Shown: positions 1 through 45,858 of the stretch, piece after piece
Layout of the letters: the number at the start of each line of letters is the position of its first letter
How positions within the stretch are numbered: the stretch's first letter is position 1
Source: a virus
Taxonomy: Duplodnaviria > Caudoviricetes
Length of the DNA: 45,858 bases
IMG/VR virus record: IMGVR_UViG_3300015370_000002
Location: 1-45,858 of that record
Direction: 5' to 3' (one strand)
Position numbers and translations under genes: made by a program
The notes under the pieces: model-generated
What the model was told of the DNA's origin: nothing
What the model saw: the letters and a program-made list of their open reading frames with translations, nothing else
The model's database searches: none

Positions 1-109
1 ATCTTTATTCCAATAAGGTTCGTAAGTTGCCAAAGGTATTGTCTCTACGATTGTATTTCCTAACAATATATACAAAATATTATTTTGAACATCAGCCCCT
101 TTCTGCACA
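1..109. repeat. Terminal direct repeat, copy 1 (assembly circularity overlap)
   Basis: 1-109 is identical to 45750-45858 and a reading frame continues through the join. Confidence 0.97.
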
Positions 110-498
110 CTATATCTACCACCGTTTGTCGCATCAAATAAATCAAGATACACGTCATCAGCCGCTTCTACGTCTGGTGTAAATATAATTTCTATTCCAA
201 CATCGGCTGTATTATATATCCCAGTCCCTGTACCCACTAAATAATTACCAGTACCGCCGCCAATTTCTATATAATCATTAGTAAAAGTTACAGTGCCGAC
301 CTTGGTTAGATTAAGACCGTTGCCAGATGTTTCCCATACGATAGTACTCCCGTTATTGTTGCCCATATCAGCAACAAAAGACGCTGAATTTCTATCAGTT
401 GATAATATGTTCGCACCCATAGCATCGTCTCTCGTAAAATACCAAAATGCTATACCCAGTACAACGAATGCAAGTAAAATGTATGTTATTTTTTTCAT
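1..498 (-). CDS. N-terminal part of a LamG/concanavalin-A-like receptor-binding protein; continues at 45749..44805 (480 aa in total)
   Basis: Manual translation from ATG at 498: MKKITYILLAFVVLGIAFWYFTRDDAMGANILST...GRYSVQKGADVQNNILYILL, in frame with ORF 44805..45857. Missing from the ORF track. Confidence 0.9.
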   Translation of the reverse strand, partial: MKKITYILLAFVVLGIAFWYFTRDDAMGANILSTDRNSASFVADMGNNNGSTIVWETSGNGLNLTKVGTVTFTNDYIEIGGGTGNYLVGTGTGIYNTADVGIEIIFTPDVEAADDVYLDLFDATNGGRYSVQKGADVQNNILYILLGNTIVETIPLATYEPYWNKD

Positions 499-518
499 AA
501 TTATTTGGCTAAGGTTAG

Positions 519-1499
519 CTAAAATACATAACACGAAGTGCCATTGCATTTGATATGTACACTATTGTAGTTGCCTGAAATTGTATAAGTAGATGCACCG
601 TTAATAGTTTCTGCACCCTGAGTCGCAATCGTAATATTATTTGTTCCAGCACTACCGCCCGTGTCTGAAATTACACCAACTGAATTTAGGGTTGCAGTTC
701 CTTGAGCAATAAAAGCACTTGATAATGTTACTGTGAAAGCAGCCGCGGTTGTACTAGCATTGATATGATAATCACCTACTGCAAAAGTAGTGGCAGCTTC
801 AACATACCTAGCTTTCTCAGATTTGCCAGCTCTAATTTCCAATACTGTACTAGACGCATTTCCATCATTAGAACTATCTTTAGCCAATAAAGATAAAGCC
901 GCAAAACCATCTACATTAAATGTATAACCTTGTTTTACTGTATCTCCTGCTGCTGAACTTACTGGTATATTAACTAAATCTATTAAACCACCATTTAAAG
1001 GTAACTCTAATGTACCAGCGACAAGATTGTCAATCGTAGTAGTTGTACCGTCAAACCAGGCACTGTCATTTACTTCTAAACCAGCTACTATCAAGCTACC
1101 TGCTGAAGTTAAACTATGATTGGAAGTTTGGCTGCCGAAAGCCGATACGCTATCAGCATTGATAGAAGTTGTTACTGTATAGTCTGACTTAGTTATATTC
1201 AATGTTTCTAAAACCGAACCAGCTAAAGAAACGACTGAGCCATATATTGTCCCCCAGCGATAACTAGCAGCACCTAGGTCAGCTCCTAAATCTGTCTCTG
1301 GTATAGCTGCGTCTACGTTAGCTTGTAACACCGAATAACTATTTCCAGAAATATCTTTCTTCTGGAAGCCACTATTCTCTCTTCTGCCTTCCAAGCTGGC
1401 AGTTGGTTGTAAAGGTTGATCTGTTTTTACATCAATGGTACAACCCGCAACTAACAGAACAGAGCAGATCAGTCCAAAAATTATTACTATTTTTTTCAT
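519..1499 (-). CDS. Tail-fibre/appendage-like protein with lipoprotein-type signal peptide
   Basis: MKKIVIIFGLICSVLLVAGC (lipobox-like VAGC); Ser/Thr/Gly-rich beta protein; C-terminal NNITIATQGAETING segment resembles phage fibre domains. Confidence 0.6.
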   Translation of the reverse strand: MKKIVIIFGLICSVLLVAGCTIDVKTDQPLQPTASLEGRRENSGFQKKDISGNSYSVLQANVDAAIPETDLGADLGAASYRWGTIYGSVVSLAGSVLETLNITKSDYTVTTSINADSVSAFGSQTSNHSLTSAGSLIVAGLEVNDSAWFDGTTTTIDNLVAGTLELPLNGGLIDLVNIPVSSAAGDTVKQGYTFNVDGFAALSLLAKDSSNDGNASSTVLEIRAGKSEKARYVEAATTFAVGDYHINASTTAAAFTVTLSSAFIAQGTATLNSVGVISDTGGSAGTNNITIATQGAETINGASTYTISGNYNSVHIKCNGTSCYVF

Positions 1500-1502
1500 A
1501 GA

Positions 1503-1982
1503 CTATTGGTTAGTACCGTATTTAATTTGTAATGAAGTAGTACCGGCTGTATAGCTCGATACTTGAGCATTCACGGTAGTTAATAAATCAGTATTTAAAA
1601 CAAAATTTCTTAGATCATCCGAACCAGCACAACTTATACCTGTGTCACCGTCAATAGCAGAACCATCTTCTAAGTCTATGACTTGTATGTAGTCCCAGTG
1701 ATTTGTAACTGTAGCAGCAGAAGTAAAATCTACATCTTCCGGGGCTAGATTAGACCCCGCGAATTTTACTGTTAGAGTTGGTGAGCTAGTGCAACTGAAC
1801 ATAAAGCTAACATTACGATAGCTGTCTATCCTATGTCCCGCCCCCCAGCTCGCGGTTGTTGTAGCACTAAATACTGTGCGCGCAGGTTCATATGTTCTCC
1901 CCTCTAGTAATTGGTAGCCTCCAACACTAACTCCTAATAAAGCTAGGGCACCAATCAATACTTTTACGATTATATTTTTCAT
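1503..1982 (-). CDS. Putative structural beta-sandwich protein with N-terminal hydrophobic anchor
   Basis: 159 aa; MKNIIVKVLIGALALLGVSVGG leader; lies in the head operon. Confidence 0.55.
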   Translation of the reverse strand: MKNIIVKVLIGALALLGVSVGGYQLLEGRTYEPARTVFSATTTASWGAGHRIDSYRNVSFMFSCTSSPTLTVKFAGSNLAPEDVDFTSAATVTNHWDYIQVIDLEDGSAIDGDTGISCAGSDDLRNFVLNTDLLTTVNAQVSSYTAGTTSLQIKYGTNQ

Positions 1983-1983
1983 A

Positions 1984-2547
1984 TTAGAAAAAATTCTTAA
2001 GTAAATGACTCCCCATGTTAGAGAAATCTTGATAAATTTTATAACCTTCTTCTTTTGCTTTCTTGCAAAATTCTATATCAGCATCTAGCTTTTCAACCGG
2101 ATCGGGAGCTGGATATTCAATCTTTTCCAGTACTTCTCTTTTGATTAGTGAAAAACCCATGCTAAACCAATCAACTTCTTCTAGTCCCCGGCCGATTCTG
2201 TGTTCTCCTTTTGAATAACTGCACGGCTTGCCATCTACTCCGCAGTAGTATCCTGACACAATATCTTTGTTGTGTTTGACCAACCTTTCCAGAAAGTCTG
2301 GTATTTTTGGAATTACATCCGTATCAACAAATAGAACATGGGTATAATCTTTCCAGTCCTCACCTTCAAGAAAGTTCTGTATCATTCTACGCCTAGTCCA
2401 CCAAATGGTTCGTCTTGGTCCACGCCAGAACATGATATTACATCTTTTCTCCCAAGCTAGGTCAACAAGGAACTTAGCATACTCCACTGGTAGATCATCT
2501 CTATTCTCTACTACCAATAACATTATTTTAATTTGTTTTTCATTCAT
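1984..2547 (-). CDS. GT-A fold (family 2-like) glycosyltransferase
   Basis: THVLFVDTD (DxD), DIVSGYY, MGFSLIKREVLEKI, DIEFCKKAKEEGYKIYQD and a terminal His motif. Confidence 0.8.
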   Translation of the reverse strand: MNEKQIKIMLLVVENRDDLPVEYAKFLVDLAWEKRCNIMFWRGPRRTIWWTRRRMIQNFLEGEDWKDYTHVLFVDTDVIPKIPDFLERLVKHNKDIVSGYYCGVDGKPCSYSKGEHRIGRGLEEVDWFSMGFSLIKREVLEKIEYPAPDPVEKLDADIEFCKKAKEEGYKIYQDFSNMGSHLLKNFF

Positions 2548-2602
2548 ATTAAAAATTCAGTCGGAGGGAGAAGTTTTTTAAGTTTCTCCTCCCTCAAAAC
2601 AT

Positions 2603-3352
2603 TTAATTTTCTTGAGCAGTCATTATTGCTCTATAAGCAGTAGCGGTATCACGAATAATCTTTATTTCAGCAGTATCACCAGCTAATAAGTAAGCAGATG
2701 TACTTGCATTATGTAAAGTTCCACCACCACCAATGAGTATAATTGAGGATGACGCAGTTTCAGTATTACGTAAAACTACTTCTTTCATATCTCCATCTGT
2801 GCCTAAACAATCAGCAAATAATGTAGTTGTATTAGGCAAAGTCAGTGCAGCAGTAGTCGTATTTCCTAAAGCTATAGGAATATACGCCTGATCACAGATT
2901 TGTGCAGCCGTAAAGAAATTACCAGTAGCGATAGTAGTAGATACTGTCCATGTAGTTGTAGCACCACCATAAACCAAGTTATCAAGATTGGTATCACCAG
3001 CGGTTACTGTCAGACCGGTAGCAGCTGTAATAGAAGCATCTGCGTATACAATACCATTTACTTCCATGGCTCCCTCAGCATAAAAATCACCGACAGTGGT
3101 CGGACAACCAGTTAAATGACCAGTTGAATCACAATCCGGCATCTCAGCTGAACCTATTATTGCAGCAGGACCACTAGGCATGAACTTACCAACAAGTTGG
3201 TTAGCTACAGCTGCAACAACCTTATCTTCAAAACTACCGCTAGAAGCGACAGCCTTTACAGAACTTCCCACAACTAACAAGGCAATTATAATAACTGCGA
3301 AGTTAAAGTTTAGAAAATTCTTTGCTTTCTTTTTCTTTTGTCTTTTAGTCAT
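2603..3352 (-). CDS. Putative head fibre/decoration protein with signal peptide (start re-called at MTKRQ)
   Basis: ATG at 3352 follows the stop of the upstream gene; basic N-region, then AVIIIALLVVGSSVKA; C-terminal TLPNTTTL segment resembles capsid appendages. Confidence 0.55.
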   Translation of the reverse strand: MTKRQKKKKAKNFLNFNFAVIIIALLVVGSSVKAVASSGSFEDKVVAAVANQLVGKFMPSGPAAIIGSAEMPDCDSTGHLTGCPTTVGDFYAEGAMEVNGIVYADASITAATGLTVTAGDTNLDNLVYGGATTTWTVSTTIATGNFFTAAQICDQAYIPIALGNTTTAALTLPNTTTLFADCLGTDGDMKEVVLRNTETASSSIILIGGGGTLHNASTSAYLLAGDTAEIKIIRDTATAYRAIMTAQEN

Positions 3353-3356
3353 AGGA

Positions 3357-3773
3357 TTATTTTTTAGTTTTCTTTGGTTTTTGCTTCTTGACTTTTTCTT
3401 GAACTTCGACCTCTTTTTTTGGGAGTTCTTCAAGTCTTTTCTCTTCGTCTTTCTTCTTCTTCTTACATTGAGCCTTGGCTCTTTTTATTTTCTCTTCTCG
3501 TAGCTTCTCTTCTTCCTTGGCAGCGTCCTCTGCTTGTTTTTTAGCAAGGGCTATAGCCGCCTTTTCTGCTTTCTCTTGTGCTTCTTTCTCTTTGCGATAT
3601 GCTTTGTATTCTTCCTCAGTTGCATTAATAACTTCAATAGTTGAATATAGACCTTTGACATGGCTAGCCACATCATCACCCACAACTACGAATTCATGCA
3701 CCGGAATAGACACAAACGCGTCCTTAAACCTAAATGAGAAAATTTTAGGTGTAGGATTATACATTTTTTTCAT
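3357..3773 (-). CDS. Hypothetical protein with Lys/Glu-rich C-terminus, next to the capsid gene
   Basis: 138-aa ORF in operon orientation with AT-rich leader. Confidence 0.7.
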   Translation of the reverse strand: MKKMYNPTPKIFSFRFKDAFVSIPVHEFVVVGDDVASHVKGLYSTIEVINATEEEYKAYRKEKEAQEKAEKAAIALAKKQAEDAAKEEEKLREEKIKRAKAQCKKKKKDEEKRLEELPKKEVEVQEKVKKQKPKKTKK

Positions 3774-3806
3774 AGCTTTACTTTCTTAATTAGTTATTCT
3801 GTACAA

Positions 3807-3830
3807 GGCGAGGAGGTTATCCTCCCCGCC
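3807..3830 (-). terminator. GC-rich hairpin after the major capsid gene (terminator or stabiliser)
   Basis: Minus strand GGCGGGGAGG-ATAA-CCTCCTCGCC then TTGT; the U tract is weak. Confidence 0.6.
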
Positions 3831-3843
3831 AATATAAAAGTTT

Positions 3844-4818
3844 TTATGCTCCGGCTGAATACCAATTTCCCACCCAATGTGTGTAACCAACAGCTAACTC
3901 ATGCTTAAAGGCATAAGTCATGTTACCAGTCTTTGGATCCTCAGGTCTTTCGAAATATTGAGGGCCACCATAGCGGTAAACTCTTAACAAGCTATCCATT
4001 CCCGGAAGTTTGGCTTGTAAATACCAAGCTGTAGCAGAACCACCTTGTTCACTATTTAACCAGCGAGAAGATAGAACACCTATCCTTCCTCTGTAATAGT
4101 TCAAGTCATTGTTGGTGGTCGATGGTCGTTGTTCAGAACCGGTATAGATAACAGCATTTTTCTCTAAGTCGTCAGGGACGCACAAAGTAATCATGCCCAT
4201 ATCCATTACTGGTAAACCACGATCGGTCAACTGCTTAACCAAAGCTAGACGACCAGTCTCAAGGTTTGTTTCTGTCAAAGCGATAGCACCGGCAGAAACG
4301 TTTGACTGTGCAGTACCACCGTCGGCACGTGCATGGTCAGTCTGGAATAATTCTTCATTATGATATCGATCGATATAAATACCGTTCGATGTTTGAGCTG
4401 TGCTAGCACCACCTACCAAAATTTGGAAAGCAGCTTTGGCTTCATGCATATCTACCTTTGCAGCTAGATTTGCCATCTCGTCTAGTTTAGCTCCTACTTT
4501 TTCTCTATCTTTTGCAGCATTTTCAGTAAGCTCTACACTCTTACCGTAATTACGGGCAGTGTAAAGAGTTTCGAAAGTTTTGTAATTGACAGTAGATGGA
4601 TATGGTTGACCTTCTCCGAAGTATTCAGGTAAATCATAACCAGTTAATCCTGTAGTACGTTTTACAGGGTCTTCCATATTCATGAAAGAGAACACTTGAG
4701 CTGCGGCTTCTTTGCCCTTATAAGTGATTAAGTTTTCCTCGAAAACTGCCTCAAATTTAGGACCTAAACCACGTTTGCCCAAATCTCCCATAGTACTTCG
4801 TGTTTGAATGTTACTCAT
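3844..4818 (-). CDS. Major capsid protein (HK97 fold, Mu gpT-like family)
   Basis: 324 aa; GEGQPYP, YGKSVELTE, ELFQTDH, TLCVPDDLE, TAWYL motifs; follows scaffold and decoration genes. Confidence 0.85.
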   Translation of the reverse strand: MSNIQTRSTMGDLGKRGLGPKFEAVFEENLITYKGKEAAAQVFSFMNMEDPVKRTTGLTGYDLPEYFGEGQPYPSTVNYKTFETLYTARNYGKSVELTENAAKDREKVGAKLDEMANLAAKVDMHEAKAAFQILVGGASTAQTSNGIYIDRYHNEELFQTDHARADGGTAQSNVSAGAIALTETNLETGRLALVKQLTDRGLPVMDMGMITLCVPDDLEKNAVIYTGSEQRPSTTNNDLNYYRGRIGVLSSRWLNSEQGGSATAWYLQAKLPGMDSLLRVYRYGGPQYFERPEDPKTGNMTYAFKHELAVGYTHWVGNWYSAGA

Positions 4819-4835
4819 AGATTTAGATTATGTGA

Positions 4836-5381
4836 TTAAGCCATCGCTGCACCATTGTCCCAAGCTTCGCTGTGGTTAATGGATACAAGCATTCTAGATG
4901 AATCGTCTGGGTCTGCGCCCCAGTTCTTTAGTTCTCTAACATCGGTAATGGTACGAGAATGAGTAGTCTCATCAATATCGTTTTGATCAGCTACACTTAC
5001 CCAACCACCAGCTTTGTTTGAAGAACTTGTTGTGTTCATAGTTCCTGTTACAGAACCGGAAAAAATTGCATATTTAGAAGTTTCTACTTTACAAGCAATC
5101 AAATCAACAGTTTCATTGTCAGCGGCTACGACAACTGTCTCTTGACCTGCTGCACCTGTAACTGTTGCGCTTCCTACTTCGGCAACAGAGCCTGAAATAG
5201 AATTGCCTTTTTTGTCTACGATGTCAACGATAACACCGTGAACAGCACCACCAGCAGTAGTTACTTCCAAATTACCATTTCTCAGTTTAACCATATCTCC
5301 TACAATAACAGTGTCACTGTTGTCGATAATGTGTTCATGAACCATTGAAGGTCCAAATACTTTCCAGAGTTTAAAACTCAT
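4836..5381 (-). CDS. Capsid decoration/cement protein
   Basis: VGDMVKL..G motif, beta-rich, located between scaffold and major capsid. Confidence 0.6.
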   Translation of the reverse strand: MSFKLWKVFGPSMVHEHIIDNSDTVIVGDMVKLRNGNLEVTTAGGAVHGVIVDIVDKKGNSISGSVAEVGSATVTGAAGQETVVVAADNETVDLIACKVETSKYAIFSGSVTGTMNTTSSSNKAGGWVSVADQNDIDETTHSRTITDVRELKNWGADPDDSSRMLVSINHSEAWDNGAAMA

Positions 5382-5422
5382 AATGGTAAAGTTAAATTAA
5401 TTAAATACAGCAAGTTGTTGAA

Positions 5423-6094
5423 TTAGTACCTATGCTTTGGAGCGTACTCTTTCTCACGCTCCTTGCGGTTCTTAAGAATATTCTTAGCCTGTTCCATTGA
5501 CCAGCCTTTTTCTTTGGCTAAAGTTTTAACTTCTTCAGAGACACCCTCTGATTTAGTTTTACTTTTACCACCTACTTCGGCTGAACTCATTTTATCCCTA
5601 GCATCAACCCCATCCAGTCGTGCTTTCTCAAGCTCGGCTTGGCGGTCTTTAGATGTGTTAGAGAAATCTAAGATGTCCTTAATGGTTCTTTTTAATTCAC
5701 CTCTTGCTACAAACCTACTTTCTTTCGAGGCAGTGCTATAAACACTCTCAAGAGCTGGGTCTAATAAGGTTTTTACTTTCTTAAAGTCAGCTTCGCCTAA
5801 TTCCTTTAACTCGGAATCAAACTCATCAAGTATATCAGCTCGCTTAGACAGATAGTCTGTCTTATATTGATCTGATTCACCCGAACCCTTTTTGCGTAAG
5901 CCCTTAGTTTCAATCTCCCGCTTATAATTATTAGCAGTTGATTTCCACTTATCTGCTTCCGCTTTCCAGTCTTTATCCTCTTCGTCTTCGTTTGTAGAGG
6001 TGTCTCCCTCATCTTCATCAGACGTGGTTTCTTCGATGTACTCCTGGGAGTCATCAAGAGTGTCCTTCTCTTCATCAATGTAATCGTCTTCCAT
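5423..6094 (-). CDS. Capsid scaffolding protein
   Basis: Very acidic N-terminus, coiled coil, C-terminal LAKEKGWSMEQAK helix pair; synteny. Confidence 0.7.
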   Translation of the reverse strand: MEDDYIDEEKDTLDDSQEYIEETTSDEDEGDTSTNEDEEDKDWKAEADKWKSTANNYKREIETKGLRKKGSGESDQYKTDYLSKRADILDEFDSELKELGEADFKKVKTLLDPALESVYSTASKESRFVARGELKRTIKDILDFSNTSKDRQAELEKARLDGVDARDKMSSAEVGGKSKTKSEGVSEEVKTLAKEKGWSMEQAKNILKNRKEREKEYAPKHRY

Positions 6095-6214
6095 ACAGAT
6101 TTAATTTAATTTAAGGTCTTTTTTAGGGCAGATAGACCGACTGCCATTAAACCTGATGTCCCAGTATCAATCCTCCGGCTGATATTGGAACACCAGTGTT
6201 AAAATGTAAAAGAG

Positions 6215-6637
6215 CTAGTTTCTTATATGCGCCATTCTGATAGGCATTCTATATTTCTTATAGAAATGATCCCTTATCTCTGCGCCTTTTTCGTCAACTT
6301 CAAACAGTATGTTGCGATTTTTGATTGGTTCTCTTTCTCCATCTGCAAAAACAACTACGCCACCAACCTCTGGATTACCTAATATCTTGTAAAGATATTC
6401 AGCATGCTCCTCATTCTCATACTTATTAATCCCAGGCTTTAAGGCAACTGTTTCACTCATGCTGTAATTTGGATGATTTAATATCTCTGCCTTCTGTAAT
6501 TTGTATTTAGGGTCATTCGGATCTAAATCTGAAAGAAACTTGCCTGTTGGGGAAGGGCTTTCTTGTGGATTGGTAATAGGGTGTTGAGTCATCTTAAACT
6601 CCAACCTGTCTTCTCCTTTGTAATTTAATATAATCAT
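6215..6637 (-). CDS. Hypothetical protein
   Basis: 140-aa ORF in the head operon. Confidence 0.7.
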   Translation of the reverse strand: MIILNYKGEDRLEFKMTQHPITNPQESPSPTGKFLSDLDPNDPKYKLQKAEILNHPNYSMSETVALKPGINKYENEEHAEYLYKILGNPEVGGVVVFADGEREPIKNRNILFEVDEKGAEIRDHFYKKYRMPIRMAHIRN

Positions 6638-6671
6638 ATTATTAATTAATTAAGTTATACATTCTCGACCT

Positions 6672-6959
6672 TTAATATTCTTCTACTGTTGATTCATAGC
6701 CACCACCTACTGACACTGGCTCTTCCGGCACCCTACTCTGTTTAATCTGTACCTGTATGCTCTCAACAAAGTTCACATATCCTAAGTATCTTTCTTCTTT
6801 GGTCCTACCATATAATTGGTAACCTGCTTGTCTATGCAATTCAAGAAAGTTCTCCATGCCCTCTATCTTTGCTAATTCACCAATTATCCTCTGTTCATCA
6901 TGGGTGTTCATTGTTATAATCCGCGGCTCTTTATCTAATAGTTTTTTTAAGAATTTCAT
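6672..6959 (-). CDS. Hypothetical protein immediately after portal
   Basis: ATGA overlap with the portal stop codon. Confidence 0.7.
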   Translation of the reverse strand: MKFLKKLLDKEPRIITMNTHDEQRIIGELAKIEGMENFLELHRQAGYQLYGRTKEERYLGYVNFVESIQVQIKQSRVPEEPVSVGGGYESTVEEY

Positions 6960-8866
6960 ACTGTGCTCATTTCATTTACCTGTTTACGCTCGGGCTGTTT
7001 AACTTGTTGCCCAGGTTGCTGTCCAGGTTGCCCAGGTACAGCTCCCGGCATGCCGGGCATCATCTGTGGCTGTTTGGTCCTAGCACTAGAGACATCCTTG
7101 CCAAACTTCCTATTCAACTCATCAAAACCATAATCTCTATCAAACTTATCAGCATACATTTCCATCATAATCTTTTGGTAATTAATCTCAGAGATTTGCC
7201 TTTGCACCTCAGTCTTACCAATAGACGATTGCATAACAATCTTAATATCCATCTCCATTGACTTCAAAGCGCGCGGTTCAATCTCAATAATCTCCATGCG
7301 TTGTAGAGAGTCTTCAACTTTGTTGTCCTTTACCTTATCTACAACTGAGATTTGTACCACTCCACTTTTACCACTACTTAGTTTTTGGTCCCTCAAAACA
7401 ATTCGCTTGTACTCTTTGCCCTCGATAGGTAAAGCATAGAACTGTACTTGATTAGCTAAACGCAGTATGTTCTTCTCTCTTGCGCCCTTTTCCATTAACT
7501 TTAAGAACAAAGATACCAACTCCATAGCGGCTTGTTGCTCAACTTCAATCTGTGTTGCAGTCTTTCCTTTGCCACCCGTACCACCAATCACCTCGCTAGC
7601 GACAATTGATTGCTCATTTCTTTGGGCCATGATCTGATATAAAGCCACAGAAGAAGTAGAAGGCTCCGGGATTGGAAGCACTTGGAACTTAGGAGTACCG
7701 TCAGACCAGTCAGTTGTAATAACATTGTTAGGTTGTAAAAAGCCCTTGGTCATAGCACTTGCTGTCTGCCCGTCAGCCAATACAGGGTTTGAAACAGACA
7801 AAGTAGCTTGATCCATGATCCTATCGAACAGCCCATCTTTTGAATCACAATCAGCCACTAACTTGTCAATGATTGACCGGCCATAAAAGAAGCCAGCGTC
7901 AAACGGTTCAAACACCGCAGCCCAGAAAGGTAAGACTGGCCTGCCATATTTACGCCAAGGAAGCGGTGATACAGTGTGCTTTCCCTTAGGGTTAATCCAT
8001 ATTTTATTGGCTAAAATAACATATTCATCGTTTTTCTTGTCAAACTTTCTTACAACTTCTATCTGATTACTCTTAACATCTTCACTGTTCTTCCAGAAAG
8101 GAGTGCTATTATCCACCACGCTTGCCTCCATTGTCGTCACTTTATCAGCATCGATGTACCCACCAAACTCAGTTTTGAACTCATCTTCACTCATTATTGA
8201 CCGTAAATAACAATCATCCATATCAGCTACAGCGCCCGGTCGGACCATAACATCACCAGGGACAAAGTCCTCAAGGTTTATAATCCTTGATCGAACATCG
8301 TTCCACTCGTTGATTTCTTTCTCTGTATACTCAAACTCACCTGTCTCTGGGTTAAGGTTTGTAAGTTCTTTTGCCTTTATAGTACCAAAATACCAGTCTT
8401 CCATGCCAATAACAGTACCTTTCTCTGATGCTTCCATCATCTCTAAAACAACTTGGAAATCATCGTCGTTGATATTGGCACCATGCTTAAGCATGTAGTT
8501 GGCCAACTTCTCTTTAAAAAATTCAGTATTATTTAACTCATTCATACTAAATGCAACCGCTTCCATACCACGCATAGCAAGCTTTGATAGAATACCAATA
8601 AGCTTCTCGTTGGGAGTAGTAGAGGCGAGATTAGATTGCCAATTGCGCTTGTGAGCTGGTCGCTTTTTGTATTGAACAAAGCGCTTGACGTTGTCATCAA
8701 TGTATTCCTTAAGAGTCCTACCCCGGAGAAGGTCTTGCTCTAAGTCACGATTAGACTTAGCTTCTGTATACTGACCCCAAACAAAATCAGCCACCTCAGC
8801 TCTATCTAGAGTTTGGGGGCTTGTTTCTTGAGCTGACTTGTCCATTTCTTCTTTAATATTTGGCAT
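6956..8866 (-). CDS. Portal protein (P22-like); start re-called at MPNIKEE, 636 aa
   Basis: FYGRSIIDKL, KTATQIEVEQQ and Q/P/M-rich C-terminal tail; downstream of terL. The upstream ATG at 8923 lies inside a hairpin. Confidence 0.85.
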   Translation of the reverse strand: MPNIKEEMDKSAQETSPQTLDRAEVADFVWGQYTEAKSNRDLEQDLLRGRTLKEYIDDNVKRFVQYKKRPAHKRNWQSNLASTTPNEKLIGILSKLAMRGMEAVAFSMNELNNTEFFKEKLANYMLKHGANINDDDFQVVLEMMEASEKGTVIGMEDWYFGTIKAKELTNLNPETGEFEYTEKEINEWNDVRSRIINLEDFVPGDVMVRPGAVADMDDCYLRSIMSEDEFKTEFGGYIDADKVTTMEASVVDNSTPFWKNSEDVKSNQIEVVRKFDKKNDEYVILANKIWINPKGKHTVSPLPWRKYGRPVLPFWAAVFEPFDAGFFYGRSIIDKLVADCDSKDGLFDRIMDQATLSVSNPVLADGQTASAMTKGFLQPNNVITTDWSDGTPKFQVLPIPEPSTSSVALYQIMAQRNEQSIVASEVIGGTGGKGKTATQIEVEQQAAMELVSLFLKLMEKGAREKNILRLANQVQFYALPIEGKEYKRIVLRDQKLSSGKSGVVQISVVDKVKDNKVEDSLQRMEIIEIEPRALKSMEMDIKIVMQSSIGKTEVQRQISEINYQKIMMEMYADKFDRDYGFDELNRKFGKDVSSARTKQPQMMPGMPGAVPGQPGQQPGQQVKQPERKQVNEMSTV

Positions 8867-9231
8867 AATATATATTTTAAAAACCCTACTGAATAGCAGG
8901 GTCTTGTTCTTTATGAGACGCAACTACGCAAAAATCTCATAATGAACAAGGCCTTAATACTCATTATGTGCGTAGTTGCGATTGAATTGTTTAATATGGC
9001 TTTTTTACAAGCAAGTTGACAGACAAGTTTGCACACTCTAAATAGAAATTTATCCACAGATTTATAAAAAAGGAGAGCACCTGTCTGTCAACCTGCCTAT
9101 AAAGGCAGGTAAATATGGGCCGAATGGTCGAAATACCATCACCAACCATTCTAAAAATCCTGGCTTATCCCCAGGGTAGAACTTAGCAAAAGAGGCCACT
9201 CTATTGCATAAGCTCTATTCTAGGGGTAATT

Positions 9232-10677
9232 CTATGTCCACTCCTCATAATCAAGATCCTCCATCTCTCGAATATCCGCATAAGTAGAGCGGTAATTGCT
9301 AACGATTGGCGGTTTAGCTATAATCAATTGGTACGCCAAACTATCCGCTAAGTCGTCATAATCACCCATTGGAAACTTAATCAATTCATCAACTAAATCA
9401 GTATGCTCGCGCTTAATAAATATCGTACCTGCATTAAACCTGGGCACAAGCCCAGCGATTCTTAGATTCTTATTCAAGCCGGAGTCCTTTAACTTCTCAA
9501 CATTAAAGAAGTTGTTACGCCTCTTCATCTCATCTACCAGCGCAGGCTTCAAAGTATGCTCAAATGCTTTCTGCTCAATGCCTATCTTAACCGGTTGATA
9601 TAAATCCACAAGGCCAAAAATATGCTTAATCAGGTCCGGCTCATTTCCCTTAAACCTTTCAGCCTTCTGCAAGTACCAATTGTTCTCAATATCCACCGAA
9701 TTAACAACAATACCAGTATAATCAGCCGTTTTAGCAGTGCTATAAGCCCTGTCAATGGTAATAAAGGTAGCTAACGACTTACCATTAAGCACTATATCCT
9801 CGTAATACTTGAATTGTTCCAACCGAAAGTGCCTATTTTCATCACTTATCGGATCATTTTGGTACTCTTGGTAGAACAAATAGAGCTGTCCTCTACGAAT
9901 ATATTCCTCTTTTATCCTCAGAATATCATCATAATCTAGATGCTCGGGCCATAGTGTCTCTCGTTTCTTGTCATCAATGATTGCTTTATACAGTTTTGTT
10001 TTATAACTTTCGTATGTATTTAATATTTTATAGAGCAATGAATCAAAATGTAATACCGTTCCAATCATTATTACCCGTCCACCAGTGGCCAAACAAGGCT
10101 CCAAAGCTCCACTAAACCAGCGCTCTAACTTCTCTCTGCGCTCCTTACTCTGCACCAACTCATCATTTTCAAGATCATCTATAATAATTAAATCCGGTCT
10201 ATTCTCTCTGTATTTCTTACCACGCACCTTCATGCCAGCACCAAGAGCTTCAATCTTTATGTTATTCACAGTAATATCACCCTCGGACCAATTCTTAGAA
10301 GTTAAGTCGCCGTACATTGCTCGGAGTTTATCGTTTCCCTCTAATTCTGCCTTTAATGCGTCTAAAAATGCAGTTGACTGGGTATATGTATCCGATATCA
10401 TCAAGATATAATTGGTTTTCTTGTGGATTACAACCCACAACAGGTAGACTAAACCAACTAGTGTTGACTTTGCGTGTGAACGCGGAGCAGCAATCGCCAC
10501 TCTTTTGTTCTCCTCATTGCTGATCAAATCAATAATCTCCTCATGAAATTCCGGAGTAGCTAAGCGCAAGTGATGTGGTAAAAAGAACCGGGCGAATTCT
10601 AGTATATCTTTCTCGAATATCTGCCTAGCTGCTTGCTTTTTCTCCTCCAGCGGTATGTCCTTTGGACTTTTGTACAT
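9232..10677 (-). CDS. terL: Terminase large subunit
   Basis: APRSHAKST Walker A, LIIIDDLE Walker B, IGT coupling motif, RNase H-like ITIDRA...DDLADSLAY. Confidence 0.95.
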   Translation of the reverse strand: MYKSPKDIPLEEKKQAARQIFEKDILEFARFFLPHHLRLATPEFHEEIIDLISNEENKRVAIAAPRSHAKSTLVGLVYLLWVVIHKKTNYILMISDTYTQSTAFLDALKAELEGNDKLRAMYGDLTSKNWSEGDITVNNIKIEALGAGMKVRGKKYRENRPDLIIIDDLENDELVQSKERREKLERWFSGALEPCLATGGRVIMIGTVLHFDSLLYKILNTYESYKTKLYKAIIDDKKRETLWPEHLDYDDILRIKEEYIRRGQLYLFYQEYQNDPISDENRHFRLEQFKYYEDIVLNGKSLATFITIDRAYSTAKTADYTGIVVNSVDIENNWYLQKAERFKGNEPDLIKHIFGLVDLYQPVKIGIEQKAFEHTLKPALVDEMKRRNNFFNVEKLKDSGLNKNLRIAGLVPRFNAGTIFIKREHTDLVDELIKFPMGDYDDLADSLAYQLIIAKPPIVSNYRSTYADIREMEDLDYEEWT

Positions 10678-11140
10678 AAACTTCTAATAATTTATCAAGA
10701 TCAACCGTTGCTAGGACCTTGCCGTTAGACTTGACATCAATATTTTGCTGTGCTTTGCCAAAAGTTCTATCAAATAGACTATCAAGTGCTTTATTATCAG
10801 GCTTTTCAGTGGTTAAATAATAGTATTCATCATCCATCTGATCAAGTTCCCCGGCCAAAAACTTTTCTATAATGCTTTGTCTCTCAACAATTTCTGGTCT
10901 TTGTTTGGTTTTTTTACCATTGCTATCAGTTATCGTCTTAATAACATAAAGATATTGGCATCCTTCTGCCAAATTCATCTGGGCATTCAATAACTTATCA
11001 GTGCTCTTAGCTATCCTACATCTCATCTCTGCAAAAACTCTCTCTTTTTCAAGTGTAGCGGCATTCTTTCCGCCTTTTGGTCTTCCTGCTCCCGGCCTAG
11101 CACCACCCAGTTTTGATTTATTTTTCGGGATTTCAGCCAT
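10625..11140 (-). CDS. terS: Terminase small subunit-like protein
   Basis: GGARPGAGRPKG N-terminus, LFDRTFGKAQQ motif, overlaps terL. Confidence 0.7.
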   Translation of the reverse strand: MAEIPKNKSKLGGARPGAGRPKGGKNAATLEKERVFAEMRCRIAKSTDKLLNAQMNLAEGCQYLYVIKTITDSNGKKTKQRPEIVERQSIIEKFLAGELDQMDDEYYYLTTEKPDNKALDSLFDRTFGKAQQNIDVKSNGKVLATVDLDKLLEVYVQKSKGHTAGGEKASS

Positions 11141-11143
11141 ATT

Positions 11144-11395
11144 TTAATATTCCTTTCCATCCATAAAAGTTCTACCTTTGGATGTATTATCTCTATTTTT
11201 CCACTCTAATGAATTAACCATTTGCTTTTGAGCTGTTCGAGCCTTCTCTTCATACCCCTTAGCAGTCCATAGTTGGCCTTTTCTCCTCGCCATTTCAGCT
11301 TCTTGGCCATAACCTTCAGCATCTTTCTTATGCCTTTCAAAATATTCGTCAGCCTGTTCCCTCTTCTGACGATCAACTCTATCGTATTTTACCAT
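11144..11395 (-). CDS. Hypothetical protein
   Basis: 83-aa ORF coupled to its neighbours. Confidence 0.65.
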   Translation of the reverse strand: MVKYDRVDRQKREQADEYFERHKKDAEGYGQEAEMARRKGQLWTAKGYEEKARTAQKQMVNSLEWKNRDNTSKGRTFMDGKEY

Positions 11396-11648
11396 ATATT
11401 TCCTGTTGATTTTTAATTATTTCTAATAATACCTTATCTATCTTCACATATTCCGTTCCCTCTTTCATGGGCACCGCGATCGTAGTTGGCCTAAATATAA
11501 TCACTAACTGAGTAATTAGAATTAAGACCAATACCATCAAAACAACATTGTGTGGCGTTTTAAGAGCTTCTAACCTCCCAAACGATATCTTACTCATCCA
11601 TGAGGCAAAACGCCCTCGTAACCCTGCTTTTCTCTTTAATTTTGGCAT
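11379..11648 (-). CDS. Single-pass membrane protein, first gene of the late operon
   Basis: VVLMVLVLILITQLVIIF hydrophobic segment. Confidence 0.65.
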   Translation of the reverse strand: MPKLKRKAGLRGRFASWMSKISFGRLEALKTPHNVVLMVLVLILITQLVIIFRPTTIAVPMKEGTEYVKIDKVLLEIIKNQQEIYGKIR

Positions 11649-11789
11649 ACGTAGTTTTATTTACTAGTGGGGGAGCACAGCTAAGAGTTTTTACCCTTAT
11701 AGCTTTATTAAAAGGGCAGTTCTCCCCCACTAGTTCCACCCAAGTCATGCCTCAGGTAGGAAAACTACTGTATGCCCTCACCGGTAAAT

Positions 11790-11817
11790 AAAAAAAGGAC
11801 ATACATTAAGTATGCCC
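11790..11817 (-). terminator. Intrinsic terminator/attenuator just downstream of the late promoter
   Basis: Minus strand GGGCATAC-TTAAT-GTATGTCC followed by T7. Confidence 0.7.
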
Positions 11818-11877
11818 TCGTTGATTTCAATTGATTTCCAAAAAGTTATAGTCATGGCCTCCAATTAATATATTTCT

Positions 11878-11922
11878 ACCTTAGCACAACTAAGCTGTTT
11901 TGTCAAGATTCTCTGTGGATAA
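11878..11922 (-). promoter_or_regulatory. sigma70 promoter (late operon) with upstream DnaA box
   Basis: Minus strand TTATCCACA (11922-11914), 7 bp, TTGACA, 17 bp ending in TGc, TAAGGT. Confidence 0.7.
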
Positions 11923-12033
11923 GTCCGGTTGAGGATCTCCGGGCTTACCATATTTTGAATATTCTTCTTCATTGCGCCGTATTTCTTCTGCTTTCTCTTT
12001 GGTCTCCTGGTATTTTTGGTTTGTCTTGCACAT
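11890..12033 (-). CDS. Small hypothetical protein (47 aa, start MCKTN)
   Basis: ATG just after the upstream stop, in AT-rich context. Confidence 0.45.
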   Translation of the reverse strand: MCKTNQKYQETKEKAEEIRRNEEEYSKYGKPGDPQPDLSTENLDKTA

Positions 12034-12037
12034 ATTT

Positions 12038-12319
12038 TTATACGTTATTAAGATTATTATCACGGTCATCATCAGCTTTCTCTTGACCTGCTACACAATC
12101 TTTACAAGTACAAGTAGGTCTATCAGAACATTCAATGTTTTGTTTTTCACACATAGTTTTATGTTTAAGCATTTTCTTTTTACCAGATTTATAGCCACAT
12201 TCGCATACTTCTAATCCTAATACTTGGTTCTTAATCTTTTTTAACCCAGCTTTATGAACAAGATAATTAAGAGTTGGGATTGTGCCACTAACTTGGGCGT
12301 GAGCGATTGATGATGGCAT
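12038..12319 (-). CDS. Cys-rich (zinc-finger-like) hypothetical protein
   Basis: CECG...HKTMC and CSDRPTCTCKDC. Confidence 0.6.
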   Translation of the reverse strand: MPSSIAHAQVSGTIPTLNYLVHKAGLKKIKNQVLGLEVCECGYKSGKKKMLKHKTMCEKQNIECSDRPTCTCKDCVAGQEKADDDRDNNLNNV

Positions 12320-12320
12320 A

Positions 12321-12473
12321 TTATTCTTTGTTAGCTAGTGCGTCTAATTGTTCTTGTGCTAGGCTTCCTCTACCTATTACATAACCCAGGTCAAACATAT
12401 CATCCATAGTTCCGTATTTAATTATTTTTTCGTAGACTTCTTTTTCTTTATCTGTTAGTTTTGGTTTTTCCAT
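12321..12473 (-). CDS. Small hypothetical protein (50 aa)
   Basis: Manual translation MEKPKLTDKEKEVYEKIIKYGTMDDMFDLGY...; TAAtATG spacing on both sides. Confidence 0.65.
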   Translation of the reverse strand: MEKPKLTDKEKEVYEKIIKYGTMDDMFDLGYVIGRGSLAQEQLDALANKE

Positions 12474-12474
12474 A

Positions 12475-12636
12475 TTATTTTAGTTTAGCGAGAAGTCTAT
12501 TTACCTTCTCTATATATTTATCAAAGTATAAAGCTATTTTATTATAAGGTTTACCTATTATTCTAAGCTGTGCCTGGGTAATCATGTAGGAATTATAGTT
12601 GCTTAAATGAATTTTGATTAGTCTGGTACAACACAT
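12475..12636 (-). CDS. Small hypothetical protein (up to 53 aa)
   Basis: Manual translation MCCTRLIKIHLSNYNSYMITQAQLRIIGK...; fills the gap in the operon. Confidence 0.45.
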   Translation of the reverse strand: MCCTRLIKIHLSNYNSYMITQAQLRIIGKPYNKIALYFDKYIEKVNRLLAKLK

Positions 12637-12637
12637 A

Positions 12638-12749
12638 TTATTTTATTAATTCAGGATTTTTCATAGATGTTGCCGATTATTATAATTTCTGCATCTTCGT
12701 GATAATATACTTCTATTTCAGCGTCTATATCTGTATAATCATAACTCAT
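12638..12749 (-). pseudogene. YopX-like C-terminal remnant with a frameshift
   Basis: Reads ...EIIIIGNIYEKS*; removing one A from the A5 run gives the YopX signature IGNIYENPELIK*. Confidence 0.6.
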
Positions 12750-12928
12750 AAGTTTTTTAATTTAGAATTTAATAAATCTACTAGGTTTTTTACGTCTTGT
12801 TTGGCAAATCCAATCCAAGATAATTCTTTGCCAAAATCTATAATCAAACGACCATCTTTAATAAATACAGCCATTTGTAAAGCTCCCTCGTCATCTTCTT
12901 TTAATTTACCGTCTGGGTATTTAATCAT
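12746..12928 (-). CDS. Small phage hypothetical protein
   Basis: YPDGKLKEDDEGAL...IIDFGKELSWIG; ATGA overlap with the next ORF. Confidence 0.75.
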   Translation of the reverse strand: MIKYPDGKLKEDDEGALQMAVFIKDGRLIIDFGKELSWIGFAKQDVKNLVDLLNSKLKNL

Positions 12929-12929
12929 A

Positions 12930-13097
12930 TTAAGCTATTAAGTTTAAAAAACGATTTATCTCTCCTCTTTCCACTAAGTAAGAGTGGACTGAATACCATA
13001 GTATAGAAGTTACGACTAATCCTATTACTAGACATAAGGCGATATTACTCTCCTCTTGCTCTTGGCAATCACGCCAACCCGATTTAAATGATTTCAT
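12930..13097 (-). CDS. Small single-TM protein (55 aa)
   Basis: Manual translation MKSFKSGWRDCQEQEESNIALCLVIGLVVTSILWYSV...; GGGGG precedes the ATG. Confidence 0.55.
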   Translation of the reverse strand: MKSFKSGWRDCQEQEESNIALCLVIGLVVTSILWYSVHSYLVERGEINRFLNLIA

Positions 13098-13129
13098 GTT
13101 ACCCCCGTAACTTGCAATAAGCGTTTGCG

Positions 13130-13336
13130 TTATTTCAAGTTTAGTTTATTAAATCTTTTGCTTTCTAGTTCCATTACTCTTTTACTATACATTGTTCCAC
13201 TAGCTAGTGATATTAGTTCTCTTCCTGTTAAGTCTTTTAGTTCTTCTTGTGTAAATATTCCTTCTTCTTTTAGTACCCTCTGTGCTTCTTTTTTTGTCCA
13301 GTGGTTATAATTGTTTCCTGTTGTTGTAAAGCCCAT
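13130..13336 (-). CDS. Hypothetical protein, first gene of the leftward early operon
   Basis: 68-aa ORF downstream of the promoter at 13449-13477. Confidence 0.65.
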   Translation of the reverse strand: MGFTTTGNNYNHWTKKEAQRVLKEEGIFTQEELKDLTGRELISLASGTMYSKRVMELESKRFNKLNLK

Positions 13337-13448
13337 ATTTTTTATGTTAGTTTATAACTCTCTCTCCCAAAGGGCGATGCAATTGATCCAGCCGGAGCCG
13401 GACAACCCAATCGCCCCCCATAACAAGCGCTATGCTCATCTATAAGAT

Positions 13449-13493
13449 AGTGTAGCTTAAAACAGTAAGGGTGTCAAGTGGGGGTTATCCACA
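13449..13493 (-). promoter_or_regulatory. Leftward sigma70 promoter with DnaA box
   Basis: TTATCCACA at 13485-13493; minus strand TTGACA (13477-13472), 17 bp, TACACT. Confidence 0.8.
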
Positions 13494-13596
13494 AATTAAA
13501 GAATCAAAGATTTAGTATTTTCCGGCGGGAGTATATATACGTAATTACCCTTATAAAAAGAGTTTATCCTCATAGTATAGATATGTATCCAATGGG

Positions 13597-13628
13597 AATT
13601 CTTGAATTCTTTAATTCTTTAATTCTTA
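13597..13628. repeat. Four tandem 8-bp repeats (AATTCTTN), candidate origin iterons
   Basis: aattcttg aattcttt aattcttt aattctta; inverted related copies near 13495-13511. Confidence 0.6.
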
Positions 13629-13654
13629 TATACGCCCCATTCTTAGATTAAAAG

Positions 13655-13702
13655 TTATCCACTTTTACTGTTATTGACAATACCTATAAAAAAGAGTACA
13701 AT
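13655..13702 (+). promoter_or_regulatory. Rightward sigma70 promoter with DnaA-like box
   Basis: TTATCCACT (13655-13663), 10 bp, TTGACA (13674), 17 bp, TACAAT. Confidence 0.8.
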
Positions 13703-13852
13703 AAGACTAGACACATAAATATATTATTATGAACCACAAACATTGTAATCAAAAAGCAGCAAAAGAAAGCGAAAGGGCAACCTTAGCAACATGGGTACTA
13801 ATAATCCCCTTGTGTCATTTCTTTGCTGCTTTTTTAATATAAGCTTGTCGTC

Positions 13853-16285
13853 ATGAATATTGAAAAACTACCAAAATATGTTCAGGACATACTGAATAAC
13901 TACTTAATACCAGTAAGCCCTAAAACACCACCAGACATCTTATTGGCAGTTTTAAATGTATATTGCTCCCGGATACTTCTTCACAACAGAATAATGGTAT
14001 ATGGGCTAGACAGCGACCCAGTATACCCCAACCTTTATGTTGTGATATTTGCTGGATCCGGGGTAGGAAAAGACAGAACGGTAAGTCAAGTAAGCACATG
14101 CTACGAGATCGTGGAAGGTTACCACAATAGCTTCTACAACGACCTAAAAGAAGGAGTAACAATAGACCTCTACGCAAGGGCCGATAAATTAAGTCAAGAA
14201 GCGGTAGACAAAGGTAGAAAAGCATGGAGTAAGGCAGAAAAGAAAGTATATGTAGAAAGATATATACCCCACGAGGTAAAAGAGAAGTTCGGTAGCGGAA
14301 CACCAGAAGGATTAATAGCTCACCGTCAAGCATTCGCCTCTCTAAGAAAAGATAAAACAGGAATAGGGTCAATCCATTTTGAAAACAGCGAAATACTAGA
14401 TTGGATAAGAACCTCATCCTCATCGGCCCAAACAGATATAAAAGAGCTATTGAAGACAGTAGCCGAAGAAGGGCATAATGAGACAAAACTAATAAAGGGC
14501 GAGAAGGAAATTAAGCCAGTGCGCAATGTGCCTCAAACACTCCTCGCTTTTAGTTCAGTAGCCAAACTCCTAGACAACGGCAAAGCCAACGCACAACTAG
14601 AGGAGTTCTTAGAGCGTGGATTGGGTAGGCGCTCAATGATATGTTACCCGGAAGAATATAAATATACCAAAGAAGACTATAAGAATCAGAAAGGAAAGAA
14701 GAAAGAGGCGATGCTATATCGCGCAAAGCTGACTGAATTGTTTGAGAAATTACATACCTACACCTTAAGAAACCTAAAGGCAGATGAAAATGAACATTTC
14801 CATAAAAAAGTAATAGCCGATAACGATGAACTAGATGAGCACATTTACAATTATCAAGAAGAATGTTTTGAACGAACAGATAGAATGAGCCCCATAGATA
14901 GAAAAGTATTTGAAGGTGTAATAGGTGGGCACCCGCGCAAAGCACTGCGCTTGGCTGGGATAATAACAGTTGTAAAAGCGGTACTTGCCAAGAAGAAAGA
15001 ATTCATTATGACAATAGAAGACTATGATGAAGCGGTTTACCAAATAGAATATTACTTTGATCAATATTATAAGTTCTATAACAGATCCGGAGCGGCTGAT
15101 GTTGAATACTTGTACAACTATATTATCAACAACCAAGGAAAAGACAGAATATACCGAGGCGACATAAGAAAACAGAAGTTCGCACGCTCCAAGGGCAACT
15201 ACCTGTCCCAATGGATTAAGGATATGTTAGGACAAGAGGGCGATGGAGAGGGAGGGGAATTAGAAGAATACTGCATAAAGCAAAAGAAAATCTTAATAGC
15301 GCTCCAAGAAGGCAAAGCAAAATTTCCACATTATAAAATAGAGAACACGGTGGAAGTAGATCAAAAAACACAAAGTAGAGAAATACCAAAAGCAAAGCTC
15401 AGTATTACATCATCTACTGAACACGAACATCCAATCCATGGCTTTACCAAACAAGAGATTGATTTTACTAAGGTGCCAGAGATGGTGAAAAAATATAAAT
15501 ACACCACCCACACATTTACAAATGACCACAGAAAGAAAGAGAACACAGAGTATTACGGCAACTTATTAATAATAGATATAGACAACGACTGTGGGGCGAA
15601 AGACCAACTCTACATAGAGCAGGCAGTAGAGATAGTGAAAGATTACCACTCCATTGTGGTGCCCTCACAGAACCATCAGAGGGTAAAAGAAAACAATGAA
15701 GAATTAGGTGCTGTGGATCGATACAGAATAATTTTATTATGTGACAGTGTGATAGCACCAGAAAATGACTACAAAAGCGTAATGACAAAGTGCGTGGATT
15801 CTCTTGGGCTACTGCCTTACTACGATACATCGGTAACTAGTGACAAAGCAAGATATTTAAAAGAATCGCCGAAAGGTTGTGAACATTTTATACATGCCGG
15901 TAAATACCTATTTAACTGGAAGGTTTTTGATAAGCCAGAAAATGTGCCAAAGAAATATGTACCAAGCAAAAGATATGGTGAGGCGCATGACTATAGAGAA
16001 GTACCACTAGCAGAGTTAGTAGAATTAGCTGGAGGTAAGTTCAAGAAAAAGATCGGTGACAACTTGTATTATTACTGCCCATTCCATAGCTCAACAACTG
16101 GTACATCATTTTGGATAACAGAAAATATAAATATATTCTACTGTTGCAAATGTGACCCACTATCGGGACAAGCTGGACAAACATTGGGTGGACCGCCAGT
16201 AAACTTTATAAGAAGATGGAAGGGGGTGAATGGCCATGAAGCATATAAAATGTTAAAAGAATACTTATTAACAGGTAAGATATAA
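13853..16285 (+). CDS. Replication protein: DUF3987-like P-loop helicase, AEP-type primase and C-terminal CHC2 zinc finger
   Basis: AGSGVGKD Walker A, GTPEGL, GLGRR; LLIIDIDND, SQNH, RYRIIL; CPFH...SF...FYCCKC. Confidence 0.75.
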   Translation: MNIEKLPKYVQDILNNYLIPVSPKTPPDILLAVLNVYCSRILLHNRIMVYGLDSDPVYPNLYVVIFAGSGVGKDRTVSQVSTCYEIVEGYHNSFYNDLKEGVTIDLYARADKLSQEAVDKGRKAWSKAEKKVYVERYIPHEVKEKFGSGTPEGLIAHRQAFASLRKDKTGIGSIHFENSEILDWIRTSSSSAQTDIKELLKTVAEEGHNETKLIKGEKEIKPVRNVPQTLLAFSSVAKLLDNGKANAQLEEFLERGLGRRSMICYPEEYKYTKEDYKNQKGKKKEAMLYRAKLTELFEKLHTYTLRNLKADENEHFHKKVIADNDELDEHIYNYQEECFERTDRMSPIDRKVFEGVIGGHPRKALRLAGIITVVKAVLAKKKEFIMTIEDYDEAVYQIEYYFDQYYKFYNRSGAADVEYLYNYIINNQGKDRIYRGDIRKQKFARSKGNYLSQWIKDMLGQEGDGEGGELEEYCIKQKKILIALQEGKAKFPHYKIENTVEVDQKTQSREIPKAKLSITSSTEHEHPIHGFTKQEIDFTKVPEMVKKYKYTTHTFTNDHRKKENTEYYGNLLIIDIDNDCGAKDQLYIEQAVEIVKDYHSIVVPSQNHQRVKENNEELGAVDRYRIILLCDSVIAPENDYKSVMTKCVDSLGLLPYYDTSVTSDKARYLKESPKGCEHFIHAGKYLFNWKVFDKPENVPKKYVPSKRYGEAHDYREVPLAELVELAGGKFKKKIGDNLYYYCPFHSSTTGTSFWITENINIFYCCKCDPLSGQAGQTLGGPPVNFIRRWKGVNGHEAYKMLKEYLLTGKI

Positions 16286-16290
16286 ATAAT

Positions 16291-16446
16291 ATGAAACTAA
16301 CATCCAACAACGTAAGCCTGACCGCCAACAAAAAGATGGGAGAGGCCTTGGTCCGGCAGAATAGTAGAGAAGCGGCTTTCATTAGAATAGAATACCTTGA
16401 AGAACTCCGCGATCTAATAAATGACTATTTAGAAATGGAGGGGTAA
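16291..16446 (+). CDS. Small hypothetical protein (51 aa)
   Basis: Manual translation MKLTSNNVSLTANKKMGEALVRQ...; fits the operon gap. Confidence 0.6.
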   Translation: MKLTSNNVSLTANKKMGEALVRQNSREAAFIRIEYLEELRDLINDYLEMEG

Positions 16447-16455
16447 CTAAAACCT

Positions 16456-16716
16456 ATGTGTAATCAAAATATGAAATGGGTAGACACACCAAAAGCTGAT
16501 GAACTAATAAAAGAATCTTTAAAAGAAATACGTTTTATCAATAACTGTTTTGATAGGTTGAATGATGGAACTAAAAGAATCAAAATTGATATTTGTAAAA
16601 ATCCTGTAAGATTAAAAGAACTTGAAATGGCTGAACATAGACTGGAAAATATTTATAAAAAATGTGCATGGCACGAAAAAAGATTTAACAAACAATTATG
16701 TGGCGAGAAGATTTAA
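16456..16716 (+). CDS. Hypothetical protein
   Basis: 86-aa ORF in the early operon. Confidence 0.6.
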   Translation: MCNQNMKWVDTPKADELIKESLKEIRFINNCFDRLNDGTKRIKIDICKNPVRLKELEMAEHRLENIYKKCAWHEKRFNKQLCGEKI

Positions 16717-17027
16717 AAAATGAATTTGGTATACATTTTAAAGACTGTCCAGAAGAACTTAAATTCCTAGAACAGTTTATAGAAGAATTATTAGAAGATA
16801 AATTAAGACCAATGTGTGATGCTCGTAGATTAAACAGTTTAAAACCCTGTCCTTTCTGTGGGCACGCGCCAGCTTGGAGAAAATCTAAAAAAAGACGATG
16901 TCAATTACACGGTGATATAATCCAAGATGACATACTGGGTTGTTTTAGCCCTTTTTGTAAATTTAAACCACAAATATCAGAAACGATTAAGGAACACAGC
17001 ATGAGAGAGTGGAATAAAAGAGTATGA
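16698..17027 (+). CDS. Lar-like (restriction alleviation) zinc-ribbon protein with extra N-terminal segment
   Basis: LKPCPFCG...CFSPFC...EWNKRV pattern. Confidence 0.65.
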   Translation: MWREDLKNEFGIHFKDCPEELKFLEQFIEELLEDKLRPMCDARRLNSLKPCPFCGHAPAWRKSKKRRCQLHGDIIQDDILGCFSPFCKFKPQISETIKEHSMREWNKRV

Positions 17028-17641
17028 AAATACTCAACCTCTATTCAGGAATTGGTGGCAACCGTAAATTATGGGGCAACAACCATGAGATTACCGCTAT
17101 TGAATATGACCAAGACATAGCTGATATTTATCAAGACTTCTTCCCCAATGATGAAGTCATAGTAACAGACGCTCACCAGTACCTATTAGACCATTTTGAA
17201 GAATATGATTTTATTTGGTCTAGCCCACCGTGTCCAACCCATAGTAGGTTTAATCTGCTAAGTAACGTACAAGAAGGCAAGAGTGTTAAATATCCTGATA
17301 TGGCTCTTTACCAAGAAATTATTTATTTAAGACATTGGTTTAAAGGTAAGTGGGTGATTGAAAATGTAATCAGTTATTACGAACCGTTAATAACACCGTA
17401 TAAAGTAAGTAATCATTACTTCTGGTCTAATTTTTACATTAATGAATTTGATATTGGTAAACGTGGAATAAGAAACGAAAAGAACCATATTGAAAAAAGA
17501 TGTAAACAACTAGGCCTAAACGAAACTAAAATAACAGGTAATTCAGAATTTAAAAGAAAAATATTGAATAATTGTACCGAACCAGAACTAGGACTACACA
17601 TATTCAATGAAGCTTTTAAAGAAAATAAAACCCTACTGTGA
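17024..17641 (+). CDS. DNA (cytosine-5)-methyltransferase, compact phage type
   Basis: LYSGIGG motif I, SPPC motif IV, IENV motif VI. Confidence 0.9.
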   Translation: MKILNLYSGIGGNRKLWGNNHEITAIEYDQDIADIYQDFFPNDEVIVTDAHQYLLDHFEEYDFIWSSPPCPTHSRFNLLSNVQEGKSVKYPDMALYQEIIYLRHWFKGKWVIENVISYYEPLITPYKVSNHYFWSNFYINEFDIGKRGIRNEKNHIEKRCKQLGLNETKITGNSEFKRKILNNCTEPELGLHIFNEAFKENKTLL

Positions 17642-17679
17642 ATAACTTACTTGACAAAAACAGTGTTGTAGAGTACACT
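17637..17679 (+). promoter_or_regulatory. sigma70 promoter with DnaA box
   Basis: TGTGAATAA (17637-17645), 5 bp, TTGACA (17651), 17 bp, TACACT. Confidence 0.8.
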
Positions 17680-17815
17680 AGATACTAGACACGGTACCAC
17701 AGATCCGCCGGTAGGCCATTCATAACGTCAGCCCCCCTTGATGATATGTAAAACCTCCTACCGGTGGGTTCGTGGCCCTGTGTCACAAAATGCTCGCACC
17801 TTAACAATCAATACT

Positions 17816-18313
17816 ATGGCAGATGCAAAACAGCCCAAAGAGGCAACAAGCAAAACAGCCGATTCAATCTTAGGCTCAAAAAGTCGCCTCAAATTTGAAT
17901 ACGTAAAGTTCGAGAATGTCGGCGATAATGTGATAGGTGTTTACGTAGGTAAATTCAAGTCACAATCCGCTAAATATGGCTATTGGCAGGAAAACTACAT
18001 ACTTTTAAGAGAAGCTGATGGAGAGAAAGTAGTAGTATCCGGAAGGAATAACCGCAAGTCAGACGGCGTGCGCGTAATCTATGGAACAGAAAAACTTCCA
18101 ATGGGTGCGCGAGTAGCCTTCATCTTTGATCGAGAAATGGATACCGGCAAAGGTAATCCAGCCAAGATCATAGAAATAGGATACGAAGGCCAAATAGATA
18201 AAGACGCTTATGAGAAATTCAAAACAATGTATAATCTAGATGACATTGAGGAAGCAGCTAGACCTGCTGAACCAACTGACGAGCTAGATTCAAGCATGGA
18301 AGAAGCCCTTTAA
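17816..18313 (+). CDS. Putative single-stranded DNA-binding protein (start re-called at MADAK, 165 aa)
   Basis: OB-fold-like beta pattern (KFENVGDNVIGVYVG...GNPAKII), acidic C-terminal tail; the longer TTG-start extension lies within a leader hairpin. Confidence 0.55.
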   Translation: MADAKQPKEATSKTADSILGSKSRLKFEYVKFENVGDNVIGVYVGKFKSQSAKYGYWQENYILLREADGEKVVVSGRNNRKSDGVRVIYGTEKLPMGARVAFIFDREMDTGKGNPAKIIEIGYEGQIDKDAYEKFKTMYNLDDIEEAARPAEPTDELDSSMEEAL

Positions 18314-18382
18314 TATAGTAGTGGACACTAAAAAACTTTAATAAAAGTGCGAGCATTTAAGTGTCCTAAAATAAAATAAAAG

Positions 18383-18654
18383 ATTAGTCTTTTTAAGCAA
18401 GAGAGGTGGACAGTGAGCCACTAATATAAAGATTGAGAGACTTCGTTCGGTGAGACCGCGTAACGATATAGCCTCACGAGATAGCGAGAGTTCCTCCCTT
18501 AATTGGCCGACTAAGTCGGTGTTACCCTGTGACCGCAGGATACGGTGGATGGAATGGAACCCCATTGATGAGGCAGAAGGTTAAAACAAGGCGTCGGTAC
18601 ACGCCTATCTCAATACTGCAAGTCAAACCTTGCCTCTTGCTTAAAAAGACTAAT
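18383..18654 (+). ncRNA. Candidate structured ncRNA, copy A (tRNA-like scaffold)
   Basis: Perfect 21-bp closing stem; shares GGACAGTGAGCC, GCCGACTAAGT and ACTGCAAGTCAAACCTTGCCT with 24909-25124. Confidence 0.75.
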
Positions 18655-18664
18655 AAGGAATAAT

Positions 18665-18856
18665 ATGAAAAGAAGAGTTAAAATATGTAAATGTGGTGGC
18701 ATGTTGACAGCTAAAAAGTTTATTGAGGTGGAAGAATGTGAAACCTATAAAGAATTTATAAGAAGAATAGAATTTGTTAAAGAAAATGTATTGTGGGTAC
18801 ATCAATGTAATAAATGTTTGTTAGATAAGATATATCAACAACCACAAAGTGAATAA
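18665..18856 (+). CDS. Small zinc-ribbon-like protein
   Basis: CKCGG...HQCNKC; AAGGA upstream of the start. Confidence 0.65.
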   Translation: MKRRVKICKCGGMLTAKKFIEVEECETYKEFIRRIEFVKENVLWVHQCNKCLLDKIYQQPQSE

Positions 18857-19079
18857 TATGGAAAGTATATTAAACAAGACAAACCACATAAGTAACCAAT
18901 ATGCCGATCTAGTAGAACAGGCTAGAGAATATATTGATGAGAGTGAATTTATAATGAATGTAATAGAATTTTATGATGAGAGAGGCTTTATAACAGAAAA
19001 ACAAGCAACCGGTTTAGAAAATTGGATAGATAGTATAGAACAAGAAGATTACTATCCTTATGATCCACTATGGGATTAA
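18849..19079 (+). CDS. Acidic hypothetical protein (likely start ATG 18858)
   Basis: ESEFIMNV..FYDERGFITEKQ motif. Confidence 0.65.
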   Translation: MNNMESILNKTNHISNQYADLVEQAREYIDESEFIMNVIEFYDERGFITEKQATGLENWIDSIEQEDYYPYDPLWD

Positions 19080-19090
19080 CAAATAAATAT

Positions 19091-19285
19091 ATGGACTCAA
19101 TATTAGATAAAAAAAATAGAACAAAGCCAGACTGGAGCCAGTTGCCAGATATCGAGCGCCAGTGCCAATCATGTTTTGAATGGTTCAAAACACAAAGCCG
19201 TTGGGCCAAGCGCTGTCCGGCATGCAAAAAGATTGATGCTCCTTATAGGAAGCAGATAACACAAAAAACAGAGACACCTTTTTAA
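19091..19285 (+). CDS. Small zinc-ribbon protein
   Basis: CQSCFEWF...KRCPAC. Confidence 0.65.
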   Translation: MDSILDKKNRTKPDWSQLPDIERQCQSCFEWFKTQSRWAKRCPACKKIDAPYRKQITQKTETPF

Positions 19286-19289
19286 TAAA

Positions 19290-19451
19290 ATGATACTTAA
19301 AAAAATTACAATTAATGGAGTAGAATATTTCCAGTGGACTTACACCAATTATAGGGAGCGCCCATTTTTAACTACAGTAGGAGATTTATTCTCAAAATGG
19401 AGAGATATCCCAATGGAAAAAGCTAAATTTAAACAACAACTAAGAATTTAA
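19290..19451 (+). CDS. Small hypothetical protein (53 aa)
   Basis: Manual translation MILKKITINGVEYFQWTY...; fills the operon gap. Confidence 0.6.
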   Translation: MILKKITINGVEYFQWTYTNYRERPFLTTVGDLFSKWRDIPMEKAKFKQQLRI

Positions 19452-19455
19452 TAAT

Positions 19456-20004
19456 ATGCAAGAAATAGAAAAAATAGAACAAGAGATATCGGGTTATAAG
19501 ATAATAGAGATACCCGATATTAAAACAGACGGCGATTATTCAAAGGCTAGTGACTCGGTCAAGTTTTTAAACGATAAGTTTAAATATGTTGAAGCAGAGC
19601 GCAAAAAGATGGTGGCACCGCTAGTGGCACAAAACAGATCGATCAATACAGAATTTAAGAAGATGACTGTGCCATTGAAAGAGCTGACTAACTCTGTTAA
19701 GAACCAAATGCTAAAGTACATGGTTAAAAAAGAGAGAGAACAACTAGCATACGAGAAGAAAATGCTAGAAGATAACAAGGACAAAGGCACGCTGATAGTT
19801 GATGACAAAGTATCAGACATAAAGCAGAGTGAATTTAGTAGTAATACCAAAAAGACAACTACTAAGTACCGGGTAAAGGACAAATACCTAGATACGATAG
19901 TGGACATTAAACAAAACTTATTAAAGCTCTATCTAAAAGACAAGCCATTGCCAGATTGGATGGAGGAATATGAGGTTGAGTCAATAATTGTTAGAACTAA
20001 ATAA
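19456..20004 (+). CDS. Coiled-coil phage protein of recombination modules
   Basis: VEAERKKMVAPL...INTEFK helical pattern; no function assigned. Confidence 0.6.
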   Translation: MQEIEKIEQEISGYKIIEIPDIKTDGDYSKASDSVKFLNDKFKYVEAERKKMVAPLVAQNRSINTEFKKMTVPLKELTNSVKNQMLKYMVKKEREQLAYEKKMLEDNKDKGTLIVDDKVSDIKQSEFSSNTKKTTTKYRVKDKYLDTIVDIKQNLLKLYLKDKPLPDWMEEYEVESIIVRTK

Positions 20005-20005
20005 T

Positions 20006-20116
20006 ATGTATCCCACCGGCCTAGAATTTTTTATACTAATAGCAAGGATAGTAGTAGTACTAGCCTGTATAAGTTTTATTGGCTGGCTAGTCATCTCTAT
20101 GATACAAGGCAAATGA
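20006..20116 (+). CDS. Single-TM micropeptide (36 aa)
   Basis: MYPTGLEFFILIARIVVVLACISFIGWLVISMIQGK; ATGA overlap with the helicase. Confidence 0.6.
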   Translation: MYPTGLEFFILIARIVVVLACISFIGWLVISMIQGK

Positions 20117-21480
20117 TAAAAATATTAATTAACAATAAGATAAAGATATCCGGACTTAGCACTGAAAGACAGAAGCTGTTTAAGAAGTTGTTAACATTAG
20201 ACAACCCAATCTATCACCTCATGAAGGCTATGAAGAAGTCGCTATACGCAGTGCCTAGAGTGATCAAATATTATAGCTACCTCGGAGATGACATAGTGAT
20301 ACCGAGGGGTATGCTATCAAGATTAAAAACCTACTTAGAGAAGTACAATATACCTCATGAGATAACAGATAGGAGAGTAGAAACAAAACTAGCTTTTGAA
20401 CTGCCAGAATTTGAACTAAGAGACTACCAAAAGGAGACTATGGATAAGATATTTCCAATGAATGCTGATCCACAAGAAGGAGTGGTAACAATGACGACAG
20501 GATCTGGTAAAACGGCATGCGCAATAGAAATAACCCGGAGACTTGGGCTACAAACCACTATTATAGTACCCAACAGAGTGCTTTTAAGGCAGTTTGTGAG
20601 CGAATTCAAGAAGTTTGTGGACTATGACGTGGGAGTATTGTATAGCGCGGAGAAGATAATCAAACCAATAACAGTGGTAACATGGAACATACTAGGCAAT
20701 AAAGAGCGGTTAAAAGAAATTGTTGATCAAACCGGAGTGATGATCATAGATGAAATTCAAGGATGTGTGTCACCTAAAAGAAAGAAAACACTGCAATCAT
20801 TTCGGGCAAAGTACATGTATGGGCTGACAGCTACTCCCATGCGAACAGATGGCCAGACAGACGCGATATTCTTCCTAATGGGCCAAGAGATAGAGAACTA
20901 TGTTGGTAAACAAATGCAACCAAGAATAGAATGCTGGCACACAAAAGAAAAGATACCAATACGCCCAGAGTACCATGAGATGATAGATGAGATGGTGGAA
21001 AATGAAAGCCGGAACAAATTAATAACATACATAGTAATGGACGAGATCAACGCCGGTAGAAAGGTACTAGTGCTAACAAAGAGAATCCAGCATTATGAGA
21101 ATATAAGAAAAATAATGCCAGATTGGGGAGAGATATACTATATAGATAGCAAAGACCCGGACCGGGACTGGATGTTAAATGGAATGAAGACCGGTTGCAT
21201 AGACTTTAATGTAATATTCGGGACTACGAGTCTGTTAGCGGTAGGCACAGATATCCCCTGCCTGGACACAGTAGTAATAGCTTGCGACATGAAGTCACCG
21301 GTTCTAACAACGCAGTCAATAGGTCGAATAAGGAGATTATTTGAAGGCAAGACAGATCCTAAAGTGGTTGATCTACACGACACCTTAAACTATAAACTTA
21401 ATAACCAAGCAAAGTGTAGAATGAAACTCTATAAAGAGAAGGGGTGGAAATATAAATATGTAAATTCAGATATATGGTAA
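20113..21480 (+). CDS. Superfamily 2 helicase (UvsW/ResIII-like)
   Basis: LRDYQ Q motif, TGSGKT, DEIQ, LTATP, GTDIP, QSIGRIRR. Confidence 0.92.
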   Translation: MIKILINNKIKISGLSTERQKLFKKLLTLDNPIYHLMKAMKKSLYAVPRVIKYYSYLGDDIVIPRGMLSRLKTYLEKYNIPHEITDRRVETKLAFELPEFELRDYQKETMDKIFPMNADPQEGVVTMTTGSGKTACAIEITRRLGLQTTIIVPNRVLLRQFVSEFKKFVDYDVGVLYSAEKIIKPITVVTWNILGNKERLKEIVDQTGVMIIDEIQGCVSPKRKKTLQSFRAKYMYGLTATPMRTDGQTDAIFFLMGQEIENYVGKQMQPRIECWHTKEKIPIRPEYHEMIDEMVENESRNKLITYIVMDEINAGRKVLVLTKRIQHYENIRKIMPDWGEIYYIDSKDPDRDWMLNGMKTGCIDFNVIFGTTSLLAVGTDIPCLDTVVIACDMKSPVLTTQSIGRIRRLFEGKTDPKVVDLHDTLNYKLNNQAKCRMKLYKEKGWKYKYVNSDIW

Positions 21481-21722
21481 AAAGAAATAATACGCAGATT
21501 TTATCAATCTTACGCCACAACAAGATATCAGTGTATAAATTTGTGAAAGAGATGGGCTTTGACCCGGTAAAGGATCTAAGCCGTTGGATATTAAGAATGG
21601 ACGGCACGTTTATGCTGTCAGCATTTGAAAAAGACTTAATGCTAAATACGCTCGAAAGGTTGACCGGCAACAGCGGTATAGACATGGCCCTAGTACGTCC
21701 AGACAAGTACCGAGCACTTTAA
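21474..21722 (+). CDS. Hypothetical, possibly HTH DNA-binding protein
   Basis: ISVYKFVKEMGF...LSRW resembles a Cro-like HTH; weak. Confidence 0.5.
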   Translation: MVKRNNTQILSILRHNKISVYKFVKEMGFDPVKDLSRWILRMDGTFMLSAFEKDLMLNTLERLTGNSGIDMALVRPDKYRAL

Positions 21723-21738
21723 TAATTAACATAGGGGT

Positions 21739-22143
21739 ATGTATAATGAAAAATCCTTGACTGCTGCTTTCAGTAAATGGCTAAGAAAAAATAGATGGGA
21801 TAGTAATATGACAAAGACAATGGCGATTGAATTTAAGATATGCAAGAAAAGACGACTGAATTTTAACTCTGACTTCCAACCGCACCAATTAATGATGTTA
21901 GATGAAGCAAGTAAGGGTTGTGTATACCATAAGATAAGCGATGCCTCGCCCGGGAGCAAACCATTCGACAGCTTTCAAATATGTCATGCTGACAGCTATG
22001 TGGGAGTCATGTGGTATGTACCGCGCAAAGAGAAAAAGCTGTACATGATAAAGATCAAAGATATATTGACAGTATCAGCCAAGCAGAAGTCAATCACAAG
22101 AACTGACGCAAGAGACTTGGCTACTAAAATAATAAAGTTATAA
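21739..22143 (+). CDS. PD-(D/E)xK nuclease, RecU-like Holliday junction resolvase
   Basis: AIEFK, FQPHQ, HKISD...KPFD. Confidence 0.65.
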   Translation: MYNEKSLTAAFSKWLRKNRWDSNMTKTMAIEFKICKKRRLNFNSDFQPHQLMMLDEASKGCVYHKISDASPGSKPFDSFQICHADSYVGVMWYVPRKEKKLYMIKIKDILTVSAKQKSITRTDARDLATKIIKL

Positions 22144-22259
22144 ACTGTGCTCGCCTCTTGGTGAGAGATGAGGTTGAAATATGTTGGAGAACGCCATGAT
22201 GGCTAGTACCTAGTATTGTACCCCGCCTCTCACCTTTGGCAGGCACTGTAAATAGATAT

Positions 22260-22631
22260 ATGGAACAAGAAAAAACAAAATGGTGGGAATATATAATAGT
22301 AGTTGTAATAACTATTTTTACAGGTATAGGTATATACACAACAATCGGTCTAGCATTTGACTATATAGAAGAAGAAATAATTTTACCCACACCAGAACAT
22401 ATTTTTTATAGTGATGTCACCACTACCATTCATGCTGAACCTCACAAAGTTCCTACTGAACCAACCAAAACAAGAGTAATGACATCTGAAGAAGAAGAAT
22501 ATTCTTTTTTAGCAGTACCGCCAGCTAACTGCAAAAAATGGAAAGACGCTGATGGTGTAGGATATACAAACGTCTATGTAAATAACGGCACTATCTATGG
22601 GACAACCGAGATGTGCGATAACTATCAATAA
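22260..22631 (+). CDS. Membrane-anchored hypothetical protein
   Basis: IIVVVITIFTGIGIYTTIGLAF transmembrane segment; ATG at 22260. Confidence 0.6.
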   Translation: MEQEKTKWWEYIIVVVITIFTGIGIYTTIGLAFDYIEEEIILPTPEHIFYSDVTTTIHAEPHKVPTEPTKTRVMTSEEEEYSFLAVPPANCKKWKDADGVGYTNVYVNNGTIYGTTEMCDNYQ

Positions 22632-22632
22632 T

Positions 22633-22800
22633 ATGCCAAAAGTAGTAGCACCAAAACCAGAGCCAATATCAGATTTTGTTAAAGAATATAAATATTCCAT
22701 TCGGTTCTCTAAAAAGACATTCAGAATCTTAAAAGAAATTGACGAGTGTAAATGGTGGGAGTTTTTTAAACGTAGACGATTAATCAAATTAATCAAGTAA
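22633..22800 (+). CDS. Small basic hypothetical protein
   Basis: MPKVVAPK...KWWEFFKRRRLIKLIK after TAAtATG. Confidence 0.55.
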   Translation: MPKVVAPKPEPISDFVKEYKYSIRFSKKTFRILKEIDECKWWEFFKRRRLIKLIK

Positions 22801-22801
22801 T

Positions 22802-22894
22802 ATGAAGTGGCTACTAAAAGGAATATTCTTTATGATGATATTAGCAGTAGCTATTTGGGTAGCGTGTGCATTAATAATTTATATAAATATATAA
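22802..22894 (+). CDS. Single-TM micropeptide (30 aa)
   Basis: MKWLLKGIFFMMILAVAIWVACALIIYINI after TAAtATG. Confidence 0.5.
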   Translation: MKWLLKGIFFMMILAVAIWVACALIIYINI

Positions 22895-23055
22895 TCTCTT
22901 GCAATCTAAGGGTGTTGACTACGGGGAAACTAAGACCCGTTGCTGGCAGAGAAATAACCAGCTCTGCTCTAAGCATACAACAGTCGTGAGCCTGTCGCAG
23001 GTCTGTTGGTAACAGGTAGCCGAATGCGTAAAACACACCCTTAGTTTGGAGGAGA
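22895..23055 (+). ncRNA. Candidate multi-stem structured RNA
   Basis: CTAAGGGTGT/ACACCCTTAG closing stem; internal ACGGG/CCCGT, GCTGG/CCAGC, CAACAG/CTGTTG and CCTG/CAGG. Confidence 0.55.
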
Positions 23056-23096
23056 CAAGCCCATAACATTGGGTATTAATTAATAAGTTAAATTAT

Positions 23097-23366
23097 ATGG
23101 GTGAAGACACTTCATTCGAACAACAGAGCCCAGTTGGAACAGCGCGTACACTAACCTACGGGGAAAAAGCAGTAGGTTTAAGTTTTAATCCAGGTGGACA
23201 CAAACAAGTAGACGCTATAAAGACAAAGTATGCAGAAATTATTGATATGATGAATGATTTTCGTACAGAAGTTGGACAATCAGAAGCAGGAAGACTTGCA
23301 TCTGTAGCAATCACAGAAGCACAAGCGGCTCAAATGTGGGCAGTAAAAGCTATTACTTGGAAATAA
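23097..23366 (+). CDS. Acb2/Tad1-like cyclic-nucleotide sponge (anti-defence) protein
   Basis: GLSFNPGG...VDAIK...RLASVAITEAQAAQMWAVKAITW helical-hairpin signature, recognised from memory. Confidence 0.6.
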   Translation: MGEDTSFEQQSPVGTARTLTYGEKAVGLSFNPGGHKQVDAIKTKYAEIIDMMNDFRTEVGQSEAGRLASVAITEAQAAQMWAVKAITWK

Positions 23367-23411
23367 CCTCTTCTCCCAGCCCACTTATCTGGGTTGGATA
23401 GAGGAGGTAAA

Positions 23412-23510
23412 ATGTACCAAATAATCGCTGAATGGCTAAAGAAACTAGTGGGCATGGAGATGACAGAAGAAGACTGGGACATGTGGTTCAAGTCAAGAAG
23501 ATGGAAATAG
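23412..23510 (+). CDS. Trp-rich micropeptide (32 aa) with hairpin-occluded SD
   Basis: GAGGAGGTaaaATG; MYQIIAEWLKKLVGMEMTEEDWDMWFKSRRWK. Confidence 0.6.
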   Translation: MYQIIAEWLKKLVGMEMTEEDWDMWFKSRRWK

Positions 23511-23556
23511 GAGGATAGGCCTAGCAGTGCCTTTGAACTGCTTAATAATAAAATAT

Positions 23557-23645
23557 GGCAGTGGTAGCTCATTGGTAGAGCAAGAGGGCTTATAATCCTC
23601 CGCACTGCGTGAAATGTAGTAGGTTCGATTCCTACCTACTGCCCC
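23557..23645 (+). tRNA. Atypical tRNA, anticodon TAT (nominally Ile, reads AUA), long variable arm
   Basis: D arm GCTC-ATTGGTA-GAGC, anticodon arm GAGGG-CTTATAA-TCCTC, T arm GTAGG-TTCGATT-CCTAC, acceptor GGCAGTGG/CTACTGCC. Confidence 0.8.
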
Positions 23646-23668
23646 TAATTAATTAACTAATAAAATGT

Positions 23669-23773
23669 ATGGAGAAAGAGAATCAATTATTTGCTAGTAT
23701 TTTATCAAAAGTGTTTTGGGTAGCTTTATTGGGTTCACTTATAGCAAATATAATTGTACTGCTAACTAACTAA
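23669..23773 (+). CDS. Single-TM micropeptide (34 aa)
   Basis: MEKENQLFASILSKVFWVALLGSLIANIIVLLTN. Confidence 0.5.
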   Translation: MEKENQLFASILSKVFWVALLGSLIANIIVLLTN

Positions 23774-23784
23774 TTAATAAATAT

Positions 23785-24207
23785 ATGAAAAAAATACCTC
23801 TAACCCCAAAGAATCCAGACAATAAACACTTAAAAGCCTATTCTAAAGCAGTAGAAGAAGGTGGTAAATTGAATAAGAGTATGGAGAAAAAACTAACATT
23901 AACATTTGATTCCAACAAATTATTAAAAAACATTCTTGAAATTGACACCAGTGTACATGGTCAAATTAAAAGAAAAGTAGAAGAACGATTAGTTGATAAT
24001 TTAGTTAGTGATATAGAGGATGAATTTTTTGGTGATAAATGGAATGGTAAAAAAGAAATAGCTGATAGAGTTTTAGATGACCTTGGGGAAAAACAAGAAG
24101 AATTGGTAAAGAAAATATTAAGAAAGTTTTATGATAGCTATAAATATAAAAAAGCAGACCTAACTATTCTTAAAAAATTAAATGAATTTTTAGAAGATAA
24201 TGAATAA
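23785..24207 (+). CDS. Hypothetical protein
   Basis: 140-aa helical ORF. Confidence 0.65.
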   Translation: MKKIPLTPKNPDNKHLKAYSKAVEEGGKLNKSMEKKLTLTFDSNKLLKNILEIDTSVHGQIKRKVEERLVDNLVSDIEDEFFGDKWNGKKEIADRVLDDLGEKQEELVKKILRKFYDSYKYKKADLTILKKLNEFLEDNE

Positions 24208-24460
24208 TATGCTAAATAAACTAAAATCTATATTGCCTGAGAAAATAGGCAAAAACTATATTGACAAAGAAGCTAGGCATTTCGGACAAGGTTGGAACGA
24301 ATGTCTTAATAATACAGAAGCCCTAATACCAGATATGCTGGCTTTGATTAGAGAGGAGATTGAGGGAGAGAAAAGCAACTATCCATTCTGTGATGATACT
24401 GCTGATTGGCGTAGAGGATATACAGAAGCAATAGACGACATACTAAATATATTAAAATAA
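24200..24460 (+). CDS. Hypothetical protein
   Basis: GWNECL and GYTEAIDDIL motifs typical of small phage accessory proteins. Confidence 0.65.
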   Translation: MNNMLNKLKSILPEKIGKNYIDKEARHFGQGWNECLNNTEALIPDMLALIREEIEGEKSNYPFCDDTADWRRGYTEAIDDILNILK

Positions 24461-24707
24461 ATATGAAAGTTCATAAAATAGAAATGATTATCTGCGACCC
24501 AAACGGAGAATACGAAGATATTAAAGATGTTATTTGTGATATTGAAAATTATATAACTGAACCGATAATCCATATCGTAAAAACCCAAACAAAAGAAGCT
24601 GGTGAATGGAAAGACAATAGCCCCCTAAATTTTACCGCAAAGAGAGCTAATAATTACTTTGGAAAATTAGATAAATAAGACATACTAAATATATTAAAAT
24701 AAATATG
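24437..24707. repeat. 29-bp direct repeat flanking gene 24463..24678
   Basis: GACATACTAAATATATTAAAATAAATATG at 24437-24465 and 24679-24707. Confidence 0.9.
24463..24678 (+). CDS. Hypothetical protein
   Basis: MKVHKIEMIICD...GEWKDNSPLN. Confidence 0.7.
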   Translation: MKVHKIEMIICDPNGEYEDIKDVICDIENYITEPIIHIVKTQTKEAGEWKDNSPLNFTAKRANNYFGKLDK

Positions 24708-24908
24708 TGGAAAGAAGAATTTGATAAAACTAAATTAGCCACTCAAGGTGGTAGTTGTTGGGAATGTTGCGATTATGAAGATATGGTTTTAGAAATGGAG
24801 CAATTCATCTCCTCACTCTTAGAAAAACAAAAACAAGAATACGAAGACACAATAATGGAGATAGAAAAGATACACCAAGAAGAAATAATTAAATTATTGG
24901 ATAGATAG
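24705..24908 (+). CDS. Hypothetical protein
   Basis: MWKEEFD...EQFISSLLE, similar to the N-terminus of 16698 (MWREDL...EQFIEELLE). Confidence 0.65.
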   Translation: MWKEEFDKTKLATQGGSCWECCDYEDMVLEMEQFISSLLEKQKQEYEDTIMEIEKIHQEEIIKLLDR

Positions 24909-25124
24909 TTGTCTTTTCTTTGGGATAGTTGCGGACAGTGAGCCGTATTGGCTAAATTACAACTAAAGCCGACTAAGTACCCGATATTGAAATATTATAT
25001 CGGTTGTGTAGAGAAGTGAGTGAGAGGTAGTTGTAAAATCTCGACAGCTCTTACGATTTAATTAATCGTAGGAACCAACCCTACACTGCAAGTCAAACCT
25101 TGCCTATCCCAAAGAGGAGGACAA
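24909..25124 (+). ncRNA. Candidate structured ncRNA, copy B (tRNA-like scaffold)
   Basis: Closing stem TTGTCTTTTCTTTGGGATAG / CTATCCCAAAGAGGAGGACAA; same three conserved blocks as copy A. Confidence 0.75.
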
Positions 25125-25128
25125 TCAA

Positions 25129-25308
25129 ATGAAGCTAAGAATCAAAGAAAAGACTAGACAGATTCAAACCTGTCTACCCTGCGACCGCAAAATCTTTCAC
25201 AGAGTGTTCTGGTACTACAACGGTCCTACATTGCAGTACATCGAATACGTCTGTGACCGCTGTCATCACTGTACTAGACAGGATATCCACACAAGGAAAA
25301 GGAAATGA
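25129..25308 (+). CDS. Zinc-ribbon microprotein 1 (59 aa)
   Basis: Manual translation MKLRIKEKTRQIQTCLPCDRKIFH...YVCDRCHHC; SD GAGGAGG. Confidence 0.75.
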   Translation: MKLRIKEKTRQIQTCLPCDRKIFHRVFWYYNGPTLQYIEYVCDRCHHCTRQDIHTRKRK

Positions 25309-25490
25309 AACACAGATGTAATACCCTACTCGGTTGTGGTATCTGCCGAATTAGCACGACCCATAAAGTCTATGACGTGTTCAAGAAAGGTTTTCTTTAC
25401 AACGTCATCAGTATTTGCCAGACCTGTAACAATATGAGACTCACCTTCCCTGAAAGAAAACCGACTACTGAGGAGATGCAAATTGAGTAA
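25305..25490 (+). CDS. Zinc-ribbon microprotein 2 (61 aa)
   Basis: CGICRISTTH...ICQTC; ATGA overlap. Confidence 0.75.
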   Translation: MKHRCNTLLGCGICRISTTHKVYDVFKKGFLYNVISICQTCNNMRLTFPERKPTTEEMQIE

Positions 25491-25650
25491 GAGAAGAATC
25501 ACAGGAGTGTACGTTTTCTGTCAGGGCGAGTGTCGTACTCCACGAACGCATGACGTGTTCATGGAAGTGAAGTACAACAAAGTGCTTCTGACAATAAAAT
25601 GCACCAAATGTAACCATGAACGTGACTTCTACGAGGAGGAGAAAGATTGA
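25483..25650 (+). CDS. Zinc-ribbon microprotein 3 (55 aa, TTG start)
   Basis: Manual translation MSKRRITGVYVFCQGECRTPRTH...IKCTKC; SD GAGGAG. Confidence 0.7.
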   Translation: MSKRRITGVYVFCQGECRTPRTHDVFMEVKYNKVLLTIKCTKCNHERDFYEEEKD

Positions 25651-25901
25651 GGAGGTATTGTAATAGTTGCCATTCCGACCAGTTTCACTTCACCGACTAC
25701 ACCAACGGTCGGCCGACACGTAACGCTGCTGGTCGGATAAACGGTTTCATCGTGGACATCTTGTGTTCGACTTGCCGTTCAGTCAACAGCGAAATGAAGA
25801 TGAACAAGCGGGAGTGGAGCGAACTTATGAACGCTATCAGCCGACCCGACCTCATTCCTAAAGAATGGGGGTCGGTGTTGGGGGGTAGCTGTGTCAAGTA
25901 G
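25647..25901 (+). CDS. Zinc-ribbon microprotein 4 (84 aa, TTG start)
   Basis: CNSCHSDQFH...LCSTC; SD GAGGAGGAG; TTGA overlap. Confidence 0.75.
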   Translation: MRRYCNSCHSDQFHFTDYTNGRPTRNAAGRINGFIVDILCSTCRSVNSEMKMNKREWSELMNAISRPDLIPKEWGSVLGGSCVK

Positions 25902-26112
25902 AACTCTGTCGTGTCCCAACTGTGACTCAACAAAGGGCTTCCGTATGTTGCTGGTCAAGGCTGAACAAGCCAAGCTCGGTGCGTACGTCATCCCTGGTGT
26001 CTGCAAGAAGTGTGAGAACGTGAGAATGTTCATCGCATCGGCAGACAGTTACCTGAACATGTGCAACAGTGCACCACTCGGACAACAGGCAACGCTATTG
26101 CTGACGGATTAG
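25891..26112 (+). CDS. Zinc-ribbon microprotein 5 (73 aa, GTG start)
   Basis: CPNCDSTKGF...VCKKC. Confidence 0.7.
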   Translation: MSSRTLSCPNCDSTKGFRMLLVKAEQAKLGAYVIPGVCKKCENVRMFIASADSYLNMCNSAPLGQQATLLLTD

Positions 26113-26127
26113 CTTAACATACAGTTT

Positions 26128-26153
26128 CAGGGGTTCTGTATAAAAAATCCCTG
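26128..26153. terminator. Hairpin in the convergent gap between early and late transcription units
   Basis: CAGGGGTT...AATCCCTG; a second weak hairpin lies at 26220-26242. Confidence 0.4.
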
Positions 26154-26264
26154 CCTATATTAAAAAACATATGCTTACTTATGAAGATGCAATAAGAGAT
26201 TGTGTAATAGGTGGAATCCTAGGGGCGATTCTAGGAGCCCTATTCTTGATCAAGATTTTCCTGC

Positions 26265-29200
26265 CTATTTTGGAAGCTTCGGGAGCTTGGGTAATTTAGG
26301 AAGTTTAGTAGAAGGTTTTAGAGGTGGGCCATCTTTAAAATATTTTTGCCCGGTCTTAGAACCCCATTTACCTTTTAGTAAAGTTCTAACCTGCTCAGGG
26401 AGGCTATTTATTTTATATAATAATTTACCTTTTTTATCATAAACACCACCATTTAAAACAGTATATCCACCTGTTATAAGATTCTCAATTTGTTTAGCAA
26501 AGCCAAAGAACCCAGCAGTGGCCCACAGAGCTTTGTCAGTCTTACCTTGCGAAGCACTCATTATTATTTTGATTAAATTGCTAAGTATCGGTGATGGAGA
26601 ATAAGGTTGGCCGGTTTCAAAAGCAAACATAATAGAGCCAAGTAAAGGAAAATTACCAACTATGGATTTTATTATGTCCTTTGATATTTCTTCCGGGTCA
26701 TCTTCAAAATACAGTTTATTAATTAACTGTTCTATATATCCAGCCACCACTAACGCTACTAGAGCCTTTGCTAGTAGCTTCTTTTTACTCCCGGCCAATG
26801 GTGGGAGTTTTTCGTTCTTCCAGATATCAGTAACATAGAATTGCATTTTAGAGTTTAACTGAGAAAAGAACGTGTTAACTGCCTTTGCTAGCTCAGTCCT
26901 GAAATATTTTGGCTTCTCAGCTTGTGCCATGGACCCCATGATAGCGTCAACAATATCGTCAGACTCTCTATCAATACGCTTAAATTCTTTGGCTGTTATT
27001 TTTAACCCTTGTTTCCTAGCTCTAATAATCATCTGATCCATCAGAGCGATTTTAGTTATTTTAGCTGTCAACCTATCAGTGTATTCAGCTGGCTTTCTGA
27101 CCCATTTCATAACTGTGCCTCTCAAGTCTTCAATCTCATAACCCAAGGCTCTTTGTTGTACAGACCCAGATAATGATGCGTGTCTAGCGATCGGTGAATT
27201 GGTAGACACCTTAATGCCTGCCTTTGCTATACCTTTAAAAGATGTAAGTACCCAGACATCCACTACGTTCAAGAACTGCTTTAATATAACTGTATATTTA
27301 AGAGAAAGAACACCAAAAGCATTTAATGTTCTTAAAAGCCTAATTCCTTTCATGATCCCCTCCGGCCTGGCAGGACTAACTATATGAGCATACCACTCGC
27401 GGATTTTCTTGTGCGCGTCCTTGCCGGTTATCTCTTGGAACTCAATACTGTCAATCAGATATTTAACTGGCAACGTCCTACTACCTACATCAATGAAGCG
27501 GGATACTCCGTTTACCCACAACTCCATTACTTTGCGATAATCTTTTTCATATAGATCAAGTGGTACATCAACCTCACGTTCTTTAATAGAGCCGAAGAAT
27601 GGGTCTTTGCGTACAAAATCAAAACCACCTTGATCAATCAATTCAATATCGCTACGAGTATAAAGAGGCGTATAATTTTTAATCTCACCAACCTCACGGC
27701 CGTTCTTTAATGCCACTTGTTTTACTTCTGGGTACAGTTCTTTAACGGTGTCTCTGATTTCATTATAAGCCCGGCGTACTTTAGGGGATAGGTCAGCTGA
27801 TGGAGCAGTAATTTTTTTATCTTGCTTAGAAGCAGTAAAAGCCCAGAGCTGTTCTGCCTCTGCTTTTTTTAATTTAAATACTGTGGGTATTTTATTTTTA
27901 ATAATAGCCTTCTCGCGGATAGCCGCTAATCTCTCACCAGCAATGATAGGGTCAAACAACAAGTTCTTAAATCCCTCGCCAATTCTCATGAAGAACCTAC
28001 CACCTGTTTCGTATCCCTGCACTATGTCGCCAGCCTGTTTTTTAACAAAGCCAAAGCTGAAAGTCTTCATCCATTTCTTATTAACCTTAGGAATCTTGCT
28101 TGTTCTTTCTATATAGGACAAAGCGTCTTTTGATATCATAGCAGACACTTCACCGTTAGGCTCAACCTTGACTTTGACCAAGTCTTTAAAATATTTATCC
28201 TCGATCCGTAGCATTTTGATAGTGTCCTCCGGTACTCCGTGCTCTTTTAATCTATCATAAGTCTTCTTAGTATAACCACCACGGCGAATTTGTTGGGCCA
28301 GGAATTCAAGGTCTGCCCAGATTTCTTTTGCTTTCTTATTATAAGAAGTAGCAAAGAACTCATCTACAAGTGGAGTAGTTTCAGGAGATGACATTAAAGA
28401 TGTAGGAGTCATACCCTCTTTGTATACCTGGAAGGTCTCATTAGGCACTTCTTTTAATATGCGCTTGATATAACTATTTTCAACATCATTAGTAAGAACT
28501 ATTCTTGAACCACTTTTAACATTATCAAAAGCTTTTTGATGTTCAGTAACAAAGTTATCAGCATTACCGAAGTGAGATTGCAGAAAGTCTTTAGATGCCT
28601 GATCGCCTTTGTACGTTTGGGAAGATAGAATGTAGGGTGGATCAAGATAAAAACCAGTTTTAGCAGGGTCCTCGATAGATATTCTATTGATAAAGTCCCA
28701 ACCATTCTCACCACCACGACCAATATCAACCAATACTCCGTTCTCTTTTGCCACCTTAAAGCTGGCATCTATGTCATTAAATCCATTGAACATACCATAT
28801 TTTCCAAAAACTCTGTCCTCAAACGATTGGAATCCAATCTGTTTAGAGATCAACTCATTACCACGCATTGACACCTTGTCGATATATGCTTTATCAGCAG
28901 CACTGGCAATATCAGAAACCTCCGTCTTGTCCATCTCTTTAACAGCTTTGTCAAAAATAGGTTTAAACTTGGCATAATCTTCCTTAAACACAGTAACCTC
29001 TTTGCCAAGATCAATCTTGCGAACATAATTCTTCCAAGCATTTGAGCCAATAAAGCTATCAGGATGTTTAGTTAAGAAGGTATTAAACACGTCATAAACA
29101 TACTTGTCTTCAGACTGAGCGATCATAAGTATTGAATTGGTAAGACTCTGAGCTGAAGATTTAACAGCATTCTTAACTTCTTCTAGTTTGCCATTTTGTA

Positions 29201-32200
29201 TTGCTTTTATTAGGGTGTGTTTTTCAATATCATAAACATTAGCATAATAGCGTTTCAATCCATTGCGCATAGCACCTTGAATAGAATGAGCTCCAAGTGT
29301 AAATGCACCAGCATAAGGCTCAACTATTGTGTCTACACCGTTATTAGTCCAGCGGTTAAAGATAGAGCTAAACAAAGGAACGGTTGTGTCCTTGTTGCCA
29401 AGCAATTGAAAGGCTCGAGCATTAAGTGAGCGAGGTGGTCGAAAGTAAGGAGTAGCCATTTTCTTAAGTTCAGGATCAAGTTTACTAATACCATTGTCAA
29501 TCTTAGCAACCTCTGACTTAGTAGGTGGCTTGCCCGTTAATCCTGCTTCTTTGGCGGTTTTAACACCTAAAACAAGTTCAGGGCGCTCGGATAGCAATCT
29601 GTCCTTAAACTCCTCAAATACCTCATGATCAGCCATTGATTCAGAGTGGAATATGTCAGAATCAGTATCATATAAATTATGCTTTTTAACAATTTTTTTG
29701 AATGTGTCTACATCTCCACCATCAATCTTCTCTCTTAACCCAAGAAAACCAGGAGTACCTTTTAGCTTTTCGTATACATCAACAAATTGTGAGTAGTTAT
29801 CTTCCATGTTTGATGTGTACTCTTTGCCCTCAAAGCCTATGTCTTCAAGTATCTGTTTCTGTAAATCTTTGGGGTATTCTTTCTTCTTAGCAACTTCTCG
29901 TTCTGCTATTTCAATAGGTATTTTTTTAATACCAAGCTCATCATAAGCGGCCAGCCGGTGATGTCCATTCTGTACCTCATAATATGTACCACTCTTGTCT
30001 TTCAGCTCTATAACAAGTATTGGTGGGATTTTTTCACCGTCATATATTTTATTTTTATATTTATCTATAGTTAGTCCCGCCTCAGTACCTCGCAACTCTC
30101 TCAATCTTCCAACTTCATGCTCCCAAGGAACAACTTTGTCAGCATCAACAACTTTCTGTACTCTGGATGGTTTTTTAACAACTCCAACTTCCGCTCTATC
30201 CATAGCGACAAGTTTGGCTTCTTCATACTTCATGCCGAGTTTGCGCTCCTTGGCTAATTTGTTCTTATAGATAGCCTTCTGTGCAGGGGTGAGTTTCTCA
30301 AATCTATCTTCAAATGATTGTTTTCTAATAGCTGGTTGTTTACCGGTTCTAACAAAGGCACCCTTGCCTACCTTCTTAGTTTTACCACTCAAGAAAGCCT
30401 CATAAGCATTAAGCACGGTAGTACGTTTACCCGCCAACCTGCGCAACGTGGTGATCAAGCTCTGCAAGAATTTATGTATTTTACCTGTGAAAGTTTTATT
30501 GCCGGTGGCATAGCCCTCGACATTAAGCGCCAACCATTCCTCTGGCCCAAGCCTCTTTTTACCATATTTACCACCGAGTTCATCTCCATGAGTCTTAGCC
30601 ACCTCCGCGTACAAAGCCTTGCGCTCTGTGGCAGTTAAATATGTTTGTACGTAGTGATGAAAAGCCTCATGAAACAAAGTCTCAGATGATACTTTGCCAC
30701 CATCTATCAAAACAGTAATTAATTCATTGGCGTAAGTCCCATATACATCCTTGTCAAAATCCATCTTGCCACCTGTCGTAAATCTTAGGTCTTTATCGTT
30801 AGGAAATAACTTCTTAAGTATTACTTTCGCCTCCGCTGGTGTGATGTCTAGCTCTGATAGTTTTTCTTTAATTTGAAATGCCTCAACCGCTCCTTTATGT
30901 TCAGGCTTAATATCAACCTCATACCACTCAACTCCCTGCTCATCGGTGATCCGTTGAGCTCCGTACTTTAATTTAAGATATTTACTAAGAGTAGTTTCAT
31001 AGAATTTGTATATAGGATTTGATTTGTCTACTTTACCAGAGATGTCGAATTGTTCATTGTTCATCTCATAAATCTGTTCTATTTTTTCGGTGAACTTACC
31101 TGCTTTCAAATCTTTTATATCTCCACTATCAAATAAATTCTTAGGAGAAGCCTTAAACTTACCATCTTCTAGAACTTCTGTGATTATCCAACTAGGCTGT
31201 GTGGATTGTGCTATTTCTTGACCAACTTTTAATGTGTCAATTGTTAACTTTGAATCTTCATACCCTAGCCCAGCATACTTACCATTTTTCATCCTGAGCC
31301 ACATTTGTGTGCTACCTAGCCCCTCAACTTTCATAGCAGTTTCACCAACTGGGAATTGTAGTTTCTCTATGCCATCTTTTGCAGCTTTTGCAACTTCTTT
31401 ACGAACCATATAGAAGTGAGCAGTGGGATTGTCGTATTGGGAGAGTTTGTCTATAGATGTTTCAGCCTCAGACCCAGGGATAGTACCCTCCACAAAGGAT
31501 TCATCCTTTGATAATTTTACCACTCTTAATTGATAGGGAGTCATATCACCATGATCTGGTCTGATTGTAATAATTTTACCTTTTTTAATTTCTGATATAG
31601 GAGTATCTGTTAGCTTCGTTGAAGCACCTTGTAGTTGTGTAACTCCGCTTTCCAAACCACCTTTCTGAAATAAATCACTTTGTGCCTCAATGACACGCCT
31701 AGTTTTATTGTCTGCCATATCTTCAAAACGAATATGACCAAAGTAATTTGGAAATTCTTCTGCTCCAAAATGTTTATCTCCTGCCTGTGTTTTTATAGGT
31801 GACTCATAAATAGCTTCACCATAAGTAATAACATCGCCACGAATACTATCATTTAAAACTATATGCTCATAGCCCACCTCACGACCAGTTCCTGTTTGTA
31901 CTTTGCCCTTTAATGGCAATAAATTAACCTTAACACTTTCAGCGAATTCTTTAGCACTTATCTTCTTGCCCTCTGGCATAGTTTCAAGTGTCTCTAAAAT
32001 AACCTTTCTTTCAGGCTTCTTAATGTCGGCACGTTTTGTTAAATCAGAAATAAATTGTTTAGACACCATTGTCTTGCCTTCCAATTCTTTTAGTATTTTA
32101 GTAGTTAAAACACCAGTTTCTTTGTAGACAGGGATTGGTGGAGCAGGCACTTTCTTAAAAGGAATTTTTTCTCTACCGGCTGATATATAGGAAGCTACTC

Positions 32201-34109
32201 TGTGATGTCCATCTTCAACATCTACAAACTTTCCATCTTCTTTAATCAATATTGGGTCAAGCTCATTATTTTTATCTTTCAATAAATGGTTGATATCTTT
32301 ATCCATTTTGTCTTTTGTTTTTTCATCAGACTTTCTATAAATATCTTTCCATCCATCCACCTCCATCCCATTATTAAATTCTGGGATTGTTAACTTTTTA
32401 ATATCAATATAATCTTCCTTCTCTTCCTTCTCAGGTTTAACATCAAGTACATCGTTAACATCTTGGATGCTAAGACCAACAGGCAACTTACCATCTTTCT
32501 TGGCTTGTATGGCCTGTTGTGCGATCTGCGCCATAGCACCACCGAGCAGACCAAGAGTGGCACCACCAAATGCTGACATTATTAATCTGTCTTTTTTCTC
32601 ATTTGGATTTATCTCCCTAAATGTTTGTTCTGTTATAATATCTAATTCTTCTTGTAAAACTTCCGTAACCATTTCTTCCCCGGACATCAAAACTAGTGTC
32701 AGTATTTTATTAACAATAGAACTGGACACCTTATTTACTATTGTCTTGCCAAGTTGTGCTGGAACAATGCGCTCTAGAGCAATGTTTGGAATAGCATTGA
32801 ACAATCCTAATGTTTCTGCTTCATCTTCTGGAACACCATATTTCATTGCCTTTTCTTTTATGCTTTCAGCCTGTTCGCCAACCAATAAAGTCATACCGGC
32901 GGGGTGAATAAAGAAAGGTAGCTTGCCAAGAGTCTCAGCCCCCATATTAAATATAGTCTCTCCCGGGTACTTTGTTATTTTATCTTTGACGCTCGCAGTC
33001 TCCCACACCTCGCTATTCTGCATATAGGCAGAGTCATCCAGCTGATCAACAGCTTCTTTCATCTTCTGGAAAGGTATAATTCCTTTTTGTTCAGCAAATG
33101 TATATGCGTCTTTCCAGTCTGATTTTACCGCATTATACTTGTCTATTCTCTCCGGGGTTAAATCATATTGTAGCGTAGTGTCTTTAGACGGTCCCTCTGT
33201 GACCTCTCTTGCCGGTACATCCAGCGTACTCACCTCAGCAACGACAGCGGTTGTCTTATTAAAAATAAAATCAGAGAAGTAATTAAGCCCCTCGGTGATA
33301 GCATTAATCGCAGAAGTGCCTACTCTTTTTCTAAACTTAGAGCGCGCTTCTTTGTCTTCTTCTATCCTAGAGAAATCAAGTTTACCGTCTTTTACCGTAG
33401 GAATAATTGATGGAAATATCTTTGGAACATCACGAATAACACTCTTAGCGAAAGTTTTAACTGTAGATTCTTCTTTCCTAGCTTCCTGTTGAGCCACCGC
33501 AAAAAGAGAAGGTGCAGTAGACACCGGCTCTTCCACTTTCTCATCTTGAAACAAACTACTAAAAAAACTCTTAGCTTTACCAAGAGCAGTAACCGGGCTT
33601 TTAACTAGTTCTTTTGCGTATGTTTTATAAAACTCCTCTGGTTGGTTATTCCAATTAAGAACACGCTGTCGTGCCTCATTTAATCCTATAGCACCAGACT
33701 TGTAGTCTTCAATAGCTTTCCATTCAACAAGCATTTTACCCTCTTGTCTATTTTTAGCAGAAGCAGGTTTGTTAGAAATTCTTTCTAATATTGTTTTTTT
33801 ACTTTTCAATCTCTGCATGTTTGGATCATTCGAAGTACCGCCTAATGCAACCGGAATAATATGGTCACGTTCTGAACCGGCTTCTGTTTCTAACGAACCG
33901 TAACCACGTGGAGTAGTAGTAAGAGACGGCGCTCCAAGACTATCAAACATGCTTAAGAACTGACCACCCGATGGGAGTGTTTTAACTTGTGGTTGTTCTG
34001 CTTTCTTTACTTGTGGTTCAACATCTGGCGTAGGCTCGTCAAACAAGCCAGAAAAATCTATGCCAGTGGTTGACTTCTTGGTGGAGGTTGAGAATAATCC
34101 TTCAAACAT
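26265..34109 (-). CDS. Large polyvalent (probably virion-ejected) protein: HNH-like, two ParB-like, zincin metallopeptidase and N6-adenine methyltransferase domains
   Basis: ERDHIIPVALGG...N; VEDGHHR and VQNGHHRL; LFHEAFHH...EEWLA; VEPYAGA and YLDPPY; located at the end of the tail/ejection module. Confidence 0.85.
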   Translation of the reverse strand: MFEGLFSTSTKKSTTGIDFSGLFDEPTPDVEPQVKKAEQPQVKTLPSGGQFLSMFDSLGAPSLTTTPRGYGSLETEAGSERDHIIPVALGGTSNDPNMQRLKSKKTILERISNKPASAKNRQEGKMLVEWKAIEDYKSGAIGLNEARQRVLNWNNQPEEFYKTYAKELVKSPVTALGKAKSFFSSLFQDEKVEEPVSTAPSLFAVAQQEARKEESTVKTFAKSVIRDVPKIFPSIIPTVKDGKLDFSRIEEDKEARSKFRKRVGTSAINAITEGLNYFSDFIFNKTTAVVAEVSTLDVPAREVTEGPSKDTTLQYDLTPERIDKYNAVKSDWKDAYTFAEQKGIIPFQKMKEAVDQLDDSAYMQNSEVWETASVKDKITKYPGETIFNMGAETLGKLPFFIHPAGMTLLVGEQAESIKEKAMKYGVPEDEAETLGLFNAIPNIALERIVPAQLGKTIVNKVSSSIVNKILTLVLMSGEEMVTEVLQEELDIITEQTFREINPNEKKDRLIMSAFGGATLGLLGGAMAQIAQQAIQAKKDGKLPVGLSIQDVNDVLDVKPEKEEKEDYIDIKKLTIPEFNNGMEVDGWKDIYRKSDEKTKDKMDKDINHLLKDKNNELDPILIKEDGKFVDVEDGHHRVASYISAGREKIPFKKVPAPPIPVYKETGVLTTKILKELEGKTMVSKQFISDLTKRADIKKPERKVILETLETMPEGKKISAKEFAESVKVNLLPLKGKVQTGTGREVGYEHIVLNDSIRGDVITYGEAIYESPIKTQAGDKHFGAEEFPNYFGHIRFEDMADNKTRRVIEAQSDLFQKGGLESGVTQLQGASTKLTDTPISEIKKGKIITIRPDHGDMTPYQLRVVKLSKDESFVEGTIPGSEAETSIDKLSQYDNPTAHFYMVRKEVAKAAKDGIEKLQFPVGETAMKVEGLGSTQMWLRMKNGKYAGLGYEDSKLTIDTLKVGQEIAQSTQPSWIITEVLEDGKFKASPKNLFDSGDIKDLKAGKFTEKIEQIYEMNNEQFDISGKVDKSNPIYKFYETTLSKYLKLKYGAQRITDEQGVEWYEVDIKPEHKGAVEAFQIKEKLSELDITPAEAKVILKKLFPNDKDLRFTTGGKMDFDKDVYGTYANELITVLIDGGKVSSETLFHEAFHHYVQTYLTATERKALYAEVAKTHGDELGGKYGKKRLGPEEWLALNVEGYATGNKTFTGKIHKFLQSLITTLRRLAGKRTTVLNAYEAFLSGKTKKVGKGAFVRTGKQPAIRKQSFEDRFEKLTPAQKAIYKNKLAKERKLGMKYEEAKLVAMDRAEVGVVKKPSRVQKVVDADKVVPWEHEVGRLRELRGTEAGLTIDKYKNKIYDGEKIPPILVIELKDKSGTYYEVQNGHHRLAAYDELGIKKIPIEIAEREVAKKKEYPKDLQKQILEDIGFEGKEYTSNMEDNYSQFVDVYEKLKGTPGFLGLREKIDGGDVDTFKKIVKKHNLYDTDSDIFHSESMADHEVFEEFKDRLLSERPELVLGVKTAKEAGLTGKPPTKSEVAKIDNGISKLDPELKKMATPYFRPPRSLNARAFQLLGNKDTTVPLFSSIFNRWTNNGVDTIVEPYAGAFTLGAHSIQGAMRNGLKRYYANVYDIEKHTLIKAIQNGKLEEVKNAVKSSAQSLTNSILMIAQSEDKYVYDVFNTFLTKHPDSFIGSNAWKNYVRKIDLGKEVTVFKEDYAKFKPIFDKAVKEMDKTEVSDIASAADKAYIDKVSMRGNELISKQIGFQSFEDRVFGKYGMFNGFNDIDASFKVAKENGVLVDIGRGGENGWDFINRISIEDPAKTGFYLDPPYILSSQTYKGDQASKDFLQSHFGNADNFVTEHQKAFDNVKSGSRIVLTNDVENSYIKRILKEVPNETFQVYKEGMTPTSLMSSPETTPLVDEFFATSYNKKAKEIWADLEFLAQQIRRGGYTKKTYDRLKEHGVPEDTIKMLRIEDKYFKDLVKVKVEPNGEVSAMISKDALSYIERTSKIPKVNKKWMKTFSFGFVKKQAGDIVQGYETGGRFFMRIGEGFKNLLFDPIIAGERLAAIREKAIIKNKIPTVFKLKKAEAEQLWAFTASKQDKKITAPSADLSPKVRRAYNEIRDTVKELYPEVKQVALKNGREVGEIKNYTPLYTRSDIELIDQGGFDFVRKDPFFGSIKEREVDVPLDLYEKDYRKVMELWVNGVSRFIDVGSRTLPVKYLIDSIEFQEITGKDAHKKIREWYAHIVSPARPEGIMKGIRLLRTLNAFGVLSLKYTVILKQFLNVVDVWVLTSFKGIAKAGIKVSTNSPIARHASLSGSVQQRALGYEIEDLRGTVMKWVRKPAEYTDRLTAKITKIALMDQMIIRARKQGLKITAKEFKRIDRESDDIVDAIMGSMAQAEKPKYFRTELAKAVNTFFSQLNSKMQFYVTDIWKNEKLPPLAGSKKKLLAKALVALVVAGYIEQLINKLYFEDDPEEISKDIIKSIVGNFPLLGSIMFAFETGQPYSPSPILSNLIKIIMSASQGKTDKALWATAGFFGFAKQIENLITGGYTVLNGGVYDKKGKLLYKINSLPEQVRTLLKGKWGSKTGQKYFKDGPPLKPSTKLPKLPKLPKLPK

Positions 34110-34111
34110 AA

Positions 34112-35671
34112 TTATTGCATTAATTTAGCAATCTCTTCATCACTTTTGCCTTCATCTCTGTATTTCTTTACTAGATCGTCTAAATAAGTTTTAAAATCCT
34201 TAGCTATTTTGTCCTCTTCGGTTTGTCTAACATCAAATATCTTAGAGTACTCTTTTCTTTCTTTACCCATGAACTTCAACTTTTGTTCATTAGTCAACTT
34301 ATCAGCTCCGCTTAAAACGTCATCTAAAGACTTATCGACCTTAACAGTGCCAGCCTTAGTATTAACATAATTAGGATTATTCGGATTTTTATATCCTTTG
34401 AATTTTGTATCAAAAGTAGTTGGATTCAAACCTTGTTGTACCCATGCTACTCTAGCTTTTTTATAATTGTCCGGAGAAATGAAACCATCATCACCAACAA
34501 TGGGGCCGCCAGTTTTAGGGTCTACCCCTGCGGTAATCTGTTCAATCATTTTAGCAACCGCGTCCTTTTCTGTAGTGTCTTTAGTACTCGCAGCTCTACC
34601 CTTGCCAATAGCGCCACCACTTGCCTTGCTAATGATATTACCTTCTTCATCAAGAGTAACATAAGTAACATTGCCATATGCGTCCTCTTCAGAGAATGTT
34701 TTATTTTTAACATCAGCAGTCTTCATGCCGGTATATTTATTTCCGCCTATGGTTATCTCCTCTCCCTCTGGTAATTTTAATAACAAGTTAAGTATGTTAG
34801 TAGCGGCTTTTACTTGTTCTGATTGTGACTTTGCATTAGCGGCAGATTGCGTGGCGGCTTTGTATTGTTCAGAGAAACCAGAGCCGTAAATCTCGTCTAT
34901 AGAAGCCATTAAATCATCAGGGATATCACCGCCTACAGTAGCAATCTCTTTTAGTTGGTCCATATAACCAGCTTGTGTCTTTCTTTGTTGCTCTGCCTGC
35001 ATTCTCCCTTCTTGTAACGACTGTAGCTGTTGATTATAGGATACTTGCTGGGCCTTAAAGCGAGTCTCTTCTAAATCTCTAATCTGCGCGTCAATCTTAT
35101 CAGCCATCTCGAAGTCAAGCTTAGCCATGGCGGTTGCTTTTGTCTCAGTATAAGTAGCGATATCAGCGTCTATATTACTTTGCATTTCAGCCATGAACTG
35201 CATGCGAGAAGATGACGCGCCAAGACCACGAGTTATCCCCAGCCTGGCTCCTGCTCCGCCTATCTCTTTTTCCCCTCGTTCTTTTCTCTGGCCTATAAGT
35301 TCATCATACTCAGCACCGATCATAGCCTTCATCTGTGCAAGCCTCTTGTCGCCCTCTGTTTGAAACTCTCCCTCTTCTTCGTCTGAGACTAAGTCATCAT
35401 AACTAGATAAAGGCTTTAACGGTACAGACGTTGAAATACCATCATTCTTTAAATTCTGGTTGATGGTTGGTTTCTGTGTGGGGTCGTCTCCCCTTTTCTC
35501 AAATTGTCCACCGCCTTTGTGCATAAAGCCACGACGACCTATCTCGTCAAGATACCTTTGGTTTTCCCATAGTTTTGGGTCATCAGCGACACTGCTCAAT
35601 TCGCCTGTGGTTAGGTCTTTCCATGTTTGCGCGTAATCTATACCGCCTTTGGAGTCTTTTATAACTGGCAT
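34112..35671 (-). CDS. Internal virion/ejection protein
   Basis: Helical Q/A/E-rich protein, GITRGLGASS segment, directly upstream of the giant gene. Confidence 0.6.
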   Translation of the reverse strand: MPVIKDSKGGIDYAQTWKDLTTGELSSVADDPKLWENQRYLDEIGRRGFMHKGGGQFEKRGDDPTQKPTINQNLKNDGISTSVPLKPLSSYDDLVSDEEEGEFQTEGDKRLAQMKAMIGAEYDELIGQRKERGEKEIGGAGARLGITRGLGASSSRMQFMAEMQSNIDADIATYTETKATAMAKLDFEMADKIDAQIRDLEETRFKAQQVSYNQQLQSLQEGRMQAEQQRKTQAGYMDQLKEIATVGGDIPDDLMASIDEIYGSGFSEQYKAATQSAANAKSQSEQVKAATNILNLLLKLPEGEEITIGGNKYTGMKTADVKNKTFSEEDAYGNVTYVTLDEEGNIISKASGGAIGKGRAASTKDTTEKDAVAKMIEQITAGVDPKTGGPIVGDDGFISPDNYKKARVAWVQQGLNPTTFDTKFKGYKNPNNPNYVNTKAGTVKVDKSLDDVLSGADKLTNEQKLKFMGKERKEYSKIFDVRQTEEDKIAKDFKTYLDDLVKKYRDEGKSDEEIAKLMQ

Positions 35672-35697
35672 AAAATTAATGGTTAATAACTTTATTC

Positions 35698-35722
35698 AAC
35701 TGCCCGATAAGCTCAGGCAGTT
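35698..35722 (-). terminator. Intergenic hairpin
   Basis: AACTGCC / GGCAGTT inverted repeat. Confidence 0.45.
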
Positions 35723-35736
35723 TAAAAGGTTATTGT

Positions 35737-37197
35737 TTAAAGTTCATACTCTATATAATTTTTCCATTGTGTCGCGTCTCCACCAGCATCAAGCCTAAAA
35801 TAATTATATGGTGGCACAATAAAAGTAATAGGGATTTCATTTCTAGTCTCAAAATAACCACCCGAAGTACCACCGTACGCTGACGCAACAGCTATGACAG
35901 TTGATGGTGTCGCTGTGGCATCCATTAAAACAGTAACAGTTGTTGTAGCTGATTGCGATGAGACTCCAAGATAAACAGTTGCTATTACCATTATTGAATG
36001 GTTTGAATTATTTTGATAATTCTGTGCGAAAGCCATAGTAGTAGATGCGGTAGGAGTATCAACTGTATGATAATGAAGTGTAGTGGAATTTCCTTCTACT
36101 AATGAAGCTGTACTAGTTCCTCCAACATACAATGTAGTAGCCTCTACTATACTTAATGTAGAACTTCCACTTACGGCCAAATCCGTAATAGTCGTAGTAG
36201 CCATTGTAGTTGTAGCTTGAAATGTATGTTGTGCTGTCCAAGTGGGTTCCATATCACCCCGTATTGATAATCCATTACTATCAGCATATAAAAAATTCGT
36301 ATTATAATCTACACCCAAAGATCCATCACTTTTAGCTTCTATTCCTTGTGTAGTGGAAGCATTGATATAAATTTTACTATCTGTTACTCCAATCCCTCTA
36401 GTGGAAGAAGCAGTAAGCACAGAGAATGTAGTTGAGGTAAAATTATAGCTATTAGTAAAACCATCTAATGACCACTGTAAGTTAGTCCCGCTTGATCGGA
36501 TACAATAACTTGTGCCATTAAAACACAAACCTTTAGTATTAGTATAATCCCATAGACCGGAAACTGTGTTTGCTCCAGCAATAGTATGATCGCCATCAAG
36601 AGTTAAATATTGCTGAGAAAGATAAGTATCAGTATTAGATATAATAACTGGTTCACCAGGACTATGCGCTTTTATATTGTCGCTTGAAGTTGCTGTTGGG
36701 TTATCAAATCTATAGCCAAACGTACAACCAGTGAAAGTCTTGGTGGAGGTTGTAAGCCCGGTACAAGAGACTATCTCCGAGTTGGAAGCTCCTGGGTTAA
36801 TAGACAGAACAATCAAATCACCCAACACAGAGGTTGCGAGTTCGTTGTCGTCCTTAGTGGTAATCGAGGTGACTTTTAGAGTAGTATCCGAATGGCCCTC
36901 TGTCTTCTGTTCACCTAAATTTGTTTTATATTCTGTCGGTCTTTTTGGAGTAGCACCCAAGAAAGACTCGACATTATTATCATATATCTCAACTAGGTAA
37001 TTATTTCCAATATCAATTTCGTCTCCTGTGTATATCAAATCAGGGTTTTTAATATTATTTATATTTACAAGATTGGTAACCGTAGTGCCAAATTTATCAG
37101 CGATGATAGAAAGAGTATCTCCACCCGCGATTTCATAAGCTTGAACTGATCCAACTATCAGTAACGAAGCTAGTATATACATTAAAGTTTTTCTCAT
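35737..37197 (-). CDS. Signal peptide, LysM domain and tail fibre/needle-like protein
   Basis: MRKTLMYILASLLIVGSVQA; YEIAGGDTLSIIADKFGTTVTNLVNINNIKNPDLIYTGDEI (LysM); EIVSCTG...AHSPGEPV tail motif; C-terminal TFIVPP. Confidence 0.8.
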   Translation of the reverse strand: MRKTLMYILASLLIVGSVQAYEIAGGDTLSIIADKFGTTVTNLVNINNIKNPDLIYTGDEIDIGNNYLVEIYDNNVESFLGATPKRPTEYKTNLGEQKTEGHSDTTLKVTSITTKDDNELATSVLGDLIVLSINPGASNSEIVSCTGLTTSTKTFTGCTFGYRFDNPTATSSDNIKAHSPGEPVIISNTDTYLSQQYLTLDGDHTIAGANTVSGLWDYTNTKGLCFNGTSYCIRSSGTNLQWSLDGFTNSYNFTSTTFSVLTASSTRGIGVTDSKIYINASTTQGIEAKSDGSLGVDYNTNFLYADSNGLSIRGDMEPTWTAQHTFQATTTMATTTITDLAVSGSSTLSIVEATTLYVGGTSTASLVEGNSTTLHYHTVDTPTASTTMAFAQNYQNNSNHSIMVIATVYLGVSSQSATTTVTVLMDATATPSTVIAVASAYGGTSGGYFETRNEIPITFIVPPYNYFRLDAGGDATQWKNYIEYEL

Positions 37198-37198
37198 A

Positions 37199-39052
37199 TT
37201 AAGATGTTATACCGAGTTCTTTTTGCTCAGTTGAATAAATATGCTGTTTAGCATTGTCTATATATAATGCATAGTAATCTACCACCACCTGCTGTCCGGA
37301 ATCTTCTGTCTCAAACTCTACCTGTAAGTTGCGCGCGTATATTGTTGGCAATGGAAATATAACCTCAAATGGATTCAGATCACCAATATCGTCCACAGTA
37401 CCGCCAAGAGGTTCGGTACCGAGAGCAAAGCCACCAAGCACATTTAGCTGTTGTTGCACTACATAATCACTATCAGTGCCATTAATTTCCATCTCTTGGG
37501 TACTTACACTACCATTAATACCATATTTAATCCTTATCTTAAGCTTAGTACCCGATGAAATAGCTCCTAGTATACCAATATGTGATGCTATCTTGCGCAT
37601 CCAAGGTTCACCAAAGGTTTCAATTCTCTCTGTTCTAACCCACTTATACGGTGCTCCATTCTTAGAATAGCCATCTAACGCCTTAAAGTTATCGCTTTGA
37701 AGTCCAGATCCGAAGTATAAATTGCCCTGATATATGCACATATCAGCTATATACCAGTCATGTAAACCTAGGTTTACAGCTAATCTACCTTTATCATTTC
37801 TAGACATCCAAACATTTATCCCCATGTTATTAACAGTTTGGTCATCATCAGACTTACCAGACATGAACCACACGCGGTCTTTTGTTAGATACTCAAGGCA
37901 GGCCTCATCCCAAACAAATTTTTTAATTGTTGGCCTCACACCATCAGTCAGATCCGTAACATTAAATACACCTTGGTCAGAAATCTGCGCTATATATTTA
38001 AGTCCACCGTTGGGAGTAATATACCACACTTGATCTCCCATCTTTCTGATTGCCTTCTGGTTAGAGCAACCCTCGTCTGCTATATCTTTTCTTAGTACTG
38101 TTCTTGTTGTCGCTGTTGGAAAATCAAATTTAAAAGCTATTATCTTCTTTTTACTAAAAACTAATATCCAATTATCAATATACGAAAGAGCTGTAATATC
38201 ACCATTCATCTGCGGAAAGTCTTCAAAGCCACCATCTGATGGATTCGCTCCACTCTCGCTTGTTAAATCTCCTATATCACAAAATGTAACTTGATTAGGC
38301 GTGGCTGTCATCCCAGCTTGGAATAATCTTGATTGTGTGCTTAATAATATAGAACTATTATCAAGTGCTGATAAGGTTGTGCTATCCACCTTTTGCGCTA
38401 CACCAGCACCGTCATCTTCGCCGGTTGGATTAGGAGTAACGCCAGTAAGAGTATTAGTAGACAACCCAGTATAAGCATAGGCTGTCCCATCTACAATCAC
38501 AGAGCCAGTTGAGGTAAAGCCTCTAGCAGAAGCCGTTGTGCTCCCATTCAAGACAATTGTTGTTGCAGTTGTTGAACCTATCTTGCCAAAAGCCCCATTC
38601 CATATTCTTCGAGTTTCAACTGCATTACCATAAACTAGTTGATCCGTACCAGTATCATTAAAAGGAGCAAAGCCAAAGTCAGCCAATTTAGTTGTCCCGT
38701 CAGACAATGTTCTTGACCTGGTTAAACTTCCTTCTAAAATACTCCATTCACCGTCTGCTGAATTTCTGGTGTCTTCTTTGTTTAAATATTCAAGTATATA
38801 ATTTGTTGCGTCATCTCTTACCTGTAACATAATCTCCACGCCATCACCTTTTATATAAGTATACTTCCTAACAATTGCATGAGCAGCATTCTCTTGGTTA
38901 CCAAACAAAGAATAGCCGGGCATAGGCGCGGCTTGAGATGACGAACCAAGATTAGAATTTAAAGAATACGCACACTCACCTTTTCCAAGCTCCGTGGCAT
39001 TTCTTAGACTGTTCATTGACCCGAATTTAGTTGTGTTGATCCATTTAGGCAT
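37199..39052 (-). CDS. Tail nozzle / packaged-DNA stabilisation protein (P22 gp10 / T7 tubular B-like)
   Basis: About 620-aa beta-propeller-like protein (GDITAL...ILVFSKK, EGCSNQKAI); follows the adaptor gene. Confidence 0.7.
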   Translation of the reverse strand: MPKWINTTKFGSMNSLRNATELGKGECAYSLNSNLGSSSQAAPMPGYSLFGNQENAAHAIVRKYTYIKGDGVEIMLQVRDDATNYILEYLNKEDTRNSADGEWSILEGSLTRSRTLSDGTTKLADFGFAPFNDTGTDQLVYGNAVETRRIWNGAFGKIGSTTATTIVLNGSTTASARGFTSTGSVIVDGTAYAYTGLSTNTLTGVTPNPTGEDDGAGVAQKVDSTTLSALDNSSILLSTQSRLFQAGMTATPNQVTFCDIGDLTSESGANPSDGGFEDFPQMNGDITALSYIDNWILVFSKKKIIAFKFDFPTATTRTVLRKDIADEGCSNQKAIRKMGDQVWYITPNGGLKYIAQISDQGVFNVTDLTDGVRPTIKKFVWDEACLEYLTKDRVWFMSGKSDDDQTVNNMGINVWMSRNDKGRLAVNLGLHDWYIADMCIYQGNLYFGSGLQSDNFKALDGYSKNGAPYKWVRTERIETFGEPWMRKIASHIGILGAISSGTKLKIRIKYGINGSVSTQEMEINGTDSDYVVQQQLNVLGGFALGTEPLGGTVDDIGDLNPFEVIFPLPTIYARNLQVEFETEDSGQQVVVDYYALYIDNAKQHIYSTEQKELGITS

Positions 39053-39054
39053 AT

Positions 39055-40338
39055 TTACCATTGTTTAGCGCTGATTCTTCCATTACTATTACCCTCTACT
39101 TCAAAAGTGTTTTTTTCTCTTGTCAGTGGGTTGCCCTCCTGCAATATAGCGAGAGGCAAGTCTGTTTTAATTTCAGTCATGACCCGGACATAATCATTGT
39201 TATTCTGCTCTTTTTGTGGCACAAGATACTTCAAAGAGAGATTAACAAACAAATTGAATAAATGATCCGGCAACAACAGCGTTTCAGTAGTCGCAACAGT
39301 GCCTGTAGTAAAATGGTCCTGCCAAGTGCCACCGGCGCTAACCATATAGGTAGAGAAATAAATCAATTCCATTTCTAGCGGATCATACATATCAATCTTA
39401 TCGATCCTTACATTAGAACTATCTGTCAACCCACTGGTGTATGTAACTCTAACTTCAAAATATTCTAAATCAGAACTATCTGGACTTCCAGTCTCTGTAG
39501 CGCCAGCCCAGTCGAAATTAACTCTATTCCAAGTATTTTGCCAGTCACCGCCGTCTGCTGGTGTGGTGACAGTTCTGGACCAGTAATTAGCCTTGGTGGC
39601 GGGTGTAGCAGAATCGTCAGAACCCCACACAAACGTCACAGAGCTGATTAGAGCGAGGTTAGCGGCTGATACGTTATGCAACCCGAGTGAAAGCCTAAAA
39701 TGGCCATATCCCTCAATATCGCTACCGTCTATTGATGTTGTAAAAACAGTTGATGTGTAAATCTCAGCATAGTTATTAGCTGACTGGCTAACATCTATAT
39801 TGAACTTCAATGAATTGCCATCTTTTCCACGATTTTCATCCAAAGTCAGTGTCGTAGCATCAGAATTTGTAGTTTCACTGGCCCAAGTTCTCCCATCAGT
39901 TAAACTATTCATCGAATCAACACCGGTGATACTATTTTTATAATGAGAAAGTACGCGCATTATCTTTGACCCTTCTCTATCTTCAAAATTCACCTTGTTG
40001 TCATGTATCTTTGATCCTTCAAGTACGGAGAAATCATTGGCGTCTATCTCCTCAAACTCTTTATAATGCCTATTGTTGTTATCGTTGACAAATCTCAAGT
40101 CTTTGAATGCCTTAAAATCACTAACACCGACGTTCGTTACCATAGAATAGTCAACCTCGTCAGTCAAATATTCAAAAAAAGCTCTCTTCTTTGTGAAATT
40201 CCAATTAGATTTTTGCTGTAAAAAATCAATGGCCCGGTTATAAGCACCGTATCTTGTGCCTTGAGACAATGGGGATTCGGTCAAATTTCTTAATTGTAAC
40301 TGTACCTCACTATCTATTTTTGCTGCTGTAATGGACAT
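39055..40338 (-). CDS. Head-tail adaptor (gp4/tubular A-like) with large inserted beta domain
   Basis: N-terminal YNRAIDFL...WNF and C-terminal LLLPDHL...LSL helices flank a lectin-like insert. Confidence 0.6.
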   Translation of the reverse strand: MSITAAKIDSEVQLQLRNLTESPLSQGTRYGAYNRAIDFLQQKSNWNFTKKRAFFEYLTDEVDYSMVTNVGVSDFKAFKDLRFVNDNNNRHYKEFEEIDANDFSVLEGSKIHDNKVNFEDREGSKIMRVLSHYKNSITGVDSMNSLTDGRTWASETTNSDATTLTLDENRGKDGNSLKFNIDVSQSANNYAEIYTSTVFTTSIDGSDIEGYGHFRLSLGLHNVSAANLALISSVTFVWGSDDSATPATKANYWSRTVTTPADGGDWQNTWNRVNFDWAGATETGSPDSSDLEYFEVRVTYTSGLTDSSNVRIDKIDMYDPLEMELIYFSTYMVSAGGTWQDHFTTGTVATTETLLLPDHLFNLFVNLSLKYLVPQKEQNNNDYVRVMTEIKTDLPLAILQEGNPLTREKNTFEVEGNSNGRISAKQW

Positions 40339-40360
40339 ATTTTTTAATTAATTTACTTAT

Positions 40361-40388
40361 CCTCATCTCCTGATTATTGGAGACGAGG
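40361..40388 (-). terminator. Hairpin after the lysis-like genes
   Basis: CCTCATCTCC / GGAGACGAGG with AT-rich extensions. Confidence 0.45.
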
Positions 40389-40396
40389 TAAATAAA

Positions 40397-40555
40397 CTAT
40401 TTGCCAGCTATGCCTATTCTTAAAGTAATTAAACCTAACCCTTCTAAAATTAGTTGATTATCGGCCTGTAAAATTCCTAATAAAATCATTAATGCACCTA
40501 CGATGAAAGTCTTTTTACCTTTTAGTATCTCTATAAACTTGTTTAGTTGCTCCAT
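40397..40555 (-). CDS. Holin-like small membrane protein (52 aa)
   Basis: Manual translation MEQLNKFIEILKGKKTFIVGALMILLGILQADNQLILEGLGLITLRIGIAGK; GKKT...LR.G motif with two hydrophobic segments. Confidence 0.65.
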   Translation of the reverse strand: MEQLNKFIEILKGKKTFIVGALMILLGILQADNQLILEGLGLITLRIGIAGK

Positions 40556-40564
40556 ATAAATTAA

Positions 40565-41575
40565 TTAAGAATTAATTACTATTTGTTTTCCTTTGTAATT
40601 AGAAGGAAATTTATCTAATTGTTTTCTTGGGATAGCTTTGCTGTAATCACCGTAAATAGCTTTTAGTGCATCACCGTCTGACCAAGCTAGGTATTCTCCC
40701 TCGTATTTCCCGCCAACAGCTAATGATAAAATTGATGAGCCTACCTGGATATGAGTTGCTGTTTCTTCGTTCTTTTTTTTTACTATAAGCATCATCTTCA
40801 TGGCGGCGTTAATCACATAATTTTTATCTAAAATCTTGGTATATGGATTGTAACTATCACCTACTACTACCTTTTCTGGAGTACCTCCATATAAAACCAT
40901 GGCGTGGTCGCTCTGTACTCTGCCACAAAACTCTACATTAGTATCCCAAGGACTACACACTGGTACTGCAATAACTGGTGGAGCTTCTAAAACATGAGAT
41001 AACATGTTCTTATAAAGGTCTTCTTTGTAAGCCTGTCTGCTATGGAATATCCATGAATATTCATTGCCAAAGTGTATAAGCCATTTTAACCCCAGTTGTT
41101 TCATTTCTAAGATTGGTTGTCTAAAAAAGTTTGCTTTACTTGAAAAATCATCTTTGTGCCTGCTCTCTGGTACTAATCCATAATGATTAATACTCCAAGC
41201 TACTTGTGTTAAAGAATTACCACTATCAGTAGTTCCTGACATTACAGCCTGAAAGCTCTCTGAATAGTTTACTTTGCCGTCTTCACCTATATAACCTTCA
41301 TCTTTTAAAAATTTGACTGTTTCTTCTGGTAATAGCCCATTCATTAATTGGTAATTGGTTTGAGTTTCCATCACCTCACAACTTGATTGGTTAGTACAAG
41401 TTGAAGTTTCGCCAGCCATACCACTTGCTTGATTCTCTGGTTTGCTTTTGTACTGTTCCCAGTCTTCCCACTTTTCTACTAAGTTGGGATATTCTGCACT
41501 CCAACCAGCTCCTAAATTGTAATCAGTATCTAGTACTTGTTCTATGACTGCTGATTTTGGTACTATTTTACTCAT
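40565..41575 (-). CDS. Papain-like (C1-type) cysteine peptidase
   Basis: ENQ...STCT (oxyanion Gln, catalytic Cys), YGLVPES, SDHAMVLYG (His), VGDSY. Confidence 0.7.
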   Translation of the reverse strand: MSKIVPKSAVIEQVLDTDYNLGAGWSAEYPNLVEKWEDWEQYKSKPENQASGMAGETSTCTNQSSCEVMETQTNYQLMNGLLPEETVKFLKDEGYIGEDGKVNYSESFQAVMSGTTDSGNSLTQVAWSINHYGLVPESRHKDDFSSKANFFRQPILEMKQLGLKWLIHFGNEYSWIFHSRQAYKEDLYKNMLSHVLEAPPVIAVPVCSPWDTNVEFCGRVQSDHAMVLYGGTPEKVVVGDSYNPYTKILDKNYVINAAMKMMLIVKKKNEETATHIQVGSSILSLAVGGKYEGEYLAWSDGDALKAIYGDYSKAIPRKQLDKFPSNYKGKQIVINS

Positions 41576-41654
41576 ATATTATTCTTAAAACTATTAAAGT
41601 CGCTAAAACTATTATTATTATCCAGCTTGCTTTGTGTAAAGCGTCTGGGTACAT
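41568..41654 (-). CDS. Single-TM micropeptide (28 aa)
   Basis: MYPDALHKASWIIIIVLATLIVLRIIYE; sits between two lysis-like genes. Confidence 0.45.
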   Translation of the reverse strand: MYPDALHKASWIIIIVLATLIVLRIIYE

Positions 41655-41655
41655 A

Positions 41656-41958
41656 CTATCTAAATAAAATCGCAGTCAACATTCCCACCCCCTGCAAAAT
41701 AATGAAACCACCTATTATCATCATCCACTTGATATTGCCTCGCATTTGGACTATATCTTTATTCATGTGGAATAAATGATTATTCATTATTTTACCTATC
41801 ATGCCTTTTAAATCCTCCATCTTTTTATCTAGTTTTTCCATTTTATTATCTGACGTACTCATATAATCATTAAACCTCTGAACGTCTATCTCAAAATCAC
41901 GTACCCTATTATGGTCTTCTTTTAACATCTTTAAAGTTTCGTCAGAGATTTGGTTCAT
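41656..41958 (-). CDS. Coiled-coil protein with C-terminal TM (XhlA/holin-like)
   Basis: NNHLFH motif, then KWMMIIGGFIILQGVGMLTAILF. Confidence 0.65.
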   Translation of the reverse strand: MNQISDETLKMLKEDHNRVRDFEIDVQRFNDYMSTSDNKMEKLDKKMEDLKGMIGKIMNNHLFHMNKDIVQMRGNIKWMMIIGGFIILQGVGMLTAILFR

Positions 41959-41959
41959 A

Positions 41960-42370
41960 TTAACAGTCACCTTTTTCTAGCCATTGGAAATACAAATCTT
42001 CAATAGGCACTCCTTCGCTAGCGTCTAATTCCATATAGCCATTGCATCTTTCTTTTTCGACCTTTTCTACTAATTCCATGTCATCATAACTGATGGCTTT
42101 CTTATCTTTAATATCCTTAAATACCTTAGCTTTCTTAACGTCATAATCACCTTTCTCAAAAGCCTGGCCATGCTTATCATAAACTAGGTAAGGTATCTCT
42201 TTCTTTTTACTTATCTTAACAGTTTCTCTTGCTACTTCTTTTTTACCCACGACAGGTTCTACTATCTGGTTCTTCTGCAAAATAATCCCTACACAAATCA
42301 AACCTAACACCAATCCTACAATTAAGATTATTACTTTTTCTTCTTTAATAAATTCTATTATTTTATTCAT
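41960..42370 (-). CDS. Membrane-anchored hypothetical protein
   Basis: VIILIVGLVLGLICVGIIL N-terminal TM. Confidence 0.65.
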   Translation of the reverse strand: MNKIIEFIKEEKVIILIVGLVLGLICVGIILQKNQIVEPVVGKKEVARETVKISKKKEIPYLVYDKHGQAFEKGDYDVKKAKVFKDIKDKKAISYDDMELVEKVEKERCNGYMELDASEGVPIEDLYFQWLEKGDC

Positions 42371-42376
42371 ATTAAT

Positions 42377-42940
42377 TTAATCATCAATACGTTTAAGATA
42401 CATTTGAACTGCTACGGGAGAAGCATGACCTACATTGCCATCATATTGCGAAGTAAGAGCATCGACTTTCATCTGCAATATTAACCAGTCATTAGCTGCT
42501 AAATCTACGACAAATGTATTAGCGATATTAAATCCCCAACCACCACCAGCTGCTTGCACAACTTGGCTACCCATAGCTGCTGTACTACTATTTACTACCA
42601 CTTGTGCAAAATGTGTATGAGGGTCTGTGTCTGCTATTCCATTAATTGAATAAGACACTTCATATTTACCTGCTATATCTACATATACATGGCTTGGATT
42701 AGTTGAAGTGCTGTGAGTAATATTATTTAATTCAACTTGACCACCTGTAAAATCAACATCTATATAACTTGTAGAGATACCAGTTACCTCTGCAATCCTA
42801 TATACCATCCCGTAGGCTGGTATTTGTGTTTTGGATGTAGCTCTCAAATATTGCCCACCAAAGATATGGTCAGCTAAAGATACTAATCCGCCAATGCTTA
42901 CTAAGGCTACTAGCCCGTATAATGCTATTTTTTTAATCAT
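42377..42940 (-). CDS. C1q/BclA-C-like domain protein with signal peptide, paralog 3
   Basis: NITHSTSTN...VDIAGKYEVSY...VVDLAANDWLIL. Confidence 0.75.
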   Translation of the reverse strand: MIKKIALYGLVALVSIGGLVSLADHIFGGQYLRATSKTQIPAYGMVYRIAEVTGISTSYIDVDFTGGQVELNNITHSTSTNPSHVYVDIAGKYEVSYSINGIADTDPHTHFAQVVVNSSTAAMGSQVVQAAGGGWGFNIANTFVVDLAANDWLILQMKVDALTSQYDGNVGHASPVAVQMYLKRIDD

Positions 42941-42944
42941 ATTT

Positions 42945-43517
42945 TTAATCATCTATACGTTTAATAACTATTTGTGCTGCCACTGGAGTATCTAAATTGG
43001 CTTCACCATCCCAGTCAGAAGCAGCTGCATTATCCGTTCTTCCTTGTAAAGTAAAGTAGTCATTAGCATTTAATTCCACTATAACAGTGTCTTCTAATAC
43101 AAAAGCATAACTAGCACCAGTTGATAATACTGTCCCACTACCTAATATTTCAGTACTATTATTTACTAATAACCTTGCATAAGTAGTGTGAACATTACTA
43201 TTGCAGAAACCATTTACCATGTATGATATTTCATATAACCCGTCTTGGTCTACTGTTATTTGCGCAGGATTTGTTGATGTGCTATGGGTAATACCTTGCG
43301 ATACCACACTTCCACCAGTAAATTCTGTGTCAGTCCATCCAGCATTAGTGAAACCAGCTTGCTCATCTAAACGATATATCATGGCGTAAACAGGAATTTG
43401 TGTCTTTGAAGTAAATCCTACCATCCTAGATTTGCCAAAGATGTGATCAGCTAAGGATATTAATCCACCTATACTTACTAGGGCTATTGCTCCGTATAAT
43501 ACTATTTTTTTAATCAT
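42945..43517 (-). CDS. C1q/BclA-C-like domain protein with signal peptide, paralog 2
   Basis: GITHSTSTN...ITVDQDGLYEISY...IVELNANDYFTL. Confidence 0.75.
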   Translation of the reverse strand: MIKKIVLYGAIALVSIGGLISLADHIFGKSRMVGFTSKTQIPVYAMIYRLDEQAGFTNAGWTDTEFTGGSVVSQGITHSTSTNPAQITVDQDGLYEISYMVNGFCNSNVHTTYARLLVNNSTEILGSGTVLSTGASYAFVLEDTVIVELNANDYFTLQGRTDNAAASDWDGEANLDTPVAAQIVIKRIDD

Positions 43518-43521
43518 ATTT

Positions 43522-44076
43522 TTAATCGTCTATTCTTACTATACTAAATGTCCCTGAATAATCAGGAGTAAAATCACTAGCAAAATCTTCTGTTACTATA
43601 TTGCCACCACTACCTGCGCACAATAATTCTACTGTATCACTAGCACTTAACCTAACAATAAAGCTGTGAGCAATGTCAGCAGCAAAGCCTGCCGTCAAAG
43701 TATGGGCAATAAAACCATCTTGCACCATAGTCCCATTTACTTCTACTTTACAAAAAGAATTTCTAATATTTGCAGAGAATAATCTCATGTGATAATTAAT
43801 CTGATATAAGCCACTTAAATCAACGGTTAATGTCCCGTTATTTGTACTTGTGCTGTGTGTTATGTTTAATAATTCTACTTGTGAATCCCATGTGCTAGTG
43901 CTATATGCAGTAGTAAAAGTTTGGTCATCTGTCTTATACACATGTGCATAAGCTGATATTTGTGTCTTTGAAGTAAAACCTAACATCCCACCACCAAAAA
44001 TACTACTACCTAATGAAAGTAAACCACCAATGGATATACACGTTATTCCTATGTAGATTAGTATTTTTTTAATCAT
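43522..44076 (-). CDS. C1q/BclA-C-like domain protein with signal peptide, paralog 1
   Basis: NITHSTSTN...LTVDLSGLYQINY...IVRLSASDTVEL. Confidence 0.75.
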   Translation of the reverse strand: MIKKILIYIGITCISIGGLLSLGSSIFGGGMLGFTSKTQISAYAHVYKTDDQTFTTAYSTSTWDSQVELLNITHSTSTNNGTLTVDLSGLYQINYHMRLFSANIRNSFCKVEVNGTMVQDGFIAHTLTAGFAADIAHSFIVRLSASDTVELLCAGSGGNIVTEDFASDFTPDYSGTFSIVRIDD

Positions 44077-44085
44077 ATTATTTTA

Positions 44086-44799
44086 TTACATACATGAGTC
44101 AGTTGAAGCTGTTAATACTCCGTCTAGTACGGTGATGTAAGTTATACCAGCACCGTCAGTATCTTGCATTGGTATACAACCAGGTTGGCTAGTATCGCCA
44201 ATAGCGAATGTCGATGTACCAGAACCACTTACAAAACTAAGCATACCAGACCCTGTTGAACCTAAATTACAATCTACATTGGCATCAGTACCAGCACATG
44301 TAATATTTGGTCCAGTCCCAGTATCACCACTAGATATTTCTAAATAATTAACAGAATTATCAACTGGTGTGAATTTTAACATTGTGTTTACATTTCCTAG
44401 TGAATCCTCTGAACGAATTTCTTGATTGCCTACACCTGCACCACCTAGAAAGTCTAGCCTTCCATCATAATTCATTCCAAACAAATCACCGAAAGCATCA
44501 GCGATCACAAAACTTTTAGAAGAACTACTAATTACATCTGACCTAACAAAGAAAATTTCATCGAATGGAGTATTTGGATTATCTGCATCGTATGAACCAC
44601 CTCTGAAATAAAGCGAACCAGAGTCTACACCGATGGTGGAGCTATTAACAGCAGTTTTATAATTAGAGCTGATTGTAAACGATTCAGCTCCTCCAGCAGT
44701 ATCTGAAAGGCTGGTAATATAAGTAGCTTTTACTTGCAACCCTACCACAACACATGCGGTTATAACTATGGCTGCAAATATACCCAAGTATTTTTTCAT
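44086..44799 (-). CDS. Fibre/spike-like protein with signal peptide
   Basis: MKKYLGIFAAIVITACVVVGLQVKA; VNYLEI...GTDANVDCNLGSTGSG beta repeat; C-terminal GCIPMQDTDGAG. Confidence 0.6.
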   Translation of the reverse strand: MKKYLGIFAAIVITACVVVGLQVKATYITSLSDTAGGAESFTISSNYKTAVNSSTIGVDSGSLYFRGGSYDADNPNTPFDEIFFVRSDVISSSSKSFVIADAFGDLFGMNYDGRLDFLGGAGVGNQEIRSEDSLGNVNTMLKFTPVDNSVNYLEISSGDTGTGPNITCAGTDANVDCNLGSTGSGMLSFVSGSGTSTFAIGDTSQPGCIPMQDTDGAGITYITVLDGVLTASTDSCM

Positions 44800-44804
44800 A
44801 TATT

Positions 44805-45749
44805 TTATTTTACATACCACGTTGACGAGGTATTTATTTTAGTTATTTTAGTTGCGTTATAAAGAGTCGATATCTCATTACCTGTCAAAACTCGATTATA
44901 TATTCTCACATCATCCATCTTACCATCAAAATTGCCTTTTACAGTTGGATGATTAAGTGCTCCTACATAGATATTCTGTGCAGAAGAAAATTCACTCGGC
45001 TGAGTAGCACTAGAAGCCCTAGAAACTGCATTAAGATATAATCTAGTATTCTGTACCCCGTCATAAGTATAAACCAAGTGATACCAATTATTTGGATTAT
45101 TATTACCAGTAGTGGCTGAAGTAATAGTCACCAAACTACCACCACTACCTTGCCCAATACGACCAAATACACTACCGTTGGCGTTCATATATATCTGAAA
45201 ATATCTAGGTGCATCATAATAACCCATCATATTGACTGCTTCGACAACGTCTTGTTTATACCAAAATGCAATACTAAACGCACTTGTCTGACTGAATAAA
45301 GCATTTAAGTTGGTATTAGCTAGTGATACATAATCAGTATTACCATCAAAATCCCAAGCCTCATTTAATACACCATTAGCCCAAGAAGTGCCACCGTTAT
45401 TTGTTCCATTATCATTGTGTCTACTCTTATCAAAAATTGTATTACCATTCACATCATGGGCATCAAAATTCCAATAACCCAACATTCCATCTCTAACCGC
45501 ACCAGATACTTTTGTAACTCTATAAGCTGAATATCTTGCAATCTCGTCAGAAGTTAATAATCTTTGCCAAACTTTAAAAGAATGTATCTTACCGTCATGA
45601 CTTGACCCACCAGAAAAAGAAGCACCAATATATATATTGGCTGGATTTTGTGGTGTCCAAGCCGTAGCATCAGCTGTTAGTATTTGATTTCCATTTAACC
45701 AAACATTAGTATTGCCAGAAGTACCAGATATATGAATTGTATTTACTTC
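44805..45749 (-). CDS. C-terminal part of the LamG/concanavalin-A-like protein (starts at 498)
   Basis: GYWNFD, FDGNTDYV, FSIAFW, WYHLVYTYDG, FDGKMDDVRIYNRVLT; a preceding LamG unit ends KVWQRLLT. Confidence 0.9.
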   Translation of the reverse strand, partial: EVNTIHISGTSGNTNVWLNGNQILTADATAWTPQNPANIYIGASFSGGSSHDGKIHSFKVWQRLLTSDEIARYSAYRVTKVSGAVRDGMLGYWNFDAHDVNGNTIFDKSRHNDNGTNNGGTSWANGVLNEAWDFDGNTDYVSLANTNLNALFSQTSAFSIAFWYKQDVVEAVNMMGYYDAPRYFQIYMNANGSVFGRIGQGSGGSLVTITSATTGNNNPNNWYHLVYTYDGVQNTRLYLNAVSRASSATQPSEFSSAQNIYVGALNHPTVKGNFDGKMDDVRIYNRVLTGNEISTLYNATKITKINTSSTWYVK

Positions 45750-45858
45750 ATCTTTATTCCAATAAGGTTCGTAAGTTGCCAAAGGTATTGTCTCTACGAT
45801 TGTATTTCCTAACAATATATACAAAATATTATTTTGAACATCAGCCCCTTTCTGCACA
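45750..45858. repeat. Terminal direct repeat, copy 2
   Basis: Identical to 1-109. Confidence 0.97.

Follow-up and report, generated by a model that had tools for sequence, protein, structure and literature searches.

Five overlapping ORFs for predicted zinc-ribbon proteins behind a structured leader RNA in a complete phage genome

The five ORFs and their reality as genes

Five overlapping ORFs, each with two Cys pairs, follow a structured leader RNA near the middle of a 45,858-bp phage record. This record, the whole of which was analysed and is called the window here, is a complete viral genome with 109-bp direct terminal repeats. Its PHROG matches include a large terminase (E 9e-101), a connector protein, a primase and a helicase. 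Replication and early/middle genes occupy the + strand from about 13.8 to 26.1 kb, and the - strand carries the structural genes together with a giant protein of 2614 aa (26265-34109), which converges on the early/middle genes and thus on the cassette. Elsewhere in the structural arm, three diverged direct repeats of ~99 nt each, spaced by ~570 nt (42858-44092, - strand), coincide with the starts of three tandem genes of ~190 aa, which look like a paralog triplet. Public sequencing runs that contain the genome stretch are labelled as groundwater metagenome, and there were no RNA runs among those listed.

One related phage contig, L074, was found by a helicase search (65% identity in the helicase). 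A metagenome scan for relatives returned only L074, its fragments and one helicase at 39% identity. No relatives were obtained with the C-terminus of the giant protein or with helicase alignment patterns, which were poor patterns, and blastn against the phage record collection gave no match to the genome. L074 matches 7 of the 27 + strand proteins as well as the giant protein, the counterpart of which has at least 2112 aa and shows patchy similarity only (32-37% over ~80 aa).

The leader, RNA B (24909..25128, + strand), consists of a closing stem P1, a 5' hairpin, a variable middle and a 3' hairpin. Directly behind it on the same strand lies ORF1 (25129..25308; 59 aa, ATG start, pI 9.8), with the Cys pairs CLPC and CDRC and a His six residues past the first pair. 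It is followed by ORF2 (25305..25490; 61 aa, ATG; CGIC and CQTC), which shares an ATGA overlap with it, by ORF3 (25483..25650; 55 aa, TTG; CQGEC and CTKC), by ORF4 (25647..25901; 84 aa, TTG; CNSC and CSTC, then a 40-residue tail) and by ORF5 (25891..26112; 73 aa, GTG; CPNC and CKKC, then a 30-residue tail). Successive ORFs overlap by 4, 8, 4 and 11 nt. When the five were aligned, the four Cys columns were invariant and the two pairs stood in register, about 20-30 residues apart; the sixth residue past the first pair is His in ORF1-4, and in ORF5 Phe replaces it. The earlier note on this DNA had described five overlapping ORFs of 55-84 aa with these motifs and a His at this distance in four of them; all five were found where it had placed them, and its count of His residues is correct.

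It is barely credible that the five ORFs are untranslated chance products of a GC-rich structured RNA region. The block does lie directly 3' of a structured RNA, and the same region holds five antisense ORFs of 50-84 aa, but none of these antisense ORFs has the Cys4 pattern. By contrast, C-x2-3-C...C-x2-C is present in all five + strand ORFs of at least 50 aa in the block, a register that was never reproduced in 5000 dinucleotide-preserving shuffles of the block (33 contained one ORF with the pattern, none contained more). Across the 45.9-kb genome no other small ORF fits the pattern. SD sites before four of the five starts, a protein homologue of ORF2 at 58% identity and a synonymous bias in ORF2 also speak against a chance origin.

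This bias emerged from a second version of 25303-25484 that occurs at similar depth in contigs of the runs X3, X4 and X5 and carries 14 differences. Among the eight of these 14 that are listed, five fall at third positions of ORF2 codons and are synonymous, among them changes in the codons for the conserved residues His20 and Cys41. Read in either of the two remaining sense frames, 0-1 of the changes would be synonymous, and some would create stops. The three antisense frames give 0, 1 and 5 synonymous changes among the eight listed; the third positions of the frame scoring 5 coincide with those of ORF2, and by coordinate arithmetic this frame differs from that of the 58-aa antisense ORF. Because the co-occurring variant differs mostly at synonymous third positions, ORF2 is regarded as a real gene, and these eight listed of 14 differences show, for ORF2 only and at the level of sequence, that purifying selection acts on it. 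Where ORF3 starts with TTG and MSKRRI in the window, the variant genome shows an SD, ATG and MSKREI, which supports the TTG start of ORF3. ORF1, ORF4 and ORF5 may be taken as putative genes on the grounds of Cys register, SD sites and coupling.

Composition, translation starts and the equivalent site in L074

The GC content is 0.42-0.50 at 25001-26000, compared with 0.30-0.31 at 24001-25000. This rise reflects a difference at third codon positions, where the GC content (GC3) of ORF1 to ORF5 is 0.53, 0.50, 0.52, 0.66 and 0.62, whereas the 48 other genes range from 0.17 to 0.48. An SD of at least 5 nt precedes four of the five cassette ORFs (5-6 nt) as opposed to 2 of the 48 other genes, and the remaining cassette ORF has a G run in its place. 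Even at 4 nt or more, an SD is found before only 4 of the 48 non-cassette genes, so that the genome is nearly without SD sites. Its non-cassette genes start in AT-rich contexts such as TATATTAAAATAAATATG, and AT-rich start contexts are known for hosts whose ribosomes ignore the SD. The earlier note had singled out the block for a higher GC content than its neighbours, for TTG/GTG starts and for SD motifs unlike most of the genome, and in this the GC, GC3 and SD counts agree with it.

Native start contexts also mark the edges of the block. On the left, the ORFs at 24463 and 24705 both start behind the native context, which is repeated exactly there over 29 nt; on the right, a 42-aa hydrophobic ORF (26171..26299, + strand) starts in a close version of the native context, TATATTAAAA..ATATG. 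Since these contexts flank the block, RNA B and the cassette lie between two native-looking genes.

In L074, tblastn matched none of the five cassette proteins, nor the 63-aa ORF behind the second RNA copy described below. The same site in L074, likewise just before a convergent giant gene, is occupied by a separate series of small, Cys-rich ORFs, comprising one of 49 aa with CKTCRDFKLHEV, one of 48 aa and one of 56 aa, together with an 87-aa ORF of native composition. Two ORFs of this array have 6-nt SDs and a GC3 of 0.49-0.56 (other L074 genes: 0.21-0.47), and the local GC content of L074 is raised at the array site. The arrays of the two phages thus have the kind of gene, the odd composition and the position in common, and their sequences are non-homologous. 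As kind, composition and position are shared without shared sequence, we read the position as a swap site for cassettes. The contig with the ORF2 variant has flanks unrelated to those of the window, and an exact search of viral contigs with the variant's 30-letter flank gave no match.

It is likely that the cassette was swapped in from other phages. The horizontal acquisition proposed in the earlier note is supported by the foreign GC3 and SD use, the native-type intergenic flanks, the different array in L074 and the unrelated flanks of the ORF2 variant. Raised GC3 and SD use in the arrays of both phages could also be the mark of a special translation regime rather than of foreign origin.

Predicted fold, relatives and possible roles of the proteins

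The five proteins are all basic (pI 8.4-9.8). Searches of Pfam, PHROGs and NCBIfam gave no hit that exceeded a curated cut-off, and a collection of 15 billion proteins contains no exact copy of any of the five sequences. A profile of seven Cys4 sequences was run with HMMER against 1.84 billion representatives and gave five hits at E <=0.001. The protein P0004 (62 aa) is the one that is 58% identical to ORF2 (hhalign probability 99.6%); it retains His20 of ORF2, the Cys residues and the stretches HKVYDVFK, LYNVI and NMRLTFP. Two long HNH/Stc1 multi-ribbon proteins, P0002 and P0003, were considered as kin and rejected as generic ribbon similarity; their scores (E 8e-5 and 3e-4) are sums over 4-6 repeats. 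No homologues of ORF4 or ORF5 were found with a word index and none of ORF4 in viral contigs, and alignment patterns of ORF2 and P0004 had no match in viral contigs. For ORF1 and ORF4, the clusters retrieved from the ESM Atlas were either unnamed or, if named, had a score of 0.91-0.92.

An AlphaFold2 model of ORF1, computed from the seven-sequence alignment, has a mean pLDDT of 82.6 and four strands (residues 4-15, 20-31, 34-42 and 48-52), with Cys 15/18 and Cys 42/45 placed in two turns. The five proteins are accordingly predicted to be zinc ribbons, the fold being that of the ORF1 model only. Foldseek gave no match of this model to the PDB at E <=0.001. Its top ranks were taken by eL42/L44e (E 0.8-1.3, probability 0.95-0.97, TMq 0.57-0.59), followed, also at non-significant scores, by ribbons of the Rpb9/TFIIS type and by Elf1. 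When the profile was compared with PDB sequences, L44e again ranked first (E 0.13, 15.4 bits) through C-x2-C-x5-H-x-V, a motif that L44e shares with the cassette profile. These two weak pointers to eL42/L44e are treated as a lead and not as family membership. The earlier note had likened the proteins to L33-like ribosomal ribbons and had proposed Foldseek on predicted structures as a check; on the ORF1 model, ribbon folds were indeed ranked at the top, and a faint echo of the ribosomal resemblance stands in that eL42/L44e came first by profile and by fold, but neither match is significant (E 0.13 and 0.8).

Like the ORF1 model, eL42/L44e and the ribbons of Rpb9, TFIIS and Elf1 have two CxxC knuckles joined by long beta-hairpins. 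Unlike eL42, Rpb9 and TFIIS, the cassette proteins are free-standing, phage-encoded, fivefold and tandem, and they have no Pfam ribosomal or TFIIS match. BFVD contains numerous uncharacterised proteins from phages (e.g. Cellulophaga phage phi19:3 and uncultured Caudovirales) that resemble the cassette proteins in size (41-90 aa) and in the same predicted zinc-ribbon fold (TMq 0.5-0.6), but none of these matches is significant (best E 0.28) and none of the proteins has a known function.

One reading of the eL42 lead is that the proteins are ribosome-directed ribbons of the eL42/bL33 kind that alter host translation, the strong SDs of the cassette marking it for a special class of ribosomes in a host that does not otherwise heed the SD. 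The first rank of eL42/L44e in both the PDB-sequence profile search and the Foldseek search would fit, as would the presence of any SD in only 4 of the 48 other genes, and viruses reportedly encode ribosomal proteins, bL33 included. A precedent for the SD argument exists in Bacteroidia, the ribosomes of which, as indicated in PMC9976891, ignore the SD unless they are without bS21, although Bacteroidia may not be the host here. However, neither eL42 match is significant, there is no Pfam ribosomal family at E <=1, and zinc ribbons this small generally resemble each other. We consider a role on the ribosome decidedly unlikely.

Sequence similarity among the five proteins themselves is slight. 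ORF2 and ORF3 are 34% identical over 44 aa (hhalign probability 33%), and the other nine pairs have hhalign probabilities below 10%. Features common to the alignment are an N-terminal M-[KRS]-x-R, the position of the His and a hydrophobic strand before the second Cys pair. Of the paralog array proposed in the earlier note, the shared architecture holds, but measurable sequence similarity is confined to ORF2-ORF3 and does not extend to the other pairs. As only this pair is detectably similar, paralogy of the five is inferred from their shared build.

Five different, similarly built proteins, two of which (ORF4 and ORF5) carry extra tails, could also be the subunits of one heteromeric complex, kept at fixed ratios by translational coupling, and the stop/start overlaps along the entire block would suit such an arrangement. 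Yet phage operons commonly contain coupled small genes, L074 has three to four genes of this type instead of five and none of them is orthologous, and the ORF2 variant has different neighbours. We consider a single complex unlikely.

The leader RNA, its family and the proposed explanation

The 5' hairpin of RNA B has the form GG-ACAGUGAG-CC, and its 3' hairpin, GCAAG-UCAAAC-CUUGC, abuts P1. The predicted fold is unusually stable (z -5.85; 0 of 200 shuffles as stable), and a covariance model, R1, matches 24911-25119 with 66.3 bits (E 1.6e-14). In the minimum-energy fold 24908-24928 pairs with 25106-25126, and the SD of ORF1, GAGGAGG (25113..25119, + strand), lies inside the 3' strand of P1.

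A second copy of the same family, RNA A, is located at 18383..18654 (+ strand). It has a 21-bp perfect closing stem and a fold z of -5.38, and R1 recognises it in two partial hits of 29.7 and 25.2 bits. Directly 3' of it lies a 63-aa CxC...CxxC ORF (18665..18856, + strand), which is native in composition, i.e. AT-rich with a GC3 of 0.19. RNA A, this Cys-rich ORF and an acidic ORF of 76 aa (pI 4.1) together make up the 757 nt of 18313-19070. The genes flanking this segment are 110 nt apart in L074 (5792-5903), so that either the window has gained this segment by insertion or L074 has lost it by deletion.

The 16-mer of the 3' hairpin is present in 71 viral stretches, and 46 of 73 matches to it are accompanied by the 5' hairpin motif, which yields 42 distinct viral sequences. 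When 31 sequences of the family were aligned, compensatory changes were seen at 25 of the 31 predicted pairs, mostly in the long closing stem. This stem has a median of 28 pairs, and the middle varies from ~35 to 230 nt (loci L003-L073 and the window). No Rfam family matched at or near its gathering score over the window RNA or seven other loci. By its sequence covariation, this is a widespread, strongly covarying RNA family without an Rfam entry. A literature search on such tandem arrays or the leader RNA found nothing, and the words zinc, cysteine, tandem and paralog are absent from the review PMC11323111. Over ten thousand candidate viral RNAs are catalogued in PMC10690425; four leader-RNA motif strings are absent from six of its supplement files, and three others may list the RNA.

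Three viral loci have the RNA within same-strand tRNA arrays (L039 1382-1540, L066 1402-1540, L018 1377-1540), which suggests that it is stable and processed. Near the RNA of L066 there is also a weak match to YrlA (Y RNA-like) of 36.6 bits, below the gathering score. The window has a single tRNA-Ile (anticodon TAT, long variable region; 49.2 bits) at 23558-23645, 1.3 kb upstream of RNA B. A 17-mer was found in 48 stretches of genome contigs, with nine strong full-length hits (>=54 bits), four of them on contigs binned as Patescibacteria. Strong full-length copies on contigs binned as Patescibacteria/CPR were recorded in L100, L083 (two copies), L112 and L122. The host range of the RNA, and possibly that of the phage, may include Patescibacteria/CPR. 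In 15 of 35 loci, no more than 15 nt separate the stem end from the start of the next ORF, so that the family often occupies a leader position.

The earlier note had suggested that the proteins bind the RNA upstream, and had proposed searching other phages for joint occurrence of arrays and RNA. In its fullest form, this would be a phage ribonucleoprotein in which RNA B is bound by the five proteins and RNA A by the 63-aa protein. Both RNA copies of the genome directly precede microgenes of the Cys4 or Cys3 type, the proteins are basic, and their fold class is often RNA-binding, with eL42 and Rpb9/TFIIS ranked at the top. In viral loci, the first small gene downstream of the RNA is of the Cys4 type in 4 of 16 cases, against 11 of 198 other small ORFs, a weak enrichment obtained with naive gene calls (Fisher p 0.017). 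These Cys4 neighbours are, however, of other sequence types than the cassette, and such a neighbour comes first in none of the nine strong genome-contig copies. The array of L074 has no RNA copy (best R1 score 14.1 bits, E 0.25), and a nearly identical variant RNA from the same community, with the same stem and hairpins, a 58-nt middle and other flanks, is not followed by ORF1. Varied genes lie downstream of the 42 distinct viral copies, and in three loci the RNA is embedded in tRNA arrays. The search thus showed a family that is widespread without such genes, and the suggested binding finds no support in co-occurrence. By sequence, the link between RNA B and the cassette is positional and not specific, and we regard the ribonucleoprotein as improbable.

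The position of the ORF1 SD in P1 recalls known phage regulators. Mu Com and P2 Ogr/P4 Delta are phage proteins of the Cys4 type, small and basic, which activate either translation or late transcription, and the site of action of Com is an RNA stem in which a ribosome-binding site is hidden. If the cassette proteins were gene regulators of this kind, their size, Cys4 pattern and basic charge would be as expected, as would their place at the end of the early/middle operon, facing the structural genes, and the adjacent stem that occludes a ribosome-binding site, as with Com and mom. In the cassette, however, unlike the case of Com, the hidden ribosome-binding site is its own, and there is no sequence match; Pfam gave no Com or Ogr_Delta hit at E <=1, and five divergent copies are unexpected for a single regulator. 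A regulatory role of this type seems quite improbable. Still more remote is the combination of leader and cassette into a module that reprogrammes translation: a stable RNA of the tRNA-array type would be excised, the SD freed and ribbons of the eL42/bL33 kind made, which in a host that ignores the SD would dock on ribosomes or RNA and favour phage messages. We judge this joint proposal very unlikely.

The explanation that we favour, if tentatively, is that of an accessory cassette which came from another phage lineage and the zinc-ribbon products of which bind, during takeover, to nucleic acids or proteins of the host or the phage. The five genes would be co-transcribed with the early/middle operon, and the five ORFs would be translated as a coupled chain from ORF1. 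We infer the co-transcription and a gate on ORF1 translation because + strand terminator-like sites are absent from 23400-26500 and because the stem covers the ORF1 SD. With the SD buried in the closing stem of ~20 bp, expression would need this stem to be opened or cut, and opening might occur by cleavage, e.g. by RNase III. Just ahead of the convergent giant gene there would be a hot spot at which phages exchange fast-evolving microgenes, similar in this to arms-race loci devoted to host takeover or counter-defence. On this favoured explanation, the cassette proteins would be binders that evolve fast, with nucleic acids or proteins of host or phage as their targets.

Few unexplained genes are as common in phage genomes as small zinc-ribbon genes. 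Here, five such genes are joined in one coupled unit within a clean, complete genome, and the unit bears foreign marks both in its codon composition and in its mode of translation start. The leader RNA is probably a more novel object than the cassette. The unit lends itself to testing two questions. One is whether arrays of this kind are exchangeable kits for host takeover or counter-defence; the other is whether genes led by an SD, in a phage that is otherwise SD-less, are read by a special route.

Follow-up and report, generated by a model that had tools for sequence, protein, structure and literature searches.

Ten late genes of an uncultured, short-tailed, podovirus-like phage begin with Sec-type signal peptides, with one lipoprotein signal, or with N-terminal membrane anchors. 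The particles of tailed phages are normally built in the cytoplasm; given these leaders, at least nine of the proteins likely cross the cytoplasmic membrane and remain attached to the envelope's outer face, rather than folding in the cytoplasm. What we observe directly are the leaders, their retention in homologs, the cysteine pairs of the mature parts, and the fixed place of one leader gene behind the nozzle gene. The best overall explanation, which we put forward tentatively, is that exported, envelope-held late proteins are subsequently taken up by particles. The preliminary description of this DNA, which had read the proteins as appendages added during or after exit or as adhesins remodeling the host surface, is partly supported.

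Export leaders of the late operon

The window, that is, the whole stretch of DNA analyzed (45,858 nt), contains the phage genome in full, a circle of 45,749 bp with a 109-nt end overlap (1-109 = 45750-45858), and the gene starting at 498 therefore extends past position 1 of the window. Its reading frame continues into the LamG ORF at 44805-45857, giving a single 480-aa protein with no stop. The genome encodes an HK97-like capsid, a portal and a terminase (Pfam/PHROG). All ten genes that the preliminary description had listed by start position are present on the minus strand, and each N-terminus consists of K/R residues followed by a hydrophobic stretch; one shows a lipobox (V-A-G-C at gene 1499, as first read), at least six have a cleavage site of the Ala-x-Ala type, and two or three are anchors. 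The genes and leaders are as follows, with a slash at the predicted cleavage:

1..498, minus: 5′ part, with leader, of the 480-aa LamG protein, continuing over the circle junction; MKKITYILLAFVVLGIAFWYF, an 18-residue core then TRDD, signal-anchor-like
44805..45858, minus: 3′ part of the 480-aa LamG protein, two concanavalin-A-like (Laminin_G_3) stretches (Pfam, PHROG, in-frame junction)
519..1499, minus: 326-aa predicted lipoprotein, C-terminal fibre-knob domain, Cys318/Cys323 pair; MKKIVIIFGLICSVLLVAGC, lipobox LLVAG/C
1503..1982, minus: 159-aa protein, N-terminal leader MKNIIVKVLIGALALLGVSVGG, 2 Cys in the mature part, conserved in relatives L001 and L008
2603..3352, minus: 249-aa protein, very basic n-region (eight K/R), hydrophobic core, AVA/S site, 4 Cys; FAVIIIALLVVGSSVKAVA/SS
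35737..37197, minus: 486-aa protein, signal peptide (VQA/Y), LysM, core, variable C-terminus, directly after the nozzle-like gene; MRKTLMYILASLLIVGSVQA/YE
41960..42370, minus: 136-aa protein, one 19-residue N-terminal transmembrane helix as leader core, N flank net-neutral, C flank basic
42377..42940, minus: paralog 1, 187 aa, leader-bearing, possibly C1q/BclA-like (BclA_C match below cut-off)
42945..43517, minus: paralog 2, 190 aa (BclA_C 27.4 bits vs cut-off 38)
43522..44076, minus: paralog 3, 184 aa (BclA_C 30.9 bits vs 38; C1q 17.6 vs 23.7); leaders of the three paralogs, MIKKI..SIGGL.SLA/D or SLG/S
44086..44799, minus: 237-aa protein, leader VKA/T, mature part with two close Cys pairs (4 Cys); MKKYLGIFAAIVITACVVVGLQVKA/T

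Leaders were called with simple rules of our own and by reading the sequence, and cleavage sites were placed by eye and a simple rule. To be flagged, a protein had to have a net positive N-terminus, 12 or more uncharged residues in a row, and a Kyte-Doolittle mean over 12 residues that reaches 2.2. This leader rule flags 10 of the 32 distinct minus-strand ORFs of at least 100 aa, namely nine of the listed genes and one spurious antisense ORF, as well as 1 of 15 plus-strand ORFs, likewise spurious and antisense to the giant gene. Applied to control phages, it flags 1/33 ORFs in T7 (gene 4.2), 3/40 in Mu (the spanin region and gp19), and 1/48 in SPP1 (an internal start within the terminase gene), with no tail or fibre protein of these three phages among them. 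Capsid, portal, adaptor and nozzle lack leaders on sequence reading, as previously stated, and so do the terminase, the scaffold, a 519-aa protein and a 2614-aa protein.

The pattern expected for Sec export and signal peptidase I (positive n-region, an h-region some 7-15 residues long, and small side chains at positions -3 and -1) was found by eye and simple rule in genes 3352 (AVA/S), 37197 (VQA/Y) and 44799 (VKA/T) and in the three paralogs (SLA/D, SLG/S), and less clearly in 1982. The lipobox consensus, [LVI][ASTVI][GAS]C closing the h-region, is present in 1499 (LLVAG/C) and its homolog P0004 (LLLAG/C), and further lipoboxes occur in relatives (L001 6070-6831, LTAG/C; L015 3414-4478, VVG/C). 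A type IV pilin signal is a short basic leader ending in Gly, followed by Phe/Met at +1 and Glu at +5; we rejected this class, with the G/F..E pattern seen in 0 of the 10 leaders.

Conservation of the leaders in homologs had been proposed as a check, and they are kept; the leaders are real and not start-codon artefacts. Orthologs of 3352 in L001 and L008 retain both the leader and an Ala-x-Ala-type site, the C1q-like homolog P0001 retains its leader, and in the 486-aa family a leader is flagged in 54 of 59 aligned members (3 of the 5 misses have a visibly truncated leader), ending in Ala-x-Ala in most of the 59. The ten mature parts contain 0, 2, 2, 4, 4, 2, 0, 1, 2 and 4 cysteines, mostly in close pairs, and cysteine accounts for 0.92% of residues in mature leader proteins versus 0.38% in 19 leaderless late proteins. 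Export is well supported.

The leader genes are tightly packed, with few-base gaps or overlaps, no promoter or terminator signal above chance was found inside 40300-45858, and GC content drops only slightly (0.34-0.35 vs about 0.39). Judged by an own promoter and terminator and a composition differing from the neighbours, moron status was rejected for these genes.

The nozzle-adjacent LysM protein and the tail module

The 486-aa protein carries a LysM domain (PF01476) at residues 21-63 (Pfam, 42.6 bits vs cut-off 20.9, 5.8e-11), a conserved core at about residues 85-195 with Cys145/Cys158, and a variable, Thr/Ser-rich C-terminal part; in its AlphaFold2 model, pLDDT is >90 in LysM and core and <50 in 362-486. 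Across the family the two cysteines are at least 90% conserved, and the part following the leader is LysM in about 20 members, one of two small modules in about 10 and about 14, and an uncleaved-looking anchor in about 8. From the alignment, these alternating parts may be read as interchangeable envelope-retention devices. The gene lies behind two putative tail genes:

37199..39061, minus: 620-aa leaderless nozzle-like tail protein; Atlas neighbours are viral clusters (TM 0.81-0.86), orthologs in 8 loci
39055..40338, minus: 427 aa, leaderless, adaptor-like, bearing an insertion that resembles a sugar-binding domain (Atlas)

In 7 of the 8 loci having a nozzle homolog (L008, L009, L010, L011, L012, L014 and L015, with L013 as the exception), the adaptor is followed in turn by the nozzle, the leader protein, a 450-800-aa protein and the giant protein, and a search of 50,697 GenBank phage records returned no match to the nozzle or the 486-aa protein. 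The 427-aa protein has SU10_adaptor (PF24175) Atlas clusters as neighbours at 0.91, with one structure row meeting the naming bar and no match in the Pfam copy searched; some neighbour clusters carry CBM_4_9. The module resembles SU10-type podovirus tails in its putatively SU10_adaptor-like 427-aa protein, in the viral structural neighbours of the 620-aa protein, and in running from adaptor to nozzle and on to further tail or internal proteins, but its post-nozzle gene carries an export signal. Besides the inserted domain of the adaptor, Pfam, PHROG and Atlas gave no leaderless fibre candidate in the genome.

Accessory cluster and probable lysis genes

Fibre- or lectin-type parts in several leader proteins had been part of the earlier reading and are borne out, although the individual labels fared unequally. 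LamG (PF13385, Laminin_G_3) stands above its Pfam cut-off (113.4 bits vs 27.6, 1.4e-32, two stretches), and the protein matches PHROG 8510 "virion structural protein" (3.7e-22). The "C1q-like" and "T4 gp9/10" labels remain below theirs: the best paralog scores are 17.6 vs 23.7 for C1q (PF00386) and 30.9 vs 38 for BclA_C (PF18573), with no PDB sequence match to the profile, and the lipoprotein scores weakly with T4_gp9_10_N (PF07880, 22.6 bits vs 25), beside a PHROG 20556 "baseplate protein" match at 3e-5. The knob of the lipoprotein is common to P0007, a leaderless, classical tail-fibre-like protein. Its Cys pair is present in the exported forms and missing from leaderless P0006 and P0007. Within the lipoprotein family the leader type itself switches, P0004 having a lipobox and P0005 (53% identical) a non-lipobox leader (AIA/H, no Cys).

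No part of the three C1q-like paralogs is better conserved than the leader. This is unusual for a mere export signal; a specific anchoring role would also fit. Only about 10 residues separate the predicted cleavage from the globular domain, leaving the paralogs without an obvious part for attachment to the virion. The 237-aa protein gave no match to a known family in Pfam or PHROG. Amid the leader genes, and adjoining the adaptor gene, lie further leaderless or tail-anchored products:

1984..2547, minus: 187 aa, leaderless, resembles glycosyltransferases (DTD motif); conserved in L001 and L008
40565..41575, minus: 336-aa leaderless protein, adjoining the adaptor gene also in relatives
41656..41970, minus: 104 aa, coiled coil plus C-terminal transmembrane helix, a layout like that of XhlA

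The first matches PHROG 1574 (2e-14), PHROG 12406 "glycosyltransferase" (1.6e-4) and, below cut-off, Pfam Anp1 (0.0015). The 336-aa protein is a possible lysis enzyme, Cys/His-peptidase-like by eye, and the 104-aa protein scores E 0.049 against Pfam XhlA, below cut-off. The 136-aa product of gene 42370, without a family match, had been listed with the other leader-bearing proteins; since its N flank is net-neutral and its C flank basic, its large domain is more likely cytoplasmic, and it is more likely an N-out anchor, and a holin-like candidate, than an exported appendage. This 136-aa anchor is most likely part of a lysis cassette whose other members are the tail-anchored 104-aa product and the 336-aa product. 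Spanins comprise a small inner-membrane anchor with a periplasmic coiled coil and a small outer-membrane lipoprotein, usually encoded by overlapping or adjacent genes. We rejected a spanin identity for the leader proteins: the lipoprotein has 326 aa, is beta-rich and bears a fibre knob, the anchors are not coiled-coil, and there is no PHROG or Pfam spanin match.

Particle uptake, envelope function and host

Export would proceed through the Sec, signal peptidase I and Lgt/LspA machinery of the host, and retention at the envelope would rely on a lipid anchor, on an anchor helix left uncleaved, or on a module that binds the wall, such as LysM. With less confidence, we propose that particles pick up the exported fibre- and lectin-like proteins at lysis, where these would serve host recognition in a two-compartment assembly. 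The nozzle-adjacent 486-aa protein may then be a distal fibre or needle, and the lipoprotein, LamG, 237-aa and three C1q-like proteins a swappable accessory set. A weak point of such an assembly is how exported proteins would meet particles before lysis.

A close parallel is Cellulophaga phage phi10:1 (NC_021802), where gp091-gp095 all pass the leader rule. For gp091-gp094 the record gives the annotation "structural protein, experimental MS/MS proteomics", which reflects co-purification with particles and not location. As in our phage, these are consecutive late genes behind tail genes, with classical signal peptides and fibre-like or pectate-lyase-like products; the likeness is one of layout and annotation, phi10:1 being a cultured siphovirus of a diderm Bacteroidota host whose record is silent on leaders. 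The underlying study is reportedly that of Holmfeldt et al. 2013. Export-leader proteins with fibre modules are hence already on record, unremarked, for a cultured phage and are annotated there as virion proteins, so the earlier view of an unconventional route needs qualifying.

It is also conceivable, and we take this seriously even if we hold it to be doubtful, that the exported proteins, built from fibre tips and lectin domains, never join particles but remain attached to the infected cell or its debris, where they would mask receptors, exclude superinfecting phages or mediate adhesion. Precedents are T5 Llp, Cor of the T1/phi80 type, lambda Lom and Bor, and TP-J34 Ltp, phage receptor-blocking or surface lipoproteins that carry export or lipoprotein signals, often have tail or receptor-binding genes as neighbours, and exert their effect on the envelope of the producing cell. 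Those are single, small, often early or prophage-expressed and not fibre-like, whereas the window set comprises ten mostly large, beta-rich, paralogous products packed in the late operon, one at a core post-nozzle place. Predatory and episymbiotic bacteria likewise have cell-owned exported fibres. The MAT fibres of Bdellovibrio bacteriovorus (PMC10769870) are encoded by chromosomal cell genes and serve prey recognition. The 486-aa family, by contrast, is located in phage genomes: among 401 CPR-like cellular genomes it occurs in 1, namely the binned phage contig itself, and the knob family gives 1 weak match, which speaks against this reading. A role confined to the envelope would fit the alternating retention devices of the 486-aa family, the C1q-like paralogs that keep no attachment domain after predicted cleavage, the glycosyltransferase-like gene inside the cluster, and, as a lead only, the sugar-binding-like insertion of the adaptor, which could itself perform adsorption. 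It would also fit the distribution of the cassette: the unrelated phage backbone L016 has six consecutive genes of the leader-protein kinds, an arrangement no less suited to free-standing envelope proteins than to virion parts. L008, a close relative whose capsid is 74% identical, is without the lipoprotein, LamG, 237-aa and C1q cluster, which is therefore dispensable. However, the leader genes are co-transcribed late with virion genes, with no promoter or terminator of their own; the 486-aa gene holds its core place between nozzle and internal-protein genes down to 30% nozzle identity, an odd position for an accessory exclusion factor; and the phi10:1 counterparts are annotated as found in particles.

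Two further possibilities appear improbable. The hydrophobic N-termini could be packed in the tail or capsid and inserted into the target membrane at infection, or anchored in a lipid layer of the particle, in keeping with the leader being the best conserved part of the C1q-like paralogs and with the position of the 486-aa gene, at which P22 and T7 encode needle and ejected proteins. An insertion helix would not need the Ala-x-Ala-type motifs and lipobox that are conserved despite leader drift, nor explain lipobox and non-lipobox leaders interchanging in one family; the close Cys pairs point to folding in an oxidising compartment, ten such proteins far exceed known ejection sets, and we know of no membrane-containing relative with an HK97-like capsid, portal and terminase, as encoded here. 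Equally, there is little to suggest that lysis is the function of most of the set, which would then comprise a secreted lysin that binds the wall, anchors of the holin type, and lipoprotein/anchor pairs resembling spanins. Lys44 of Oenococcus phage fOg44 is a Sec-dependent, secreted endolysin, a late protein that shares with the 486-aa protein a cleavable signal peptide and a wall-binding module; PHROG endolysin matches cover the LysM part, no recognized endolysin domain was found anywhere in the window genome by Pfam/PHROG searches, and the 136-aa and 104-aa membrane proteins adjoin the conserved 336-aa protein. Unlike Lys44, however, the 486-aa protein has a long, variable, fibre-like C-terminal part, and no catalytic domain was detected in it or in any other leader protein. 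In being large, beta-rich and C-terminally variable, the leader proteins differ from spanins; LamG and the fibre knob serve binding rather than lysis; and lysis plausibly covers only 42370 and perhaps 37197.

The preliminary description had also guessed at an episymbiotic, CPR-like host. Two observations lend this indirect support, namely one relative placed in a bin and the lack of Shine-Dalgarno sites that is shared. The related phage contig L015 was binned with a 1.2-Mb genome (G002) lacking L30, Omp85 and LpxC, making a CPR-like host plausible. The same CPR-like genome encodes LspA and Lgt.

Predicted export leaders and anchors on ten late genes

The preliminary description stated that ten named genes of the window open with basic residues and a hydrophobic helix, and the sequences bear this out for all ten, the basic residues being lysine or arginine. 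Leaders, that is N-terminal signal peptides, lipoprotein signals or membrane anchors, were called by one simple rule together with a reading of the sequences rather than by a trained predictor, counting ORFs of at least 100 aa.

Ten leader genes (start, strand, product; leader type; cysteines in the mature part)
498, minus, single 480-aa LamG protein spanning the circle junction; likely a signal anchor; 0
1499, minus, 326-aa lipoprotein with C-terminal fibre knob; the one lipobox (LLVAG|C); 2 besides the lipid cysteine
1982, minus; cleavable-looking, less clearly; 2
3352, minus; cleavable-looking with small residues at -3/-1; 4
37197 (35737-37197), minus, 486-aa SP-LysM protein; same type as 3352; 4
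42370, minus, 136-aa protein; anchor whose flanking charges suggest reverse orientation; 2
42940, minus, C1q-like paralog; same type as 3352; 0
43517, minus, C1q-like paralog; same type as 3352; 1
44076, minus, C1q-like paralog; same type as 3352; 2
44799, minus, 237-aa protein; same type as 3352; 4

The rule flagged nine of the ten named genes. Of the 32 distinct minus-strand ORFs it flagged 10, including one spurious antisense ORF; of the 15 plus-strand ORFs it flagged one, likewise spurious. The same rule flagged 1 of 33 ORFs in T7, 3 of 40 in Mu (each from the spanin region or gp19) and 1 of 48 in SPP1 (within the terminase gene), and no tail protein of these three phages. Set against these controls, the leaders of the window are real and much more frequent than chance would give; a start-codon artefact was rejected because leaders recur in homologs and orthologs. 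Cysteines, mostly in close pairs, account for 0.92% of residues in the mature leader proteins versus 0.38% in 19 leaderless late proteins, and the adaptor, 519-aa and 2614-aa proteins have none. The 42370 product is best read, together with a 104-aa tail-anchored protein and a conserved 336-aa protein, as part of a candidate lysis cassette. Outside the ten-gene list, an 89-aa (11379-11648, minus) and a 131-aa protein (22236-22631, plus) each have one internal transmembrane helix and no family match.

Both ends of the window carry the same 109 nt (1-109 = 45750-45858), and the record is therefore a complete genome, circular and 45,749 bp long.

Gene content of the window phage
1-13,400 and 26,265-45,858, minus, late genes
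13,853-26,112, plus, early genes
late, large terminase (PHROG 38, 9e-101)
late, 636-aa portal-type protein (PHROG 332)
late, acidic scaffold-like protein
late, HK97-type capsid protein (Phage_capsid_4, 46.9 bits)
late, 427-aa and 620-aa proteins, resembling SU10-type adaptor and nozzle, respectively, in the protein Atlas (leads only)
late, 519-aa and 2614-aa proteins, after the 427-aa and 620-aa proteins
early, primase-helicase-like protein (DUF3987 and CHC2 finger)
early, SNF2/DEAD helicase
early, cytosine methylase fragment
23097-23366, plus, early, Acb2/Tad1-like 89-aa protein (Acb2/Tad1 hairpin domain, 7e-11, over cut-off)
23558-23645, plus, tRNA-Ile, anticodon TAT

By sequence comparison, the window phage is distant from cultured phages. 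Its terminase shares about 30% identity with the terminases of Mu-like phages, the nozzle and 486-aa proteins had no match among 50,697 GenBank phage records, the capsid protein had none in genome and metagenome collections, and sequence searches with the 336-aa, 620-aa and 427-aa proteins returned no PDB match. A herpes-like or enveloped tail-less identity is unlikely given the adaptor-like and nozzle-like proteins. An alternative genetic code is not required, as every late ORF is open in table 11 (stops 37 TAA, 11 TAG, 3 TGA). The early 89-aa Acb2/Tad1-like protein is likely a sponge for cyclic-nucleotide defence signals, and the early region also carries perfect direct repeats of 29 nt (24437-24465 / 24679-24707; upstream of two small genes, start context included) and 21 nt (18615-18635 / 25085-25105).

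Leaders and gene order in related loci

Leaders were kept in every family that could be followed in homologs. In three related phage loci, with capsid identities to the window of 79% (L001), 74% (L008) and 58% (L002), leader genes directly follow the gene for the capsid protein plus a small conserved one. In the lipoprotein family the export leader is retained and its kind varies, with a lipobox in the homolog P0004 versus a non-lipobox leader ending AIA|H in P0005; identity of the mature parts is 53-54% overall and much higher across the last 180 residues. Two distant homologs, P0006 and P0007, have only the C-terminal knob in common with the lipoprotein and are leaderless; P0007 resembles an ordinary tail fibre. 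The knob contains a cysteine pair in exported forms (window, P0004, P0005 and 9269-10498 of locus L016) that is missing from these two; it is also missing from the leader-bearing L001 protein at 6843-7877, so the association of cysteine pair and export is not strict. The most conserved region of the three C1q-like paralogs is the leader (also as DNA repeat D1), and their single outside homolog retains it; this family gave no match in the viral-contig scan, and its profile (A2) no PDB sequence match.

The 486-aa family is much larger, with 191 matches, and 54 of its 59 aligned members passed the hydrophobic-N-terminus rule; in three of the five that failed, the leader is visibly truncated. Most leaders terminate in Ala-x-Ala and are followed by LysM, by a YGY..ADIDYW module, by a LYDYY..LPS..ER..CGI module or by none, and module-less members have a helix followed by R/K/Q, without a cleavage-type site. 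Pfam searches with N-terminal modules B and C gave no match, and the profile search with the 486-aa protein (A4) found LysM only. In the core, E141, C145, C158, G161 and H178 are near-invariant, and a variable Thr/Ser-rich part follows. An AlphaFold2 model on the family alignment reached pLDDT values mostly above 90 at residues 20-65 (LysM) and 85-195 (core) and was poor over the C-terminal 125 residues. Being large, fixed behind the nozzle gene and confidently modelled in its core, the family offers a concrete test object.

The order adaptor, nozzle, leader-bearing 486-aa homolog, 450-800-aa protein and giant protein was found in seven of the eight loci with a nozzle homolog (L008, L009, L010, L011, L012, L014 and L015), across which nozzle identity falls to 30%. 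The 486-aa leader gene is thus a core tail-region part of a broad group of uncultured phages and no occasional passenger. Shine-Dalgarno sites are present in L010 (GC 50%) but not in the other loci, so the arrangement is not tied to one host type. In the distant locus L013 the 486-aa homolog is leaderless and the gene order differs. Judged by their distribution, the lipoprotein, LamG, 237-aa and C1q-like genes form an accessory, mobile set: L008 lacks them, and L016, whose head genes are unrelated to those of the window, carries six consecutive leader genes that are their relatives. The leader cluster is tightly packed, and neither promoter nor terminator signals exceed chance within it; it is therefore read with the late operon.

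Export of the leader proteins is thus a well-supported prediction, given tripartite leaders, a lipobox, cleavage-type sites that are conserved despite sequence drift, the exchange of lipoprotein for ordinary leaders inside a single family, the alternative retention devices behind the leader, and the paired cysteines.

Possible host of the window phage

The 486-aa family query matched two genome contigs, one of which is L015, a 44-kb phage contig binned with the 1.2-Mb genome G002. The ribosomal operon of G002 has 36% GC and, as in the window phage, no Shine-Dalgarno sites, and the genome encodes LspA and Lgt. In G002, for which completeness is not given, ribosomal protein L30 was not matched (S5 is followed directly by L15), nor were Omp85 and LpxC. 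The taxonomic order of G002 comprises 24 genomes of 0.6-1.2 Mb, and a sample of the phylum is of similar size. On genome content, these features fit an ultra-small, single-membrane, CPR-like bacterium; the record is labelled Gammaproteobacteria, which the content seems not to fit. The CPR-like host suggested in the preliminary description is therefore plausible through the binning of L015 with G002 but not demonstrated, binning being weak evidence. In a single-membrane host the leader proteins would end up in the wall or at the surface of the cell.

A Bacteroidota host, considered because the window lacks Shine-Dalgarno sites, was rejected as first choice, as promoters of the Bacteroidota type show no enrichment (3 found versus 2.86 expected). 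Three exact promoter-like sites, TTGACA-N17-TACA[AC]T, lie ahead of the divergent early genes (13449-13702 and 17651-17679), and the same intergenic region contains DnaA-box-like TTATCCAC words near 13483 and 13655, pointing to early transcription by host sigma-70 and a DnaA-dependent origin. An origin of the leader proteins as host-derived adhesins was also rejected, since the knob and 486-aa families each had only a single hit among the 401 CPR-like genomes searched, weak for the knob and in the binned phage contig itself for the 486-aa family.

Possible fates of the exported proteins

Textbook assembly of tailed phages is cytoplasmic throughout, and export signals are known on phage receptor-blocking lipoproteins, Lom and Bor, secreted endolysins and spanins. 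The leader set belongs with these known envelope proteins encoded by phages, here as an entire fibre-like late set that includes a core tail-region gene. A literature search found no description of export signals on tailed-phage fibres. According to two surveys, the fibre-type diversification targets of phages carry neither the signal peptides nor the transmembrane regions of cellular surface targets, and signal-peptide absence serves as a mark of phage fibres versus cellular surface proteins (PMC6199706, PMC8144416). The LamG genes of CPR phages have been speculated to aid host adhesion, in a report that leaves leaders unmentioned and whose main text does not contain the word 'signal' (PMC12911398).

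The most far-reaching reading, rated at less than even odds, is that a whole clade of uncultured tailed phages, probably of ultra-small CPR-like hosts, makes two-compartment particles whose recognition fibres are secreted by Sec and captured only at lysis. Head and tail core would assemble in the cytoplasm. The fibres for host recognition, among them the distal one whose gene follows the nozzle gene, would pass through Sec and undergo disulfide folding on the envelope. Lipid anchors, anchor helices or LysM-type modules would keep them there until particles picked them up at lysis.

What becomes of the proteins after export can be read in two ways, of which capture by particles is slightly ahead. 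It draws on the fibre-type parts of the leader proteins, on the core place that the 486-aa gene occupies behind the nozzle gene, on the finding of no leaderless fibre candidate in the window genome, and on a cultured phage, Cellulophaga phi10:1, in which gp091-gp095 all pass the same leader rule as the window genes and gp091-gp094 are annotated in the record as structural proteins from MS/MS. Slightly behind is the alternative that the proteins stay cell-bound and act in receptor masking, exclusion or adhesion, in keeping with an accessory set that is mobile and dispensable, with C1q-like paralogs that have no obvious attachment part left after the predicted cleavage, and with a glycosyltransferase-like gene inside the cluster. 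A similar layout in the Bdellovibrio MAT fibres, which belong to the cell itself, also favours a cell-bound role (PMC10769870). A receptor-decoy comparison of leader proteins with leaderless fibres gave no within-genome similarity in any locus. Capture and a cell-bound role may each apply to different members of the set. Of the earlier proposal that appendages are exported or the host surface remodelled, the leaders are confirmed and the export part is supported, and the two fates are not separated.

If the two-compartment reading is true, it describes a new assembly route for tailed phages. Routine export of fibre-like late proteins would mean either an extracytoplasmic step in virion assembly or a dying host coated with fibre-derived binding proteins, and either outcome would alter the interpretation of host range, of receptor masking and of the 'auxiliary' LamG genes in CPR phages. 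Were such export routine, annotation pipelines would misclassify these genes, and structural or applied work on disulfide-bonded fibres would require export-competent expression systems.

Two leaderless late proteins have features of their own. The cysteine-free 2614-aa protein (26265-34109, minus), probably an internal or ejected virion protein, contains a short ParB-like nuclease or DNA-binding stretch at residues 1348-1405 (PHROG 1033, 1.2e-8), and its position in relatives is occupied by giant proteins of 1062-1542 aa. The adaptor-like protein (39055-40338, minus) carries a large beta-rich insertion and may itself bind host sugars, since SU10_adaptor and CBM_4_9 are combined in some neighbouring Atlas clusters.
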